Of a DNA stretch of 47,068 nt, positions 1-47,068 are shown piece after piece. Made by a program: the position numbers and the translations under genes. Source of the DNA: a virus. Numbering within the stretch: the stretch's first letter is position 1; each line of letters opens with the position of its first letter. Below the pieces are notes generated by a model, which saw only the letters and a program-made list of their open reading frames with translations, made no database searches and had not been told where the DNA came from. The stretch is taken from the IMG/VR virus record IMGVR_UViG_3300047408_000023, positions 1 to 47,068 of that record. The stretch is one strand, 5' to 3'.

Positions 1-127
1 GACATAGGATAGGACAATGATTATCACAGTTACACTTCTACTTCTATTAGCGGCGTTCGGTTGTATCATGGCCCATGTAATCAAGGGTCTGCCACTGTGG
101 ATAGGAGTATTACTGATGCTAATCGTC
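1..127. repeat. 127-bp terminal direct repeat, identical to 46942..47068 (circular-assembly overlap or short terminal redundancy)
   Basis: The first 127 nt reappear exactly as the last 127 nt of the window. Confidence 0.9.
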
Positions 128-157
128 CAGCTTCTTGCTGTAGTTCCACTTAAGTGA
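17..157 (+). CDS. small hydrophobic membrane protein, 46 aa, two predicted TM segments (below the ORF-track cutoff)
   Basis: ATG at 17 after AGGA; translation MIITVTLLLLLAAFGCIMAHVIKGLPLWIGVLLMLIVQLLAVVPLK; TGA at 155-157. A second, truncated copy starts at 46958. Confidence 0.5.
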   Translation: MIITVTLLLLLAAFGCIMAHVIKGLPLWIGVLLMLIVQLLAVVPLK

Positions 158-158
158 C

Positions 159-232
159 GGGCCATTAGCTCAGTTGGTCAGAGCAGCAGACTCATAATCT
201 GATGGTCCTAGGTTCAAATCCTAGATGGCCCA
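159..232 (+). tRNA. tRNA with CAT anticodon (elongator Met, or Ile2 if lysidine-modified)
   Basis: 74-nt cloverleaf. Acceptor GGGCCAT/ATGGCCC, D stem GCTC/GAGC, anticodon stem GCAGA/TCTGA with loop CTCATAA, T stem CTAGG/CCTAG with loop TTCAAAT, discriminator A. G1-C72 is paired, so it is not an initiator. Confidence 0.9.
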
Positions 233-339
233 TACCAAATCAAGGAGGGTGTAACGGATGCGCTACTAGTAAAAATAACAAACCAAACCGAACCTTAACG
301 CAACAAAACAAAACGCAAGATTAGATTGTGGAGTGTGCT

Positions 340-714
340 GTGAAACTCAGAATTACACGCGACGACTTTCTCAAGGGTAAGCTGGTAGAGCCGGGTTGGT
401 ATATGGTCAACGTGGCCGATATCACTGAGGAGACTTCCAAGAAGGGAGACTCACAGAACTGGCGCGTAGACTTGCAGATTCTTGAGGATGGTCCGTTCAA
501 GGATGTCAAGGTAATGAAGGTGTTCAATGAGAAGGCACCGGGTATTGCCATCCCATTCTTCACTGCCATGAATGGTGGTAAGGACATTGAGGCTGATAAG
601 GAATATGACTTCTCAGCTTGCAAGGGTCGTAAGCTCCGTGCTTACATCGGTAACAAACTCTACGAGAACCGTCAGATTAACGAAGTTACGGACTTCCGTC
701 CGGTCGGAGCGTAA
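340..714 (+). CDS. DUF669-like phage ssDNA-binding protein (putative)
   Basis: ORF 328..714. GTG at 340 has GGAG 5 nt upstream; GTG at 328 is the alternative start. The pattern PGWYMVNV..EETSKKGDSQNWRVDLQIL resembles DUF669 SSBs that accompany Sak4-type ATPases. Confidence 0.5.
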   Translation: MKLRITRDDFLKGKLVEPGWYMVNVADITEETSKKGDSQNWRVDLQILEDGPFKDVKVMKVFNEKAPGIAIPFFTAMNGGKDIEADKEYDFSACKGRKLRAYIGNKLYENRQINEVTDFRPVGA

Positions 715-720
715 CCAGCT

Positions 721-897
721 ATGAAGTATTTCGCTAGCACTGAGCCTACTAAGGAAGAAATCTCAGAGGAAATCATCAATCAGGCTGAGGAAGCTGAGGA
801 AGCTGATGATGATTCTGATGATGATGATGACGATGATGATGACGACGATGAGTCTGATGACGAGGATGATTCAGACGACGATGACGACGACGAATAG
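721..897 (+). CDS. extremely acidic 58-aa protein with a poly-Asp/Glu tail
   Basis: ATG at 721, TAG at 895-897. Translation MKYFASTEPTKEEISEEIINQAEEAEEADDDSDDDDDDDDDDDESDDEDDSDDDDDDE. It is followed by an intrinsic terminator. Confidence 0.6.
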   Translation: MKYFASTEPTKEEISEEIINQAEEAEEADDDSDDDDDDDDDDDESDDEDDSDDDDDDE

Positions 898-912
898 TCT
901 GTAAGACTTTAC

Positions 913-951
913 GCCGGAGTTGAGACTGACCATCTTGACTCCGGCATTTTT
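913..951 (+). terminator. rho-independent terminator
   Basis: GCCGGAGT(tgaga)...(tcttg)ACTCCGGC stem of 8-13 bp, followed by ATTTTT. Confidence 0.7.
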
Positions 952-967
952 CTGTTAGGAGAATCAA

Positions 968-1387
968 ATGTATAGGAGACTTCTACTAGTATTGCCTATG
1001 CTGTTGTTTACTGGCTGCTCTGCTCTGTGTGGCTGCACAAAAATCTATCAGGATGCTAGCCCTACAGGACCAACCAAAGTTGAGCCTCCGGTGCCAGTAG
1101 TAACTTCACATCTAGTAGAGTTTAGAGTTACTGGAACTGTGAACATAACTACTATCACATCTAGTGATACTAACGAGGGTGTCAGTATCGTAACCACTGG
1201 TATACCTTGGTTCCAACAGTTCAAGATTACTAAGGATACGTTCCTATATCTTGATGCACAATCGTTTGAGTTTGGTGTTCTCCACGTTCAGATATATGTA
1301 GACGGTGCGCTATTCAGGGAAGCATTTACTACCAATGGTAATGCTCCGAAGATTGCAGTCTCTGGTCAGTATCACGTATCAAACTAA
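968..1387 (+). CDS. lipoprotein (signal peptidase II lipobox LFTGC)
   Basis: N-terminus MYRRLLLVLPMLLFTG-C; RBS AGGAG upstream; sits just after a terminator. Confidence 0.75.
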   Translation: MYRRLLLVLPMLLFTGCSALCGCTKIYQDASPTGPTKVEPPVPVVTSHLVEFRVTGTVNITTITSSDTNEGVSIVTTGIPWFQQFKITKDTFLYLDAQSFEFGVLHVQIYVDGALFREAFTTNGNAPKIAVSGQYHVSN

Positions 1388-3861
1388 TGACTGACCTAAA
1401 GCATGTTCCCGGCGAGGGTAATCCTAACGCTAGCCTAATGATTGTAGGTGAAGCACCGGGATACTATGAAGACATAGAGGGCCGTCCATTTGTGGGACCG
1501 TCCGGCGCGCTACTAGATAGTATCCTACAGTCTACAGGCATCAGCCGGGGTGAGGTCTATGTTACTAACGTGGTCAAGCATAGACCTCCCCGTAATGACC
1601 TGTCCATGTTGGGTGTAATAGGTGTAAATCTCAAAGAACAAATTGAGAATCTTGAAAATGAAATCCGGGGAATCCGACCGAACTGTATTCTGGCGTTGGG
1701 TAATCTGGCACTGGCAGCAACTACGGGCAAGACTCCTATCCCTAATAACCTTAAGGCACTGAGTGGAATACAGGAGTGGCGTGGCTCTATACTGTGGTCA
1801 GATAAACTTGGACTGAAGGTAGTTCCTAGTCTCCACCCTGCTGCTATTCTACACGATAGAGATTCAGAGAAGGGTGCCATGCCCTATTGGTGGCGCTCTA
1901 TCATGGAGCTAGATTATGCACGAGCACTCCAAGAATCTCAGTCGAGAGTCTATGATATACCGGCCCGGAATATCATCATTTGTAAAGACTCCTCTACTCT
2001 ATATCGTCATCTACAAGCAAACCGTGGCAGGAAGTGGGTATCAATCGACATCGAATTATATAGAGGAATTGTTTGCTCAATCTCTCTGGCATTCAGTCGT
2101 AACACGGCTATCGCAATTCCACTTCTTAATGTGCCTGCCAAGGGGTGGATACCTATATCGGACAGGGAACTCTGTCACTTCTGGAGAATGCTGGATGAGT
2201 TCTTTGTTTCTCAGCCACAACTCCAGACTATTGGGCAGAACTTTAAGTTTGACGAGGAGAAGCTGAGATATGGTTGCGGCATATACACTCCCAGATTGGG
2301 CCGTGACACTTCTCTCATGGTTCACAATATTCTACCTGGCTTCCCTAAATCTCTATCTTTTCAAACTTCTCTTTGGACCCGACAACCATACTATAAGTTG
2401 GAAGGAAAAGAGTTTAATCCAAAGCGCGATAATTTTGAACGCTTTCTTAATTATAATGGCCTTGATGCTTGTGTCACTTTCGAGTGCGCCGAAGAACTAG
2501 AGAAGGAAACTATAGAACTACAGGAACAATACCCTACCACTAATCTAGTAGAGAGGATGAACTCATTCTATCCTGCACTACACTACATCTACATGGACAT
2601 AGAACGTGAGGGGCTGAGACTAGATAAGGTAGAACAGAATAGATTGTTGCATATGTATGATGCAATGATAGCTACACAGCAGAGGATACTAGATGAACTA
2701 GTCGGGCATCCTTTGAATGTAGCTAGTCCTAAACAAATGTCTCATGTATTATATGAGGAGCTTAAGATTCCACGCCGGGCCGGAACTGGTGAGGAAGTAT
2801 TAGTAGCACTTCTAGCTAATGTGGTGAAAAAAGATGAACGCAAACGAGGAGTCCTTACAAATTCTCTTGAGCTACGAAGAACTAGAAAAGCTCGTGGAAC
2901 TTACATCGGAGTTAGACCAGATTATGACGGGCGGGTCAGAACAGCCTGTAACATTGGGGGAACAGAAACAGGTCGCTCTACTACGAGTAGCCTCAAGCCG
3001 CCACTTAGACCTAATAAAATGGGTCTTGCTTTTCAAACCCTCTCCAAGCACGGAGAGTCTGGAATCATAAGGCAGATGTATATACCCGACGATGGGTATG
3101 TATTTATGAACTGGGATTTAGAACAAGCAGAGCCACGTATCGTAGCCTTACTCTGTGAAGATTATGAAACCCTTGAAGCCTTTAATACTATCGACATCCA
3201 CGCTCTCACAGCTAGCTGGATTTTTGGTGGAACTTGGGAGACTTGGAGAAAAACACCAGATGGGGAACCCAGCGAACGATTTATCGGCAAGACCGTTAGA
3301 AACGCTGGAAACTATGATGCTCAAGCACGGACTCTCATGCAGTCAATTAACACTGACGCAAAAAGGTTTGGAATTGATTTGCAAGTTTCGGAGTATAGGT
3401 GTGGCGAGTTCCTCAAAGCATTCCATAAATATAACGATAAGATTCGGGGAACCTTCCATAGTGGAATTAGAGATTGCATAGATAGAGAGAAGGCACTAAT
3501 CAATCCATATGGCAGGCTCATTAGATACTTTGAGCCGGGCAGCCCATCGCTAGATAGAGAAGGCTTTGCTTGGATACCACAATCTACCGTTGCGGATAAG
3601 ACCAAGCATACACTGATAGAGGTCAAGAAAGATATACCTGACATGCGTATAGTGATAGAGGGACACGATGCTATAACTGCGCTAGTTCCTAAGAATGAAA
3701 TAGAAGCCTATGATGTGGTAGTTCGTAAGCACTATGAGACATCTATCAATTTCAGCAAGTGTAGTCTAGCAAGAGACTTCGACCTAGTGATTCCTGTCGG
3801 TTGTGAGATAGGAGAAAAGAACCTTTATGAGATGAGGAAGTATAGAAAAAAGGCGGCGTAA
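1387..3861 (+). CDS. family-A DNA polymerase with N-terminal family-4 UDG-like domain and 3'-5' exonuclease domain
   Basis: UDG motifs GEAPG..PFVGPSG and HPAAIL. Exo motifs SIDIE, NFKFD, YNGLDA. Pol motifs DLEQAEPR, KTVRNAGNYD, EGHDA. Confidence 0.85.
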   Translation: MTDLKHVPGEGNPNASLMIVGEAPGYYEDIEGRPFVGPSGALLDSILQSTGISRGEVYVTNVVKHRPPRNDLSMLGVIGVNLKEQIENLENEIRGIRPNCILALGNLALAATTGKTPIPNNLKALSGIQEWRGSILWSDKLGLKVVPSLHPAAILHDRDSEKGAMPYWWRSIMELDYARALQESQSRVYDIPARNIIICKDSSTLYRHLQANRGRKWVSIDIELYRGIVCSISLAFSRNTAIAIPLLNVPAKGWIPISDRELCHFWRMLDEFFVSQPQLQTIGQNFKFDEEKLRYGCGIYTPRLGRDTSLMVHNILPGFPKSLSFQTSLWTRQPYYKLEGKEFNPKRDNFERFLNYNGLDACVTFECAEELEKETIELQEQYPTTNLVERMNSFYPALHYIYMDIEREGLRLDKVEQNRLLHMYDAMIATQQRILDELVGHPLNVASPKQMSHVLYEELKIPRRAGTGEEVLVALLANVVKKDERKRGVLTNSLELRRTRKARGTYIGVRPDYDGRVRTACNIGGTETGRSTTSSLKPPLRPNKMGLAFQTLSKHGESGIIRQMYIPDDGYVFMNWDLEQAEPRIVALLCEDYETLEAFNTIDIHALTASWIFGGTWETWRKTPDGEPSERFIGKTVRNAGNYDAQARTLMQSINTDAKRFGIDLQVSEYRCGEFLKAFHKYNDKIRGTFHSGIRDCIDREKALINPYGRLIRYFEPGSPSLDREGFAWIPQSTVADKTKHTLIEVKKDIPDMRIVIEGHDAITALVPKNEIEAYDVVVRKHYETSINFSKCSLARDFDLVIPVGCEIGEKNLYEMRKYRKKAA

Positions 3862-3862
3862 A

Positions 3863-5068
3863 ATGTCATGGCTATCAGATATAATGAAGGCCACTGACTA
3901 CGCCGAGACACCTCATAGCTTCATTAAGTGGGGAGCTTTGAGTGCGCTTAGTGCAGTAGTGGCTCCTAATGTTTTCTTGGACAAAGTTTTCTACAAACTA
4001 TCACCTAACTTATATGTGATGTTGCTTGCACGTTCCGGCTTGGGTAAGGGATTCCCTGTAACTCTAGCCAAACAGTTAGTAGAGCAAGTGCATTGCACGC
4101 GGGTGATAGGTGGCAGGAACAGTATACAGTCTGTGTTACAGAATCTAGGTCAAGTCAAGTCACAAGTAAATGGGACAATCCCATTCAAAGATTCCAGAGG
4201 CTTTCTGGTTAGTGGTGAGTTTGCAGACTTCATCACGTATGACCCACAAGCCTTACTAATCTTGACTGACCTGTATGATACACACTATACATCAGACTGG
4301 AAGAATACAATGAAGGGTGCAGGGGTTGACATACTTAAGAATCCATGCATTACAATACTCGGTGCTAGTTCCCCCGTTCACTTCAAGAATGTGATACCGG
4401 AGTCTAGCATAGGTGGTGGATTCTTGGCACGGACTCTACTAGTCTATGAAGAAAAGCGTAGCAGAATCAACCCACTAACAGAGCAGCCTACGAATGTATT
4501 CAATATTGCAGAGCTAGCTGAATACCTCAAACATGCAGCAAAACTAAGAGGCGAGTTCGCATGGACTAAGAGTGGTAAGCTAAGGTTTGAACAGTGGTAT
4601 ACTGAGTTCAGGGGCAGGGATGTTCAGGATGATACAGGAACTATAGAGAGACTACATGACCATGTGCTTAAGGTAGCCATGCTACTTCAGATATCTGTAG
4701 ACATGGACAATCTAGTTCTTGGTGAGGATGTAGTTCAAGAGGCTATAGAAACAGTAGAGACACTAGGCATCAATGCTAAGAAGAACTTCCTAGTTGATGG
4801 CAAATCTGCCAGCAAGGAACATATTGGGATAGTTCTCAAGCAACTGTTCAAACAAAAGGAATTCCAGATTACCAGACCTGTGATTCTCCAAAGATGTTGG
4901 GGTCACATGAATGCACAGGAGCTAGATGTAGCAATGATTACTTTACAGCAAATGAGTTATGTGACAGAATTGTCTATCAGGAATGTGACTACCTATAGAC
5001 TAACTGAGCGGGCCATAAAGCATTTCCTGTCTGAAGCTACACATCTAGATGAGGATACAGTTCAATGA
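3863..5068 (+). CDS. P-loop protein, DUF3987-like (possible helicase or primase-associated)
   Basis: MLLARSGLGKGF P-loop-like motif after a hydrophobic N-terminal region; located directly after the polymerase. Confidence 0.35.
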   Translation: MSWLSDIMKATDYAETPHSFIKWGALSALSAVVAPNVFLDKVFYKLSPNLYVMLLARSGLGKGFPVTLAKQLVEQVHCTRVIGGRNSIQSVLQNLGQVKSQVNGTIPFKDSRGFLVSGEFADFITYDPQALLILTDLYDTHYTSDWKNTMKGAGVDILKNPCITILGASSPVHFKNVIPESSIGGGFLARTLLVYEEKRSRINPLTEQPTNVFNIAELAEYLKHAAKLRGEFAWTKSGKLRFEQWYTEFRGRDVQDDTGTIERLHDHVLKVAMLLQISVDMDNLVLGEDVVQEAIETVETLGINAKKNFLVDGKSASKEHIGIVLKQLFKQKEFQITRPVILQRCWGHMNAQELDVAMITLQQMSYVTELSIRNVTTYRLTERAIKHFLSEATHLDEDTVQ

Positions 5069-5286
5069 TAATCGAGTTTGAGGATAAGTATGGACGTAGT
5101 GTTATCGTTGACACAGAGTTCATCTGTGCCCTAGTGGAGAACGTAGAGTATACTGCTACAGGAGATAACACTACTAAGAAGGATGGAACGTGGAGCGTAG
5201 TAATGTCCAACGGTAATTTCTTTTGGGAAGTTACTACAGAGATGAAGGATAAAATCTACGAGGTATGGGAAGAACACAATGGCTGA
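5065..5286 (+). CDS. hypothetical protein
   Basis: ORF with ATGA overlap to the upstream gene. Confidence 0.6.
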   Translation: MIIEFEDKYGRSVIVDTEFICALVENVEYTATGDNTTKKDGTWSVVMSNGNFFWEVTTEMKDKIYEVWEEHNG

Positions 5287-5476
5287 GACTGATAAGGAAA
5301 TCCTGCGGGATGAACATATCAAGATTGTAGAGAAGTGTCAAAACAAAGGTCGAGGACTAACTGAGTGGGAAAGTAATTTCCTTCAGTCAATCCTCGACCA
5401 GATGGGAAACGGTAACTATCTATCTAGCCGACAGTCGGACATCCTCTATAGAATCTACGAGGAACGAGTTGACTAG
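5279..5476 (+). CDS. hypothetical protein
   Basis: ORF with 8-nt overlap to the upstream gene; last gene of the rightward block. Confidence 0.6.
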   Translation: MAETDKEILRDEHIKIVEKCQNKGRGLTEWESNFLQSILDQMGNGNYLSSRQSDILYRIYEERVD

Positions 5477-8400
5477 AATCCCTTTATTTCCTTTGCTAAC
5501 TGTCTGCCCCATATTGGCACTCCCTGTCTCACTACCGCCCTAGTCAGGGGTGCGCCTATATCCTTGTCTAGATTCCCTGCCCCTATATCCTGTATTGCAT
5601 TCCATCCACTCTCTCCAGCGCCAAGACTCAAGTCTAGTGCAGTATCTACTGAGGGTCCAGCAAGCTGGCCTAGTCCTCGTTTCATATCTCCACTAGCCAT
5701 CGTATGAACTGCATCTCCTATAAGCCCTATACCGTAGGCTTGGGATGCATTATCTATATATCTCAGAGCTAGATTAGATGGGCGTCCTGCTAGTGTCCCA
5801 TGCCTAAGTAGTTCCTTGATATCAGCAGGAACCTCACCAAGCACACCAGATGCCATAGCTAGTTTCAGAGTAGGATTTATCTTGCCATGACTCAAATCAA
5901 GAATCATAGCATCCTTTATATTCTTACTCTGGATGAACGCATACTTCTTGAACTGAGTAAGTAGATTAGCTGTTGGATTATTGCTCCAAGCATGTGGCAA
6001 ATCCAACACATTCTGTCTACCCTGAGTCAAGTCAGTAAATCTACTAGCTGCTCTCTTAGTCTGTGTCTCAGTAAGTTTATCCTGTGCTAGCAAAGTCTCA
6101 GGCTTCTCAAGTGTAAGCTCACTCAGACGTTCAGCAGCATATGCATTATCTGGATTCTGCTTAAGCTGTTCAAAGAACTTGTTAGCAGTCTTCTCACCAG
6201 CCAGTCCTGATACAGTTCTGAGGAAATTCTCTACTGAGGTATTACCCCAGGATATCTTAGAGCCATATCCTATATCCTCAGCAGCATCCTTCATAACACT
6301 CTCAAGACTACCAAGTTCCTGTGCTCTGAGTTTACCTTCAGTAGTGAATGCCTTAGCTATCTCAGGAAGTAGACTTCCCTTAGCCCTAGCAAATGATGCA
6401 GTCAAACCACCCATTAAGTTGGACGGCGCAGACAATGCTAGCTTAGTCATAGCTTGGAACTTAGTGAGTCTGTTCACACCCTTATCTACATTCAGCTTTT
6501 CTTTACCCAGATATTTCTCGACTATATCACTAGCCATCTGCTTGCCTTCACCGCCAGACTCTGCACCTACTTGGTCTATCAGTTGGTTGATTTTAGTTCC
6601 TACACCACTGGTATCATTCACACCAAAATGCTGGTCTGTGAATGCACGTTCAGCCAAGTCTAGATAGTGCTGGTGCATTACGTCTATGCCAGTCTTATAG
6701 CCTTGTATGTTGGCTGTTCTCTCATGTAGTGAATCACTCATTGTAGGACTAAACTTCCTAGCCCTATCAAGTAGATTCTCTGCCTGAGAGAAAGTCATCT
6801 TACGTTCAGCAGCTATCTGGTTGATTATCTTAGTTCTATTCTCCTCAAAGAATCCCTTCTCAAAGATATGAGGGAAGTAGTTAGACAGAGCCTCGAATGG
6901 GACTAGCTTACCAGAGGCAGACTTCATCATAGAACCTGACTTACGCATCAGGTCTAGGAGTTTAGCTTCATTAGCTTTGTAGACATCTATATACCTACGG
7001 ACCTGCATATCCGTAGTCTTAGCCTTACCCTCTATTACTTGATGGGCTGTGGTTATTTGTTCTTTAGACAAACCATCAGCGGCCCTAGTCAAATCTGCTG
7101 ATAATCCACCGGCAAATCCTGCGGCATCTGCATCTATCTTCCTAGCTGTTAGGTCAATTTCTGCACCAGCCGGACCAAGACTCTTTAGTCTATGACTATT
7201 AGACTGTCCAATCTTTCCCCATAGTCCACCAACATCCTTAGCTGCTTCCTTAGTCTGACCTATAACTGATGGGTCAACAGGAGCGTCAGCCTTGAGAGTA
7301 GCGGCAGCAGCCTTAACCTCAGGGTCAAGACTCTGATTGGCTATATCATCTACTACGCTAGTAAAGCCACCCTTCTCACCCATCGAGAATCCACCACGTC
7401 CTGATACTGCACTAGTAGGTGGAGATTCTAGGATTGGTGGCAGCCCACCTCTAACTGGCATATTTACAGATGGACTAAATCCAGCGCCGGACTGTGGCTC
7501 TGTTGTATTAAATCCACTAGATGGCGGTGGCTCCAGATTTGGCATCGGGTCATGTAATCTTCTAGTAGCATCACCCGGAAATTGTGATACCTCACCTATA
7601 GGAGATGGTTCTGGTGGGGCAGCAGGAGGCCCAAATCCAGTATCTCTAGGTCCAACAGATACCGGCCCCGTAGGAGGCAAGTCTAGAGATGGGGGCACAC
7701 TAGGAGGCATGTCACCTAATGGGGTAGCCTCTGGAGGCACAGCCAGTCTAGGAGCAGGTATAGGCTCGACGGATGGCAATTCTTCAGGTGGCCTCTCTAG
7801 GACTCCACCTTCAGCCAGTGGTCCCAAGTCTGCACTGACCTTCATGCGCTTGACATTAGGTGCAGTGGTAATCTCAGGTAGACTAGGCTCCGGCGTAGGC
7901 TCAGGCTCTACCTTAAATCTCTCAGGCGTCATAGCCTCAAGCCAAGACTGTGCTCTCCTAGGCCAGAGAGATTCTGGTATAGTCCTATAGAGTGCAGCGT
8001 CTGGGCCTTCTGGTAGACCCGGAACCATTTCACCTCTACCCTTTACAGGAGCACCAGTCTTTCCTCTATTCTTACGGAATGCTTCTATATCCTTAGACGC
8101 TGCTGTTCCCTCATCAAATCCCATCCTAGTAGAACCGGGTTCAGCAGGTTGCTGAGGGAATGTAGAAGAAGTCATAAATCTCCTGACACTCTCAGGAGTC
8201 GGACTATCTCTCCTAGCATTCTCAGCAGCTATCTGTGCTCGTATAGCAGCATCCTTCTCAGCATAGATTCCAAATCCTGATGGCTGGTCCTGAGGATATA
8301 GAAGCTGCTCAGGATTCCTAGCCATCCTCATAGCAGCAGCTAACGTAGTATCAGCCGCACGATTAGTCGGGTTTATATCAGGATAAGTCTTTTCCGTAGC

Positions 8401-9405
8401 TGCCGGGTCGCCACCTTCTACATACGTCATAGAGTGTGGTTCAGCAGTAATGTCAGGTATAGGCTGTCCCCTAGAATCTAGACCCCTCAATACACTAGCC
8501 CTATGTTCAGGGTCTATCCACGGTGGTGCTAGTGCATCTTCACCATACGATGCATCACCAGTATCATACTTAGGTGTAGTGGCATTAGCTCTAGCTTCAG
8601 CTATACCAGCAGCTTCAGCCGCAGCCCTAGCACTAGCTTCATTAGTAGCTCTTACTCTCTCCCTAGCATTACCTGCCTTGACTCTCTCACCAGCAGAGTG
8701 AGCACCAGCTAATCCGACAGCCCCCATTAACTGACCGCCAGATAGGTTAACTTCTCTAGGAGATATAGGAGTATCTGTCAGTCCTGCTGCATATGCTGCA
8801 CCATGACCTACATTCCATAATGCGCGTAGAGGAACAGGAGAGAACATTCCTGCTCCTTCTTCAGCAGCACTAGTAGCCATTCCTGTAGCATCACCTGCAT
8901 TAGCTTGGTCCATGAATCTTCTAGTAGTTCCCTCTAGACCCTGATATCCTGGGACCATAGACTTAGCTATGTCAGTTCCAGCATTCCAGATATTATCTAG
9001 TGGTTTGCCTTCGTTAGTAGCTAGTCTCCTAGCTGATTCTATAGCAGCTTCAGGAACTCTAGGAGTGAAAGTGTTCTTTAGAAACTCTGCTGTGCTCTTA
9101 CCAAAATCGAGTAGACCTTCGCCCTTTTCTTTCCAATCCTGCCATGTAGCCGAAGTATCTGTGACTGGCTTAGGAGGGTCGAAAGAACTAGACTCCGCAG
9201 TATGTCTGTTAGGGTCAGTTATCCACTGATGTGCTCGGCGCTTCTCTACTACTTGGTCAAGAAAATCCTTCTTAGTCTTAATCGTGCTCATGTCGAAAGT
9301 GTAGACAGTTCCATCGTCGTCAGCTAGGTCCATCAAATTGGCTTCCCTAGCTGCTTCTTCATCAGGAGATGGCAGGTTGATATCTCTACCTCTAGGAAAT
9401 GGCAT
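5473..9405 (-). CDS. large virion protein, 1310 aa, putative internal/ejection protein with a Pro-rich central region
   Basis: Longest ORF and last gene of the late operon. Long P/G/S-rich low-complexity segment. No catalytic motif recognised. Confidence 0.55.
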   Translation of the reverse strand: MPFPRGRDINLPSPDEEAAREANLMDLADDDGTVYTFDMSTIKTKKDFLDQVVEKRRAHQWITDPNRHTAESSSFDPPKPVTDTSATWQDWKEKGEGLLDFGKSTAEFLKNTFTPRVPEAAIESARRLATNEGKPLDNIWNAGTDIAKSMVPGYQGLEGTTRRFMDQANAGDATGMATSAAEEGAGMFSPVPLRALWNVGHGAAYAAGLTDTPISPREVNLSGGQLMGAVGLAGAHSAGERVKAGNARERVRATNEASARAAAEAAGIAEARANATTPKYDTGDASYGEDALAPPWIDPEHRASVLRGLDSRGQPIPDITAEPHSMTYVEGGDPAATEKTYPDINPTNRAADTTLAAAMRMARNPEQLLYPQDQPSGFGIYAEKDAAIRAQIAAENARRDSPTPESVRRFMTSSTFPQQPAEPGSTRMGFDEGTAASKDIEAFRKNRGKTGAPVKGRGEMVPGLPEGPDAALYRTIPESLWPRRAQSWLEAMTPERFKVEPEPTPEPSLPEITTAPNVKRMKVSADLGPLAEGGVLERPPEELPSVEPIPAPRLAVPPEATPLGDMPPSVPPSLDLPPTGPVSVGPRDTGFGPPAAPPEPSPIGEVSQFPGDATRRLHDPMPNLEPPPSSGFNTTEPQSGAGFSPSVNMPVRGGLPPILESPPTSAVSGRGGFSMGEKGGFTSVVDDIANQSLDPEVKAAAATLKADAPVDPSVIGQTKEAAKDVGGLWGKIGQSNSHRLKSLGPAGAEIDLTARKIDADAAGFAGGLSADLTRAADGLSKEQITTAHQVIEGKAKTTDMQVRRYIDVYKANEAKLLDLMRKSGSMMKSASGKLVPFEALSNYFPHIFEKGFFEENRTKIINQIAAERKMTFSQAENLLDRARKFSPTMSDSLHERTANIQGYKTGIDVMHQHYLDLAERAFTDQHFGVNDTSGVGTKINQLIDQVGAESGGEGKQMASDIVEKYLGKEKLNVDKGVNRLTKFQAMTKLALSAPSNLMGGLTASFARAKGSLLPEIAKAFTTEGKLRAQELGSLESVMKDAAEDIGYGSKISWGNTSVENFLRTVSGLAGEKTANKFFEQLKQNPDNAYAAERLSELTLEKPETLLAQDKLTETQTKRAASRFTDLTQGRQNVLDLPHAWSNNPTANLLTQFKKYAFIQSKNIKDAMILDLSHGKINPTLKLAMASGVLGEVPADIKELLRHGTLAGRPSNLALRYIDNASQAYGIGLIGDAVHTMASGDMKRGLGQLAGPSVDTALDLSLGAGESGWNAIQDIGAGNLDKDIGAPLTRAVVRQGVPIWGRQLAKEIKGF

Positions 9406-9414
9406 GATATCCCC

Positions 9415-10719
9415 CTATTGGTCAGGAAGACCAGCAAGTCTATTCATCATATCACTGATAGTTCCTGTAGGTCTGCCACTACTAGAAGTAGGTGCAGCAG
9501 TAGTTCCTGGAGTAGTAGTTCCTACCTTACGCTTTCTAGGAGTTAGTTTAAGCTGCTTCTGTGTTTCTGCTTCTACATCTCTAAGGAACTGATTGTGGTC
9601 GGCAGTCTTATCTGACCATATACTAGGTGAGTATGTGCTAGTTCCACCAGTTAGATTACCCTGTTTGTCCTTCTCACCAAATCCAGAGTATGTGTTATTT
9701 CTAGTAATTACAGCCTTAACTGCTGCTTTCCTAGCTTTGTCTAGGTCATCCTGTGTATGGAATTCCTCTAGAACTGGCTGTCCGCTAGTCTTACCTGCTC
9801 TTTCTTTAGCAGCTTCAGCAGCAGTTACAGCAGCACCAGCCCTAGTAACATCAGCACCAGCACTAGTAGTTGCAGCAGCAGCCTTGACAGTATTGGCAGC
9901 AGCATTAACACCAGCAGCCTGAGCTTCTAGCATCTTTGCCTTAGCATTACTGGTAGCAGCTTCAATTAGAGCAGGCTCACCAGTAGCCTTAGCAATATTA
10001 TACTGTGCAATAGCATCTTCCAATGCAGCCTTAGCTACAGCCTGTTTCCGCTTGATATCTAATTCAGCAGGTCTATCAGCAGTCTTAGCTTCAGTATCCT
10101 TAGCAGTAGCAGTATCCTTAGCAGCCCTAGCTTCTGCACCAGCAACCTTAGACGGATTGAGCATTGAATCATTAAACAACGCTCTACGAGCCGTAAGACT
10201 CTGACGCTCCTCTTGAGCAGATTCCTGTAGACCTTTAGCCTTAGCAGTAAAGTCAGACATAGCCTTGTCATAAGGCATATCTCTAATACCTTCAGCAGCA
10301 AGAACTCCCTTAGATGGATTCTTATATCCTTCTGCTCCACCTACTAATGCTGCTGCAAAACTACGCATCTTACCCGGCGCGTAATCTTGTCTACTAGGCA
10401 TAGTGTCTATATACTTCTTATATGCTTCCTGCGCCGGTCCAGATGTATCTGTCATCATCTTGAACCTACGCATGTATGCATCTTCAGGAGACTCTTGAGG
10501 CGCAGTAGGTTCAGGTGGTGGCGTAAAAGGTCTTATGGGTGGTGGCTGATTTGGCTCCACATTAGCAGGACCCTTATACAGATTAGCCATCCAATCCGTA
10601 TTGTTCTTACGCTTCAGTGTAGACTCTCCACCATATGATTCTGTATCATCTTGGTTGGGAGAGAATATGTCCGACATTCTGTAATACGACGGGTCGAAGC
10701 CGCCAAAGTCAAATGGCAT
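9415..10719 (-). CDS. Ala-rich coiled-coil virion protein (putative internal protein)
   Basis: 434-aa ORF with an A/K/E-rich helical middle; position is between internal-protein-like genes. Confidence 0.5.
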   Translation of the reverse strand: MPFDFGGFDPSYYRMSDIFSPNQDDTESYGGESTLKRKNNTDWMANLYKGPANVEPNQPPPIRPFTPPPEPTAPQESPEDAYMRRFKMMTDTSGPAQEAYKKYIDTMPSRQDYAPGKMRSFAAALVGGAEGYKNPSKGVLAAEGIRDMPYDKAMSDFTAKAKGLQESAQEERQSLTARRALFNDSMLNPSKVAGAEARAAKDTATAKDTEAKTADRPAELDIKRKQAVAKAALEDAIAQYNIAKATGEPALIEAATSNAKAKMLEAQAAGVNAAANTVKAAAATTSAGADVTRAGAAVTAAEAAKERAGKTSGQPVLEEFHTQDDLDKARKAAVKAVITRNNTYSGFGEKDKQGNLTGGTSTYSPSIWSDKTADHNQFLRDVEAETQKQLKLTPRKRKVGTTTPGTTAAPTSSSGRPTGTISDMMNRLAGLPDQ

Positions 10720-10722
10720 GAT

Positions 10723-12105
10723 TTAACCCCACAATCCAGCCATGCCGGAACTTCCCATGCCACCTATACTTTTAGTAGCTTTACCTATTCCACCTAGAGC
10801 GCCAATTCCTGTCATTGCACCAGCAGCCGAACCTACTAGGCCACCGATAGTAGATGCCCAATCTCTCTGTGGATTGTTAGCCATTCTAGCTTGCGATACA
10901 TCCACAGTCTGACCAGTATTCTGGCCCATCATCTGACGCTGTGCAGTATCGTAGTATCCAACTTCAGCAGGACTAGATGTATAGAGATTACCAAGTCCGC
11001 CAAGACCTGCAAGTCTATTATCTGTCTGGAAGTTTGCAAGCCACTTCTCATTAGCTGCATTGTTAGCTGCATTAGCAGAGGCAGCAGATGCAGCGGCTCT
11101 CTGAGCAGCAGCTTCTTTATCTGCAATTCCCTCAAGACCTTGTGTGCCAAACATCTTTCCACGCTGCACAAGTTCTTGACCACCAATATCAGCACCACTA
11201 AGACCAGTAGCTGCACTAGTTCTATTCTGTGCAATGGAGTTGAGCATATTAGCTTCCATGCTCCCTGCACCCTGTAGACCTGCGAGTTTATTAGAACTCA
11301 TCAAGCCTTGTATATTCTGCTCATTACTAGATACGCCCTGAGCACCGGCTAATCTACCTGACCTAATAGAATCCTGCAAGCTAGCTTCTGCGTCTGTAGC
11401 AGCACGATTAGTATCGTAAGCAGAACTACGCGCCATCTGTGCAATGGCGGCAGGATTATAGTTTCCGGTAATCCCAGACATACGATTAGCAGTATCCATC
11501 GCAGTCTGATACTGTGCAGGGATACCTGCCGTAGCTCTCTGGCGATATGCAGTTTGCTGTGCATCATCGTATCCGCCAGTCTTAGCAAACTCATCATAGA
11601 CGCCATTACCGCGCATTCTAGCTATAGCTTCGTCAGTCAGGCCACCAGTCTTACCTATATCCTTAAGACCAGCGATGTTAGAATCCATCGAAGCTATTCT
11701 AGATGGGTCCCATCCACCGCTACTAGCAAGACCATGCAACTGACTCATTGCATAGTTATTCTCTGCTAGGTTAACGCCACCGCCACCCATGAAATTCTTA
11801 TAGGCGGCTGAGACATCTCCATATCCACCGGCCCCATAATTAGGTGCTGCTGCTCCACCGCCACCACCACCGCCACCAGTGCCACCACCTCTAAGAGAAG
11901 CAAGTAATTCTGGGCTTACGCCACCATTCTTAGCAATATCTGAATAGCCACCATACATGGTGCTATACATATCATTAGCATTAGAGCGAGCGGTCGCACG
12001 TTCAGGTGCAGTCCTAGATAAATAATCCGTAGTATAGTTTGCTTGCTGACCCTGAGCTTGATTCAGCATAGCATTGGTTTTATTTTTCTCAGTCCCCTTT
12101 GCCAT
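10723..12105 (-). CDS. Gly/Ala/Asn-rich virion protein (putative internal protein)
   Basis: 460-aa ORF with a poly-Gly tract GGGTGGGGGGGG and a G-rich C-terminus. Confidence 0.5.
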   Translation of the reverse strand: MAKGTEKNKTNAMLNQAQGQQANYTTDYLSRTAPERATARSNANDMYSTMYGGYSDIAKNGGVSPELLASLRGGGTGGGGGGGGAAAPNYGAGGYGDVSAAYKNFMGGGGVNLAENNYAMSQLHGLASSGGWDPSRIASMDSNIAGLKDIGKTGGLTDEAIARMRGNGVYDEFAKTGGYDDAQQTAYRQRATAGIPAQYQTAMDTANRMSGITGNYNPAAIAQMARSSAYDTNRAATDAEASLQDSIRSGRLAGAQGVSSNEQNIQGLMSSNKLAGLQGAGSMEANMLNSIAQNRTSAATGLSGADIGGQELVQRGKMFGTQGLEGIADKEAAAQRAAASAASANAANNAANEKWLANFQTDNRLAGLGGLGNLYTSSPAEVGYYDTAQRQMMGQNTGQTVDVSQARMANNPQRDWASTIGGLVGSAAGAMTGIGALGGIGKATKSIGGMGSSGMAGLWG

Positions 12106-12114
12106 GATTAACTC

Positions 12115-12516
12115 CTACGTCCGTATTCTGGACCTGAAATTTCCAAATCCAGTAGGAGGACCGCTAGGAGCGTTAGGATTCTGAGGCAAAGCCATAGGAG
12201 GACGCATCATAGGCTGGTCAGGCATAGGTCTACGAATAGCAGTAGGAGCCTCAGCAGGATTCTGACCTGTCTGAGCAAGTCTCTGAGCCATGAAGTTGTT
12301 ACCACCGGGCGGCTGCATAGTAGTCGGACCCGGAGGCTGTAGAGCATTTATAGTAGGAGCACCACCCATTCCCGGTATGGTTCTCTGTGCATTCTGCAAA
12401 GCCTGCATAGGATTCATACTAGGCTGAGGTAGACCACTCTGTTGCATAGCCTGTAAAGGATGCTGCATTGACTTTATAGGATGTTGCAGTAAATTTGCTC
12501 CTGGAATTTTAGCCAT
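12115..12516 (-). CDS. Pro/Met/Gln-rich small protein
   Basis: 133-aa low-complexity ORF; 8-nt overlap with the upstream gene. Confidence 0.5.
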   Translation of the reverse strand: MAKIPGANLLQHPIKSMQHPLQAMQQSGLPQPSMNPMQALQNAQRTIPGMGGAPTINALQPPGPTTMQPPGGNNFMAQRLAQTGQNPAEAPTAIRRPMPDQPMMRPPMALPQNPNAPSGPPTGFGNFRSRIRT

Positions 12517-12892
12517 TTGTCTTTACCATCAAACACTGACCCACCGTATCGTTATAACCAAAATGCTTCTTGAGGATTTTAGCGAAGTTTTCGTCCCTCA
12601 CAAAAGCATGAGCCTGCTCTATATTCTTATTTGAGCAGCCTATTTGTTGTGCTTCTAGTAGTAACGTGATTGTTTCTATCTTGTCTCTAATGCTTTGCGA
12701 ATGGTCTATTACAAAGAGTCCTTCGGCAAAGAGTTTAACAATCCCGAATCCTCTAATTCCTTCTCCACTATCAACGACACCGGAGATGACGGTGTTGCTA
12801 GTATTCGGGAGGCCAAACTGCTCTGAATAATGTTGTCTCCAAATCCTGTCAATTTCTGCAAGGTCTGCATTCCTATTGTAGCGGAACTCCAT
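12509..12892 (-). CDS. GNAT-like acetyltransferase (tentative)
   Basis: 127-aa ORF. ATG is preceded by AAGGTG. The C-terminal ..AHAFVRDENFAKILKKHFGY.. resembles the GNAT motif A/B region. The first 184 nt overlap the upstream ORF. Confidence 0.35.
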   Translation of the reverse strand: MEFRYNRNADLAEIDRIWRQHYSEQFGLPNTSNTVISGVVDSGEGIRGFGIVKLFAEGLFVIDHSQSIRDKIETITLLLEAQQIGCSNKNIEQAHAFVRDENFAKILKKHFGYNDTVGQCLMVKTNG

Positions 12893-14160
12893 GTATACAC
12901 CTTTCTAGTAGTATAGTTATAGCAGACCACCATTCCGTCTAGCTTGTCTATGAGATGATAGTTCTCTTGGAATCTCTGTTCAGCTACAAGAATATAGTCC
13001 TTCTTCACCATGTCATACTGGAATATATTCTTACACTCTATTGATATTCCACTACCATTCAGTAGCTTCTCAGCACGCTGACATTTATCAATAGAAACTT
13101 CCACGCCGGACAGTGAATAGGTAGGGAATCTACGGCGCAGGATTTGAAGTAGCCTGCCATTCCCACATCCCAAATCTACTAGTGAACGCTTCTCAGATGG
13201 GTTCATGAACTGTTCAATTTCTTTCATGAGCCAAGCATGAGCCTCACGCTCATCCTTCTCTGATTGAAATCCATTATCATCAGGTGGAAATTCAAGTGAT
13301 TTGTGGAAACTTACAGTCTCAGTCAGCTTCACTCTCTGCTCATTAGCAAATGGAAATGCTAGACCTGAACCTGAGTGAACTGGTATGAAAGCACCAGGCT
13401 TCTGGAACTTGTATTCAAATGGAGTAGCATCAGTCTTAGTAACTATCTTGAAGATTGGTGTTCTAATCTCAGCATAGCCATGAAGTGCTGACCATTCCAT
13501 TGGCATATCACAGAGTTTGTGAATAGTCTGTGAAATCTTAGCCATTCCATGCTGAAGCATCAGTGCTTGTATTCTCTGTGCCATCTCTCGTGTAGCATCA
13601 CAGTAGAATCCACATGGAAGATGAAATACTGGTCTAACCCCTAGACATCTCAGCATGACATTGCATAGAGGATGGAACTCTCCCTTAGAATTCTCATACT
13701 GAGGCCATGTCAGGTCGAAATAGTGCTGCTGATTCCACCAATAATCGAAATTACTCACACAGCACACAGGATATCCGAGTCGGGACTCAGCCTGATGCTG
13801 ATTATCCTCGAAATACTCAGGTTCTCTATGTATTGCTACACGATATTGGAATTTATTGGTAATTTCTGCTACATGCCTAGATGAATACATGCCAGTATCA
13901 GCCATCTTACCAAGCATGGTCATGTATAGCTTGCTATCTATCACTCTCCTAGAGAATTCTAGAATATTGTTTGGTGGTATAGATAATATTGCAGCTTCTC
14001 TCAGACCATCAGCAACAGATAGGAACTCTACTTCCTGCCAAGACACACTAATCTGATTTATGAGTGGTTCCCAATAATCTCTTGCAGCCTTAGACACCCA
14101 GATTGTGCTAGTTGTATCTGGGATATTCTGCGTAGCATCAGGCAATCTAGTTAGCGGCAT
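12709..14160 (-). CDS. Cys-rich N-terminal domain fused to a class-I SAM-dependent methyltransferase
   Basis: MTase motif I LVDLGCGNGRLLQIL, then GVEVS and DYILVAE. The N-terminal ~300 aa carry YPVCCVSNF and CNVMLRC...LPCGFYC. 14-nt overlap with the rSAM gene. Confidence 0.6.
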   Translation of the reverse strand: MPLTRLPDATQNIPDTTSTIWVSKAARDYWEPLINQISVSWQEVEFLSVADGLREAAILSIPPNNILEFSRRVIDSKLYMTMLGKMADTGMYSSRHVAEITNKFQYRVAIHREPEYFEDNQHQAESRLGYPVCCVSNFDYWWNQQHYFDLTWPQYENSKGEFHPLCNVMLRCLGVRPVFHLPCGFYCDATREMAQRIQALMLQHGMAKISQTIHKLCDMPMEWSALHGYAEIRTPIFKIVTKTDATPFEYKFQKPGAFIPVHSGSGLAFPFANEQRVKLTETVSFHKSLEFPPDDNGFQSEKDEREAHAWLMKEIEQFMNPSEKRSLVDLGCGNGRLLQILRRRFPTYSLSGVEVSIDKCQRAEKLLNGSGISIECKNIFQYDMVKKDYILVAEQRFQENYHLIDKLDGMVVCYNYTTRKVYTWSSATIGMQTLQKLTGFGDNIIQSSLASRILATPSSPVSLIVEKELEDSGLLNSLPKDSL

Positions 14161-15268
14161 TTCTAACCTCTACTTGTATGCTCTTGAAATCATAATGGTC
14201 TAGATGTGGAGTATCATTATGCTGATTCGTTGCTAATGCACGAGGATTGTATCCTATCTTATCCTCATAATACTTGAACAGACGCATCAGTAGTCCACAG
14301 TGTCGAGTTTTATTTCTCCAGTCGTCAGATTCTCCTGGACATTCACCTCGACAAACTGGGAAATACCTACAATCCTGACAGCCCCCGTATTCTTGGGGTG
14401 TATTGATAAGTGCATGGTGGCGTTCATTCCAGTCGGTGTCAGACTTAAGCCAATTGATACCGTCTTTATTTGTCCGGCCACAGTTTGAAAGGGTTCCATC
14501 GGGATTGATTCCATGGACCGCCTCAGTTCTGAGCGGATTGCATCCACCCCAAATACAAGTAGGCGAGAAATCTTCACCCTTCATCATACGTGGAATGTCA
14601 GAGAAGATATCTATGTTAATCTTATGGTCTAGTTCGGCAAGCTCTGTGATTGCCTTGAATGATTCATTCTCAGATAGAGCCACACGCTCTACAAGTTTAT
14701 GGTCTACTTCTAATAGATGCAATCTAGCACTTGTCAATCCCATGCCAGACAACATTACAAACCATTTCTTGAGAGTCTCTAGCTTCTCACCAACTGCATT
14801 CTTTTTGTGAAGTGTAACAATCAGAGATACACTCAACTTCCCGGCGCGGAGCATATTAGTCATATTAGTATGACTTCTCTCCGTCATTGTCCGTGTCTTA
14901 GTTAATGAGCCAGCCCACCGTAAATCATTTAATTCTTCCGGGCCGTCCATTGAGAATCCGACATGGACATTATACTTCTCGAATAACTCTATGTGCTTAG
15001 GAGTTATCAGACTACCGTTGGTCTGTATCCCATTCTGCTTGTATTTCTCGAAACCGTATTTGAACAGTTTCTCAAGAATATCAATTGGAGTAACTAGAGC
15101 CTCGCCACCGAATATAGTAAACGATTGGTTAGCATTATCCAATGCCTCAATCATCTTATCTACATTCATAATTGTAGCGAAGTTGCCAGCATCTCTCATA
15201 GGATTCTGATAGCAATAGCTACAGGATAGATTGCACTTGATTCCGCTAGGTAGAATTTCAACAGACAT
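14147..15268 (-). CDS. radical SAM enzyme with C-terminal SPASM-type auxiliary Fe-S domain
   Basis: CNLSCSYC (Cx3Cx2C) at residues 12-19. GGE motif FGGEAL. C-terminal Cys clusters CIWGGC...NCG...GGCQDCRYFPVCRGECPGE. Confidence 0.85.
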   Translation of the reverse strand: MSVEILPSGIKCNLSCSYCYQNPMRDAGNFATIMNVDKMIEALDNANQSFTIFGGEALVTPIDILEKLFKYGFEKYKQNGIQTNGSLITPKHIELFEKYNVHVGFSMDGPEELNDLRWAGSLTKTRTMTERSHTNMTNMLRAGKLSVSLIVTLHKKNAVGEKLETLKKWFVMLSGMGLTSARLHLLEVDHKLVERVALSENESFKAITELAELDHKINIDIFSDIPRMMKGEDFSPTCIWGGCNPLRTEAVHGINPDGTLSNCGRTNKDGINWLKSDTDWNERHHALINTPQEYGGCQDCRYFPVCRGECPGESDDWRNKTRHCGLLMRLFKYYEDKIGYNPRALATNQHNDTPHLDHYDFKSIQVEVRNAAN

Positions 15269-16188
15269 TAGGGACCTACATAGGTCGGGAAGTCGATGTG
15301 TGCAATATCATTATGCCCATCATCGTGAGCTACATCTAGATGTGCAGAATCACCATGAGCAGAATCTGTGTGAGCTACATCAGAATGTGAATCACTATGA
15401 GCAGTATCAATGTGAGCTTTATCCTGATGTGCTACGTCTGAGTGTGCATCAGTATGTGCTCTGTCACCATGCCCTACGTTTTCAAACGGTGTATCTCCAT
15501 GTGCTGTATCAACATGCGCTGAGTCACTATGTGGAGTAACATCATTATGCGCTCTATCACTATGCGGAGGAGGTGGTAAAGTTCCAGTATCCCAATGACC
15601 TAAAGAATCACTATGGTCTGTATGAACTCCAGGTGCATTATCTATATGTGGAACATCATAAAATGGTGTATCACCATGAGAATCACCGTGGTCAACTTGG
15701 TCTGTATGGTCACGATGCGGATAATCAATGTGAGTCACATCTGTATGCGTATCAGTATGACTATCTCCATGTGCAGTATCCGCGTGCGCTCCATCTACGT
15801 GCGAGTCAGTATGGGTATCATTATGTGCTAGGTCTGTATGAGCAGAATCAGAATGAATTGTATCTGAATGCCCATCAGCATGGGTAGTATCAGAATGTCC
15901 CTCTACCTCTACTCCGGCAGTTGCTTCTATCCAGTGAATCCTAGATATGACAGCCCACAAACTACCAACTATAGCACCTGACGGAGTTTTTATAACTACA
16001 TAGGGAATTATCCTATTAGTTCCAAATGCATCTATGTAATGAACATATTGATTTTCAACCCATAGACTACCAGGTATAGCTCCAGCCGGAGTATTTACTG
16101 GGTCGCCTACATAGTAGTATTCTTCATTGGCTTGGTCTACAAAATGCAAGCCAGTTCCATCTACCCAGATTGATGGTAGCTTAGCCAC
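15268..16188 (-). CDS. fibre-like protein: three N-terminal SxW...H(F/Y/W)(V/I)(D/E) repeats plus a C-terminal His-Xaa-Asp repeat domain
   Basis: GTG start immediately after, and in frame with, the stop of 16189..16650. About 39 HxD triplets in residues 98-306. The stop overlaps the rSAM start (TAATG). Confidence 0.7.
   Translation of the reverse strand: MAKLPSIWVDGTGLHFVDQANEEYYYVGDPVNTPAGAIPGSLWVENQYVHYIDAFGTNRIIPYVVIKTPSGAIVGSLWAVISRIHWIEATAGVEVEGHSDTTHADGHSDTIHSDSAHTDLAHNDTHTDSHVDGAHADTAHGDSHTDTHTDVTHIDYPHRDHTDQVDHGDSHGDTPFYDVPHIDNAPGVHTDHSDSLGHWDTGTLPPPPHSDRAHNDVTPHSDSAHVDTAHGDTPFENVGHGDRAHTDAHSDVAHQDKAHIDTAHSDSHSDVAHTDSAHGDSAHLDVAHDDGHNDIAHIDFPTYVGP
15271..15897 (-). repeat. coding tandem repeat: ~39 HxD units with mostly 4-5 residue period
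   Basis: HSDTTHADGHSDTIHSDSAHTDLAHNDTHTDSHVDGAHADTAHGDSHTDTHTDVTHID...AHTDSAHGDSAHLDVAHDDGHNDIAHID. Confidence 0.9.
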
Positions 16189-16650
16189 TTATGTAGCCCA
16201 CTTATTTGCGCCTACGGGAATGACTAGAGCATTTCTAACATAGATTACATTGGGTCGGACTGCTGCACTTCCTATGTTTCTGGTCCCATCTGTATCAAAT
16301 GTTATATGACCAGACACTTGGAGACTTGAGATACCAGTGATAGTTCCACCAGTAATAGCAACAGCTACAGCATTCTGGGTAGCCATAGTGCCTAGCCCAA
16401 GACCTGCTATAGCTCCAGAAACAGAGGAAGCTCCAGTTCCACCACCAGCAACAGATATTATTTTATCAACCCAAGCAGTGCCATTCCATTCCTGGAATTT
16501 ATTATTAGCCCTATCATATCTGATAGAGCCAACAGGTTGATTAGATGGCACATTTAGGAACAGAGTTGCACCATCAACATCCTTGAAGTTTAGGCTATCA
16601 AGGACATCTGTATACAAATCTGTTATTGTTGGTTTTCCCCAATCTGCCAT
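16189..16650 (-). CDS. tail fibre N-terminal-type protein
   Basis: 153 aa. GGTGA..GLGLGTMATQNA..ITGGTITG motif is typical of phage fibre proteins. Lies in the fibre gene block. Confidence 0.6.
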   Translation of the reverse strand: MADWGKPTITDLYTDVLDSLNFKDVDGATLFLNVPSNQPVGSIRYDRANNKFQEWNGTAWVDKIISVAGGGTGASSVSGAIAGLGLGTMATQNAVAVAITGGTITGISSLQVSGHITFDTDGTRNIGSAAVRPNVIYVRNALVIPVGANKWAT

Positions 16651-16651
16651 T

Positions 16652-16849
16652 TTACTTCTCTACTTCTCTTGGGAACTCTCTCTGAGCTTTTAGTTCAGTT
16701 AGTTCAGTCTGGAGTTTATCAGCTTCAGCAGCTTTTGCATTATAGGCAGCAGTCATTTCATTTATAGCATTATCCTGCCTATTGAGAATTATAGTCTGCC
16801 GAGCAATCACTCCAAGAAGTTCGTCTAGATTAGTTTCCATTGCAGGCAT
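16652..16849 (-). CDS. small coiled-coil protein
   Basis: 65-aa ORF with heptad-like sequence, between fibre genes. Confidence 0.5.
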   Translation of the reverse strand: MPAMETNLDELLGVIARQTIILNRQDNAINEMTAAYNAKAAEADKLQTELTELKAQREFPREVEK

Positions 16850-16856
16850 TTGTCAC

Positions 16857-17129
16857 CTATTTGAGTAGAATATCAAACACGTCGTCAACAGCCTTACGGA
16901 GTTGTGAATCAGGAGAATCATCATTTAGATTCTGGTCATGCGCCATAGCCAATAGTGCCATTCTCTCGCTATGAAATTCTGCATTAGTCAGATATTCCCT
17001 AGCCTTGATACACTTTGGGTCTTCAGAATTCTTGGCAGCCTCTGAAAGAAATACATCCTCAGCAGCTACCATGAGTAGTCTCTTGATTACATTTGCATTC
17101 AGCTTTTCGATTACTCCACGATAGCTCAT
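16857..17129 (-). CDS. hypothetical protein (possible fibre assembly factor)
   Basis: Track ORF 16857..17150. The internal ATG at 17129 has GGGAG upstream and avoids overlap with the upstream gene. Confidence 0.5.
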   Translation of the reverse strand: MSYRGVIEKLNANVIKRLLMVAAEDVFLSEAAKNSEDPKCIKAREYLTNAEFHSERMALLAMAHDQNLNDDSPDSQLRKAVDDVFDILLK

Positions 17130-17130
17130 A

Positions 17131-18354
17131 CTATCTCCCTTCAAGAGCAACTATTCGCTGCTCATGGTCTTTCAATAAATCTAGGAATGATGCTAGAAAG
17201 GCGTGTTCACGAATTGAAGCTGGAGTCGTTTTATCTTCTTCATAGTTGACCAAATGTCGCAATCCAGCAGCGTCCAATTCCTCTGCGGAGAATCCCAAGT
17301 AGTCTCCGAATTTCTTTTCGGTATCCTCTTTAGCTGTATATAGAATGGGAGATATACTCAACAATGCTGCACGTTGTGGATTCGTCCAGCCACGTCGAAT
17401 ATCTTCCTTGAATCGTTCACTGGAACTTATTCTTCTAATATAGCCATCTGCTGCAAGAGTAATGGAGACTGACGCCGCAGCCGAACCAATACCGTTCGCG
17501 TAGATAAGTCCACTAGGAACAATATTCGTGCAGGAAATCGCGGCGCTGCACGTAACCCCCGCACATGTAAGACCTAATCCAAGATATAAGCCAGTGTTGG
17601 AGTATAATCCATAGCTGCCATGACTAGCGAGATACCAACTTCCCTGACTACCAGTAGCATCTATACGACCCGGATACATAACACCAGTATTCTGTATGTA
17701 TCCAGCACAAGTAAGGTTGCCAGCACTAATAGAAATTCCACCACCAAAGTTCGTTGCACCTGTTATAGTCAAATCTGCTAGGACATTACCACTCCCTATT
17801 GAGCTGAAGTTTAATGCTTTGAGAGAAGCCCAATTGGAAGCATCTGCAAGAACACATTCTGCTACAGCACCAGTATTTCTCCATGCTGGAAATGCAGCCG
17901 TAGCTCCACCAATCTTAATTGATGGCTGACCATTTGGGCCACCCACAATAGCAGCAGAACAATTAAGTCCACCAGCTGTGGAAATAGTGGCTACGTTAAC
18001 AATAGTCCCACCGGGTGGAGAGTAGTAGAAATACCATCCACCAGCAGCAGACTGGTGAAGCATTGTTCCACATTGTGATGGGTCATCTTGAACCCAACTA
18101 GCACCAGCATTTGGAGTAGATAAATTCTTAAGAAATGAGGCTGTATTTGCAACTGACTGAAGATGTGTTTTTCCAGCAGACCCATCAGTCAGAATTAAAT
18201 GTGCCCCACCAGTAGTAGGTAATACTCCCGGAGATACAGTCCCTTCATTAAGAATGGAGGCATTCAAAGGCAATGGGATATAAGATACCCCATCGTTTGT
18301 CGAGTATTCAAATATATGCGTTGTTTCATTCCAACGCATCCATTTAGTTGCCAT
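17131..18354 (-). CDS. tail fibre with C-terminal intramolecular-chaperone (peptidase S74-like) autoprocessing domain
   Basis: N-terminus is paralogous to 18357..19553. The C-terminus ISSSERFKEDI...GFSAEELD...LLKDHEQRIVALE matches the endosialidase-chaperone pattern. Confidence 0.7.
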   Translation of the reverse strand: MATKWMRWNETTHIFEYSTNDGVSYIPLPLNASILNEGTVSPGVLPTTGGAHLILTDGSAGKTHLQSVANTASFLKNLSTPNAGASWVQDDPSQCGTMLHQSAAGGWYFYYSPPGGTIVNVATISTAGGLNCSAAIVGGPNGQPSIKIGGATAAFPAWRNTGAVAECVLADASNWASLKALNFSSIGSGNVLADLTITGATNFGGGISISAGNLTCAGYIQNTGVMYPGRIDATGSQGSWYLASHGSYGLYSNTGLYLGLGLTCAGVTCSAAISCTNIVPSGLIYANGIGSAAASVSITLAADGYIRRISSSERFKEDIRRGWTNPQRAALLSISPILYTAKEDTEKKFGDYLGFSAEELDAAGLRHLVNYEEDKTTPASIREHAFLASFLDLLKDHEQRIVALEGR

Positions 18355-18356
18355 TA

Positions 18357-19553
18357 TTAACCACTACAAAGAGGACGCCAAGCTACATCATATAGCAGCA
18401 CTATGCCACCACCTGGAGCTATAGTGCTAGTAGCCATTGAGAGATTTCCACCAGCAGCCAGAGTAAAGCCTACAGCACTATTATTCCAGAGAAATATAAC
18501 TCGACCTGCGGTAGCTCCATTTATCGTTTGAATACTCTGACCACCGGCTGAAGGCGTAATGCTAACAATACTAACACCAGCTGGGATAGTTATAGTTGCA
18601 TTGATTTGAGCAATATTTAGACGTGCAATTCCTGTTATCTCAAATGAGGCAGTTTGAGTAACACCACTGTTTGCGATTCCACCAGTTGTGAGTCCATTAC
18701 CTTGTTGGTTGATACCAGTGCAGACAATAGCTCCACAATTAACTGGACCAAATGTAACAGTATTGTTATTAGAGTTAATAGTTGAACAGCTTAGTGCATT
18801 CATTGCTACGTTACCATTCAACGTAGATGCACCACCTACCCATAGATTTGAGTTAACATTTAGTGTGCTGTTTATGGTTACGCCACCACCAGCAGCAATT
18901 GTCATTCTAGAGGCATTAGAAGTTCTAAACTCTATAGGTGCAGCAGCACCTGAGTTAAGTAATATTCCACCTGCACCAGCAGAATAAAGAGCCAACCCAT
19001 CTGGAATAAATGCAGCATTACTTTGTGTAGTGCTAGTAAAGATTACATAGCCTCTAGCATCGCTAGCATTATTCTGGAATACCATACCAGAAAATGCACC
19101 AACACCACCACTAGTGTTAATCAAGTGGAGATAGTTACCACCATCTACAGAGGCAGAGAAATTATGGACGCCTGTTCCTACAACGCTATGAGTTACATTT
19201 CCATTTCTATCTAGAGACATTAAATTAGCCGTAGCAACACCGGCATCATTTAATATTCTACCAAGGTATAGGGCAGAACCCTCTGCCATTATCTCCCAAT
19301 TCTTAAGGTTAGCACCTACATCTGTTTCATTAAATCTAATTGATGGTGCAAGTCCAGAATAGGTGCTAATTCCAAGCCAAGTATTAGGACCAGATAGGGA
19401 TGCGCCACTACCACCGGGAATAGCACTAGGCGGCAATACTCCCTCTGAAATGATATTCGCACTCAGAGGAAGAAAAGTCCATGTAGTTCCATTGTTAGTG
19501 GAATACTCAAAGATGTGAGTAGTTTGATTCCATCTTATCCACTGGACTGCCAT
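18357..19553 (-). CDS. tail fibre / receptor-binding protein (second paralogue)
   Basis: N-terminus MAVQWIRWNQTTHIFEYSTNNG versus MATKWMRWNETTHIFEYSTNDG in the neighbouring gene. G/S/N/T-rich beta-type C-terminus. Confidence 0.65.
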   Translation of the reverse strand: MAVQWIRWNQTTHIFEYSTNNGTTWTFLPLSANIISEGVLPPSAIPGGSGASLSGPNTWLGISTYSGLAPSIRFNETDVGANLKNWEIMAEGSALYLGRILNDAGVATANLMSLDRNGNVTHSVVGTGVHNFSASVDGGNYLHLINTSGGVGAFSGMVFQNNASDARGYVIFTSTTQSNAAFIPDGLALYSAGAGGILLNSGAAAPIEFRTSNASRMTIAAGGGVTINSTLNVNSNLWVGGASTLNGNVAMNALSCSTINSNNNTVTFGPVNCGAIVCTGINQQGNGLTTGGIANSGVTQTASFEITGIARLNIAQINATITIPAGVSIVSITPSAGGQSIQTINGATAGRVIFLWNNSAVGFTLAAGGNLSMATSTIAPGGGIVLLYDVAWRPLCSG

Positions 19554-21049
19554 TAAACTATTCCTCTAGCTTTCCATGATACGGCGGCTGTAGTTCTTAC
19601 GCCAATGGAATTAAATACATATACCTTAAAGCCTGTAGGATTTGGGACATCCTGGAAATCATAGATAATAGTCAGTGGCTCAATAGCCTTAGTTCCAGTA
19701 ACTGTAATGGAATCTATATCTTTGAATGGCTTATTGAATAGAACCTGAGTTCCATTCGCATCTGTAGCTAGTGCAGTGACACCACCAGAATCGAGTTCAC
19801 GTTTCACATCTACTGAATAGGTTAGATTATAGAATAGAGCTAGAGCCTTATCATTATTGGATGTGAAGTCTATAGTAGCTCGGACATATCGGAACTGCTG
19901 CAAGAATACAGATTTGGCATGAACTATAGGAGTCCAAGTAACTTGGTCTAATGAACCCTCTACACCAGGCGTAGCAGTTACTGTAGGAACTATCTGGTCT
20001 ATCGTATAGTTCATATTGAATATGGTTGCAAACAGCGTAGTTCCATAATCAATAATCTCCTGATACTTACCACTGAGTAGTGTCGGCTGGATGTATATAG
20101 GATAGAAGTTATCTAGCTGGTCTTTAATCTTATTCCAACCCTGAGATGTAAAGTGGGTAGTCCAAGTCTTAGTTCCATCTATACATACAAGTATCTTACC
20201 TGTATTGTTTCCAATCCATGTCCAGTTCTGAGCAGAGATTAGACCAGCATCCCATCCATTAAACTCATCATTTACCCAACCAACTTCAGGACTACCATAG
20301 GGTAGAGCATTTACCTTCAGACCTGATAGGATGCTCTTTCTATAGTCAAGTAACTCAAAATCTGGAGGCTGTGCTACAACTAAGCTAACAGATGATGACG
20401 GCCCGATATTTCCAGCCATATCTGTAGGAAACACAGAATATGTATATGTGCCACCAGCAGATTCAAATACGGCTATGAAAGTTCCATGCTGTGTCCCTAC
20501 TATGACTCCACCCCTACTGATAGTGTAGTAATCAATATCCCATGTAGAGACAGGCTCAGACCAGCTTAGCAATACGTTGTTATCAATTACTCGACCATTG
20601 ATAGTTATAGCTCCAATGGGAGGAATCACAACATCGACGTATGCAAATCCAGACGAGGGAACTCCGGCGCCGTTAATTGACTTGAGAAGATATCTGGTAG
20701 TGCCAACTATGATTGGGTCAAGTCTTGCTTCTGTGATACCTGTGATAGTTATCTGTGATGCAGTATCCCAGTTAGTTCCTCTGCGAACTTCATATGTCCT
20801 AGCATTCGCAGCAGAATTCCATGTAAGGATTAGATTTCTACCAGTAGTTGAGTATGCAAATCCTGTGGGAGTATCAGGGATTGGCTCAGTTACAATCGTA
20901 GTAACTCTATCAATGATAGGGAATACTTTAGTTTGCAGGTCATCTACACTGTTTACTAACCCATTCAGAATATCATACAGGCGTGGGTCTACTTGCTGAT
21001 ATCCCTGTATCAGAGTAGTGATGTCAGATACACGAATGACATCAGTCAT
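19553..21049 (-). CDS. tail protein with fibronectin-III-like repeats
   Basis: PTGFAYSTTGRNLILTWNSAANARTYEVRRG and LLSWSEPVSTWDIDYYTISRG are FN3-like segments. ATGA-type coupling to neighbours. Confidence 0.55.
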   Translation of the reverse strand: MTDVIRVSDITTLIQGYQQVDPRLYDILNGLVNSVDDLQTKVFPIIDRVTTIVTEPIPDTPTGFAYSTTGRNLILTWNSAANARTYEVRRGTNWDTASQITITGITEARLDPIIVGTTRYLLKSINGAGVPSSGFAYVDVVIPPIGAITINGRVIDNNVLLSWSEPVSTWDIDYYTISRGGVIVGTQHGTFIAVFESAGGTYTYSVFPTDMAGNIGPSSSVSLVVAQPPDFELLDYRKSILSGLKVNALPYGSPEVGWVNDEFNGWDAGLISAQNWTWIGNNTGKILVCIDGTKTWTTHFTSQGWNKIKDQLDNFYPIYIQPTLLSGKYQEIIDYGTTLFATIFNMNYTIDQIVPTVTATPGVEGSLDQVTWTPIVHAKSVFLQQFRYVRATIDFTSNNDKALALFYNLTYSVDVKRELDSGGVTALATDANGTQVLFNKPFKDIDSITVTGTKAIEPLTIIYDFQDVPNPTGFKVYVFNSIGVRTTAAVSWKARGIV

Positions 21050-22902
21050 TAGAACTCTGGCCTCTCAGCCCACATTGCCATTCCATAGACCCAGATTCCT
21101 CTTACAGAGAAAGACTCGTCTATCTGGTCTACTTGGAATCTGAAAGACATGAGTTCATTCTGAGCACCAAGGAATTCTCTCTTGATTAACTGACCCGGTG
21201 ATGTAGATAGTAACAAGGACGGCGCCGTTATCACCAGTGTCTTATCAAGCGCGTATGCAGTTATCTGTAGATTCCCGTGACCACTAACTCTAAGCCTCAC
21301 ACCAGAGAACATACACATTCCACCCTTAGGGTCATGTGTAATGAGTGAAGTCTCAAAGTAAGCTATCTTAGGATTATTGAAATCATTTGGCGTAGACGGG
21401 TCAGCCTTGTATATATTCCCAGGCGCTCCCGCATACTTATATGTAGCTACCTTGTTTGCATAAACGATATCAACAAACGAAGCTACTAAATCAACAGGAA
21501 ATCTCCAAACAGCCCACTTGATATTTGCACTGTCCATACCCTCAGTATAGTCAGCATAGAGGATATGAGATGCCTGAGTCGCGCCGTCAAGTGGAACCAT
21601 CACATAGAGTTTTGAATCAATTGGATTCAGGCTTACAGTAATCTTATTGAACACCTGCCTATTGATTCGTTTCCAAATATCAGCTATCTTTCCAGACAAC
21701 TCATCACCGAATGTTCCATTGTATAGCATCAATCCCTGACGTGATGCCACAACAAATTTATCAGTTGTCTGTCCTTCGATATCTAATACTTGCTGTATTC
21801 CAAAGCATTCTGTGCCTACGGCCACATCAAGACTAGAGACATTCCAAGTAGCGGCAACGTCATTGTTAGTCTGTGTAACATAGCATCTGTAGGACTTAAA
21901 CATTATGAGCTGTGAACGAAATTCTACACAAGCTCTGGTAGTTCCACCGTTATCTTTGGGATAGCAATCTAGATATCCATCCACATCACTAAATGCTTCA
22001 GGCTGGTTTATCTGGCTTACTCTCACTCTGGACGGAGAGGCATCCTCACCACAGACTACCAAGGAATTCTTATAGATTGCCAGACCTACACCGGCGGGAC
22101 AGGTAGCACGTAAGTCTAGGAGATATGCAGCAGATGCAACTAATGAAGCGTCATAGAAATCTACAGTAGCAGTGGTAGTTGTATTATCTCCAACTCGTCC
22201 ACCCGGAACCATGAAGAATTCATACTGTGCTGGATTGCCATTGTAGTTCAGGATAGTTTCTGTAGCTACAATCCAGCGAGCAATAGTTCCGGCGGGGCCA
22301 ATTGGAATACCAGTGAGAGTTGCCTTCTTGCCGCCGATGGCATTTAGATTTGCCACAGGACCATACTTAGTAAGAAAGCCAGATGTAGTTTCAAATGCTA
22401 TAGCAAATAGATGTGTGCCAATTTCCACACTACCATCAGCAGTTGAATTCGCTACTATAGGAGCAACAGTTGGGCCAGCGCCTCCAGCGGGACGAGCTAA
22501 TCCCGCACCTTCATATACATATACAAGCTCACCCGGTAATCCCCTATCTCCATTGTGTGGACTGATATATGCCCTATCGAACATAACCACACATGAGAAA
22601 TCCGTCATTGCAGGGATTGTCAGTATGGCTACAGTTGGTGCAGTAGAATCATATATCGAGCCATTGTCCTTCAAACAAAGATATCTGGTAGCCTCACCAG
22701 ATTTCTCATAGGTATGAACACGAAGCAAAGGTCCAGTGATAGTTAAGTCTAGTGCTGAGCCAAACCTAGACCTAATCTCCCTAGTATCAAAGGATACATT
22801 AAATGCTTCTATAGAGTGGTTGAGAGGGACAGCTTCATCCTGTCCTCTATCAAACACACCCTTAAATTCATTTATTAACTTTGCTTCGTGTTCGGCTATC
22901 AT
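21049..22902 (-). CDS. large tail structural protein (nozzle/tubular-type, putative)
   Basis: 617-aa ORF between the head-completion genes and the fibres. Confidence 0.45.
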   Translation of the reverse strand: MIAEHEAKLINEFKGVFDRGQDEAVPLNHSIEAFNVSFDTREIRSRFGSALDLTITGPLLRVHTYEKSGEATRYLCLKDNGSIYDSTAPTVAILTIPAMTDFSCVVMFDRAYISPHNGDRGLPGELVYVYEGAGLARPAGGAGPTVAPIVANSTADGSVEIGTHLFAIAFETTSGFLTKYGPVANLNAIGGKKATLTGIPIGPAGTIARWIVATETILNYNGNPAQYEFFMVPGGRVGDNTTTTATVDFYDASLVASAAYLLDLRATCPAGVGLAIYKNSLVVCGEDASPSRVRVSQINQPEAFSDVDGYLDCYPKDNGGTTRACVEFRSQLIMFKSYRCYVTQTNNDVAATWNVSSLDVAVGTECFGIQQVLDIEGQTTDKFVVASRQGLMLYNGTFGDELSGKIADIWKRINRQVFNKITVSLNPIDSKLYVMVPLDGATQASHILYADYTEGMDSANIKWAVWRFPVDLVASFVDIVYANKVATYKYAGAPGNIYKADPSTPNDFNNPKIAYFETSLITHDPKGGMCMFSGVRLRVSGHGNLQITAYALDKTLVITAPSLLLSTSPGQLIKREFLGAQNELMSFRFQVDQIDESFSVRGIWVYGMAMWAERPEF

Positions 22903-22906
22903 TTGT

Positions 22907-23200
22907 CTATACCGCAGCGATAGCAGGATACCACTTGTTCTGTGAGCGGCTATAGACTAGAGTCTGAGCACGATTGACTACCAGAGCTACAGCAACAGCT
23001 ATATTACCAGTCGCCACAAGTGTAGCAGCAGCGAGAGGAATAAGAGTAACTGCCTGATTCCCAACACCCGGAGTCTTAGGAATTAGATTTGCGATAGCAG
23101 CCGTGCCTGACACAATGAGAACGTCAGCATTAGCTTCCATAGTTGGTGCTGATGCTACAATTCTCTCTGAGAGTTTACTTATCTGTCCTGGAAATGACAT
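22907..23200 (-). CDS. small virion protein
   Basis: 97-aa Ala/Val-rich ORF in the structural block. Confidence 0.5.
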   Translation of the reverse strand: MSFPGQISKLSERIVASAPTMEANADVLIVSGTAAIANLIPKTPGVGNQAVTLIPLAAATLVATGNIAVAVALVVNRAQTLVYSRSQNKWYPAIAAV

Positions 23201-23218
23201 TGTAATCTCCTCGACAGG

Positions 23219-23869
23219 TTATACACTACGGAGTTTTGGAACTCTATAGGGTAGTCTCCTGACTGGTTTACCTTGCTGGTTCCCCAGTTCGATTTGAATA
23301 TACGTGGTTAGACGAGAACGGTATACAACTTCTTTAGCTATACCATCCTTCGGATTCTTAGCAAGGTGCGTTGCTGCGAGACTAGCTATCTTTGCACCCA
23401 AAAGACCGGCGCCGTTAGTTATGTTCAGTGTGCTATTTTCATTGGTTATTGTCCCAATGCTATTCGTGATATACTTCATTCGGACTTCTTTATCTACAGT
23501 AGCCCCAATGAAGTTAATCACATTCTGTCTGAATGACCACAGCTTGAGATTGGTAGCTGGGATTACAGCAGGTTCCCATACTTTTTCTTCCATTGAAGTA
23601 TAGGCTGCATCTCCTACATTTCGTTCCTCTAGAGATATAGGAACAAACAAATCATTAGGCGGTGCATCAAGTGTAGTTCTCCCAGCCGTGACTAGCAATG
23701 GTGCGCTAGTAATCTCTTTGAACAGACGGAATCCGTTAGCTACCAAATCATTACACAATTCTTCATAGGCTTGTAATGCTACACCTAGAAGAACCTGATT
23801 TGTCCATGTGACCTGGTTAGGGTCATTCATTAGGACAGCAGCAGCTTTGATAGCGTCGGAGACTATCAT
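23219..23869 (-). CDS. putative head-tail adaptor/connector protein
   Basis: 216-aa ORF, third gene downstream of the capsid gene; called by position only. Confidence 0.3.
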   Translation of the reverse strand: MIVSDAIKAAAVLMNDPNQVTWTNQVLLGVALQAYEELCNDLVANGFRLFKEITSAPLLVTAGRTTLDAPPNDLFVPISLEERNVGDAAYTSMEEKVWEPAVIPATNLKLWSFRQNVINFIGATVDKEVRMKYITNSIGTITNENSTLNITNGAGLLGAKIASLAATHLAKNPKDGIAKEVVYRSRLTTYIQIELGNQQGKPVRRLPYRVPKLRSV

Positions 23870-23881
23870 TATCTATTCCTC

Positions 23882-24505
23882 TTAAGCAATTGCTTTCTTC
23901 AGTTCTTCGTCAGTCACAAGCTGGCGTCCACAAGTAGGACAGACCAGAGCACCAGCATTTATAGTGCTTGTGCAATACTTGCAATTCTTAAAAGCAATCA
24001 TGTCCTTAACTTCAACATTCCAAGGCCGCTCACCAATCTGAGACTTCAGTGCGACTGCCGCGGCACGTTGTATTGCAGTTATAGAACGATGCTGCTGATT
24101 CCTAGTCCAGTCATCATCTGCAACCTTGACGAGTCTAAGGAACCAACGATTCTGGCAATCCTTAACCTCGTTAAGTTTCTTGAGATGGTCTTTCAGTATG
24201 GCTGATTTCTCAAGATGACCATCAAGCCAGAACAATCCCGGCGTGGCCTGTCCTGTATAATCCAACTCTATACATGAATACATATAGTCCTTCACGATAG
24301 AGTCAGCCAGCTTGTGTGAATCTATGGGAACTGAGACTGTTCCACGGTCTTGGTCAAGATACAAATGACCGTAGCCATCTTCTATCTTTAGTATTTCAAA
24401 ATCTCCCATTTTAGCGGCAGGTATGAAATACTCCACCGGCATGATGCTAGGCTTAGATTCTCGTATGTCGCAAGGCATAAGCGAAACGATAGTAGCTAGT
24501 GACAT
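23882..24505 (-). CDS. hypothetical virion-module protein with C-terminal zinc ribbon
   Basis: CKYC...CPTC near the C-terminus. Confidence 0.5.
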   Translation of the reverse strand: MSLATIVSLMPCDIRESKPSIMPVEYFIPAAKMGDFEILKIEDGYGHLYLDQDRGTVSVPIDSHKLADSIVKDYMYSCIELDYTGQATPGLFWLDGHLEKSAILKDHLKKLNEVKDCQNRWFLRLVKVADDDWTRNQQHRSITAIQRAAAVALKSQIGERPWNVEVKDMIAFKNCKYCTSTINAGALVCPTCGRQLVTDEELKKAIA

Positions 24506-24993
24506 TATACAGTCTCCCTGTCAACAACTTCAGTTGAGTAGCTTCTCATTGCATCTTCTAGAATTACTAGGTTTTCTTCAGCTTCCTTATCTATGATAGC
24601 TTGATGCTCGGACTTAGCCATAGCATCATTCTTACGCTCTATCGTATGATTCATCAGCTTGTATATAAGTGCCTCTACAGCTTCCCACAGCAATTCTTGT
24701 GGCTGACCCTTAGCATCTTGAAAGACCCAGATAGGTTCATATGAATAGCCAGAGACATTAACTAGCTCCGGCTGCTGACCTATATATGCAAACTTCTCTA
24801 GAACAAAGCAGTTCTTAGCATATGGATACTTAGGAACTTGTCTAACCTCAGGGAATATCATTAAGGGACCAAATAGACCCTTACGATATTCCAACTCATT
24901 ATTCGAGAACACTACACGAAAGATAGGTTTATTATCGAATACGTGCGTTCCGTAGCGTTCGAGTAGAATCTTATTGCAGTGTGATAGAGTCAT
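24505..24993 (-). CDS. hypothetical protein
   Basis: 162-aa ORF starting right after the post-capsid terminator. Confidence 0.55.
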   Translation of the reverse strand: MTLSHCNKILLERYGTHVFDNKPIFRVVFSNNELEYRKGLFGPLMIFPEVRQVPKYPYAKNCFVLEKFAYIGQQPELVNVSGYSYEPIWVFQDAKGQPQELLWEAVEALIYKLMNHTIERKNDAMAKSEHQAIIDKEAEENLVILEDAMRSYSTEVVDRETV

Positions 24994-25027
24994 AAAAAAT
25001 GAGGGATAGAACTAAGTCTACCCCTCA
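24994..25027 (-). terminator. rho-independent terminator downstream of the major capsid gene
   Basis: On the minus strand: TGAGGGGTAGA-cttagt-TCTATCCCTCA followed by TTTTTT, with one mismatch in an 11-bp stem. Confidence 0.75.
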
Positions 25028-25046
25028 TCCCCAATAGCAGTGAGGG

Positions 25047-26324
25047 TTAGTAGCCTGACGGAACTGCAAGGCTCGCAATATACGAGCAAGCAGCAGGATT
25101 GTTCACAAACAGATTGAACGAAGCTGTGATGTAGAATATCTGGCTAGTAGCAACGCCGCCAGTGGCACCACGGATTTCAAATATCCGTCGTCCATCTACA
25201 TCATAGAACTTCGCAGGATGCATCTCTGCACGACCCCAGACTTCAGAAATAACGAAGTCAATACGAGTCTTGTCCCAGAGATATGAAGGCTTCACAGCGG
25301 CACCGGCCAACTGCATTCCTTCACCAAAATATAGATTGAGTTTCTCAGGAGCAGCCTGCTTCATTATCATTGAAACAAGCTGGCCGAGTTCCTCATAAGC
25401 CTGCACCTGACAAGGATGCATCCATGCAACAGGCTTATATGACTGGCTGATACCAACACGGTCGCCAATCTTGTTAACAGCAAGTCTAGCCAATGGAAGT
25501 GCAAGACCACCATTGTTTGCGTTAACACGATTCGCACGAATTTCTGGAGTCGCTGACCTATCGAAGCCAAGCCAGAATCCCGTGGAAGCATCATTGTGAT
25601 GATAAGGAACGCCCATAATACTAGTGGGCGGGACAGTCGTAGTTCCTTCTACAACTACCTTATCACCAGTGGTTGTTGCACCAGTAGTTCCTGCGACTCG
25701 AATCTGTTTATTATTCAAGTCATAGAAATCTATTGGAGCATAACCATTGAACGATGCCAGCCCAGTATGGGTGCGCCGAGTAGTCAAGCCAGTATCATAG
25801 ATTGATATAGCCTGACCATATCGAAGCAGCTTCACACCGAAGCCATCAGTAGCAAGGGTCAAAGTATCCTTACCACCCGCAGTAGTGGCTGGCGCAGAGA
25901 CTGTGCCGAGGACACCATTTCCACCCGTCATACAGAGAGCATCCACATTGCGGCGGAACTCTGGCATAGCCTTAGCCAGAAGATGCTTCAGAGTATTCAG
26001 GACAGACTTACGTGCATCATCAGTAGCCCATTCAGCTTTCTTTGTCCACTGAACAGCATACCGCATATGAAACGTGTCAACCTGAGCCTTGTCAAAGGAT
26101 GGACCTTCGCCAACTCCAAGGTCGCCACCATCGGGGTCAAACATACCAAATCGACCACCGGGGCGGAGTTCCAAAGGAACGCGCATTGTGCGGGCCGAGA
26201 CAGTCTCGACGTTCTTCTTTTCTATAGACGAGTAAAATACATCGTCCCTATCAAAGAGAGTCGGGATAGTTGGCTCGACTCGCTCAAGCTCGTTTGCGAC
26301 TACCTGAGCTTCTACAAGTGCCAT
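25047..26324 (-). CDS. major capsid protein (HK97-fold type)
   Basis: 425 aa; sits after the scaffold and before a strong terminator; sequence style is typical of phage major capsid proteins. Confidence 0.65.
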   Translation of the reverse strand: MALVEAQVVANELERVEPTIPTLFDRDDVFYSSIEKKNVETVSARTMRVPLELRPGGRFGMFDPDGGDLGVGEGPSFDKAQVDTFHMRYAVQWTKKAEWATDDARKSVLNTLKHLLAKAMPEFRRNVDALCMTGGNGVLGTVSAPATTAGGKDTLTLATDGFGVKLLRYGQAISIYDTGLTTRRTHTGLASFNGYAPIDFYDLNNKQIRVAGTTGATTTGDKVVVEGTTTVPPTSIMGVPYHHNDASTGFWLGFDRSATPEIRANRVNANNGGLALPLARLAVNKIGDRVGISQSYKPVAWMHPCQVQAYEELGQLVSMIMKQAAPEKLNLYFGEGMQLAGAAVKPSYLWDKTRIDFVISEVWGRAEMHPAKFYDVDGRRIFEIRGATGGVATSQIFYITASFNLFVNNPAACSYIASLAVPSGY

Positions 26325-26325
26325 T

Positions 26326-27585
26326 TTATTTCATTATCCTATTAAGGATATCCATGTCGGACATGCCTTTAGTATCTTTCATGTCCAACTTTCCTTTAGT
26401 CCCTTTAGAGCCAGTCTTTTGGGCAGGACGATTACCCGTTCCATTAGCTTTATTTGGAAGACTTGACTTCGTCTTACGACCGAGCGCCTCTGCTCTGAGT
26501 CGAGACTTTACACCCGGTAACAGTCTAAGCGCACGCGCCAGATACGTGTCCTTAATCCTGGTCTTTCCGCTACGAGGCATACCGGATTTACGGAAGTTAT
26601 CCCAGAGAGAATCCATAGTCCGAATGTGAGCTTTGTCGGATTCGAGTAGTTTACCCACTTCAGCTACGACATCATCCATTAGCTTCTTCTTAGTATACTC
26701 GCCCAGCCGATTATCTGGGTCCAAGTCCTTCATTATATTCTTCTTGAGTTCGGTATAGATTTCTCCAGCCACGCCGGAGTATTCACTACCGAATCTCTCA
26801 GTCTCCCATCGCGCCTTTTCTTCAAGGAACTTCTGACGGTCTGGGTCTATCTTGTTTTCCGTTCTAGTAGTAGGTGGCTTCATCTCATCGTTATTGAATA
26901 GCCACTTACTTATCCAACGTGCAGCTAGGGCCAGATTCTTATTATCAGAATCCATTCCCTCTTTGAATGCACTATATAGAGCAGTCTGCAATACAGGCTG
27001 AACTGCCTGATAGTATAAGTTCTGGTCAGCACTAAACAGAGTTGGTAGGAACTGGTCTACGAAACTCTGATATGATTTGATATCACCACTCTCTTTCAGG
27101 CTCTGGAGCAATTCCTTAGAACTGCCTTGCAGAAGTTTATCCTGAAAGTAATTATATGTCTCCGCAGTCTCCTTAGATTGGATTGCTTCATCTGGAGTTG
27201 CAAAGACTTCTTGATACTGACGGCTAAGAAATAATCCCTGTCGGAGTTCAGGAAACTCTTTGAAGACATTTGGATACTTCTTAGTTACAGCCTTTACAGT
27301 TGTTCTATCTGCTTCTTCTAGACCTTCTTCCAACTCCTCAGTTGATTTCTCGTCTTTCCCATCTTCTTCAGAGTCTTCATCAGTCTCGTCAGTTTCAGAA
27401 TCCTCATCACTTGCGTCATCTCTAGGTTCAGTTTCTTCGTCTCCTTTATCTCCTTCTTCTGACTCTGTGTCAATATCATCTAGGATATCCATGTCTGACT
27501 TAGAAGATTCGGGCGGAGTTCCGGCTCCAGAGTTGTCATTCTCCGGCGCCAGTGTTACAAAGCGGTTAGATAGTGTCACAGTCAT
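26326..27585 (-). CDS. scaffolding protein (acidic N-terminus, helical)
   Basis: 419 aa. D/E/S-rich N-terminal 90 aa and a K/R-rich C-terminus. Lies between portal and capsid. Confidence 0.55.
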   Translation of the reverse strand: MTVTLSNRFVTLAPENDNSGAGTPPESSKSDMDILDDIDTESEEGDKGDEETEPRDDASDEDSETDETDEDSEEDGKDEKSTEELEEGLEEADRTTVKAVTKKYPNVFKEFPELRQGLFLSRQYQEVFATPDEAIQSKETAETYNYFQDKLLQGSSKELLQSLKESGDIKSYQSFVDQFLPTLFSADQNLYYQAVQPVLQTALYSAFKEGMDSDNKNLALAARWISKWLFNNDEMKPPTTRTENKIDPDRQKFLEEKARWETERFGSEYSGVAGEIYTELKKNIMKDLDPDNRLGEYTKKKLMDDVVAEVGKLLESDKAHIRTMDSLWDNFRKSGMPRSGKTRIKDTYLARALRLLPGVKSRLRAEALGRKTKSSLPNKANGTGNRPAQKTGSKGTKGKLDMKDTKGMSDMDILNRIMK

Positions 27586-27595
27586 TCTCCCTTAG

Positions 27596-27856
27596 TTAGT
27601 ATCTTTCGATATTCAATACTGCTGAGCCACCGTTTACTCTAAGAAATCCGGCGGCGTTATCAGTGCCACCTTCCTTAAACGCCTGTCCAGTAGGAGTAAT
27701 GTTTACTGGATTACTCATATCAGAGCTATTGCTAAGGTCTATAGAGGTGCCTGAGATATTCTGAACAAATATTCTTACTACTCCAGTAGGCAATGCTCTA
27801 GGGACGTTATCAGCTATTAGAACTGACATTCCTTTTTGCAGAAGTTCTGTCGGCAT
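27596..27856 (-). CDS. small hypothetical protein
   Basis: Track ORF 27596..27943. The ATG at 27856 lies 1 nt after the portal stop (TAAAATG), so the 5' extension is probably spurious. Confidence 0.5.
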   Translation of the reverse strand: MPTELLQKGMSVLIADNVPRALPTGVVRIFVQNISGTSIDLSNSSDMSNPVNITPTGQAFKEGGTDNAAGFLRVNGGSAVLNIERY

Positions 27857-27857
27857 T

Positions 27858-30185
27858 TTATGCTCCCTGTGGTGGCGGACCTTCCATTGGAGGCGGCCCA
27901 TTCTGTGGTTGTCCCGGTGGCTGTCCGTTAGGAGGCTGACCATTAGGAGGTGCGGGAGGCATAGCAGCAGCCTGCATTTGCTGTTTAATCATTTCAGCTT
28001 GTGGACCCATTTGCATATGAGCTTGCAAATGCTGAGTCATGATATCATAAATCTGTGGTGCAGTGCTCTTAAGAGCTATACCATATTCACCATTCATGTA
28101 TTCCAAGAGTATGAGAATGTGGACATCATGTGCATCCACCAACATCTCAGGCTCAATTGGAATACCTTTGATGAATTGTGATATCTCCCATAGCTGTTTA
28201 TTTCTATCTTCCTGTCCAGGAATGAACATCTCAGTAAGGCCCAGAACATCAGCTATCAGACCTGAGTTCTCAGGACGATTCAGAATCTCATTGATTGCAT
28301 CATTACTAAGTGTCAAGAGATTCTGGATAATATCTTTCTTCTGTGCCCATGACATTGGGAACTGTTCGTTATATTCCGGCTCGACTCTACCTATACTTCC
28401 CTGAGTATCGGCCATCTTTATCCAGACATTCAGGAATGTATTCCCTGACTTCTGGACAAACGCCACATCATCTTCCATCTCTTTGATGTAGCGATATACA
28501 GACTTCTGCATCATCCGTGCCCACCAGTTACCAATGATTCTCCAAGTTATCTGAAGTCTCTGGAGTGAGGCATTCTTAGATGATTCGTATTCCGACGCCG
28601 TGCCACCGCCGCCCTGTATTACTCCACCATATATGGACGGATATGCACCAGACGCGAACTGTCCATAATTCTCAAGACGCCTATCAAACATATTCACTTC
28701 GTCTGATAGTGTAGCAGTCTTGGTCTGATAGAATCCCTTACCTATATCTTCACCAAGATTAGGCTTCGTTGGGAATACGTCGCCGGGCCTAGCCCTAGAT
28801 TTTGAAAACTTATCAAAGTCTAGGACAGTAGGACTGGCGAAGGTTATCCCTATTCCCTGCTCGATAGTATCCTTGGTGAGATTGACAACCATCGTCACCA
28901 TGTCTTGTATATCAAGCAGTCCCCTACCTTGAGGCTGTCCATAGATATCATTATAGAGAGGATTCTCTGAGAGAACCCATTCATCATCTACATCAGCTTC
29001 ATTGTATTCTGCTAATACCTCATCTACTTTACAGAGGTAGACTCCCTTTGGATAAGTAGAAAGAAGTAAATCTCTCTGAGTCTCATTCAAAGAATGGAAT
29101 GCACAGGGACGATACCATCGCTTACGAATGGTGCACAGCGCAGAATTAGATTGGTCGATATGAAGCGAGGTTAGACGAGTCCAGCGCAGATATGAATTGG
29201 ATGCATTGGTTCCCGATATCTGGTCAGCAATGTGGTCGTGCTCCATCTTAGCTTTGGATTCATCTTCTTCATAATCCAAGCCTATGTATGGAGTATCACA
29301 CTGTCTACGAACATACGAGGGAACAAAGAAATGAAGTGGCCCCCACAGATTTATAGTGACCTTCTTACGAACTATCTCCTCAATACTTTCAATCTTCTCA
29401 GAGACAGTTTCCTTCTCATCCATTATCGGCTGACCATTATACCCACACGTCTGACATGAACTGGGCATATCAGGTTGGTTTGGGTCTGCCGGTGGCATAG
29501 GAGAGCCACACTCTGGACAGATAGGCTCAAGACTTATATCTGTCTGAGTCCCCATCTTAGGACGTTGAATCTTTGGCTTAGTGTAATCATCCTCAGTAGT
29601 GATGTTGGCTGCTACTATTCCACCATTGAATATGTTGAATAGAGCCTTCATCAACATCATCTCTGAGCCATTCTCTTTCTCTATCATCTTGGACAGAGAT
29701 GAGAATGTCTTGGCCGTCAGGATATCATCGTGCTTATCTGCATCCTGAGGAAAGTATCTAATCTTGGGAGTTGCGTTTGACAAAGCTGCTATGATTGACT
29801 CACCATACGCTTTGTATATATTTATTATCTTCGGCAGTTCTTCATTATCATTCAGGTCTGACTCAGTGATAGGAGTATAGTCAGTCCCAGCTTCATTCCA
29901 GAACACATTCTGTATGCCCTGCCAGTAGTAATCCAATAGCTTGAGAGTTCTTGCCCTAGTGATTCGGACAGATTCCTCACGGCCATCATAATTCTCTACG
30001 AGAGCATTCAGAGCTTCTTCAATATCTTCACTGTTAGTCTCCGGCACAGGCTCTAATGGCTGTTCATCTACTGGAGTCTCGGCAGAATCCATCCCAGATG
30101 GGTCAGACATAGCTGACGGGTCCATCATAGATGGGTCTATGGTAGATGGGTCAGGAGAGTCAAGTCCGGGAATCACATCAGCCAT
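27858..30185 (-). CDS. portal protein (putative) with internal zinc-ribbon insertion
   Basis: 775 aa, next to TerL. Contains CPECG...CQTCG. DPS-rich N-terminus and PPNGQ-rich C-terminus. Confidence 0.6.
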   Translation of the reverse strand: MADVIPGLDSPDPSTIDPSMMDPSAMSDPSGMDSAETPVDEQPLEPVPETNSEDIEEALNALVENYDGREESVRITRARTLKLLDYYWQGIQNVFWNEAGTDYTPITESDLNDNEELPKIINIYKAYGESIIAALSNATPKIRYFPQDADKHDDILTAKTFSSLSKMIEKENGSEMMLMKALFNIFNGGIVAANITTEDDYTKPKIQRPKMGTQTDISLEPICPECGSPMPPADPNQPDMPSSCQTCGYNGQPIMDEKETVSEKIESIEEIVRKKVTINLWGPLHFFVPSYVRRQCDTPYIGLDYEEDESKAKMEHDHIADQISGTNASNSYLRWTRLTSLHIDQSNSALCTIRKRWYRPCAFHSLNETQRDLLLSTYPKGVYLCKVDEVLAEYNEADVDDEWVLSENPLYNDIYGQPQGRGLLDIQDMVTMVVNLTKDTIEQGIGITFASPTVLDFDKFSKSRARPGDVFPTKPNLGEDIGKGFYQTKTATLSDEVNMFDRRLENYGQFASGAYPSIYGGVIQGGGGTASEYESSKNASLQRLQITWRIIGNWWARMMQKSVYRYIKEMEDDVAFVQKSGNTFLNVWIKMADTQGSIGRVEPEYNEQFPMSWAQKKDIIQNLLTLSNDAINEILNRPENSGLIADVLGLTEMFIPGQEDRNKQLWEISQFIKGIPIEPEMLVDAHDVHILILLEYMNGEYGIALKSTAPQIYDIMTQHLQAHMQMGPQAEMIKQQMQAAAMPPAPPNGQPPNGQPPGQPQNGPPPMEGPPPQGA

Positions 30186-30265
30186 TTACTATTTCCTATA
30201 GATAGTCCAGAGAATCAACAAAGCCCAACCTATCACAAATAGATAGATTAGACTTGCCTTCCTCA

Positions 30266-30628
30266 TTATTGAACCGGAGCTTGTTCTTTCACCTGAACTT
30301 TATGCTTTAGTTCTAACTCACGCCGGATGTCTTTGAAGTTACGGCGCGGAGCAATTGGCTGCATAACTTCTGTAGTCTGTCCAGATTCCACAGGATTATC
30401 AGTGAGCTTAGCCACAAGACTCCTGTTAACTTCATCCAGAGTCTTGATGTGGGTCTTAAGATAAGTCTCGTATTCCTCATGAACTGCACACGTAGGACAG
30501 TTATTGATGACGGAGCCTTGGTCTGAATTGCTTGAATAATCGTCCGACGCGAGTATTCTTCTGTTTGTCAAGATATTCCAAGCGTCTATGAAACGCTGTC
30601 TGATTCCCTGTCTGTTGTAGTTCGTCAT
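30266..30628 (-). CDS. hypothetical protein with CPTC motif
   Basis: 120-aa ORF. Its first 128 nt overlap the 3' end of terL, and there is no alternative start downstream of the terL stop. Confidence 0.4.
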   Translation of the reverse strand: MTNYNRQGIRQRFIDAWNILTNRRILASDDYSSNSDQGSVINNCPTCAVHEEYETYLKTHIKTLDEVNRSLVAKLTDNPVESGQTTEVMQPIAPRRNFKDIRRELELKHKVQVKEQAPVQ

Positions 30629-32198
30629 AGATTTGGGACTCTTTCTTCAGAGCGATATCCATAGCCTCAGTAGATTCACGCCACTTATCTATTCCCTTTA
30701 GTAAATAGCGCAGGTCATCATAGAAGTCATCGCCAAGCTCAGTATCTGTAGCGTCCCACTTCTTTACATCTTCAGCGGACTTTCCGATTTTATCCTCGAC
30801 ATATACACACATCGGGATTGTATTGATTAGATATTGACAGGTGCTGAATATCTGTAGCTTAGGCAGAACCTCTGGTTTCTTAGGAACAAACCTAGACAGA
30901 TAATCATCATACAACTTAATATTGCCAGTCCTAAGAATCCTAGCGGCGAGTTCAGAATCATATTCTTCCTTCGCCGGAGGCTCAGGCAATGGCTCAAGTC
31001 TAAGATATTCGTGAATCAGCAACTTACCTGAGAGTCTCTCATTATCAGCAGCCGTTGGAACAAACTCTACATGACCTTCAAGAGTCTCAGTCTTAGCATA
31101 TTCCATGAACTCTTGAGCAACTGTATTGGTTCCACGGTTCTGCCATGCACTGCCGTCTAGTTTAGGACCAATAGCTAATTGCTCGCTTCCTGTGAGAATT
31201 GCGAAATTCTTGGCCCAGAGTGATGTGGTCTCTTGTCGAGACATGTATTCTCTGTATATATAAACTCGACCATCTGGAGATAACGCACCCCATAGAATAG
31301 CCGTAGGATGGTTATAGCCCCAATCAATCGCAGCAAATCTAGGCCACCACTTAGGAATCTCGAACGGTTCACAGACATGGCTTCTTTGTAGAGTGTCATT
31401 AGGTAGAGGTGCTCGAAGAAACTCCTCAAATACCTGACCCTTGAATGCGTCCCAGTCTCCAAGAACCTTAGCTTTATATTCCGCTTCGGGGAGGTCTTTA
31501 AGACTGTTAGCGTAATCTTCCTTATTCTGGATGTGGATATTGTCAATGAGCGATGATGGAATGAATATTCGTCGCTCATTTGTCTTATGGTCTAGAATCA
31601 GTTTATATCCGAACCGCGCCGGGTCTATGAATCTACGCTTGACCCATGAGTGTCCAATATTGCCAGGATTGCTAGCAGACCTCATTATTGTTGGAAGGTC
31701 CGGCGCTGATGTTCGCAGTCTCGACTTCATGTAAGTGTATACCCACTCACTGAAGTGTGTCAGCTCATCAAACGCTATATAATTGAATTCTGCTGTATCA
31801 TGTTCTCTTGCATCGTCTTCATTCGCTAGATATGATAGACGTATAGTTGCTCCGTCCAGCTTAGGATTCTCAGGATGTGGAAAGGTAAAGACATGATTAG
31901 TCGCATTATACCTAGCGCCAAGCGGTATATAATAATCCTTGCCCCTAGGGATAAGAGATTCTTCAAGTTGTGGGAATGTCTTACGAAAGATGATTGCATG
32001 GAATCTAGGATTATGAATCCATCCCCTCACAACTGGAAGCATCATCAAGATGTCAGACTTACCACCACCTAACTGACCACCAAAGAATGCTTCACGAACA
32101 GAATCAGGAATCTTGAGGAAGTCTTCCTGGGTTTTGAATGGACGCCAATATTTTATTAGCTGACCATCATCCAGTCGGACTTCCTCAAGATATGCCAT
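30501..32198 (-). CDS. terL: terminase large subunit
   Basis: Walker A GGQLGGGKSD, Walker B YIAFDELTHF, nuclease-domain AAIDWGYNHP. Confidence 0.85.
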   Translation of the reverse strand: MAYLEEVRLDDGQLIKYWRPFKTQEDFLKIPDSVREAFFGGQLGGGKSDILMMLPVVRGWIHNPRFHAIIFRKTFPQLEESLIPRGKDYYIPLGARYNATNHVFTFPHPENPKLDGATIRLSYLANEDDAREHDTAEFNYIAFDELTHFSEWVYTYMKSRLRTSAPDLPTIMRSASNPGNIGHSWVKRRFIDPARFGYKLILDHKTNERRIFIPSSLIDNIHIQNKEDYANSLKDLPEAEYKAKVLGDWDAFKGQVFEEFLRAPLPNDTLQRSHVCEPFEIPKWWPRFAAIDWGYNHPTAILWGALSPDGRVYIYREYMSRQETTSLWAKNFAILTGSEQLAIGPKLDGSAWQNRGTNTVAQEFMEYAKTETLEGHVEFVPTAADNERLSGKLLIHEYLRLEPLPEPPAKEEYDSELAARILRTGNIKLYDDYLSRFVPKKPEVLPKLQIFSTCQYLINTIPMCVYVEDKIGKSAEDVKKWDATDTELGDDFYDDLRYLLKGIDKWRESTEAMDIALKKESQIYDELQQTGNQTAFHRRLEYLDKQKNTRVGRLFKQFRPRLRHQ

Positions 32199-32632
32199 TA
32201 CTTCGGTTCCGGAGTCTGGGGAAGGGTATTGTCAATCTCCCCTTCACTAACAGGAACTATAACCCAACCGAACCGCACGGAATACTTCAATTCAAACTTC
32301 TGAGTATGTCCGGGAGGTGCAGGGTTAATCGTGGGAGGCAGAACTATCGGCAGACTAATCTGCGGCGGAGGCGTAGTCCCATTATCCGGCAGAGTATTAT
32401 CCGGCCCGACAGGAGGAAATACTGGACCGCCACCCGGATAGACTGGCGGATAGACTGGACCACCACCAATATGCGGCGGACGAGGATGGCCCTGTCCATA
32501 TCCTGGGTCTACAGGACCACCGGGAAATACTGGACCACCACTAGGATAGACCGGAGGAGTTGGCAGAGAATTGTCAGGATAGTTTCCTGCTCCACCATCC
32601 AAGAATGTAATCAACGCAACTCTAGACTGCAT
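32198..32632 (-). CDS. Pro/Gly-rich repeat protein
   Basis: 144 aa with GGPV(F/Y)P and DN(S/T)LP repeats. Its stop overlaps the terL start (TAATG). Confidence 0.5.
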   Translation of the reverse strand: MQSRVALITFLDGGAGNYPDNSLPTPPVYPSGGPVFPGGPVDPGYGQGHPRPPHIGGGPVYPPVYPGGGPVFPPVGPDNTLPDNGTTPPPQISLPIVLPPTINPAPPGHTQKFELKYSVRFGWVIVPVSEGEIDNTLPQTPEPK

Positions 32633-32656
32633 ATCACTCTCCTGCTTGGGTTAGAC

Positions 32657-32932
32657 TTACTTCTTTTCTTCTGCCTTACGTGCCGCTGGTTGAGTCACTA
32701 CATCGTCGAGATAGACTGAATCTACTTCCACAATCACAGCATCAACCGTGGGAATGCCAGTATCTCGAACATGGAATGAGACTTTGCATCGCTTCTCATC
32801 CTCAGTAGCTCCGACTATAGTTCCTTTCAGAGTTACTTCCTCACCCTGAGCATGGAACTTAGTAACCTTCGGAGGTTCCTCAGACTTGGGATTACCTATA
32901 GCTCCGGCTCCGGGCGTTGCTACTGCTGTCAT
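32657..32932 (-). CDS. hypothetical protein
   Basis: Track ORF 32657..32971. The ATG at 32932 has AAGGAG 8 nt upstream. Confidence 0.55.
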   Translation of the reverse strand: MTAVATPGAGAIGNPKSEEPPKVTKFHAQGEEVTLKGTIVGATEDEKRCKVSFHVRDTGIPTVDAVIVEVDSVYLDDVVTQPAARKAEEKK

Positions 32933-32951
32933 TTTCAATCTCCTTTGCAGA

Positions 32952-33173
32952 CTAGCAAATGAAACAGACATTCTCCGCTCTAGTCTTCTCTACTCCATCT
33001 ATCACTCTAGAAGAAGGCTCAAAGCTAACTTCCTGCCCCACTTTTAATTCATCAAACTTCAGTGGAGACTCAGGTGAGACTGTCTGCTGATGAAAGAAAA
33101 AGTAATTTCCTTCCACATCTTTGATGAATCCAAATCTCTTTTCTTCCAGTATCCGAGATACCTTGCCTAGCAT
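32952..33173 (-). CDS. cold-shock-domain (CspA-like) protein
   Basis: GKVSRILEEKRFGFIKDVEGNYFFFHQQ...VGQEVSFE...RAENV parallels the CSD RNP1/RNP2 layout. Confidence 0.6.
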   Translation of the reverse strand: MLGKVSRILEEKRFGFIKDVEGNYFFFHQQTVSPESPLKFDELKVGQEVSFEPSSRVIDGVEKTRAENVCFIC

Positions 33174-33227
33174 AGTAGTTAGTCCTTGTGTCTTAGAGCT
33201 TAATAGTATTCCACAGCACAGAACATA

Positions 33228-33839
33228 TCAGGCCAGATTTACATCCACAGTTTCGTATCTTTCCTCACCCTTGATAGCAGGAGCGTAGACTACAATCTGG
33301 ACTTGATTGGTATTATGTCCCGGCCCAGAATCCTTAGGCAGACCAATCTGTGCTACCTTGCCAAGAGTTGCAGCTATATTAGCCAGAGTCTCAGCCTTCT
33401 TAATCTGGCCGAGCTTCTCATCAGTAATCATGTTCATAGATGAGAGCATACGTTCTATAGCTGCATCACGAATCTTCCCTACATTCTTCTTGACAGCATT
33501 CTCTAGAGAAGCATCATGTGCTCTCCGGCCCGTAGTATTATATCCACCCATATATGAATGGACTTGGCTTGGGCTAGCACCAGTCTCTTTCGCAGCCTGA
33601 GTAATCCCATGCATATGGCCGAGAGTCCCGATAGCCTCACGTTCCAGAGGATTCCTATTAAATGAGCCAGGAGTCCTACCAGAACCACACCTATCTATCT
33701 CATAGAGTGGACGAGGCTCAATTGGCTCATCCTGAGATATGGGAGTCTGAACAGACTTACCAGACCGACGCTGAATCTGATTGACTAGATTCTGGTCAGT
33801 AACCAATCTCGCGGTAAGTTCATCTTCATCTATAAACAT
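33228..33839 (-). CDS. DNA-binding (HTH-like) protein, possible small terminase
   Basis: First gene of the late operon. GITQAAKETGASPSQVHSY is an HTH-like segment. No clear SD. Confidence 0.25.
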   Translation of the reverse strand: MFIDEDELTARLVTDQNLVNQIQRRSGKSVQTPISQDEPIEPRPLYEIDRCGSGRTPGSFNRNPLEREAIGTLGHMHGITQAAKETGASPSQVHSYMGGYNTTGRRAHDASLENAVKKNVGKIRDAAIERMLSSMNMITDEKLGQIKKAETLANIAATLGKVAQIGLPKDSGPGHNTNQVQIVVYAPAIKGEERYETVDVNLA

Positions 33840-33885
33840 TGTAGTATACCGTATGTAAGTCTTGAAAATTTATAAAGGGTAAGGA

Positions 33886-33914
33886 AGCATACCATATGTG
33901 GTGGCCTTTGTCAA
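33886..33914 (-). promoter_or_regulatory. sigma70-type promoter for the late operon
   Basis: On the minus strand: TTGACA-N17-TATGCT, about 45 nt upstream of the 33839 start. Confidence 0.5.
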
Positions 33915-33919
33915 TAGGG

Positions 33920-33935
33920 GCACAAGTGCTTGTGC
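33920..33935. promoter_or_regulatory. perfect 16-bp palindrome GCACAAGTGCTTGTGC next to the late promoter -35
   Basis: 7-bp arms with a 2-nt centre, 5 nt from the -35 hexamer. Confidence 0.45.
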
Positions 33936-34071
33936 TTTAAGGACTTACGGCTGAGGTGCCCTGATTTGGTGCATTTATGGTGTTTTTATAATTTTGTAGT
34001 ATTTGGGTATAGACTATGAAATATGGGACCCTACTTTCTTATTCTGTCTTCAGACATTCTTTCATGCCTCC

Positions 34072-34164
34072 CCAAAATCCCGCGCGCATGGGACCCGCCG
34101 CGGGGTATACCGGGTGGCGTAGTATCCCCGGCCCCACAGAATAGATATGCCCGGCGCCAAAATC
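34072..34164. other. GC-rich non-coding island bounded by CCAAAATC direct repeats
   Basis: cccgcgcgcatgggacccgccgcggggtataccgggtggcg...ccccggcccc...gcccggcgcc lies within an otherwise AT-rich intergenic region. Confidence 0.4.
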
Positions 34165-34182
34165 AAAGTCCAAAAAAATATG

Positions 34183-34640
34183 AGTCTATAATACTCACAT
34201 AATACTAGAGCGTCAATACTACACTGGCTAGTCTCAGGGTGTCGGCAGTCTGACAGGATGCAGTCTCAGCCGGGCTAGTCTGCCGATGCCGGGCTATGGT
34301 TAGGGTATGTGACCTAATGGCAGGCGAAAGTATAGGCGAAAGTCTGAGACTTACGAAAATAGTAATTTCCCCTAGGTTCAACGAACGTGCCCTAGTCTGG
34401 CCCTAGGTGGCCGAAACCGAAACGCTACCCGCTAGCGCCATCCTAGACAGTCTCAGCCCTATGCAGTATTTTTAGCATAGTCTAAAATTGCTAGGAAAAG
34501 TGGGCTATTGTAGACAGTCTACACAAGCAAAACAGCCATATGCTAAGGTTCTAGCATTTGAGTATTTCCTAAGGATTTTGGCAGACTTGACAGCCTATAA
34601 TGCTTCGAGTAGTATATGTAAAGTCAGTCTATTGCAGACT
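34183..34640 (+). repeat. array of AGTCT-core short iterons (consensus about YAGTCTSAG)
   Basis: Forward copies at 34183, 34230, 34247, 34262, 34277, 34341, 34394, 34449, 34479, 34516, 34626. Inverted copies at 34583 and 34636. Confidence 0.6.
34587..34615 (+). promoter_or_regulatory. sigma70-type early promoter
   Basis: TTGACA-N17-TAGTAT. Confidence 0.45.
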
Positions 34641-34743
34641 GGCTAGCGTAGATAAACGGTTAACGCGAAAGGCCGCAAGGCTACCGGGAATTTTTCTAGG
34701 CTGGTCTTTGAAAACTGAATACTGCTAGATTGTGGTCTTTGTC

Positions 34744-34779
34744 AAGGCTACCGGCTATCTCTCTATCTCTGAGGTATCC
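34744..34779 (+). repeat. conserved 5' leader element, copy A (AAGGCTACCGGCTAT..CTATCTCT.AGG.TAC)
   Basis: About 30 of 35 nt identical to 35045..35079. Ends 5 nt before the ATG at 34784. Confidence 0.7.
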
Positions 34780-34783
34780 AGCT

Positions 34784-34972
34784 ATGACTAAGCACCATGT
34801 TACGTTCCGATTCTCTAAGAATTCCCCTGTCAAGGAAATGACGTTTATTGTAGAGTCTGATTCTACTTTTGACGCTATCTGTCAGGCTGAGAAAGTCAAG
34901 GGAGATTTATTGGATGGCGATTACCGATATATCTTTCCGGCTGTTGAGTCTGTCTCTACTTTCTCCCTCTAG
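34784..34972 (+). CDS. small early protein (62 aa)
   Basis: ATG after GAGG. The track ORF 34730..34972 has a non-ATG 5' extension that runs through the leader repeat. Confidence 0.55.
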   Translation: MTKHHVTFRFSKNSPVKEMTFIVESDSTFDAICQAEKVKGDLLDGDYRYIFPAVESVSTFSL

Positions 34973-34993
34973 TTAGTCTCTCCCCTTTACCCT

Positions 34994-35009
34994 TTTGTCG
35001 GTAGTCTTT
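34994..35009 (+). repeat. TTTGTCGGTAGTCTTT element, copy 1
   Basis: Identical 16-mer at 35469..35484. Both copies follow a TCCCTCT..CTCCCCT tract. Confidence 0.7.
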
Positions 35010-35044
35010 ATAAAGACCACAATCATATATTCTAGGATTCTGTT

Positions 35045-35079
35045 AAGGCTACCGGCTATTCCCCTATCTCTAAGGATAC
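35045..35079 (+). repeat. conserved 5' leader element, copy B
   Basis: See 34744..34779. Ends 5 nt before the ATG at 35084. Confidence 0.7.
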
Positions 35080-35083
35080 GCCA

Positions 35084-35320
35084 ATGATTAACAGAAAAGA
35101 TGTAACGCATGATTGTCCTAATACGTCAGTCTCTCTCAAGTTTTCTACACTTGAGTCTGAGTCTGCCGTGCTAGATATGTTGACAGATTTTACCCGGCTG
35201 AATGATTCAGTTACGGTAGAGTCTTTCACTGTAACTACTAAGACAATTGCACGTTATGACGCTAGACATGCTGCTAGACTTGCTGCCATTCTGAGACAAG
35301 AATCAGAAAGGAAATGGTAA
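35084..35320 (+). CDS. small early protein (78 aa)
   Basis: ATG after AAGGA within the conserved leader. Confidence 0.6.
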   Translation: MINRKDVTHDCPNTSVSLKFSTLESESAVLDMLTDFTRLNDSVTVESFTVTTKTIARYDARHAARLAAILRQESERKW

Positions 35321-35468
35321 TGGATAGCATCATAATCGACGGCAAACGCTACACAATCCGTTAACCATATGTGGTTTAACATACTGCTTATGGCATGGAT
35401 TTGTAGTGTCTGTGACAAACCACTAGATAAGTCTTTCCCTCTCCCCTGTAACTGCAAACGCTAGACTA

Positions 35469-35484
35469 TTTGTCGGTAGTCTTT
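35469..35484 (+). repeat. TTTGTCGGTAGTCTTT element, copy 2
   Basis: Identical to 34994..35009. Confidence 0.7.
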
Positions 35485-35503
35485 GCAGAATCCTAGACTA
35501 TAA

Positions 35504-35523
35504 TTGTCCTCTAGATAGGACAG
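35504..35523. promoter_or_regulatory. TGTCC-N8-GGACA palindrome, copy 1
   Basis: TTGTCC-tctagata-GGACAG, directly after a TATAAT hexamer. Confidence 0.5.
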
Positions 35524-35654
35524 TCCGAGTCACAGATTTTCCGTTTTTCTAGCCGGTTTTCGGTTAGACTGTGATTGTCGGATTTGGGTAGTGACTTGGA
35601 CAGGCTACCCGGCATTTCTGCCGTCCTATCTAACTGTCCTATTTTGGTGACATC

Positions 35655-36203
35655 GTGGCAAAGACTGAAAACGAAAAGACTCCTGTTGTCAACATTCTTA
35701 ACCCGAAGTTTGATAAGCAGGCTGAGATTAACAGCCTGTCTGAAGACATCCGGGCAGAAATTGCAGCCGGTAGACTTGTAGCCGAAAAGACTGATGTTGT
35801 TTACACTGTCAAGGCTACTAAAGCACAGCACAAGCAATTCTTTTTGCGTGTGCTCCCTGCTGAGACTATCGGAGAGGGTGATAAGGCTGTTAAAGTCTCA
35901 GCGGAAGACCAGCTTGCTATCACTCAAAAGTTTATCGTGACGGATGTTGCCGAGCAGGTTAAGTATATGCTTGCCGGTAAAGATTCTAGCGACAGACTGG
36001 CTATCAGGACACAGATTGTTAATGCTGTTGAGGGTAGCGGCAAGGCTATTGAAAAGGCTGAGACTGCTACTAAGGGTTTGGTTAATCTGCCCGGTATGAC
36101 GGCAGAGAAGATGGCACAGATTCAGGCTATCTTGGATGGTGTCAAGGCTGAAGCTGCAAAGGCTGAAGCTGCTAAGTCTGCTGAGACTGAATCGGCAGCG
36201 TAA
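35655..36203 (+). CDS. early protein, 182 aa, unknown function (GTG start)
   Basis: ORF with an Ala/Lys/Glu-rich C-terminus, followed by a strong terminator. Confidence 0.6.
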   Translation: MAKTENEKTPVVNILNPKFDKQAEINSLSEDIRAEIAAGRLVAEKTDVVYTVKATKAQHKQFFLRVLPAETIGEGDKAVKVSAEDQLAITQKFIVTDVAEQVKYMLAGKDSSDRLAIRTQIVNAVEGSGKAIEKAETATKGLVNLPGMTAEKMAQIQAILDGVKAEAAKAEAAKSAETESAA

Positions 36204-36226
36204 CACAATCTAGCAGACTCTTTACC

Positions 36227-36268
36227 TAGCCCGGTATTCTGTTAATCAGAGTATCGGGCTATTTTTTT
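36227..36268 (+). terminator. rho-independent terminator
   Basis: TAGCCCGGTATTCTG-ttaat-CAGAGTATCGGGCTA (two G-U pairs) followed by TTTTTTT. Confidence 0.8.
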
Positions 36269-36282
36269 GCCCGGACAAATCG

Positions 36283-36550
36283 TATATTATATATGATATA
36301 TGATATATGATATACAATCTGTGCCGTCCTACCCTCTCACCCTGCCGACTATCCTGCTAGCCTGTCCCTAGTCTATCCATCCTAGTCTATAGCCTCATAT
36401 ACTATCAGTCTCATTAGCCTAGCCTCATATACTTTGATAGAGAGAGGGTATAGAGAGATAGCGCGCGTTTACATCTCTCCCTCTTTTGGCAGGCTGGCCT
36501 GTCTGGTAAGTCTTTGATATCCATATTCTTTTATATATATATTTTTTGTA
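36283..36550. repeat. ori-like repeat cluster
   Basis: (ATATGAT)x3 at 36291..36311. CCTAGTCTAT x2 at 36367 and 36381. AGCCTCATATACT x2 at 36391 and 36421. AT-rich tract at 36516..36550. Confidence 0.45.
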
Positions 36551-36677
36551 TAGACTATCATATCCAATACTAACCACATAATCAGGCCAGTATGTTAATA
36601 GCCTGAGACTTGTAAACAGACACTATCTCTATAGGCTGTCTCTCTCCCTGCTACCGGCTGTAACCTGTTGATTCTGC

Positions 36678-36706
36678 TTGACTTAGCCGCAAGGCAAGCG
36701 TAAGAT
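36678..36706 (+). promoter_or_regulatory. sigma70-type promoter
   Basis: TTGACT-N17-TAAGAT, about 50 nt upstream of the ATG at 36759. Confidence 0.45.
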
Positions 36707-36732
36707 AGAGAGGGACCGACCGACCCTGACCA

Positions 36733-36752
36733 CTGTCCACTTTAGAGGACAC
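36733..36752. promoter_or_regulatory. TGTCC-N8-GGACA palindrome, copy 2
   Basis: CTGTCC-actttaga-GGACAC, 6 nt before the ATG at 36759. Confidence 0.5.
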
Positions 36753-36758
36753 TATACT

Positions 36759-36926
36759 ATGAAGCGTAAGTCTAACAGACGTATACTAATGGAGCATACT
36801 AAACTATGTATGGTATGCAGAAAGAATGAGACTGATGAAGATAATCTAGTATGTGATTCATGTAAGAAAGAAAGAGAAGATTTATATAATAAACGATTAG
36901 GTATTAAGGGAGATGATGATGTCTAA
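36759..36926 (+). CDS. 55-aa zinc-ribbon protein (below the ORF-track cutoff)
   Basis: MKRKSNRRILMEHTKLCMVCRK...LVCDSCKKE...; CxxC x2; overlaps the next start by 14 nt. Confidence 0.5.
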   Translation: MKRKSNRRILMEHTKLCMVCRKNETDEDNLVCDSCKKEREDLYNKRLGIKGDDDV

Positions 36927-37356
36927 GAGAGTTAAATACTGTATGGCATGTAAGGTAGAACAGACTAGTAATCCTAGCTGTATATGTAATACCTGTATAT
37001 CTAAGAAATGCACAAACTGTGGAAAGATATCAGTATCTAATACTCAGTATGATGATACTGGTAAACCATTCTGTCCTAAGTGTTTCAGGACAGTTATGAT
37101 ACTAGCAGTGCAAGCAGGTAAGACAGACTCATTTACTCTAGCCCATAGACTAGATAGGATGGAAGCAGATATAAGTTTATTGAAACGTATAGTGTCCGGC
37201 GCCGATATCACGGCACAGCCTATCAAGCCTGAGTCTATATCAAGCCGGGTAGATTCTCTGCTTGATACTATGGAGTTACCTGATATGTCTGTAGAAGATA
37301 TCAAGGATAAAGCATTAGCTCTAATGCTAGAGAATACAGAGACAGACAAAGACTAG
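36913..37356 (+). CDS. Cys-rich zinc-ribbon protein
   Basis: CMAC, CICNTC, CTNC, CPKC in the first 60 aa. Confidence 0.6.
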   Translation: MMMSKRVKYCMACKVEQTSNPSCICNTCISKKCTNCGKISVSNTQYDDTGKPFCPKCFRTVMILAVQAGKTDSFTLAHRLDRMEADISLLKRIVSGADITAQPIKPESISSRVDSLLDTMELPDMSVEDIKDKALALMLENTETDKD

Positions 37357-37362
37357 AAGAAA

Positions 37363-37382
37363 GTGTCCACTTTATAGGACAT
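37363..37382. promoter_or_regulatory. TGTCC-N8-GGACA palindrome, copy 3
   Basis: GTGTCC-actttata-GGACAT, 7 nt after the stop of 36913..37356. Confidence 0.5.
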
Positions 37383-37513
37383 TCAAAAACTTGGATTCGG
37401 TTTATTGGATAAATCCAAATTATTGGAGCCAAACCACAATATATGGTGTGTCGGTTTTTTGACATACTACATATAGACGGCACGACGTTTGCAATACTGA
37501 CAGGGGATAGTCC

Positions 37514-37533
37514 CTGTCCTAAGAATAGGACAC
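37514..37533. promoter_or_regulatory. TGTCC-N8-GGACA palindrome, copy 4
   Basis: CTGTCC-taagaata-GGACAC, about 30 nt upstream of the next gene. Confidence 0.5.
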
Positions 37534-37561
37534 TATGCCGGAAGTCTGTAGCCTGTAGTCT

Positions 37562-37849
37562 ATGGAGTGTAGAATGAAGTCTACTAGATTGTCGTATCAG
37601 AGTTATACAGTTATAGTCTGTGACATTGCAGACCAGTTATCAGAATTAGGGCCAGAGTCTGAGGCTGGCGTATTCTGGTCTGAGTCTGAGGCTAAGTCTT
37701 GCCTAGAGAAATACTTGAGAGACTGGCCCAGTATTTACAAGTGGAGAATTGAAATGAGAGAGAATGGAAATACTACATTCATCTCTCAGGATGAACGTCA
37801 AGTAAATCCGAATACAGACTGGCGCATGGAAGCGAAAAGGAAAATCTAA
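37562..37849 (+). CDS. hypothetical early protein
   Basis: ORF. The ATG at 37574 has a better RBS (GGAG). Confidence 0.6.
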   Translation: MECRMKSTRLSYQSYTVIVCDIADQLSELGPESEAGVFWSESEAKSCLEKYLRDWPSIYKWRIEMRENGNTTFISQDERQVNPNTDWRMEAKRKI

Positions 37850-38061
37850 TGCCAACATATGATGTTAAGATTACTGGCTATGCTGCTAATGTGACGGCTG
37901 CTAATCCTGAAGATGCTATCAAGCAGATTAGAGACTACGCCGGTCTTTACTCAACATTCACTGTGCTAGATTCTATGTCTGGTAATCCTGTCCCTGTAGA
38001 TAATCAGGCTCAGATGGATGGCCGATTTATGAGACTGCCTAATGCAAGCGATAAAGTCTAG
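37849..38061 (+). CDS. hypothetical early protein
   Basis: ORF coupled by TAATG to the upstream gene. Confidence 0.6.
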   Translation: MPTYDVKITGYAANVTAANPEDAIKQIRDYAGLYSTFTVLDSMSGNPVPVDNQAQMDGRFMRLPNASDKV

Positions 38062-38245
38062 CAGTCACAGAGTTAAGTGGAACTTACGGCAAGTCTATAA
38101 GATTGTCGAGTATAGAAAGGGATGTGTATATAAGACCAAATCTCTAGGGTATATCGTATGTCTCAGAGACTATAAGTTTCTAGACAATACAGATATAGAA
38201 ATACATCCGCCATCTACCAAAGTCTCTATGGAGTTAGCCAAATGA
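38042..38245 (+). CDS. hypothetical early protein
   Basis: ORF with 20-nt overlap upstream and ATGA overlap downstream. Confidence 0.5.
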   Translation: MQAIKSSSHRVKWNLRQVYKIVEYRKGCVYKTKSLGYIVCLRDYKFLDNTDIEIHPPSTKVSMELAK

Positions 38246-38928
38246 ACTGCCAAGTATGTGGTAACGAAACATTTTCTGATGCAGATATTTGTGATGATTG
38301 TGAGCCTACCATACCAAAGGCTACAAAGACTAAAGAGGCTGAGATTATCCAGCCTGAGTCTGTCATCATCCATAAATGTGAGGGAATAGTAGATGGCCTA
38401 GCCTGTCCTAACGGGACATCTACAAAGTATGGAAGTCTGTGGCTATGTGATTCCTGCCGTATCAAGGCTAAGGCTGAGTCTGGAAATTATACAGACTCGA
38501 ATAGTCCGGCGCCGGAAACCACGACGCCAACATATGACCCTGATAACTATACAAATATGGGATTTGAAGAAGTCTTCAAACGCATATTTAATGACTACGC
38601 TCCGAGAGTCTCAGAATTATCTGATGAGGCTTTACTACAGCGTATCATCTACCATCGTCGGGCACAAGAAATTGATAAGACTCTAGAGGGTATTGTGCTC
38701 TCGGAGAAAGAACGTAGGCTGAAGACTAGGAAAGGTGCAGCTAGAGATAAACTTACATCAGGAATTGATGGAACCAAAGCATTCCCTACACAGTCTGAGC
38801 AAGACAAAGCAGATAAGGCTGCACAGACTACTGAGAAAAAGACTAAGACTAAGTTAGAACGTGCGCTCGCTAGACTGGTAGAGGCTGGCGCTGATGAAGC
38901 ACTAGCCCGGAAAGTATTGGGTATCTAG
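38242..38928 (+). CDS. zinc-ribbon protein with K/E-rich C-terminal half
   Basis: CQVC...CDDC and C...C...CDSC motifs. Confidence 0.6.
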   Translation: MNCQVCGNETFSDADICDDCEPTIPKATKTKEAEIIQPESVIIHKCEGIVDGLACPNGTSTKYGSLWLCDSCRIKAKAESGNYTDSNSPAPETTTPTYDPDNYTNMGFEEVFKRIFNDYAPRVSELSDEALLQRIIYHRRAQEIDKTLEGIVLSEKERRLKTRKGAARDKLTSGIDGTKAFPTQSEQDKADKAAQTTEKKTKTKLERALARLVEAGADEALARKVLGI

Positions 38929-38929
38929 T

Positions 38930-40561
38930 ATGTCCGAAGTCTTTTATAAGTGTCCAGTCTGCAAACACAAAGTCACAGAGAAATCTAGACTTAAGCAGAC
39001 TGATATAGAAAAAACCGGCGGACGGGTAATTAAGAAAGAATACTATATGATTGGCCTATCGTGCAATCATATATGTATTGACCCACCTATCTGGATAGAT
39101 GATGTTGATGCCTATCTAGATTCTTTCATCAGTCTCGATGGCAAGACTCTATTTCCATTTCAGAGAGAGGGTGTCAAGTTCCTACTCAAGAATGGAAAGG
39201 GTTTAATAGCCGATGAGATGGGCTTAGGAAAGACTATCCAAGCAATTGCTACGATAATGTCTAATCCTAAGCAGTTTCTCCCTGCCTTAGTAATCTGCAA
39301 GTCTGCGATTACTCTTAATTGGGTTAGACAAATTGTGAGATGGTCCGGCGCAGCTAATAATGATGTGCCTATCATTTCTCAAATCATATCCACTAGCAAG
39401 GGTGAAGTCCCTATGCTAAATATCTTTCCAATTACTATCATTTCCTATGATTTGCTACGTCGCCTAGACTGGCCTGATGAAAGGTGGTCTGCATATAGGA
39501 CTGTCATTCTAGATGAAGTCCAGCAAATCAAAAGAAGTGGAGCGAAAGATACTAAGCGTGCATCAGCTGTGATGGAACTTATTGCTAAGATTCCTCATGT
39601 CATAGCATTATCCGGCACGCCATTTAAGAATACTTTGTTTGAGTATTACAATGTGCTCCATGCATTAAAGCCTGATAGGTTTCCGGGCTTTAATAATTTT
39701 CTGTGGAGATTTGTGGATGTCTACAAAGACAGGAAAGGCACCACAAAATATGGTGGTCTGAGAAAGGGCACAGAGAAAGAATTCATCAGACTCACAGAGG
39801 ACATTGTAATCCGGCGTGAAAGAAAAGAAGTGGCGCCGGAGATACCCACTGTCAATAGGCAATTCCAATTCTGTGACTTGGATAAGAATCTAGAGAATGC
39901 CTATCGAAAACTGATGATTGACTTCTCCGATGCATACTATCGTGGGGAGAAGTTCAATAACATACTAGAGTATATCAATAAGATGCGGTATCTAACTACC
40001 ATGTCTAAGATTGATAATACTGTAGATACAGTAAGTGAAGCATTGCTTACGAGTGATGAACAGATTGTAGTATTCTATCATCACGATGATGCTGGTGAGG
40101 CTATCAATAGAAAACTCACTGAGCTTATGACAGACGGTGATATGATACCGCCTCTCAGATATGTCTCTAGCCTGTCTGACCAGCAGAGAGATATTGTGGT
40201 TCAAGACTTCCGTAATAAGAAGTCAAGAGTCCTATTGTGTTCTACTCTAGCAGGTGGTGAGGGAATAGATTTAGAATTCTGCCATCGTGCAGTAATGCAT
40301 GAGAGACAATGGAATCCGGGTAATGAGGAACAGGCAGAGTCTAGGTTCACTAGATTCGGTAGCACGGCTGAGTATGTGGATGTCATATACCAGATTGCCG
40401 CCGGAACTATTGATGATTACTTTACTGAGCTAGTAGAAGTAAAGCGTGAGAGATTTAGAAAGGGTATGAATAAAGAGGCACAGCCTTGGAATGAGACTGG
40501 TCTAATGCAGGAACTCTTTGAAGTGTTGGCTACTAAGGGGATGAAACAATGGCGACTCTAG
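38930..40561 (+). CDS. SNF2-family helicase/ATPase with N-terminal zinc ribbon
   Basis: ADEMGLGKT (motif I), ILDEVQQIK (DExx), STLAGGEGIDL and QWNPGNEEQAESR (motifs V/VI). N-terminal CPVC. Confidence 0.85.
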   Translation: MSEVFYKCPVCKHKVTEKSRLKQTDIEKTGGRVIKKEYYMIGLSCNHICIDPPIWIDDVDAYLDSFISLDGKTLFPFQREGVKFLLKNGKGLIADEMGLGKTIQAIATIMSNPKQFLPALVICKSAITLNWVRQIVRWSGAANNDVPIISQIISTSKGEVPMLNIFPITIISYDLLRRLDWPDERWSAYRTVILDEVQQIKRSGAKDTKRASAVMELIAKIPHVIALSGTPFKNTLFEYYNVLHALKPDRFPGFNNFLWRFVDVYKDRKGTTKYGGLRKGTEKEFIRLTEDIVIRRERKEVAPEIPTVNRQFQFCDLDKNLENAYRKLMIDFSDAYYRGEKFNNILEYINKMRYLTTMSKIDNTVDTVSEALLTSDEQIVVFYHHDDAGEAINRKLTELMTDGDMIPPLRYVSSLSDQQRDIVVQDFRNKKSRVLLCSTLAGGEGIDLEFCHRAVMHERQWNPGNEEQAESRFTRFGSTAEYVDVIYQIAAGTIDDYFTELVEVKRERFRKGMNKEAQPWNETGLMQELFEVLATKGMKQWRL

Positions 40562-40857
40562 AGAATGACAGGAATGATGAGTGGATTAGAAAAGAATCCG
40601 AGCCTAAGCTGTGCTCATGTGGCTCAGGTAAAGAAAGAGAATTGCAGTATGATGGACGTGGCATTCCATTGTGCTATACATGTGAAGACTGCCACGATAA
40701 AAAGATGGCAGGATATAGGCCAGAGATTCTAGAGTATTATACTCAGGCCGATGTAGATGAGCCTATTGAGGAAGCAGATGATGATGGTCAGTATGTCTCT
40801 GGCTATAGAGTGTTCAGAGATGGCAGCTATCGTGAAGACTTTGGGAGTGATAGATAA
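40549..40857 (+). CDS. Cys-rich hypothetical protein
   Basis: CSCGSG...CYTCEDCH motifs. Confidence 0.55.
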   Translation: MATLENDRNDEWIRKESEPKLCSCGSGKERELQYDGRGIPLCYTCEDCHDKKMAGYRPEILEYYTQADVDEPIEEADDDGQYVSGYRVFRDGSYREDFGSDR

Positions 40858-41078
40858 TGGCATACCAATCTGAGCAGCATGAGATTCTATCGGCAATGGA
40901 AACATATGGTGGTAGCTTTGTCAAACAATTAGTTAAGTTATTTATCTTAGCTGATTATGAGAACCAAGCTAAACTTGAGGCAGCATTTCAGAATTACTTT
41001 CAACAGTATGATGAGATGGCTGTGACTATTAAGAAACAGCAGCATCATCATCTCCGGCCCAAGGGGACATCAGAATAA
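40857..41078 (+). CDS. hypothetical protein
   Basis: ORF coupled by TAATG. Confidence 0.6.
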   Translation: MAYQSEQHEILSAMETYGGSFVKQLVKLFILADYENQAKLEAAFQNYFQQYDEMAVTIKKQQHHHLRPKGTSE

Positions 41079-41317
41079 TGGAATTCAGTAAAACGCTAGC
41101 AAGATATTATCATGGATGGTTTAGAGACTGCCATGATTCGGCTGTGTTATGTCAAGAGAAAGGAGATACTGTCGAGGCTGATAAGTATCTAGATGCAGCT
41201 AAGAAATACTTCGAGGTTATCATTAACAATTGGGATGCAGTTGAGTTCTTTAGTCTCAATGACAATGCTCATAAGATAGATAGAGCATTGCCAGTAGAGT
41301 TTAGAGGATACAAATGA
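41078..41317 (+). CDS. hypothetical protein
   Basis: ORF coupled by TAATG. Confidence 0.6.
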   Translation: MEFSKTLARYYHGWFRDCHDSAVLCQEKGDTVEADKYLDAAKKYFEVIINNWDAVEFFSLNDNAHKIDRALPVEFRGYK

Positions 41318-41505
41318 GATGCCAATGTGATAGGCCCGGCGCAGACCATCAGCCTAATGAATGTCCATGTAAGGCTGAATGGATAGTCAGGAGAAATGGC
41401 AGAGACTTGAGAGTCTGCGGCATGTGCTGTGGATTAGGTAACGATTCTAATGTGAGGAAAATAGATGAAGCTCAAGAGCCAACCCAGATTAAACTCTGGC
41501 CGTAG
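41314..41505 (+). CDS. Cys-rich hypothetical protein
   Basis: MRCQC...CPC...CGMCCG. Confidence 0.5.
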   Translation: MRCQCDRPGADHQPNECPCKAEWIVRRNGRDLRVCGMCCGLGNDSNVRKIDEAQEPTQIKLWP

Positions 41506-41650
41506 GATTCCACGGTATGCAAGTATGCATCCTGCTGTAAAGCACGGCCTGGAATCTATTGCCCGTTCTGAAAGACGGTCAGTCTCATGGGTGATTCATG
41601 AGATTGTAGCTGATTACTTCAAGCTAGATATCATGGGGAAGAAGCGATGA
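41465..41650 (+). CDS. ribbon-helix-helix (CopG/Arc-like) DNA-binding protein
   Basis: MHPAVKHGLESIARSERRSVSWVIHEIVADYF. The true start is probably the ATG at 41525, which removes the overlap. Confidence 0.4.
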   Translation: MKLKSQPRLNSGRRIPRYASMHPAVKHGLESIARSERRSVSWVIHEIVADYFKLDIMGKKR

Positions 41651-41892
41651 GACTACCTAGAACTGTGCTAGATACATTAGATACTCATTACCTCAAGAGG
41701 GTATCAGTATCTAATCATCCAGTGATGTGGCAAGCTAGAGACTTCTATGTTAGACTAGGCTATGCCAATGCGATATACTTCACATTCAATATGCAGTATT
41801 GGTGTGCTCAGGATGCAGAGAATAGTAAGTTCTGGCCTGCTGTCCGAGCTGAGATTAAACTGATACACTCATACAGACCAGACAATAGCTAA
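41647..41892 (+). CDS. hypothetical protein
   Basis: ORF with ATGA coupling. Confidence 0.6.
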   Translation: MRLPRTVLDTLDTHYLKRVSVSNHPVMWQARDFYVRLGYANAIYFTFNMQYWCAQDAENSKFWPAVRAEIKLIHSYRPDNS

Positions 41893-42197
41893 TGACTAAG
41901 ATTCTACGGGCCGGGCAAGATACGTGGGCATTACAGGCTATGCTTAAGGGACGTGAAGTAGTCCGTATGATTAGGCATGGAGATTCTATATCTGATATAT
42001 GGTGGGGTGCATTAGTTGCTGCACATAGAGCCAATCAGGTTCTTAAGATTGAGGCCCGGCTCCGTAGAATACTACCACCCAAGTCTGTCCAGTGCAGTTG
42101 TGTGGAACGTGTGCAGATATCATGTGTGCAAGTCCCGGCGCAGGATAATATCGTGATACATAAACGCAAGCCGGGCAGACGCAAAGTCTATGAGTAA
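41892..42197 (+). CDS. hypothetical protein
   Basis: ORF coupled by TAATG. Confidence 0.6.
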   Translation: MTKILRAGQDTWALQAMLKGREVVRMIRHGDSISDIWWGALVAAHRANQVLKIEARLRRILPPKSVQCSCVERVQISCVQVPAQDNIVIHKRKPGRRKVYE

Positions 42198-42206
42198 AGA
42201 ATAAAA

Positions 42207-42226
42207 GTGTCCACTAAATAGGACAC
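42207..42226. promoter_or_regulatory. TGTCC-N8-GGACA palindrome, copy 5
   Basis: GTGTCC-actaaata-GGACAC, 8 nt upstream of a -35 hexamer. Confidence 0.55.
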
Positions 42227-42234
42227 TAATTGTC

Positions 42235-42263
42235 TTGACTCAGCCGGTAGCACAGTGTAATAT
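42235..42263 (+). promoter_or_regulatory. sigma70-type promoter flanked by two palindromes
   Basis: TTGACT-N17-TAATAT. Confidence 0.5.
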
Positions 42264-42284
42264 AATGAGGGGATGTCCCCAAAA

Positions 42285-42316
42285 GTAGACAGTGTCCTAT
42301 AAAGTGGACAGTCTAC
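42285..42316. promoter_or_regulatory. TGTCC-N8-GGACA palindrome, copy 6, with extended arms
   Basis: GTAGAC-ag-TGTCC-tataaagt-GGACA-GTCTAC. Confidence 0.55.
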
Positions 42317-42328
42317 TTCAGTCTATAA

Positions 42329-42380
42329 CCCGGATACTTAGACTTCATACAGTCTTAATCTAAGTATCCGGGGTTTTCTA
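42329..42380 (+). terminator. intrinsic terminator or attenuator hairpin
   Basis: CCCGGATACTTAG-18 nt loop-CTAAGTATCCGGG followed by GTTTTCTATTT. Confidence 0.55.
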
Positions 42381-42395
42381 TTTCAGGAGATACCA

Positions 42396-42566
42396 ATGGA
42401 AATGACAACGCTGCAATACATTACCAGCCCTGTCTATGGTTGCTCCACTACTAGTGAACTCATGAATCTTTCACGTGAGGATAAGGCTAACAACACTAAG
42501 AACGTAGAAGTCCTGAAGGAATGGGCTAGAGAGGAGATGAATAATAAGGGTATCACTATCAAGTAG
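42396..42566 (+). CDS. 56-aa hypothetical protein (below the ORF-track cutoff)
   Basis: AGGAG 6 nt upstream of the ATG. MEMTTLQYITSPVYGCSTTSELMNLSREDKANNTKNVEVLKEWAREEMNNKGITIK. Confidence 0.5.
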   Translation: MEMTTLQYITSPVYGCSTTSELMNLSREDKANNTKNVEVLKEWAREEMNNKGITIK

Positions 42567-42600
42567 CATCTTCCCATTGTAGATTAGAGGAGTCTCCCCC

Positions 42601-43281
42601 ATGCGAGCACGTAGAATAGTAGGACTGCTAGCTTGTGCATTGCTTGTCAGTGCATCAGCAATGGCATCTACCATTATAACATTCGGCAACATAACGCCGA
42701 ATCAGTTTACTGCTGTTGATAATGGCAACGGCACAACCACTCTATCTACTACGTCCGATGTGAACATTACCCAGTTTTTCTCTGGGCCATTGGATAGTGA
42801 TGCGTTGTTTACTTTCACAGCCACATCTACTGAGGATGCACAGCTTTTGCTTGGTGGGACAGTAATCTCACAGCGATATGCTGGTAATTTCTCAATCACC
42901 AATCAGGCTGGAACTGTAGACTATCTCAGTGGAACATTCGGTGCAGCACTAGAGTTCGGTGGAACCGGGGCAACAGGTGCAGTCTTGACTGCTAATAGTT
43001 TCCCTCAGACTCCGCCTCTCTCACTCTCTAGTGACTTCGCTGCACTGTTTAATCCTGAGAGTTTCGCATTGGCCCTGTCTAGTATCTCTCCGCCGCTTGG
43101 GGTGAATACTTATACAGTTGGTGGAGTTTCACATACGACGACTGCTAGTTTCACTTCGTCATATGCTGGCACTGCTGATGCTACACTTAATGCTGTGCCT
43201 GAGCCTACGAGTCTGGTAATGCTAGGCTCTGGGCTAATAGGAATGGCCGGTGCCGCCCGACGTAGAATCTTTAAGCTGTAA
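42601..43281 (+). CDS. secreted PEP-CTERM sorting-domain protein
   Basis: Signal peptide MRARRIVGLLACALLVSASAMA. C-terminal VPEP-TSLVMLGSGLIGMAGAA-RRR. AGGAG RBS. Confidence 0.8.
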   Translation: MRARRIVGLLACALLVSASAMASTIITFGNITPNQFTAVDNGNGTTTLSTTSDVNITQFFSGPLDSDALFTFTATSTEDAQLLLGGTVISQRYAGNFSITNQAGTVDYLSGTFGAALEFGGTGATGAVLTANSFPQTPPLSLSSDFAALFNPESFALALSSISPPLGVNTYTVGGVSHTTTASFTSSYAGTADATLNAVPEPTSLVMLGSGLIGMAGAARRRIFKL

Positions 43282-43360
43282 AGACTCGACTGAGCGAGAA
43301 TAAATAGTCCTCTAGGCTCAGAGCGGGTGTCCTACCAGACTATAGGTAGGGCATCGGGGA

Positions 43361-43597
43361 ATGATTCTAGTATGTGCTGGCTGTCATAAGCATATGGATA
43401 CAGCTACTACTAGTGAGTGGTTCACAGTTACTAAGGTTAAGAAACTACAGAGGCTAATCACATATCATTTCTGTAGTAAGGAATGTATGCTAGGCACGGC
43501 GCCGGTAACTAATAAACCAATAGAACCAGCACCTAAACCTCCACCCCAAACTAATTACTTGAGGATTAGATTAAAGAAAAGAAAAGCTACGGAGTAA
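43361..43597 (+). CDS. zinc-binding small protein
   Basis: CAGCH...HFCSKEC motifs with a basic C-terminal tail. Confidence 0.55.
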   Translation: MILVCAGCHKHMDTATTSEWFTVTKVKKLQRLITYHFCSKECMLGTAPVTNKPIEPAPKPPPQTNYLRIRLKKRKATE

Positions 43598-43601
43598 TAA
43601 C

Positions 43602-43868
43602 ATGACTGAGATACCGGAGACAGCCTTAGATTATCTGATACTCAGTAAGGAACAGGCTGAAGCTATCCAGAAATTCTTTGACAAAAGCTACATACACTAT
43701 GATGATTCGATTCTACATGAAGCGGTCAACAAAATCAATTCCTTTGTGGACAGAGCTGTTGCTAATGATAACTCTAGTCTACATAATGGTCATCATCTGC
43801 CTATATCTATAAGGGATGACGATGCCCTTGCCTCAGAATCCGATGTCATTCAAATTAAAGCTGACTAA
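43602..43868 (+). CDS. hypothetical protein
   Basis: ORF in operon context. Confidence 0.6.
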   Translation: MTEIPETALDYLILSKEQAEAIQKFFDKSYIHYDDSILHEAVNKINSFVDRAVANDNSSLHNGHHLPISIRDDDALASESDVIQIKAD

Positions 43869-44064
43869 GGATTTACCAAAGGATACTATACTGTATGTGC
43901 CTGACACAATCAAGTGTCCAGATTGTGGCAAGCATGTTCCTATTCAAGAACATTGTATAGCATGTGGACATAAGTTTCTAGTGGAGTATCTAGGTAACTA
44001 CATAGTCCATATGTCTGAGCTAATATCAGATGAGGTTAGGAAGTATATAAGAGAGAATGAATAA
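43816..44064 (+). CDS. zinc-ribbon protein
   Basis: CPDCGKH...CIACGH. The start may be the ATG at 43843. Confidence 0.55.
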   Translation: MTMPLPQNPMSFKLKLTKDLPKDTILYVPDTIKCPDCGKHVPIQEHCIACGHKFLVEYLGNYIVHMSELISDEVRKYIRENE

Positions 44065-44273
44065 TGGTAATGGTTCTCTACAATGACGGTAAGCAGAAGG
44101 CTACAGCCTATCATCTTATCTGTCAGTTCTGTGGTGATGAGAATCTAGAACCTGCTAACGGGACTGGCTACCTACACATAGAGGAAACTGTGGTGTTCTG
44201 TAACTGCTGTGGAAAGTCTGGACACCCTAAGCTGATAGACTATTCTATGAGGCAGGGAAGGGACTCTAACTAA
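44064..44273 (+). CDS. zinc-ribbon protein
   Basis: CQFCGDE...CNCCGKSGH. Confidence 0.55.
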   Translation: MVMVLYNDGKQKATAYHLICQFCGDENLEPANGTGYLHIEETVVFCNCCGKSGHPKLIDYSMRQGRDSN

Positions 44274-44464
44274 TGGCCCGGCTCAGAACTATAGAGGATA
44301 TGTTTGAGAAGATTGGTGTAGGATTACACCGTGATAATCTCCTGATAGAGATAGGCCATGCTGAGTATGATAACGATTACTCACGGGCTAGACTAGTTGG
44401 TCTAAAGAAAGCCTTGGCTACTAAGAACATAACAAACAGGACAACAAATGTCGAACGAACCTAA
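44273..44464 (+). CDS. hypothetical protein
   Basis: ORF coupled by TAATG. Confidence 0.55.
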   Translation: MARLRTIEDMFEKIGVGLHRDNLLIEIGHAEYDNDYSRARLVGLKKALATKNITNRTTNVERT

Positions 44465-45422
44465 CGAGACTGAACCAAACCAAGCTGAACAAAAGAAACA
44501 AATCATAGTCATTGATGCGTCACAGCTTAATACTCTACAGAGTTGTGACATGATGATGCGCTATCAGTATCTCCTGAATCTACGCCCGGCCCAGAAAGCT
44601 GAGGCATTGGAGAAGGGTAGCTTAGGCCATGTGATTATCGAGGCATACTACAGAGCTAAGAGACTCAAGCGTTTGGGTAAGTTGGACCTGAGTCTGGCTG
44701 AGATAGTAGATAAGTCCTGCCAAGTCGGGGCCGTCGTCGCTCCCACTCTGCAAATGGATATGTCCGTATCCATGAATATCATCTCGAATTGCAGAGACTA
44801 CATGCTTCACTATAATTCTGATGGATGGGAACCACTCTTTGTTGAGATGGGATTCTCCAAGATTATATATGAGGATGAGGATTTCGTATTTGTATATGAG
44901 GGTAAGGTTGATTTGGTTACTGAAGTTGCTGGCGGTAATGTGCCAGAGGCTATCGTAGACCACAAGTTTACATCTCGTAGTAAGAATCCACATCCTCTGA
45001 ATAATCAGTTCATCGGATACTGTTGGGCATTGGATAAGAGGACAGTAGTTAAGAATGAGATTGGATTCCAGACTAGCTACGGCCCGAAGGATAGATTCAA
45101 ACGCTTTGTTATCTCATATAACCTGTCTAACATAGAGGAGTGGCAGCAGAATACTATCGGATGGATTAAGAGATTCATCCTGTCCTATCACATGGACCAG
45201 TATCTTATGAACTTCACCTCATGTGATAAGTGGAGTGGATGTCAGTTCACAGAGTTGTGTTACTGCACGCCTGATGCTAGACAGTGGAAGATGGATACTA
45301 AGTATGTGAAGGGAGAGAAGTGGAGTCCAGTTAAGAGAAGCGTAGACCAAGATGCTAATCCATTTGATGTTCTCAATGGTATCGTAGACTTGGAGAAACC
45401 AGATGCTGACGTGGTTAGTTAA
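44448..45422 (+). CDS. PD-(D/E)XK nuclease, Cas4/RecB-like, with Fe-S Cys cluster
   Basis: GKVDLV...IVDHKF (D...DxK), QFIGY (QxxxY). N-terminal Cys (QSCD) plus C-terminal CDKWSGCQFTELCYC. Confidence 0.6.
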   Translation: MSNEPNETEPNQAEQKKQIIVIDASQLNTLQSCDMMMRYQYLLNLRPAQKAEALEKGSLGHVIIEAYYRAKRLKRLGKLDLSLAEIVDKSCQVGAVVAPTLQMDMSVSMNIISNCRDYMLHYNSDGWEPLFVEMGFSKIIYEDEDFVFVYEGKVDLVTEVAGGNVPEAIVDHKFTSRSKNPHPLNNQFIGYCWALDKRTVVKNEIGFQTSYGPKDRFKRFVISYNLSNIEEWQQNTIGWIKRFILSYHMDQYLMNFTSCDKWSGCQFTELCYCTPDARQWKMDTKYVKGEKWSPVKRSVDQDANPFDVLNGIVDLEKPDADVVS

Positions 45423-45509
45423 TCTGCTCAGATACTTTCTTGAGATTAGACCAGTGACTAAGCATGACCAGTATGTATCTCTGGAGAGTCTGCGGAAGCG
45501 AGGACACCG

Positions 45510-45677
45510 ATGAATGTTAGACTTGTGCTAAGTGATACTAGCCAATGGTTCCCTGATGGAGCCGAGCCTCATGTATTGAGGATAGTAGAATCTCAGATTG
45601 ATACTGAGAAACAGGAAGTAATCCTGACAGTTAAGATTGTAACTCTGAAAGTGCAGGTGCTTGGTGAAACTATCTGA
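45510..45677 (+). CDS. 55-aa hypothetical protein (below the ORF-track cutoff)
   Basis: GAGGA 6 nt upstream of the ATG. MNVRLVLSDTSQWFPDGAEPHVLRIVESQIDTEKQEVILTVKIVTLKVQVLGETI. Confidence 0.45.
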   Translation: MNVRLVLSDTSQWFPDGAEPHVLRIVESQIDTEKQEVILTVKIVTLKVQVLGETI

Positions 45678-46527
45678 TGTCGTAATCGGTAAGCGAATCT
45701 TCATGGGGTTGAAGTCTGACCCCGGCGCCGGTAAAACCATACAGGCTGCTAGCTTTGCTATGGGTGGCGATACATATGTATTCGATTGTGATAATCGGAT
45801 GGCACCTGTCATTCTATTTCATAGTCGGCAACCATATGCAAAGCGTATCAGCTTCGATACTTATCATCGTAACTATCCTCGGTTTGCTGCCAAGCTAGAG
45901 GAAATGTATAAGTCCTGTCCCTATGATACCATCATCATTGATAGCCTGACTGCACTGGCTGATATGATTATGCTTCAGAGTATCATGACGGCAGGGACTA
46001 CACTATCTGATGCAGACAAAGACCGTAAGAGTAAGATGATAGGCGGCGTCAAGCTGGCAGGTATCGAAGACTTCCTTATGGAAGATGGAGCACTGACTCA
46101 AGTCTTTGATGCATTGCGTGGCCTGAAGTGTAATGTAATCCTCACTGCCCACGTAGTAGAGACTAAGAGTTCAGACCTGAAGTCAAAGAAAGAAACTGTC
46201 AAGCGTAGTCTGTTGACTGGTGGTAAGAAACCTGCCGCTAAGATTCCAGTCTACTTTGATGAGTTCTACCATCTGTATGCCCGGCCCGGAATCTCAGGTG
46301 GCATGGAGTATATGGCATCCACTACCAACAGTGCTGATGATTGGGCTAAGACTGCACTGCCCCTGCCTGATGAACTTGACTTGACTCAGGATAAGAATAA
46401 CATCAGTCCTGAGAAGTTCCTGTATCCACAGTTGATGGCATACATCAATGACTACAAGGCTATGTTCAAAGAGAATGCTGTGGCACCTGAAGTAGTGGAG
46501 ACTGAACCCTCTCCATTCATGAGCTAA
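45661..46527 (+). CDS. AAA_24/Sak4-like RecA-fold ATPase (recombination)
   Basis: Walker A DPGAGKT, Walker B TIIIDSLT. TTG or GTG start at 45661 or 45664. Confidence 0.6.
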   Translation: MVKLSDVVIGKRIFMGLKSDPGAGKTIQAASFAMGGDTYVFDCDNRMAPVILFHSRQPYAKRISFDTYHRNYPRFAAKLEEMYKSCPYDTIIIDSLTALADMIMLQSIMTAGTTLSDADKDRKSKMIGGVKLAGIEDFLMEDGALTQVFDALRGLKCNVILTAHVVETKSSDLKSKKETVKRSLLTGGKKPAAKIPVYFDEFYHLYARPGISGGMEYMASTTNSADDWAKTALPLPDELDLTQDKNNISPEKFLYPQLMAYINDYKAMFKENAVAPEVVETEPSPFMS

Positions 46528-46529
46528 CC

Positions 46530-46799
46530 ATGATTATCAGACTGAGTATTATCCTTGATGGTGAAGACCTGAAGAATCCTACTGCTACTCTAGAGTATGA
46601 GGAATTCAAATGGACTACTGAGGGTAGACCACTGTGGCCTAGAGAAGTAAAGCTGATGAGCGCAGTGAATGATATCATTAAGGACTTCAATATAAACGAG
46701 AAGTCTCATAGACCCGGTGGAGAATCTAATGCCAATAGACAAGCCATACGCCTATCACAAGCCGAGCGCGAAAGGTCTGTATCAGATAAACCAGCTTAG
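46530..46799 (+). CDS. hypothetical protein
   Basis: ORF. The last ~70 nt overlap the next gene. Confidence 0.5.
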   Translation: MIIRLSIILDGEDLKNPTATLEYEEFKWTTEGRPLWPREVKLMSAVNDIIKDFNINEKSHRPGGESNANRQAIRLSQAERERSVSDKPA

Positions 46800-46953
46800 A
46801 GAAGCGTTCTCTGAGATGGAGAAACTGATTCAAGAAGTCTGTCCTGAGTCTAGACAGAGGGCGGTGGCTATCACTAACCTTGAGACTACGGCAATGTGGG
46901 CAATCAAGGCTGTAGTATTCAATGACCCTGACTCGGTAGCAGACATAGGATAG
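46729..46953 (+). CDS. hypothetical conserved-looking small protein
   Basis: ATG at 46729 after GGTGGAG; the track gives 46717. Translation ...RQRAVAITNLETTAMWAIKAVV... Confidence 0.55.
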   Translation: MPIDKPYAYHKPSAKGLYQINQLREAFSEMEKLIQEVCPESRQRAVAITNLETTAMWAIKAVVFNDPDSVADIG

Positions 46954-47068
46954 GACAATGATTATCACAGTTACACTTCTACTTCTATTAGCGGCGTTCG
47001 GTTGTATCATGGCCCATGTAATCAAGGGTCTGCCACTGTGGATAGGAGTATTACTGATGCTAATCGTC
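46942..47068. repeat. second copy of the 127-bp terminal repeat
   Basis: Identical to 1..127. Confidence 0.9.

Follow-up and report, generated by a model that had tools for sequence, protein, structure and literature searches.

A cassette of four coupled minus-strand genes lies amid tail-fiber genes within the virion operon of the viral DNA analyzed here (47,068 nucleotides at its full length; hereafter the window). Three encoded components, a protein filled with His-x-Asp (HxD) motifs, a radical SAM (rSAM) enzyme with a SPASM domain, and a DUF483-like protein, recur together in many viruses, bacteria, and archaea, which indicates that the trio very probably forms an uncharacterized system by which the repeat protein is chemically modified. 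The cassette is best explained as an rSAM-dependent protein-maturation system that acts on the HxD array, which would form a distal segment of the tail fiber in this virus; we assign this explanation a probability of roughly 0.7. The first-pass annotation had taken the cassette as a candidate for an undescribed system. That view has to be qualified: a 2024 report on Thermus phages already drew attention to the three genes, without mentioning the HxD repeats (PMC11437467), and a His-x-Ser analogue was characterized in 2026 (PMC13128918).

Organization of the HxD cassette

Each of the five minus-strand ORFs lies where it had been placed, and the gene junctions can be read directly in the sequence. 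The HxD ORF (15268..16188, minus strand; 306 amino acids) begins with a GTG codon that directly follows the TAA stop codon of the upstream 153-amino acid fiber ORF, and this start agrees with the N-termini of homologues (MAKxxGSxW). The ORF ends ...GGT CCC TAA TG..., such that the ATG of the rSAM gene takes the last A of the stop codon (TAATG). The rSAM gene overlaps the gene for a two-domain fusion protein by 14 nt (...AGA AAT GCC GCT AAC TAG), and the fusion gene overlaps an ORF of 127 amino acids by 184 nt (12709..12892).

Residues 1–97 of the HxD protein (15898..16188, minus strand) consist of three directly readable repeats of about 35 amino acids with the pattern GSxWVEG..xHYID; these repeats are kept in phage, bacterial, and archaeal homologues and show a weak resemblance in sequence to the blades of designed Pizza beta-propellers (E 3e-5). 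Residues 98–306 together with the stop codon (15268..15897, minus strand) make up the putative substrate. This region contains 39 HxD motifs, in line with the approximate count made earlier, as compared with 7.8 ± 2.2 in 5000 composition-preserving shuffles (maximum 16). All 39 of its His residues fall inside HxD, and successive motifs are separated chiefly by 5 or 4 residues. The array is Cys-free, carries a net charge of about −36, and terminates in HIDFPTYVGP, a C-terminal end (D.P..[IV]G[P]) that is conserved across homologues. Searches of Pfam, NCBIfam, and PHROG returned no match to the array. Family-wide, Asp occupies position +2 after 92.5% of array His residues, while Cys and Lys account for 0.2% and 0.5% of residues, respectively. 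Since the arrays conserve nothing but a His and the Asp two positions after it, any reaction has to involve these residues or the backbone. Family arrays show no enrichment of Tyr, Phe, or Trp where His stands and thus lack the aromatic interchangeability of some triceptide precursors.

The rSAM enzyme (14147..15268, minus strand; 373 amino acids) matches Pfam Radical_SAM (1.2e-13; 52 bits versus a cut-off of 29.5) and contains the motifs that had been ascribed to it. The CX3CX2C motif of the SAM-binding [4Fe-4S] cluster (C12, C16, and C19; 15212..15235, minus strand) is invariant in 40 homologues and is accompanied by an FGGE motif. The SPASM region (14297..14557, minus strand) comprises C238, C243-x14-G-x4-C263, C297-x2-C-x5-C-x3-C310, and C324; all eight Cys residues are invariant in 40 homologues, and from their pattern a pair of auxiliary Fe-S clusters is predicted. 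The PapB, DarE, and TIGR04083 models of NCBIfam align as far as residues 311–313. Beyond them, the C-terminal tail carries HxD motifs of its own (H350-N-D, H355-L-D, and H358-Y-D; 14189..14221, minus strand). At least two HxD motifs follow the SPASM domain in 60 of 120 homologues, and some contain up to 24.

More than 1200 homologues of the rSAM enzyme were found. Its best NCBIfam matches, none of which comes near its cut-off, are anSME, DynA, and AmcB, and further top matches in NCBIfam and the PDB are PapB, GrrM/OscB, YhhB, QhpD, HxsB, and XyeB. The best PDB match is anSME (4K36), and phrog_1802 is matched at 2e-33. The nearest characterized relatives act on proteins or peptides. Because the enzyme scores below every curated family cut-off, the type of reaction cannot be transferred by homology. 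The first-pass annotation had held that clustering with nucleoside or cofactor enzymes would refute maturation. The rSAM does not group in this way: SPASM enzymes that modify proteins or peptides score best, and a phage QueE-like PHROG was matched with an E value of only 1.4e-3.

The fusion protein (12709..14160, minus strand; 483 amino acids) had been described as a Cys-rich region joined to a class I methyltransferase. The Cys-rich part proved in alignments to be a DUF483-like domain (residues 1–275; 13336..14160, minus strand); its homologues give weak matches to Pfam DUF483, and it is represented by 1235 clusters at E ≤ 1e-3. GYPxCC (C133 and C134), D149, H180, C183, C187, and H227 are conserved, and this Cys/His site is probably metal-binding. 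The AlphaFold2 model of the domain (pLDDT 92.5, pTM 0.88) had no structural match in the PDB or BFVD (best E values of 0.02 and 0.15). The second part, a class I SAM-dependent methyltransferase (DLGCGNG; residues ~296–430; 12871..13275, minus strand), was recognized by Pfam Methyltransf_25, among other models, with 27 bits, equal to the cut-off. Foldseek assigned it to N-methyltransferases with a probability of 1.0, and among PDB sequences it comes closest to the RiPP N-methyltransferases BpumL/BamL (1e-11). Elsewhere the methyltransferase is found as part of a fusion, as a separate protein, or not at all; it is optional, and the DUF483-like domain, the third universal component of the system, is of greater importance. 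The remaining ORF (12509..12892, minus strand; 127 amino acids) is real and conserved, with homologues of 30–84% identity in related viral contigs, and represents an accessory gene of the podovirus-like lineage only. The GNAT-like label that it had been given was not sustained: GNAT hints reached E values of only 0.2–1.5, there was no significant family match, and a GNAT fold is possible.

Linkage of the trio and its virion context

We compared 93 loci containing the rSAM family of the window with 74 loci containing other rSAMs, defining an HxD-rich ORF as one with at least eight HxD motifs. It had been argued that occurrence of the rSAM without an HxD partner would refute the idea; members of this family practically never lack one. 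A DUF483-like gene is present in 87/93 family loci and an HxD-rich ORF in 76/93; in 48 of these loci the HxD-rich ORF adjoins the rSAM gene immediately upstream on the same strand. Short HxD peptides occur in at least three further loci, and in about 14 of the 93, some of which lie at contig ends, no HxD ORF was found within 6 kb. Only one of the 74 other loci contained a DUF483-like gene or an HxD-rich ORF, and it appears to be a fragmented member of the family.

The trio is linked in the podovirus-like lineage, the Thermus myophages phiMa and Cumys, the jumbo phage phiLo, and a Limnochordales prophage, as well as in Acidobacteriota, Armatimonadota, haloarchaeal, and nanohaloarchaeal loci. 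In the Thermus phage trio, the rSAM is 47% identical to that of the window and follows an HxD-repeat protein with 53 motifs. Some members join the components physically: P0135 is a DUF483::methyltransferase protein with an HxD tail, and rSAM-DUF483 fusions have ORFs of 70–88 amino acids consisting entirely of HxD repeats directly upstream. Bacterial versions contain HxD peptides of 70–90 amino acids or HxD peptides with signal-like N-termini (e.g., RRTLIAAGWTVPVVLAVG), and some of these loci resemble RiPP clusters. A Microcystaceae contig has a PqqD-like gene near the rSAM/DUF483-like pair. The same contig also contains a nearby tRNA_Me_trans-family gene with a weak Pfam match to QueC.

Placement of the cassette in the virion module was borne out. 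TerL is encoded at 30501..32198, PHROG tail and host-specificity matches span 17131..21049, and the cassette sits in the late structural operon flanked by tail genes. The stop codon of the 153-amino acid ORF (16189..16650, minus strand) abuts the HxD gene; its product ends ...VIPVGANKWAT, has weak PHROG tail-fiber matches, and may be a proximal or adaptor part of the fiber. In 16 other loci, the HxD gene directly follows a sequence that encodes a C-terminus of the form PVGxDKW/Y/F. In other phages, P0170 and P0184 fuse an HxD module and a fiber module ending PVGxDKY in one polypeptide, and HxD modules are also fused to Laminin_G_3 lectin or MG2 domains. These natural fusions support identification of the HxD protein as a fiber component. 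So does its evolution, which is faster than that of its neighbors, as is often the case for receptor-binding parts: identity to the closest relative is 65% for the HxD protein and 90% for the rSAM.

Proposed maturation of the HxD array and competing explanations

In the proposed mechanism, the rSAM enzyme would cleave SAM reductively to generate a 5'-deoxyadenosyl radical for hydrogen-atom abstraction at every HxD unit of the 306-amino acid protein (15268..16188). The DUF483-like domain would be an obligatory partner that, as a guess, presents the substrate or catalyzes a second step; the fused methyltransferase and possibly the 127-amino acid protein would provide optional tailoring. The modified HxD protein would become the distal part of the fiber, attached to or continuing the 153-amino acid module. 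Our leading guess for the product is a side-chain crosslink that, within every motif, would join the imidazole of His to the β-carbon of Asp and give a three-residue macrocycle like those that triceptide cyclophane synthases produce. If crosslinked up to 39 times, the acidic and irregular repeat would be converted to a rigid segment that resists proteases and heat. PapB and QhpD provide precedents for attack on side-chain carbons of Asp/Glu. Moreover, HtkB and HaaB form cyclophane crosslinks from His (PMC11499958), and HxsB/HxsC mature a His-x-Ser repeat protein (PMC13128918). The maturation suggested by the first-pass annotation is supported, at the level of sequence, by the relationships of the rSAM and by its linkage to HxD. 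Counting against it, rSAM enzymes depend on a reductant and on an anaerobic or reducing environment, and the i/i+2 spacing of His and Asp also fits coordination of metal on one face of a β-strand.

The latter point, that a His and the Asp two residues on share one face of an extended strand, favors an array that is a metal-binding fiber element and needs no covalent modification. A trimer layer of three His and three Asp residues would coordinate a metal ion, comparable to the His-x-His iron sites of T4 gp37 and P2-type tail spikes, and the rSAM and DUF483-like proteins would serve another purpose or only aid metal loading or folding. The array is acidic and His-rich, and the Cys/His site of the DUF483-like domain could bind metal. 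We nevertheless consider this improbable, because it leaves unexplained the linkage to a SPASM enzyme and its partner (about 80–94% of loci in bacteria, archaea, and viruses), the 70–90-amino acid and signal-bearing HxD peptides of bacteria that have no fiber context, and the HxD tails on enzymes; the spacing, an irregular 3–6 residues, is also at odds with a regular metal ladder. An array could both bind metal and be modified covalently. A stronger competitor, to which we give somewhat less than an even chance, is that the rSAM modifies the array by chemistry other than a His-Asp(Cβ) crosslink, such as Cα epimerization to D-residues, hydroxylation, HxsA-like carbon insertion, or interchain or inter-repeat crosslinks. 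The low family scores leave the reaction class open, and His is not replaced by aromatic residues. The methyltransferase, which is fused to its partner in most members, could supply carbon, and the sole characterized His-x-small-residue repeat protein, HxsA, undergoes a change of +8 Da (+C/−4H) rather than −2 Da (PMC13128918). However, the methyltransferase is missing from Thermus phages and several other loci, so methyl-derived carbon is not universal, and the simplest reading of the strict i/i+2 pairing between His and Asp is a two-residue reaction unit.

Two further explanations remove the array from the fiber or the enzymes from the array. The cassette could be cargo, namely a superinfection-exclusion or defense/counter-defense module in which the matured HxD protein is the effector. 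An rSAM-matured repeat protein is also used by HXS, the antiphage system that comes closest to the cassette in function (PMC13128918); the Limnochordales prophage carries its cassette between tail-fiber genes and lysis/integrase genes, a common position for cargo; and some bacterial HxD peptides have N-termini resembling export signals. This seems unlikely for the window, where the cassette lies inside the structural operon in close coupling with a fiber gene, and HxD modules elsewhere share one chain with fiber and lectin domains. No signal peptide was found on the phage HxD protein, whose net charge of about −42 makes it strongly acidic, whereas HxsA is basic and binds DNA; moreover, PADLOC defense models gave no matches except for generic rSAM and methyltransferase similarity. 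Alternatively, the rSAM and DUF483-like protein might install a DNA or nucleoside modification next to an unrelated HxD gene. Their homologues adjoin deazapurine DNA-modification genes in some cyanobacterial genomes, as reported in a study that did not consider HxD repeats (Kolesnik et al. 2024, PMC11437467). We find this highly implausible: DNA chemistry would explain neither the HxD linkage nor the enzyme-borne HxD tails, the cassette is always found in fiber or baseplate modules and never in replication modules, the rSAM resembles peptide/protein maturases far better than QueE (PHROG E 1.4e-3), and the one cyanobacterial contig inspected has a PqqD-like gene, not dpd/que genes, beside the pair.

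Relation to known systems

Two SPASM rSAM enzymes, anSME and QhpD, modify whole proteins rather than RiPP peptides, and QhpD crosslinks side-chain carbons of Asp/Glu inside a protein subunit. However, anSME oxidizes a single Cys/Ser in C/SxPxR and QhpD needs Cys, whereas HxD arrays are almost Cys-free and lack these motifs; the rSAM scores 69 bits against the anSME cut-off of 349 and 49 against the QhpD cut-off of 453. The HxH iron-binding needle of T4 gp37 resembles the HxD array in being a fiber segment of short His motifs. It and related fiber tips have few sites and no dedicated enzyme genes, and no sequence similarity between them and the HxD protein was detected.

Triceptide synthases (XyeB, GrrM/OscB, YhhB, AmcB, and the His-specific HaaB/HtkB) are SPASM rSAMs that act on repeated three-residue motifs, in which the first residue contributes its ring and the third its β-carbon; His-containing motifs are known (PMC11499958). 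These enzymes are among the best NCBIfam matches of the rSAM, yet the scores are 39–66 bits against cut-offs of 310–450. Their substrates are short leader-containing peptides with 1–3 or few motifs, as opposed to a putative structural protein of ~300 amino acids with 39 motifs in which aromatic residues do not replace His. We found neither a described His-x-Asp class of motif nor a DUF483-like partner for these enzymes.

The 'rSAM module' noted in Thermus phages Cumys and phiMa, for which DNA modification was suggested (Kolesnik et al., Viruses 2024, PMC11437467), is the same trio in the same order (unknown protein, rSAM, and DUF483 protein) without the methyltransferase and the 127-amino acid ORF. 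The antiphage system HXS (TIGR03976-03979) consists of the effector HxsA, the rSAMs HxsB and HxsC, and HxsD (Li et al., Nat Commun 2026, PMC13128918). In both HXS and the HxD cassette, a full-length protein rather than a short peptide bears His-x-small-residue repeats, and its gene has as neighbors one or more SPASM-type rSAM genes and the gene of a partner protein that is small or unknown. The rSAM is needed for maturation in HXS and would be needed in the HxD cassette; HXS acts at the phage-host interface, as the cassette would. They differ in that HXS has 5 basic HxS repeats, two rSAMs, and HxsD, whereas the HxD family has 20–90 acidic HxD repeats, one rSAM, and a DUF483-like protein that may or may not be accompanied by a methyltransferase. 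HXS models yielded 40.8 bits for HxsB (cut-off 370) and no match to HxsA. HXS is a bacterial defense system found almost exclusively in Pseudomonadota (99.7%), while the HxD system occurs mostly in viral/prophage fiber modules and extends over many phyla and archaea. The HxD cassette is not a member of HXS, which is its nearest characterized analogue.

Genome setting and composition of the HxD protein

The window covers all or much of a phage genome. Its plus strand carries genes for DNA polymerase, primase, and helicase, while its minus strand carries a long structural operon that begins with the large terminase gene (30501..32198) and includes tail and host-specificity genes identified by PHROG matches (19553..21049 and 17131..18354). 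The nearest relatives are metagenomic viral contigs of 46–48 kb with a radical SAM (rSAM) enzyme 90% identical to that of the window; megablast of the window against deposited phages returned zero nucleotide-level similarity.

Direct reading recovered all of the open reading frames (ORFs) and junctions described in the first-pass annotation. The minus-strand order is a 153-amino acid ORF with weak tail-fibre matches in PHROG (16189..16650), the HxD gene (15268..16188), the rSAM gene (14147..15268), a gene for a DUF483-like/methyltransferase fusion protein (12709..14160), and a 127-amino acid ORF (12509..12892). The GTG start of the HxD ORF lies directly 3' of the TAA that ends the fibre ORF, TAATG is common to the stop of the HxD gene and the start of the rSAM gene, and overlaps of 14 nt and 184 nt join the rSAM gene to the fusion gene and the fusion gene to the 127-amino acid ORF, respectively. 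Stop-codon readthrough that would fuse the fibre and HxD ORFs was considered, since the two are in frame with a single TAA between them. It was rejected because, at 16 further loci where this fibre C-terminus directly precedes the HxD gene, the gaps fall 7, 7, and 2 among the three values modulo 3, as in ordinary tight coupling. Directly downstream of the cassette lies a gene for a 133-amino acid low-complexity protein rich in Pro, Gln, and Met (12115-12516; 62% identity in locus L098). A 460-amino acid protein with a Gly run (GGGTGGGGGGGGAAAP) and a Gly/Ser/Ala-rich tail is also encoded downstream (10723-12105; 86% identity in L098), and neither protein matched Pfam or PHROG.

Residues 1–97 of the HxD protein comprise three repeats of ~35 amino acids with the form GSxWVEG..xHYID, and residues 98–297 hold 39 His-x-Asp motifs, mostly 5 or 4 residues apart, which is the number that had been estimated at first pass. 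Shuffled controls averaged 7.8 ± 2.2 motifs and never exceeded 16 in 5000 shuffles, which places the repeat content far above chance. All His residues of the array have Asp at +2, the array has a net charge of about −36 and zero Cys, and the C-terminus of the protein (...HIDFPTYVGP) is conserved. No model in NCBIfam, PHROG, or Pfam captures the protein. Residues 31–82, within the N-terminal repeats (15898-16188), show weak whole-sequence similarity (E values of 3e-5 to 1e-4) to designed Pizza six-bladed β-propellers in the PDB; with three such blade-like units in each chain, an oligomer could form a propeller.

The composition of the array was determined across 20,231 array residues from 120 proteins. 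The position two residues after His is Asp in 92.5%, Asn in 2.9%, and Ser in 0.3% of cases, and His stands two residues before Asp in 84%. His and Asp, at i and i+2, are the only conserved positions; Cys and Lys account for 0.2% and 0.5% of residues. A Tyr-rich Limnochordales protein prompted us to consider widening the motif to aromatic-x-Asp, which was abandoned when Tyr, Phe, and Trp at −2 of Asp proved to be at background family-wide. DNA-level tandem repeats in the array number only three, all short and weak, which indicates that no recent DNA expansion produced the array. Array length varies strongly from phage to phage. Very large HxD proteins of 529–1025 amino acids with 67–93 motifs occur on viral contigs at L129:2922-5996, L145:3974-5953, L146:3569-5953, and L099:4402-5988, and three single loci (L110, L112, and L136) contain two to four HxD-rich ORFs.

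We think that the HxD protein is part of the tail fibre. Tail genes surround the HxD gene in all viral loci that were examined, and in 16 loci besides that of the window the gene just upstream ends in PVGxDKW/Y/F, as does the 153-amino acid ORF of the window. Fibre and HxD modules are joined in a single polypeptide in the homologous proteins P0170 and P0184 and on several viral contigs, while other HxD proteins contain Laminin_G_3, a lectin domain, or MG2. This tail-gene context, together with the one-chain fusions and lectin-domain members, agrees with the fibre role proposed in the first-pass annotation. Of four proteins compared between the window and its closest relative, the rSAM enzyme is the best conserved (90% identity), ahead of the fusion protein (77%), the fibre ORF (74.5%), and the HxD protein (65%). 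Host-contact parts often evolve fastest.

The rSAM enzyme and its DUF483-like partner

The enzyme encoded at 14147..15268 had been read as a radical SAM protein with a SPASM C-terminus, and both parts of that reading hold. PF04055 matched with 52.1 bits against a gathering score of 29.5, C12, C16, and C19 form the CX3CX2C motif, and the GGE motif is invariant in 40 homologues. The complete seven-Cys SPASM pattern (CX9-15GX4C ... CX2CX5CX3C ... C), which predicts two auxiliary clusters, is present at residues 243–263, 297–310, and 324, and all of these Cys residues are invariant in the same number of homologues. The SPASM assignment is drawn from this motif and from NCBIfam alignments that span the region, as the Pfam SPASM model gave no match at E ≤ 0.1.

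Comparison with curated rSAM families yielded scores below the cut-off throughout. The highest was that of anSME (TIGR03942; 69.2 bits against 349.45), in which only residues 5–157 align, followed by DynA (68 bits), AmcB (66.1 against 425), TIGR04083 (59), PapB (59), GrrM/OscB (50.8 against 310), YhhB (50.5 against 445), DarE (50), and QhpD (49). HxsB (40.8 bits against 370) and XyeB (39.4 against 450), which the first-pass annotation had singled out for profile searches along with Radical_SAM, fell far below their cut-offs, and HxsC was absent among the best 25 NCBIfam matches listed. The nearest solved structure is that of anSME. None of the curated families includes the window enzyme, which argues that its family is a separate branch of protein- and peptide-modifying SPASM enzymes; for the same reason, homology leaves the type of reaction open.

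The 483-amino acid fusion protein consists of two domains, a DUF483-related domain of ~275 N-terminal residues and a C-terminal class-I methyltransferase. The first-pass description of a Cys-rich protein fused to a methyltransferase was therefore right about the methyltransferase, and its Cys-rich part is refined to a DUF483-like domain with conserved Cys. DUF483-like is the best available name, judging from profile scores: the window domain gave no match to Pfam DUF483 (PF04467; gathering score of 25 bits) at E ≤ 1, its homologues in the Thermus phages phiMa and phiLo score 16 and 20.4 bits, both below that cut-off, and a precomputed PF04467 match is present on some metagenomic homologues. 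Conserved residues include GYPxCC, D149, H180, C183, C187, and H227. The four Cys and two His among them suggest a metal or Fe-S site, and the Thermus phage proteins have His in place of one conserved Cys. An AlphaFold2 model of the domain (pLDDT 92.5, pTM 0.88) found no significant structural neighbor in the PDB or BFVD (best E values of 0.02 and 0.15; TM-scores normalized to the query of at most 0.24). Attempts to place the fold through the full-length model or through a PDB sequence profile search were discarded, as the former matched methyltransferases only and the latter matched only the methyltransferase part. A phmmer search of 1.84 billion representatives returned 1235 DUF483-like clusters at E ≤ 1e-3; the best 150 are mostly 450–530 amino acids long and, given this length, most are probably methyltransferase fusions.

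The methyltransferase has an invariant SAM loop (DLGCGNG) and belongs to the Rossmann-type, GxGxG class-I enzymes. Methyltransf_25 scores 27 bits, at its cut-off, and Foldseek assigns a probability of 1.0 to N-methyltransferases; its closest sequences in the PDB are those of the RiPP N-methyltransferases BpumL (1.3e-11) and BamL. The ~60 C-terminal residues of the fusion protein share DNA with the first 61 codons of the 127-amino acid ORF in another frame (12709-12892). This C-terminal extension is largely of low confidence in the AlphaFold2 model. Both frames are conserved in P0122, P0124, and L098; in a relative at L004 the extension is absent and the overlap is 34 nt only. The 127-amino acid ORF is real and conserved within the lineage of the window. 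Its earlier label as GNAT-like is tentative at best: GNAT models gave no match to the window protein, homologues provide sub-threshold hints only (Acetyltransf_1 at E 0.2 in 2 of 12, and one PDB acetyltransferase at E 1.5), and no Gly-rich acetyl-CoA loop (Q/RxxGxG/A) is visible in the family alignment.

Linkage across viruses, bacteria, and archaea

To survey loci, the rSAM alignment was scanned against viral and genome collections and each locus was scored with local HMMs. Among 93 family rSAM loci, 87 contain a DUF483-like gene and 76 an ORF of ≥8 HxD motifs, which lies immediately upstream on the same strand in 48. The same scan yielded 74 loci of other rSAM enzymes, one of which has a DUF483-like gene and one an HxD ORF; the lone positive locus is apparently a family member in fragmented form. 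The co-occurrence search proposed at first pass thus separates 76/93 from 1/74. Three apparent exceptions among the family loci encode short HxD peptides under the size or count threshold.

In the Thermus phages phiMa and Cumys, the gene order is tail collar fibre, hypothetical protein, HxD protein (343 amino acids, 53 motifs, N-terminal repeats as in the window), rSAM enzyme, and DUF483 protein. The cassette is also found on another 48-kb viral contig, where the HxD protein has 454 amino acids and 57 motifs, and in a myovirus-type prophage of Limnochordales, which encodes the methyltransferase separately. In that prophage, the separate methyltransferase is followed by a second GYPRCC protein of 201 amino acids (L006:10674-11279) that scores 27 bits against the local DUF483-like profile and may be a paralogue of the domain. 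phiLo had seemed to be a family member that lacks an HxD partner. This was overturned by an ORF of at least 408 amino acids with 72 motifs, missed by tblastn, that lies 4.4 kb downstream on the opposite strand (11810-13033 in L003). Split IS605 OrfB transposase genes directly upstream of the phiLo rSAM gene (L003:4815-5944) occupy the usual place of the HxD gene, which suggests that the cassette has been rearranged. Loci of a Nanohaloarchaea MAG (L043) and Halorubellus litoreus (L044) combine GSxWVEG N-terminal repeats, HxD or HxN/YxD arrays, an rSAM gene, and a DUF483-like gene; these shared parts indicate that the system crosses domains, probably through viruses.

HxD motifs also occur on the enzymes themselves. 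Half of the 120 best rSAM homologues have at least two motifs after the SPASM domain, and some have 10–24; the window enzyme has three in its tail (QHNDTPHLDHYD), and one DUF483-like/methyltransferase protein ends in an HxD tail. Possible roles of these tails are those of a tether, a pseudo-substrate, or a cis-substrate. A single gene encodes the rSAM enzyme fused to a DUF483-like domain in Bryobacterales and other bacteria. Near-pure HxD ORFs of 70–88 amino acids lie directly upstream of such fusions, among them those of Bryobacterales genomes (L027:5761-5970, L028:5686-5949, and L029:5710-5949), an arrangement that has the appearance of a RiPP-type cassette in compact bacterial form. Contigs of Armatimonadota, Solirubrobacteraceae, Ardenticatenaceae, and Acidobacteriaceae encode HxD peptides that are preceded by a signal-like N-terminus such as RRTLIAAGWTVPVVLAVG, which suggests that the bacterial products are exported. 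Small HxD peptides with N-termini of this kind, for example RRTLIAAGWTVPVVLAVG or RRSFLSRMTAAALALVG, are encoded at L021:8216-9019 (two tandem copies), L039:8250-8543, L019:8772-9203, and L034:5109-5690 (minus strand). A Microcystaceae MAG (L018:3909-10028) has an rSAM and DUF483-like/methyltransferase pair with no HxD ORF within 6 kb; its neighbors encode a PqqD-like protein (RiPP recognition element family), a KilA-N protein, and an NTP_transf_5 nucleotidyltransferase. The substrate of this pair is possibly different or distant.

Proposed modification and relation to known systems

In the most far-reaching reading, with a probability of roughly 0.3, the tail fibres of phages, prophages, and archaeal viruses include a segment covalently stapled at dozens of His-x-Asp units by a dedicated rSAM enzyme, together with a partner whose fold has no solved counterpart. 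It would represent a new posttranslational modification, the first virion structural protein matured by a radical enzyme, and the founding case of a maturation system of ~10^3 sequence clusters that also yields small secreted HxD peptides in bacteria. The rSAM enzyme and DUF483-like protein would together modify each HxD unit. Our leading proposal is that a hydrogen atom would be abstracted at Asp C-β, which would then bond to the imidazole of the His at −2, giving a three-residue macrocycle and a loss of 2 Da per motif. PapB and QhpD attack Asp and Glu side-chain carbons. HtkB forms a His-C2-to-Lys-C-β crosslink, and HaaB is a related His-motif cyclophane synthase (PMC11499958). The proposed His-Asp crosslink extends these precedents. 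As a specific chemistry it is a tentative choice, more apt to be wrong than right, and epimerization or a shift of +8 Da, as in HxsA, may be the outcome instead. The scarcity of Cys and Lys in the arrays excludes thioether and Lys crosslinks. The methyltransferase is optional across the family and is thus assigned a tailoring step.

A different function, DNA modification, was suggested for the rSAM and DUF483 pair of the Thermus phage module (PMC11437467). This suggestion is contradicted by the linkage to HxD ORFs and by the likeness of the rSAM enzyme to protein and peptide maturases; the enzyme-borne motifs, the small HxD peptides, and the PqqD-like neighbor are likewise expected of peptide or protein maturation and not of a DNA-modifying pair. 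A RiPP cluster in the strict sense involves a short precursor with a core peptide and a leader or follower that is removed. The phage version is not such a cluster, because its putative 306-amino acid substrate has folded-looking N-terminal repeats and the cassette contains no protease gene. A purely metal-binding fibre is compatible with the i/i+2 geometry of His and Asp, which suits metal coordination, but would leave the enzymes, the small bacterial peptides, and the irregular spacing unexplained. For prophages it is conceivable that the cassette is defence or superinfection-exclusion cargo modeled on the His-Xaa-Ser (HXS) antiphage system; the fibre fusions, missing signal peptide, and strong negative charge fit poorly with such a role, and PADLOC defence models detected only generic viperin-like rSAM and methyltransferase similarity.

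If maturation by stapling is correct, the enzyme would install as many as 39 modifications in one fibre segment, and virion maturation of this type would be new. It could account for stability in harsh settings, as the system is found in Thermus and haloarchaeal viruses. Maturation also offers a concrete, testable function for an rSAM family of >1200 proteins and a DUF483-like family of ~1200 clusters, and would correct the published DNA-modification suggestion. With 20–90 identical sites, sometimes fused to the enzyme, the system would serve as a model for new rSAM chemistry and crosslinked protein materials.

We know of no case in which a phage encodes a radical enzyme that matures one of its virion structural proteins. 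Literature searches yielded no phage rSAM-fibre system, HxD repeat, or rSAM-matured virion protein apart from a 2024 note on Thermus phages (PMC11437467) and a 2026 paper on HXS (PMC13128918). The first-pass claim of an undescribed system needs qualifying for the gene trio, which the 2024 study had noticed with a different functional guess and without noting the repeats. We rate maturation of repeat peptides and proteins by rSAM/SPASM enzymes as a kind already known, and the motif, the partner fold, and the biological setting as new. Triceptide cyclophane synthases act on motifs of the form ring residue-x-x, with a C-C bond made from the ring to C-β of the third residue. The His-x-Asp spacing fits this motif form. 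The window enzyme scores outside the curated AmcB, GrrM/OscB, YhhB, and XyeB families. HXS, characterized in 2026, is the nearest characterized system and differs in four respects: the repeat, the charge of the repeat protein, the enzyme set, and the taxonomic range and role. HXS has two adjacent rSAM genes and HxsD, whereas the window has one rSAM gene; the HxsA repeat is His-x-Ser, whereas the residue at +2 in the HxD arrays of the family is overwhelmingly Asp and rarely Ser, in a repeat protein outside NCBIfam. Together, the two systems suggest that rSAM enzymes mature a broader class of His-x-small-residue repeat proteins, which operate on both sides of the phage-host interface.

Follow-up and report, generated by a model that had tools for sequence, protein, structure and literature searches.

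A His-x-Asp repeat protein of a phage tail module as the candidate multi-site substrate of an adjacent radical SAM/SPASM maturase

We analyzed a stretch of viral DNA of 47,068 nucleotides, referred to below as the window, which covers positions 1 to 47,068 of the IMG/VR record IMGVR_UViG_3300047408_000023. From upstream to downstream, its minus strand carries the following genes and features.

16189–16650, minus strand: upstream 153-aa gene, a tail-fibre-type proximal module ending in ...LVIPVGANKWAT (PHROG)
15268–16188, minus strand: HxD gene, GTG start, 306 aa
15898–16188, minus strand: N-terminal domain of the HxD protein (aa 1–97), three β-hairpin repeats (G)SxWV.G..(L/V)H(F/Y/W)(V/I)(D/E)
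15292–15897, minus strand: array (aa 98–299), 39 His-x-Asp plus F-Y-D and F-E-N, proposed multi-site substrate
15271–15288, minus strand: C-terminal tail PTYVGP (aa 301–306), predicted β-strand beside the N-terminal domain
14147–15268, minus strand: radical SAM/SPASM maturase, 373 aa (Pfam Radical_SAM, E 1.2e-13)
14180–14215, minus strand: C-terminal tail of the maturase, HND-tp-HLD-HYD (aa 352–363), carrying the motif of the proposed substrate
13351–14160, minus strand: DUF483-like domain (aa 1 to ~270) of the 483-aa third gene (alignment)
12847–13263, minus strand: class I SAM-dependent methyltransferase domain (aa ~300–438) of the third gene (Pfam Methyltransf_25/23/12)

The genes are tightly packed: the TAA stop of the 153-aa gene directly abuts the GTG of the HxD gene, in frame, and the third gene starts 14 nt before the end of the maturase gene. 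The ATG of the maturase overlaps the stop of the HxD gene (TAATG) and, judging from this junction, the maturase is translationally coupled to the HxD gene upstream.

The HxD protein contains 39 H-x-D triplets, whose His residues lie between positions 98 and 297. Within residues 98–306 all 39 His belong to a triplet, and no His after residue 97 stands outside one; with Asp at about 20%, the chance of finding Asp at +2 of all 39 His is ~0.2^39. The preliminary description of this DNA had put the number of triplets, with His and Asp two positions apart, at about 39 and the His and Asp contents at about 20% each. The count is exactly 39, and these 209 residues comprise 39 His (18.7%) and 42 Asp (20.1%). 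The three short Pro-containing linkers that it listed are all found (TPFYDVP, GTLPPPP, and TPFENV), and two of them hold F-Y-D and F-E-N, themselves aromatic-x-D/N motifs. Spacers between the motifs measure 0–8 residues, mostly 1–2. A periodicity of 4–5 residues, as described, applies to the commonest His-to-His spacings, 5 (20 times) and 4 (9 times), and not to the others of 6 (3 times), 3 (twice), and 8–11 (4 times, at the linkers). Unlike pentapeptide-repeat and β-helix proteins, the array thus has no strict five-residue period (3 to 11). Searches of Pfam, NCBIfam, PHROGs, and PADLOC with the HxD protein matched no family.

Mis-assembly is possible for repetitive coding DNA, and the frames antisense to the array are open (plus-strand ORFs 15231–15539 and 15573–15887), so that an assembly expansion or collapse, or a true gene on the opposite strand, had been considered. 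We compared the independent assemblies Logan SRR31252420 (43 kb) and ENA ERZ27256750 (5.8 kb): these contigs of two other samples encode a 306-aa protein with all 39 H-x-D triplets; compared with the window, 4 aa and 21 of 921 nt are different, so the same protein is obtained from three independent assemblies. The DNA copies inside the array are just 62–86% identical and long exact repeats are absent. The reading frame is common to 139 homologues, in which the N-terminal domain, the array, and a C-terminal P..(I/V)GP tail are kept; orthologues can be aligned without register shifts, and their His and Asp codons show synonymous changes. The plus-strand ORFs are read as by-products of the repeated codons, as the His codon CAY gives RTG, a start codon, on the antisense strand. 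An artefact or a wrong frame is refuted by the codon-level conservation and the independent assemblies, and its probability is negligible.

The AlphaFold2 model of the HxD protein (41-sequence alignment) has two confident parts, residues 1–97 and 301–306. The N-terminal domain is all-β (pLDDT 85–98), with W8, G40, S41, W43, and W78 kept across homologues; as a lone query it retrieves 318 representative clusters at E ≤ 1e-3. All three GS(I/L)W...H(F/Y/W)(V/I)(D/E) copies reported in it are present, the first reading PSIW rather than GSIW. The C-terminal tail (pLDDT 91) forms a strand at residues 302–305, P301 is invariant, and G305 is conserved in at least 90%. As this predicted strand lies next to the N-terminal domain, the array would be a closed loop. 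Residues 98–300 are modeled without secondary structure at pLDDT 42–56, and an array unstructured in this way would be reachable by an enzyme. The β-helix proposed in the preliminary description is not borne out: the spacing is irregular, Pfam holds no repeat family for the region, and AlphaFold2 returns low-confidence coil with no strands in 98–300. With spacings of 3, 4, 5, and 6 residues, His and Asp cannot stack in register. Foldseek retrieved no match to the model in the PDB at E ≤ 0.001 and one in BFVD, a homologue-like 342-aa viral protein of 38% identity. The best weak PDB matches are hairpin-repeat solenoids (the DSR-E glucan-binding domain, TcdA, and LytA), which we mention as a lead only.

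The repeat motif is conserved in a residue-specific manner. Comparison with relatives having 90% and 64% identity in the neighbouring enzyme shows turnover of the x and spacer residues around fixed His and Asp. Against L009, with a maturase of 90% identity, 38 of the 39 His (12 by synonymous codons) and 39 of the 39 Asp (9 synonymous) are kept, x is changed at 22 of 39 sites, and other positions at 40 of 90. The corresponding values against L019 are 36/38 for His and 37/38 for Asp, with x changed in 32/38. On this codon evidence the array is under residue-specific purifying selection. Family-wide, 95.4% of 3404 array His sit in Hx[DN], and His is by far the most frequent residue at position 1. 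Homologues that share the N-terminal domain and the C-terminal tail carry other arrays: Phe-x-Asn/Gln/Ser in L040 and L074, Tyr-x-Asp in P0269, Trp-x-Asp in P0286 and P0275, Phe-x-Asp/Asn in P0285, His-x-Asn in L014 and P0298, and mixed motifs in L033, L035, and P0344. Across these variants one aromatic residue replaces another at position 1, and Asp and Asn alternate at position 3, which corresponds to the aromatic1-X2-X3 motif of triceptides. On inspection of the loci, the use of HxN or HxD showed no obvious relation to whether a methyltransferase is present. Relatives reach ~97 sites and 1476 aa; nine giant array-bearing proteins compared with Pfam and PHROGs gave nothing but one Laminin_G_3 match.

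The maturase carries the cluster motifs C12x3C16x2C19, C243-X14-G258-X4-C263, C297x2C300x5C306x3C310, and C324, plus C238, and its cluster Cys are invariant in 31 homologues. As the first cluster motif begins at residue 12, there is no room for an N-terminal recognition domain, a trait shared with the XyeB, OscB, YhhB, AmcB, and DynA models. NCBIfam returned partial matches to anSME, DynA, AmcB, PapB, GrrM/OscB, and YhhB, all far under the cutoffs (bits/cutoff: AmcB 66/425, GrrM/OscB 51/310, YhhB 50.5/445, XyeB 39/450; none passed), and across the maturase family the best models are anSME, AmcB, DynA, YhhB, and GrrM/OscB. The nearest solved structures are anSME (4k36) and then the triceptide synthase ChlB (9gm3). 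The enzyme is about equally near to anSME/PapB and to the cyclophane synthases, so that sequence alone leaves the reaction unfixed. At least three Hx[DN] motifs follow the SPASM motif in 54 of 120 maturase homologues (maximum 11).

The third gene joins a DUF483-like domain, modeled mostly at pLDDT 80–95, to the methyltransferase. The former has the invariant motifs LGYPxCC, HLPCxFxC, and HG.AE (4 Cys, 2 His), and its Thermus phage homologues match Pfam DUF483 weakly (E 5e-4 and 0.011). The methyltransferase domain resembles small-molecule and peptide N-/O-methyltransferases (Foldseek E ~5e-7), and the listed PDB matches of the whole model look like matches to this domain. It is present in 46 of 50 viral loci and absent from Cumys and phiMa. 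In bacterial locus L101 the DUF483-like domain and the maturase lie on one ORF, and in L109 a 943-aa ORF with DUF483 and methyltransferase motifs spans the maturase position.

We used the maturase alignment as a query for related loci and took an HMM census of the module genes. Among unique viral loci with at least 3 kb upstream, 57 of 60 have a same-strand ORF with at least 10 Hx[DN], and in 41 of those 57 it ends no more than 120 nt from the maturase start. Where both flanks are complete (n = 50), an array is found in 47 loci, an array or hairpin domain in 49, and a DUF483-like gene in 49; the controls, distant radical SAM genes (n = 65), yield neither array nor DUF483-like gene. In bacteria, a DUF483-like gene accompanies the orthologous maturase in 13/13 genomic loci (HMM), of which 4, including that of the Microcystaceae MAG L096, lack an array within 5 kb, whereas L095 and L101 have small precursor-like ORFs (88–120 aa, ~9 HxD) directly upstream. 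Examined from the side of the HxD gene, the maturase adjoins 11 of 12, the exception being P0059/L006, where no maturase was found within 8 kb. A megablast search with the 12 kb around the gene gave no match among GenBank phages.

The HxD gene follows the tail and tail-fibre-like genes of the late operon. The 153-aa gene has weak PHROG tail-fibre matches (E 5e-4 to 7e-4), and its C-terminal motif also precedes the HxD gene in L005 and L009–L014; in P0012 and P0025 the hairpin domain and the HxD array are joined by fusion to a module that has this same ...VIPVGANKYED motif. Read-through of the stop codon between the two genes was considered and rejected: the two share a frame in the window and in L009, L010, and L014, but this relation is not conserved in L005, L011, and L012. 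In lambda-like and T4-like contigs the HxD gene comes after tail genes, in the Thermus phage Cumys it lies within the baseplate/tail module, and in other phages the array occurs in fusion proteins that include a tail-fibre-type N-terminal module or a Laminin_G_3 domain. Gene order and these fusions make the HxD protein a plausible phage fibre, as had been suggested, or tail appendage, although PHROG, Pfam, and Foldseek detected no known fibre domain in the protein itself.

The 39 His-x-Asp motifs and the radical SAM gene directly downstream suggest that the array is most likely stitched post-translationally into a chain of tiny rings. We therefore propose that the HxD protein is a tail-appendage protein whose residues 98–299 form a giant multi-site substrate of the adjacent maturase for His-to-Asp crosslinking, a reading to which we assign a probability of about 60%. 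The earlier suggestion of a crosslink scaffold or modification-site array gains strong support from the coupled radical SAM/SPASM gene and from the recurrence of this pairing across viral contigs. That the enzyme acts on the array, which bond it makes, what the DUF483-like and methyltransferase domains contribute, and where in the virion the protein sits are matters of inference, and we propose the following course. The protein would be made as a three-hairpin β domain, a flexible array of ~200 residues, and a C-terminal strand docking back. The maturase is predicted to take a Cβ hydrogen from each Asp, this carbon then being joined to the imidazole of the His at −2. The product would be a three-residue cyclophane of the triceptide type, probably linked from His-C2 to Asp-Cβ, a C–N link being less likely. 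The DUF483-like/methyltransferase protein may assist the maturase or act after it. The outcome would be up to ~41 small rings in one chain, separated by spacers of mostly 1–2 residues; such a chain would be rigid and resistant to proteases and heat, would expose imidazole nitrogens and carboxylates, and may be displayed on the tail beside the fibre proteins. Thioether chemistry is excluded, as the HxD protein has no Cys (0 in 306 aa), and formylglycine formation of the anSME type was rejected because Ser at x is not conserved. More tentatively, and at somewhat below even odds, a radical SAM/SPASM enzyme and its DUF483 partner may turn a disordered stretch of a tail appendage into a "poly-cyclophane" in many tailed phages. 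This would consist of tens of consecutive three-residue macrocycles, 39–41 here and up to ~97 in relatives, and the phages spanned would be 47-kb metagenomic phages, Thermus sipho- and myoviruses, and T4-like contigs.

The array may also be a substrate of the maturase for a chemistry other than a cyclophane between residues i and i+2: a modification as in the bacterial HXS system (+8 Da), epimerisation, β-hydroxylation or methylation of Asp, C-methylation of His, or distant or interchain crosslinks that polymerise the fibre. The roughly equal distances of the enzyme from anSME, PapB, and cyclophane or ether synthases leave room for this, as do the different modification received by the His-x-Ser protein of HXS and the fusion of a methyltransferase to the third gene in 46/50 viral loci. 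Strict co-conservation of i and i+2, with any aromatic residue at i and Asp/Asn at i+2, is nevertheless more easily explained by a crosslink than by a change to single residues. A modification of the HXS kind is opposed by the HxsB score (40.8 bits, cutoff 370) and the absence of HxsC and HxsD, and radical methylation by the lack of a B12-binding domain, the sign of a radical methylase, in Pfam and NCBIfam searches. We regard a different chemistry as unlikely, while still according it some weight. Less probable again, and in our judgment rather unlikely, is a function as a metal-binding array, modified or not, that chelates divalent Zn, Ni, Cu, Fe, or Mn with high capacity for adhesion, stability, or capture, possibly as a β-helix ladder. 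In its favor, ~39% of the 209 residues are His or Asp, both classical ligands, and no other residue is nearly as common as His at position 1 across the family. On the same scaffold, however, homologues place Phe, Tyr, or Trp first and Asn, Gln, or Ser third in the motif, and the side chains of Phe and Trp are not metal ligands; the conserved requirement is thus an aromatic-x-(CH2-bearing residue) motif rather than a ligand pair, which weakens the metal ladder of the preliminary description as a conserved function. The irregular spacing and the lack of an AlphaFold2 β-helix or a Pfam repeat argue in the same direction, and metal binding alone would leave the obligatory radical SAM/SPASM and DUF483 partners unexplained. 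Metal binding could still be a secondary property of a crosslinked array, as a C2/Cβ crosslink would leave the imidazole nitrogen and the carboxylate free and pre-organised.

It is improbable to a still greater degree that the target of the module is phage DNA or a small molecule and that the HxD protein is an unrelated, unmodified, disordered acidic neighbour in the tail operon. In cyanobacteria, genes for deazapurine DNA modification do have radical SAM and DUF483 homologues beside them (Kolesnik et al. 2024, PMC11437467), and the four bacterial loci without a nearby array are compatible with such a role. The SPASM domain, on the other hand, is typical of enzymes that modify peptides or proteins, the array gene abuts the maturase in 41/60 viral loci and is present in 57/60 against 0/65 controls, the maturase tails hold the same Hx[DN] motif, and the precursor-like ORFs of L095 and L101 show the motif directly upstream in bacteria as well.

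The proposed crosslinking was compared with that of the triceptide 3-CyFEs XyeB/XncB, GrrM/OscB, FxsB/MscB, YxdB, HaaB, YhhB, HtkB, and ChlB. Known links run from Trp-C7 to Cβ of Asn/Asp (OscB), from Tyr-C3 to Cβ of Asp (YxdB), and from His-C2 to Cβ of Ala/Arg/Lys (HaaB, ScaB, YhhB, HtkB); a His-x-Asp crosslink is absent among the crosslinks in these papers (PMC11002830, PMC11499958). As in triceptides, the proposed substrate carries an often repeated aromatic1-X2-X3 motif, here as 39 H-x-D plus F-Y-D and F-E-N, and adjoins a radical SAM gene with CxxxCxxC and a full seven-Cys SPASM motif. The differences are several: the maturase falls under the cutoff of every curated 3-CyFE model, in place of a short leader-core peptide there is a 306-aa protein that includes a folded domain and ~40 sites, an obligatory DUF483-like partner is present, usually fused to a methyltransferase, and the setting is a phage tail module. 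Neither a peptidase nor an exporter was detected among the neighbour genes with Pfam and PHROG. To our knowledge, three-residue ring chemistry has so far been known from small bacterial peptides only. In the systems of the glycine-rich repeat peptides GrrA/OscA and of TvgA/TvgB (poly-cyclopropylglycine), one radical SAM enzyme works iteratively on many tandem copies of a short motif, as proposed here, but their substrates are small secreted peptides rather than a tail-module protein with a folded domain, and the motifs and enzyme clades differ.

In the HXS antiphage system, the nearest His-x-Ser system in print, HxsA with His-Xaa-Ser repeats and a peptidoglycan-binding domain is encoded with the two radical SAM proteins HxsB and HxsC and with HxsD; every HxsA repeat is functionally required, and +8 Da was found at one site, not the −2 Da of crosslinks (Nat Commun 2026, PMC13128918). 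Both systems have tandem His-x-(small polar) repeats, the HXS repeat protein needs radical SAM enzymes for maturation, as proposed for the HxD protein, and both bear on phage-host conflict at the cell envelope. HXS is, however, bacterial and defensive, whereas the present module belongs to a structural operon of a phage; the repeats number 5 HxS in HxsA and 39 HxD here, and two radical SAM proteins with HxsD stand against one with a DUF483/methyltransferase protein. NCBIfam gave no HxsA match, and PADLOC detected no defence family save generic viperin-like and methyltransferase matches.

A described counterpart is the "rSAM module" of the Thermus phages Cumys and phiMa, with three homologous genes in the same order in the tail/baseplate region (tblastn identity 34–48%) and without the methyltransferase fusion. 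Cumys_13 is 34–36% identical to the HxD protein and has 54 HxD, the radical SAM protein Cumys_12 is 47% identical to the maturase, and Cumys_11 is the DUF483 protein. The first gene of the Cumys module was reported as of unknown function and DNA modification was proposed (Kolesnik et al. 2024, Viruses, PMC11437467); its His-x-Asp repeats are unmentioned there. Our survey of the literature on phage cyclophane radical SAM enzymes and His-Xaa-Asp repeats, which covered sources other than the networks of the JACS 2022 triceptide landscape, found the system undescribed.

If true, the proposed crosslinking would be the first RiPP-type carbon–carbon stapling of a virion structural protein and would yield a new kind of protein material, stiffened covalently, that may present His and carboxylate groups as an ordered surface for binding receptors or metals. 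Its confirmation would extend radical SAM "RiPP" chemistry beyond short secreted peptides to full-size phage structural proteins, with substrate sites an order of magnitude above those of known triceptides. It would also define a new maturase clade and the first role of DUF483, and would give a function to a widespread orphan phage module of radical SAM and DUF483 proteins, till now guessed to be a DNA modifier (PMC11437467). A phage route to protease- and heat-resistant tail appendages would be suggested, in parallel with HXS, the bacterial defence in which a His-x-Ser repeat protein matured by radical SAM enzymes serves as effector. For enzyme engineering, the variants that occur naturally (His/Phe/Tyr/Trp and Asp/Asn) provide a specificity series. 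Homologous modules are carried by the cultivable Thermus phages Cumys, phiMa, and phiLo.

The HxD protein is encoded on the minus strand in a three-gene module, and we put at about 0.6 the probability that it is a tail-appendage protein acting as a giant multi-site substrate for His-to-Asp crosslinking. The preliminary description, which proposed a metal-ladder β-helix or a crosslink scaffold, considered the sequence alone and left out the neighbouring radical SAM, DUF483 and tail genes, arranged as follows.

30501–32198, minus strand: large terminase, from which the late operon spans down through the module
16186–16191, minus strand: in-frame junction of the 153-aa tail-fibre-like gene and the HxD gene, with only a TAA stop between (TAA GTG)
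15268–16188, minus strand: HxD gene, GTG start, 306 aa
14147–15268, minus strand: maturase, 373-aa radical SAM protein with CxxxCxxC at residues 12–19 and a complete SPASM motif (C243-X14-G-X4-C263, C297x2Cx5Cx3C310, C324); its ATG overlaps the HxD stop codon (TAATG)
13351–14160, minus strand: N-terminal DUF483-like domain of the 483-aa third gene, which overlaps the maturase stop by 14 nt and ends in a class I methyltransferase domain
5473–9405, minus strand: 1310-aa ORF downstream of the module, without a PHROG match

All 39 His-Xaa-Asp triplets previously estimated were counted, with His at residues 98–297, and every His beyond residue 97 belongs to a triplet. The composition of residues 98–306 (18.7% His, 20.1% Asp) agrees with the earlier figure of about 20% each, the three N-terminal hairpin-type repeats were also found, and the protein contains no Cys. 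His-to-His spacings of 5 (20 times) and 4 (nine times) fit the proposed 4–5 residue period, but spacings of 6 (three times) and 3 (twice) also occur, and the three Pro-containing linkers give 8–11; two of these linkers hold additional aromatic-x-D/N motifs, F-Y-D and F-E-N. We read the open plus-strand frames antisense to the array as by-products, because the His codon CAY gives RTG, a start codon, in antisense. The array is not an assembly artefact, a doubt raised earlier, and its reading frame is correct: DNA copies inside it are just 62–86% identical, with no long exact repeat, and two contigs assembled independently (Logan SRR31252420, ENA ERZ27256750) each encode a protein of the same length with all 39 motifs, differing from the window gene at 4 aa and 21 of 921 nt.

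The comparison locus L009 has a maturase 90% identical to that of the window and an array protein only 67% identical, yet the latter aligns in register: His is retained at 38 of 39 sites (12 via synonymous changes) and Asp at 39 of 39 (nine synonymous), with the x residue changed at 22 of 39 sites and other positions at 40 of 90. The same pattern of conserved His and Asp and variable x is sharper at L019, whose maturase is 64% identical. Across 120 of the 139 homologues of the HxD protein found in a set of 5.8 billion proteins, His-x-Asp or His-x-Asn (Hx[DN]) includes 95.4% of 3404 array His residues, and all of these 120 listed members carry 11–57 HxD.

Other array types share the three-hairpin N-terminal domain and the C-terminal H.DQP.YVGP tail. 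Their motifs are Phe-x-Asn/Gln/Ser (loci L040:1151–2197 and L074:3196–4983, the latter abutting its maturase), Tyr-x-Asp (protein P0269), Trp-x-Asp (P0286, P0275), Phe-x-Asp/Asn (P0285) and His-x-Asn (L014, P0298); mixed arrays occur in L033, L035 and P0344, that of L035 with 97 motifs in 869 aa (55 HxD and 42 HxN). The presence of Phe, Tyr, Trp and His on one scaffold therefore shows selection for any aromatic residue at i and Asp or Asn at i+2. A metal ladder as the conserved function is ill-suited to the Phe or Trp of homologous arrays. Nor does the AlphaFold2 model (41 sequences) contain a β-helix: residues 1–97 are all-β (pLDDT 85–98), the array lacks secondary structure (pLDDT 42–56) and the C-terminal hexapeptide PTYVGP is confidently modelled as a strand (pLDDT 91), which we read as pairing with the N-terminal domain, so that the array would form a closed, flexible loop. 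A Foldseek search of this model against the PDB returned nothing significant, the weak matches being hairpin-repeat solenoids.

The motif rule is that of the triceptides, aromatic1-X2-X3, in which SPASM radical SAM enzymes link an aromatic ring carbon to the C-β of residue i+2; published links run from Trp to Asn/Asp (OscB), from Tyr to Asp (YxdB) and from His-C2 to Ala, Arg or Lys (HaaB, ScaB, YhhB, HtkB) (PMC11002830, PMC11499958). The window module works alike, but lacks the curated enzyme families and short leader-core precursor of triceptide systems. It is very probable that the array is the substrate of the maturase, and an i-to-i+2 aromatic-to-C-β crosslink is the likely bond, with less assurance. 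We also considered the antiphage system HXS and rejected it on motif, gene set, setting and modification: its motif differs, it has two radical SAM enzymes and HxsD in a bacterial setting, and its modification is +8 Da (PMC13128918).

Related contigs measure 43–47 kb, so the window is probably a nearly complete phage genome. Positions 12000–24000 of the window have no megablast match among GenBank phages; the nearest GenBank phages for the module are the Thermus phages Cumys and phiMa, which carry the same module: co-linear HxD protein (54 and 53 HxD, respectively), radical SAM and DUF483 genes in the baseplate/tail region. Kolesnik et al. noticed this 'rSAM module' and guessed at DNA modification, without mention of the repeats of its first gene (PMC11437467); its substrate and function were previously unrecognised. 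The 178-kb Thermus phage phiLo (L003) encodes its array protein, phiLo_137 (11810–13033, minus strand; over 70 HxD), beside IS605-type transposase genes, some 4 kb away from the maturase/DUF483 pair and on the other strand; the module is therefore also present in a large myovirus with another arrangement.

More than 1250 homologues of the maturase were retrieved at E ≤ 1e-20. Among 60 unique viral loci fetched via the maturase and having enough upstream sequence, 57 carry a same-strand ORF with at least 10 Hx[DN], which abuts the maturase start in 41. An HMM census of 50 fully flanked viral loci found a DUF483-like gene in 49, a methyltransferase domain in 46 and an array or hairpin domain in 49; none of these occurs in 65 control loci that came from the same fetch and have only distant radical SAM genes (22–36% identity). 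Starting from the substrate side, the maturase adjoins the HxD gene in 11 of 12 loci; the sole exception is a prophage beside an integrase (L006, ERZ25039554 contig_18563), where neither maturase nor DUF483 gene occurs within 8 kb of P0059 (28 HxD), and where the enzyme may be encoded elsewhere or the array be unmodified. Many phage loci have 2–5 tandem array paralogues, or array proteins of 700–1476 aa. The maturase/DUF483 pair is present at 13 of 13 loci in bacterial genomes; among those from MAGs, L095 (4311–4670) and L101 (4686–4949) have small precursor-like ORFs of 88–120 aa with about nine HxD, the 988-aa protein of L108 (1–2964) bears a Y-D-D array, and four further bacterial loci (L096, L102, L105, L107) have no array within 5 kb. 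At L101 the DUF483-like domain and maturase share one ORF (702 aa), and at L109 a 943-aa ORF with DUF483 and methyltransferase motifs spans the maturase position. The invariant LGYPxCC, HLPCxFxC and HG.AE (four Cys, two His) of the DUF483-like domain suggest that it may hold a metal or an Fe-S cluster; the listed Foldseek matches of the DUF483/methyltransferase model look like methyltransferase-domain matches.

The HxD gene is always downstream of tail genes, in lambda-like, T4-like and Cumys baseplate module contexts; in the window, the 153-aa gene and then more tail genes precede it. The 153-aa protein ends in ...LVIPVGANKWAT, and P0012 and P0025, from a large subfamily, unite a module bearing this motif with the hairpin domain and array in one fusion protein; a Laminin_G_3 domain or a precomputed PF01835 domain occurs in other members. 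From this context we infer a tail-appendage role, and the HxD protein is probably a virion tail component. The in-frame junction recurs in L009 and L010 (both TAG GTG) and in L014 (TAA ATG). Conserved stop read-through was rejected, since the frames differ in L005, L011 and L012 and a true fusion exists in P0012 and P0025; the relation looks like gene fission/fusion.

The best NCBIfam matches of the maturase family (anSME, AmcB, DynA, YhhB, GrrM/OscB) are all far under their cutoffs, and its profile matches anSME first among solved structures and the triceptide synthase ChlB second. As the radical SAM cluster begins at residue 12, there is no space for an N-terminal recognition domain, a layout common to the XyeB, OscB, YhhB, AmcB and DynA models, while DarE, HxsB and CefB differ. 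Judged from these comparisons, the maturase would represent a new clade of SPASM peptide/protein maturases; we infer its reaction type from the substrate, not from its own sequence. Unexpectedly, the maturase also ends in a mini-array, HND-tp-HLD-HYD (aa 352–363; 14180–14215, minus strand), a feature frequent among its homologues and likewise noted for L001, L003, L015 and within P0121–P0240. At least three Hx[DN] follow the SPASM motif in 54 of 120 homologues, with a maximum of 11; the enzyme may modify this mini-array itself, or the mini-array may serve as a pseudo-substrate or tether.
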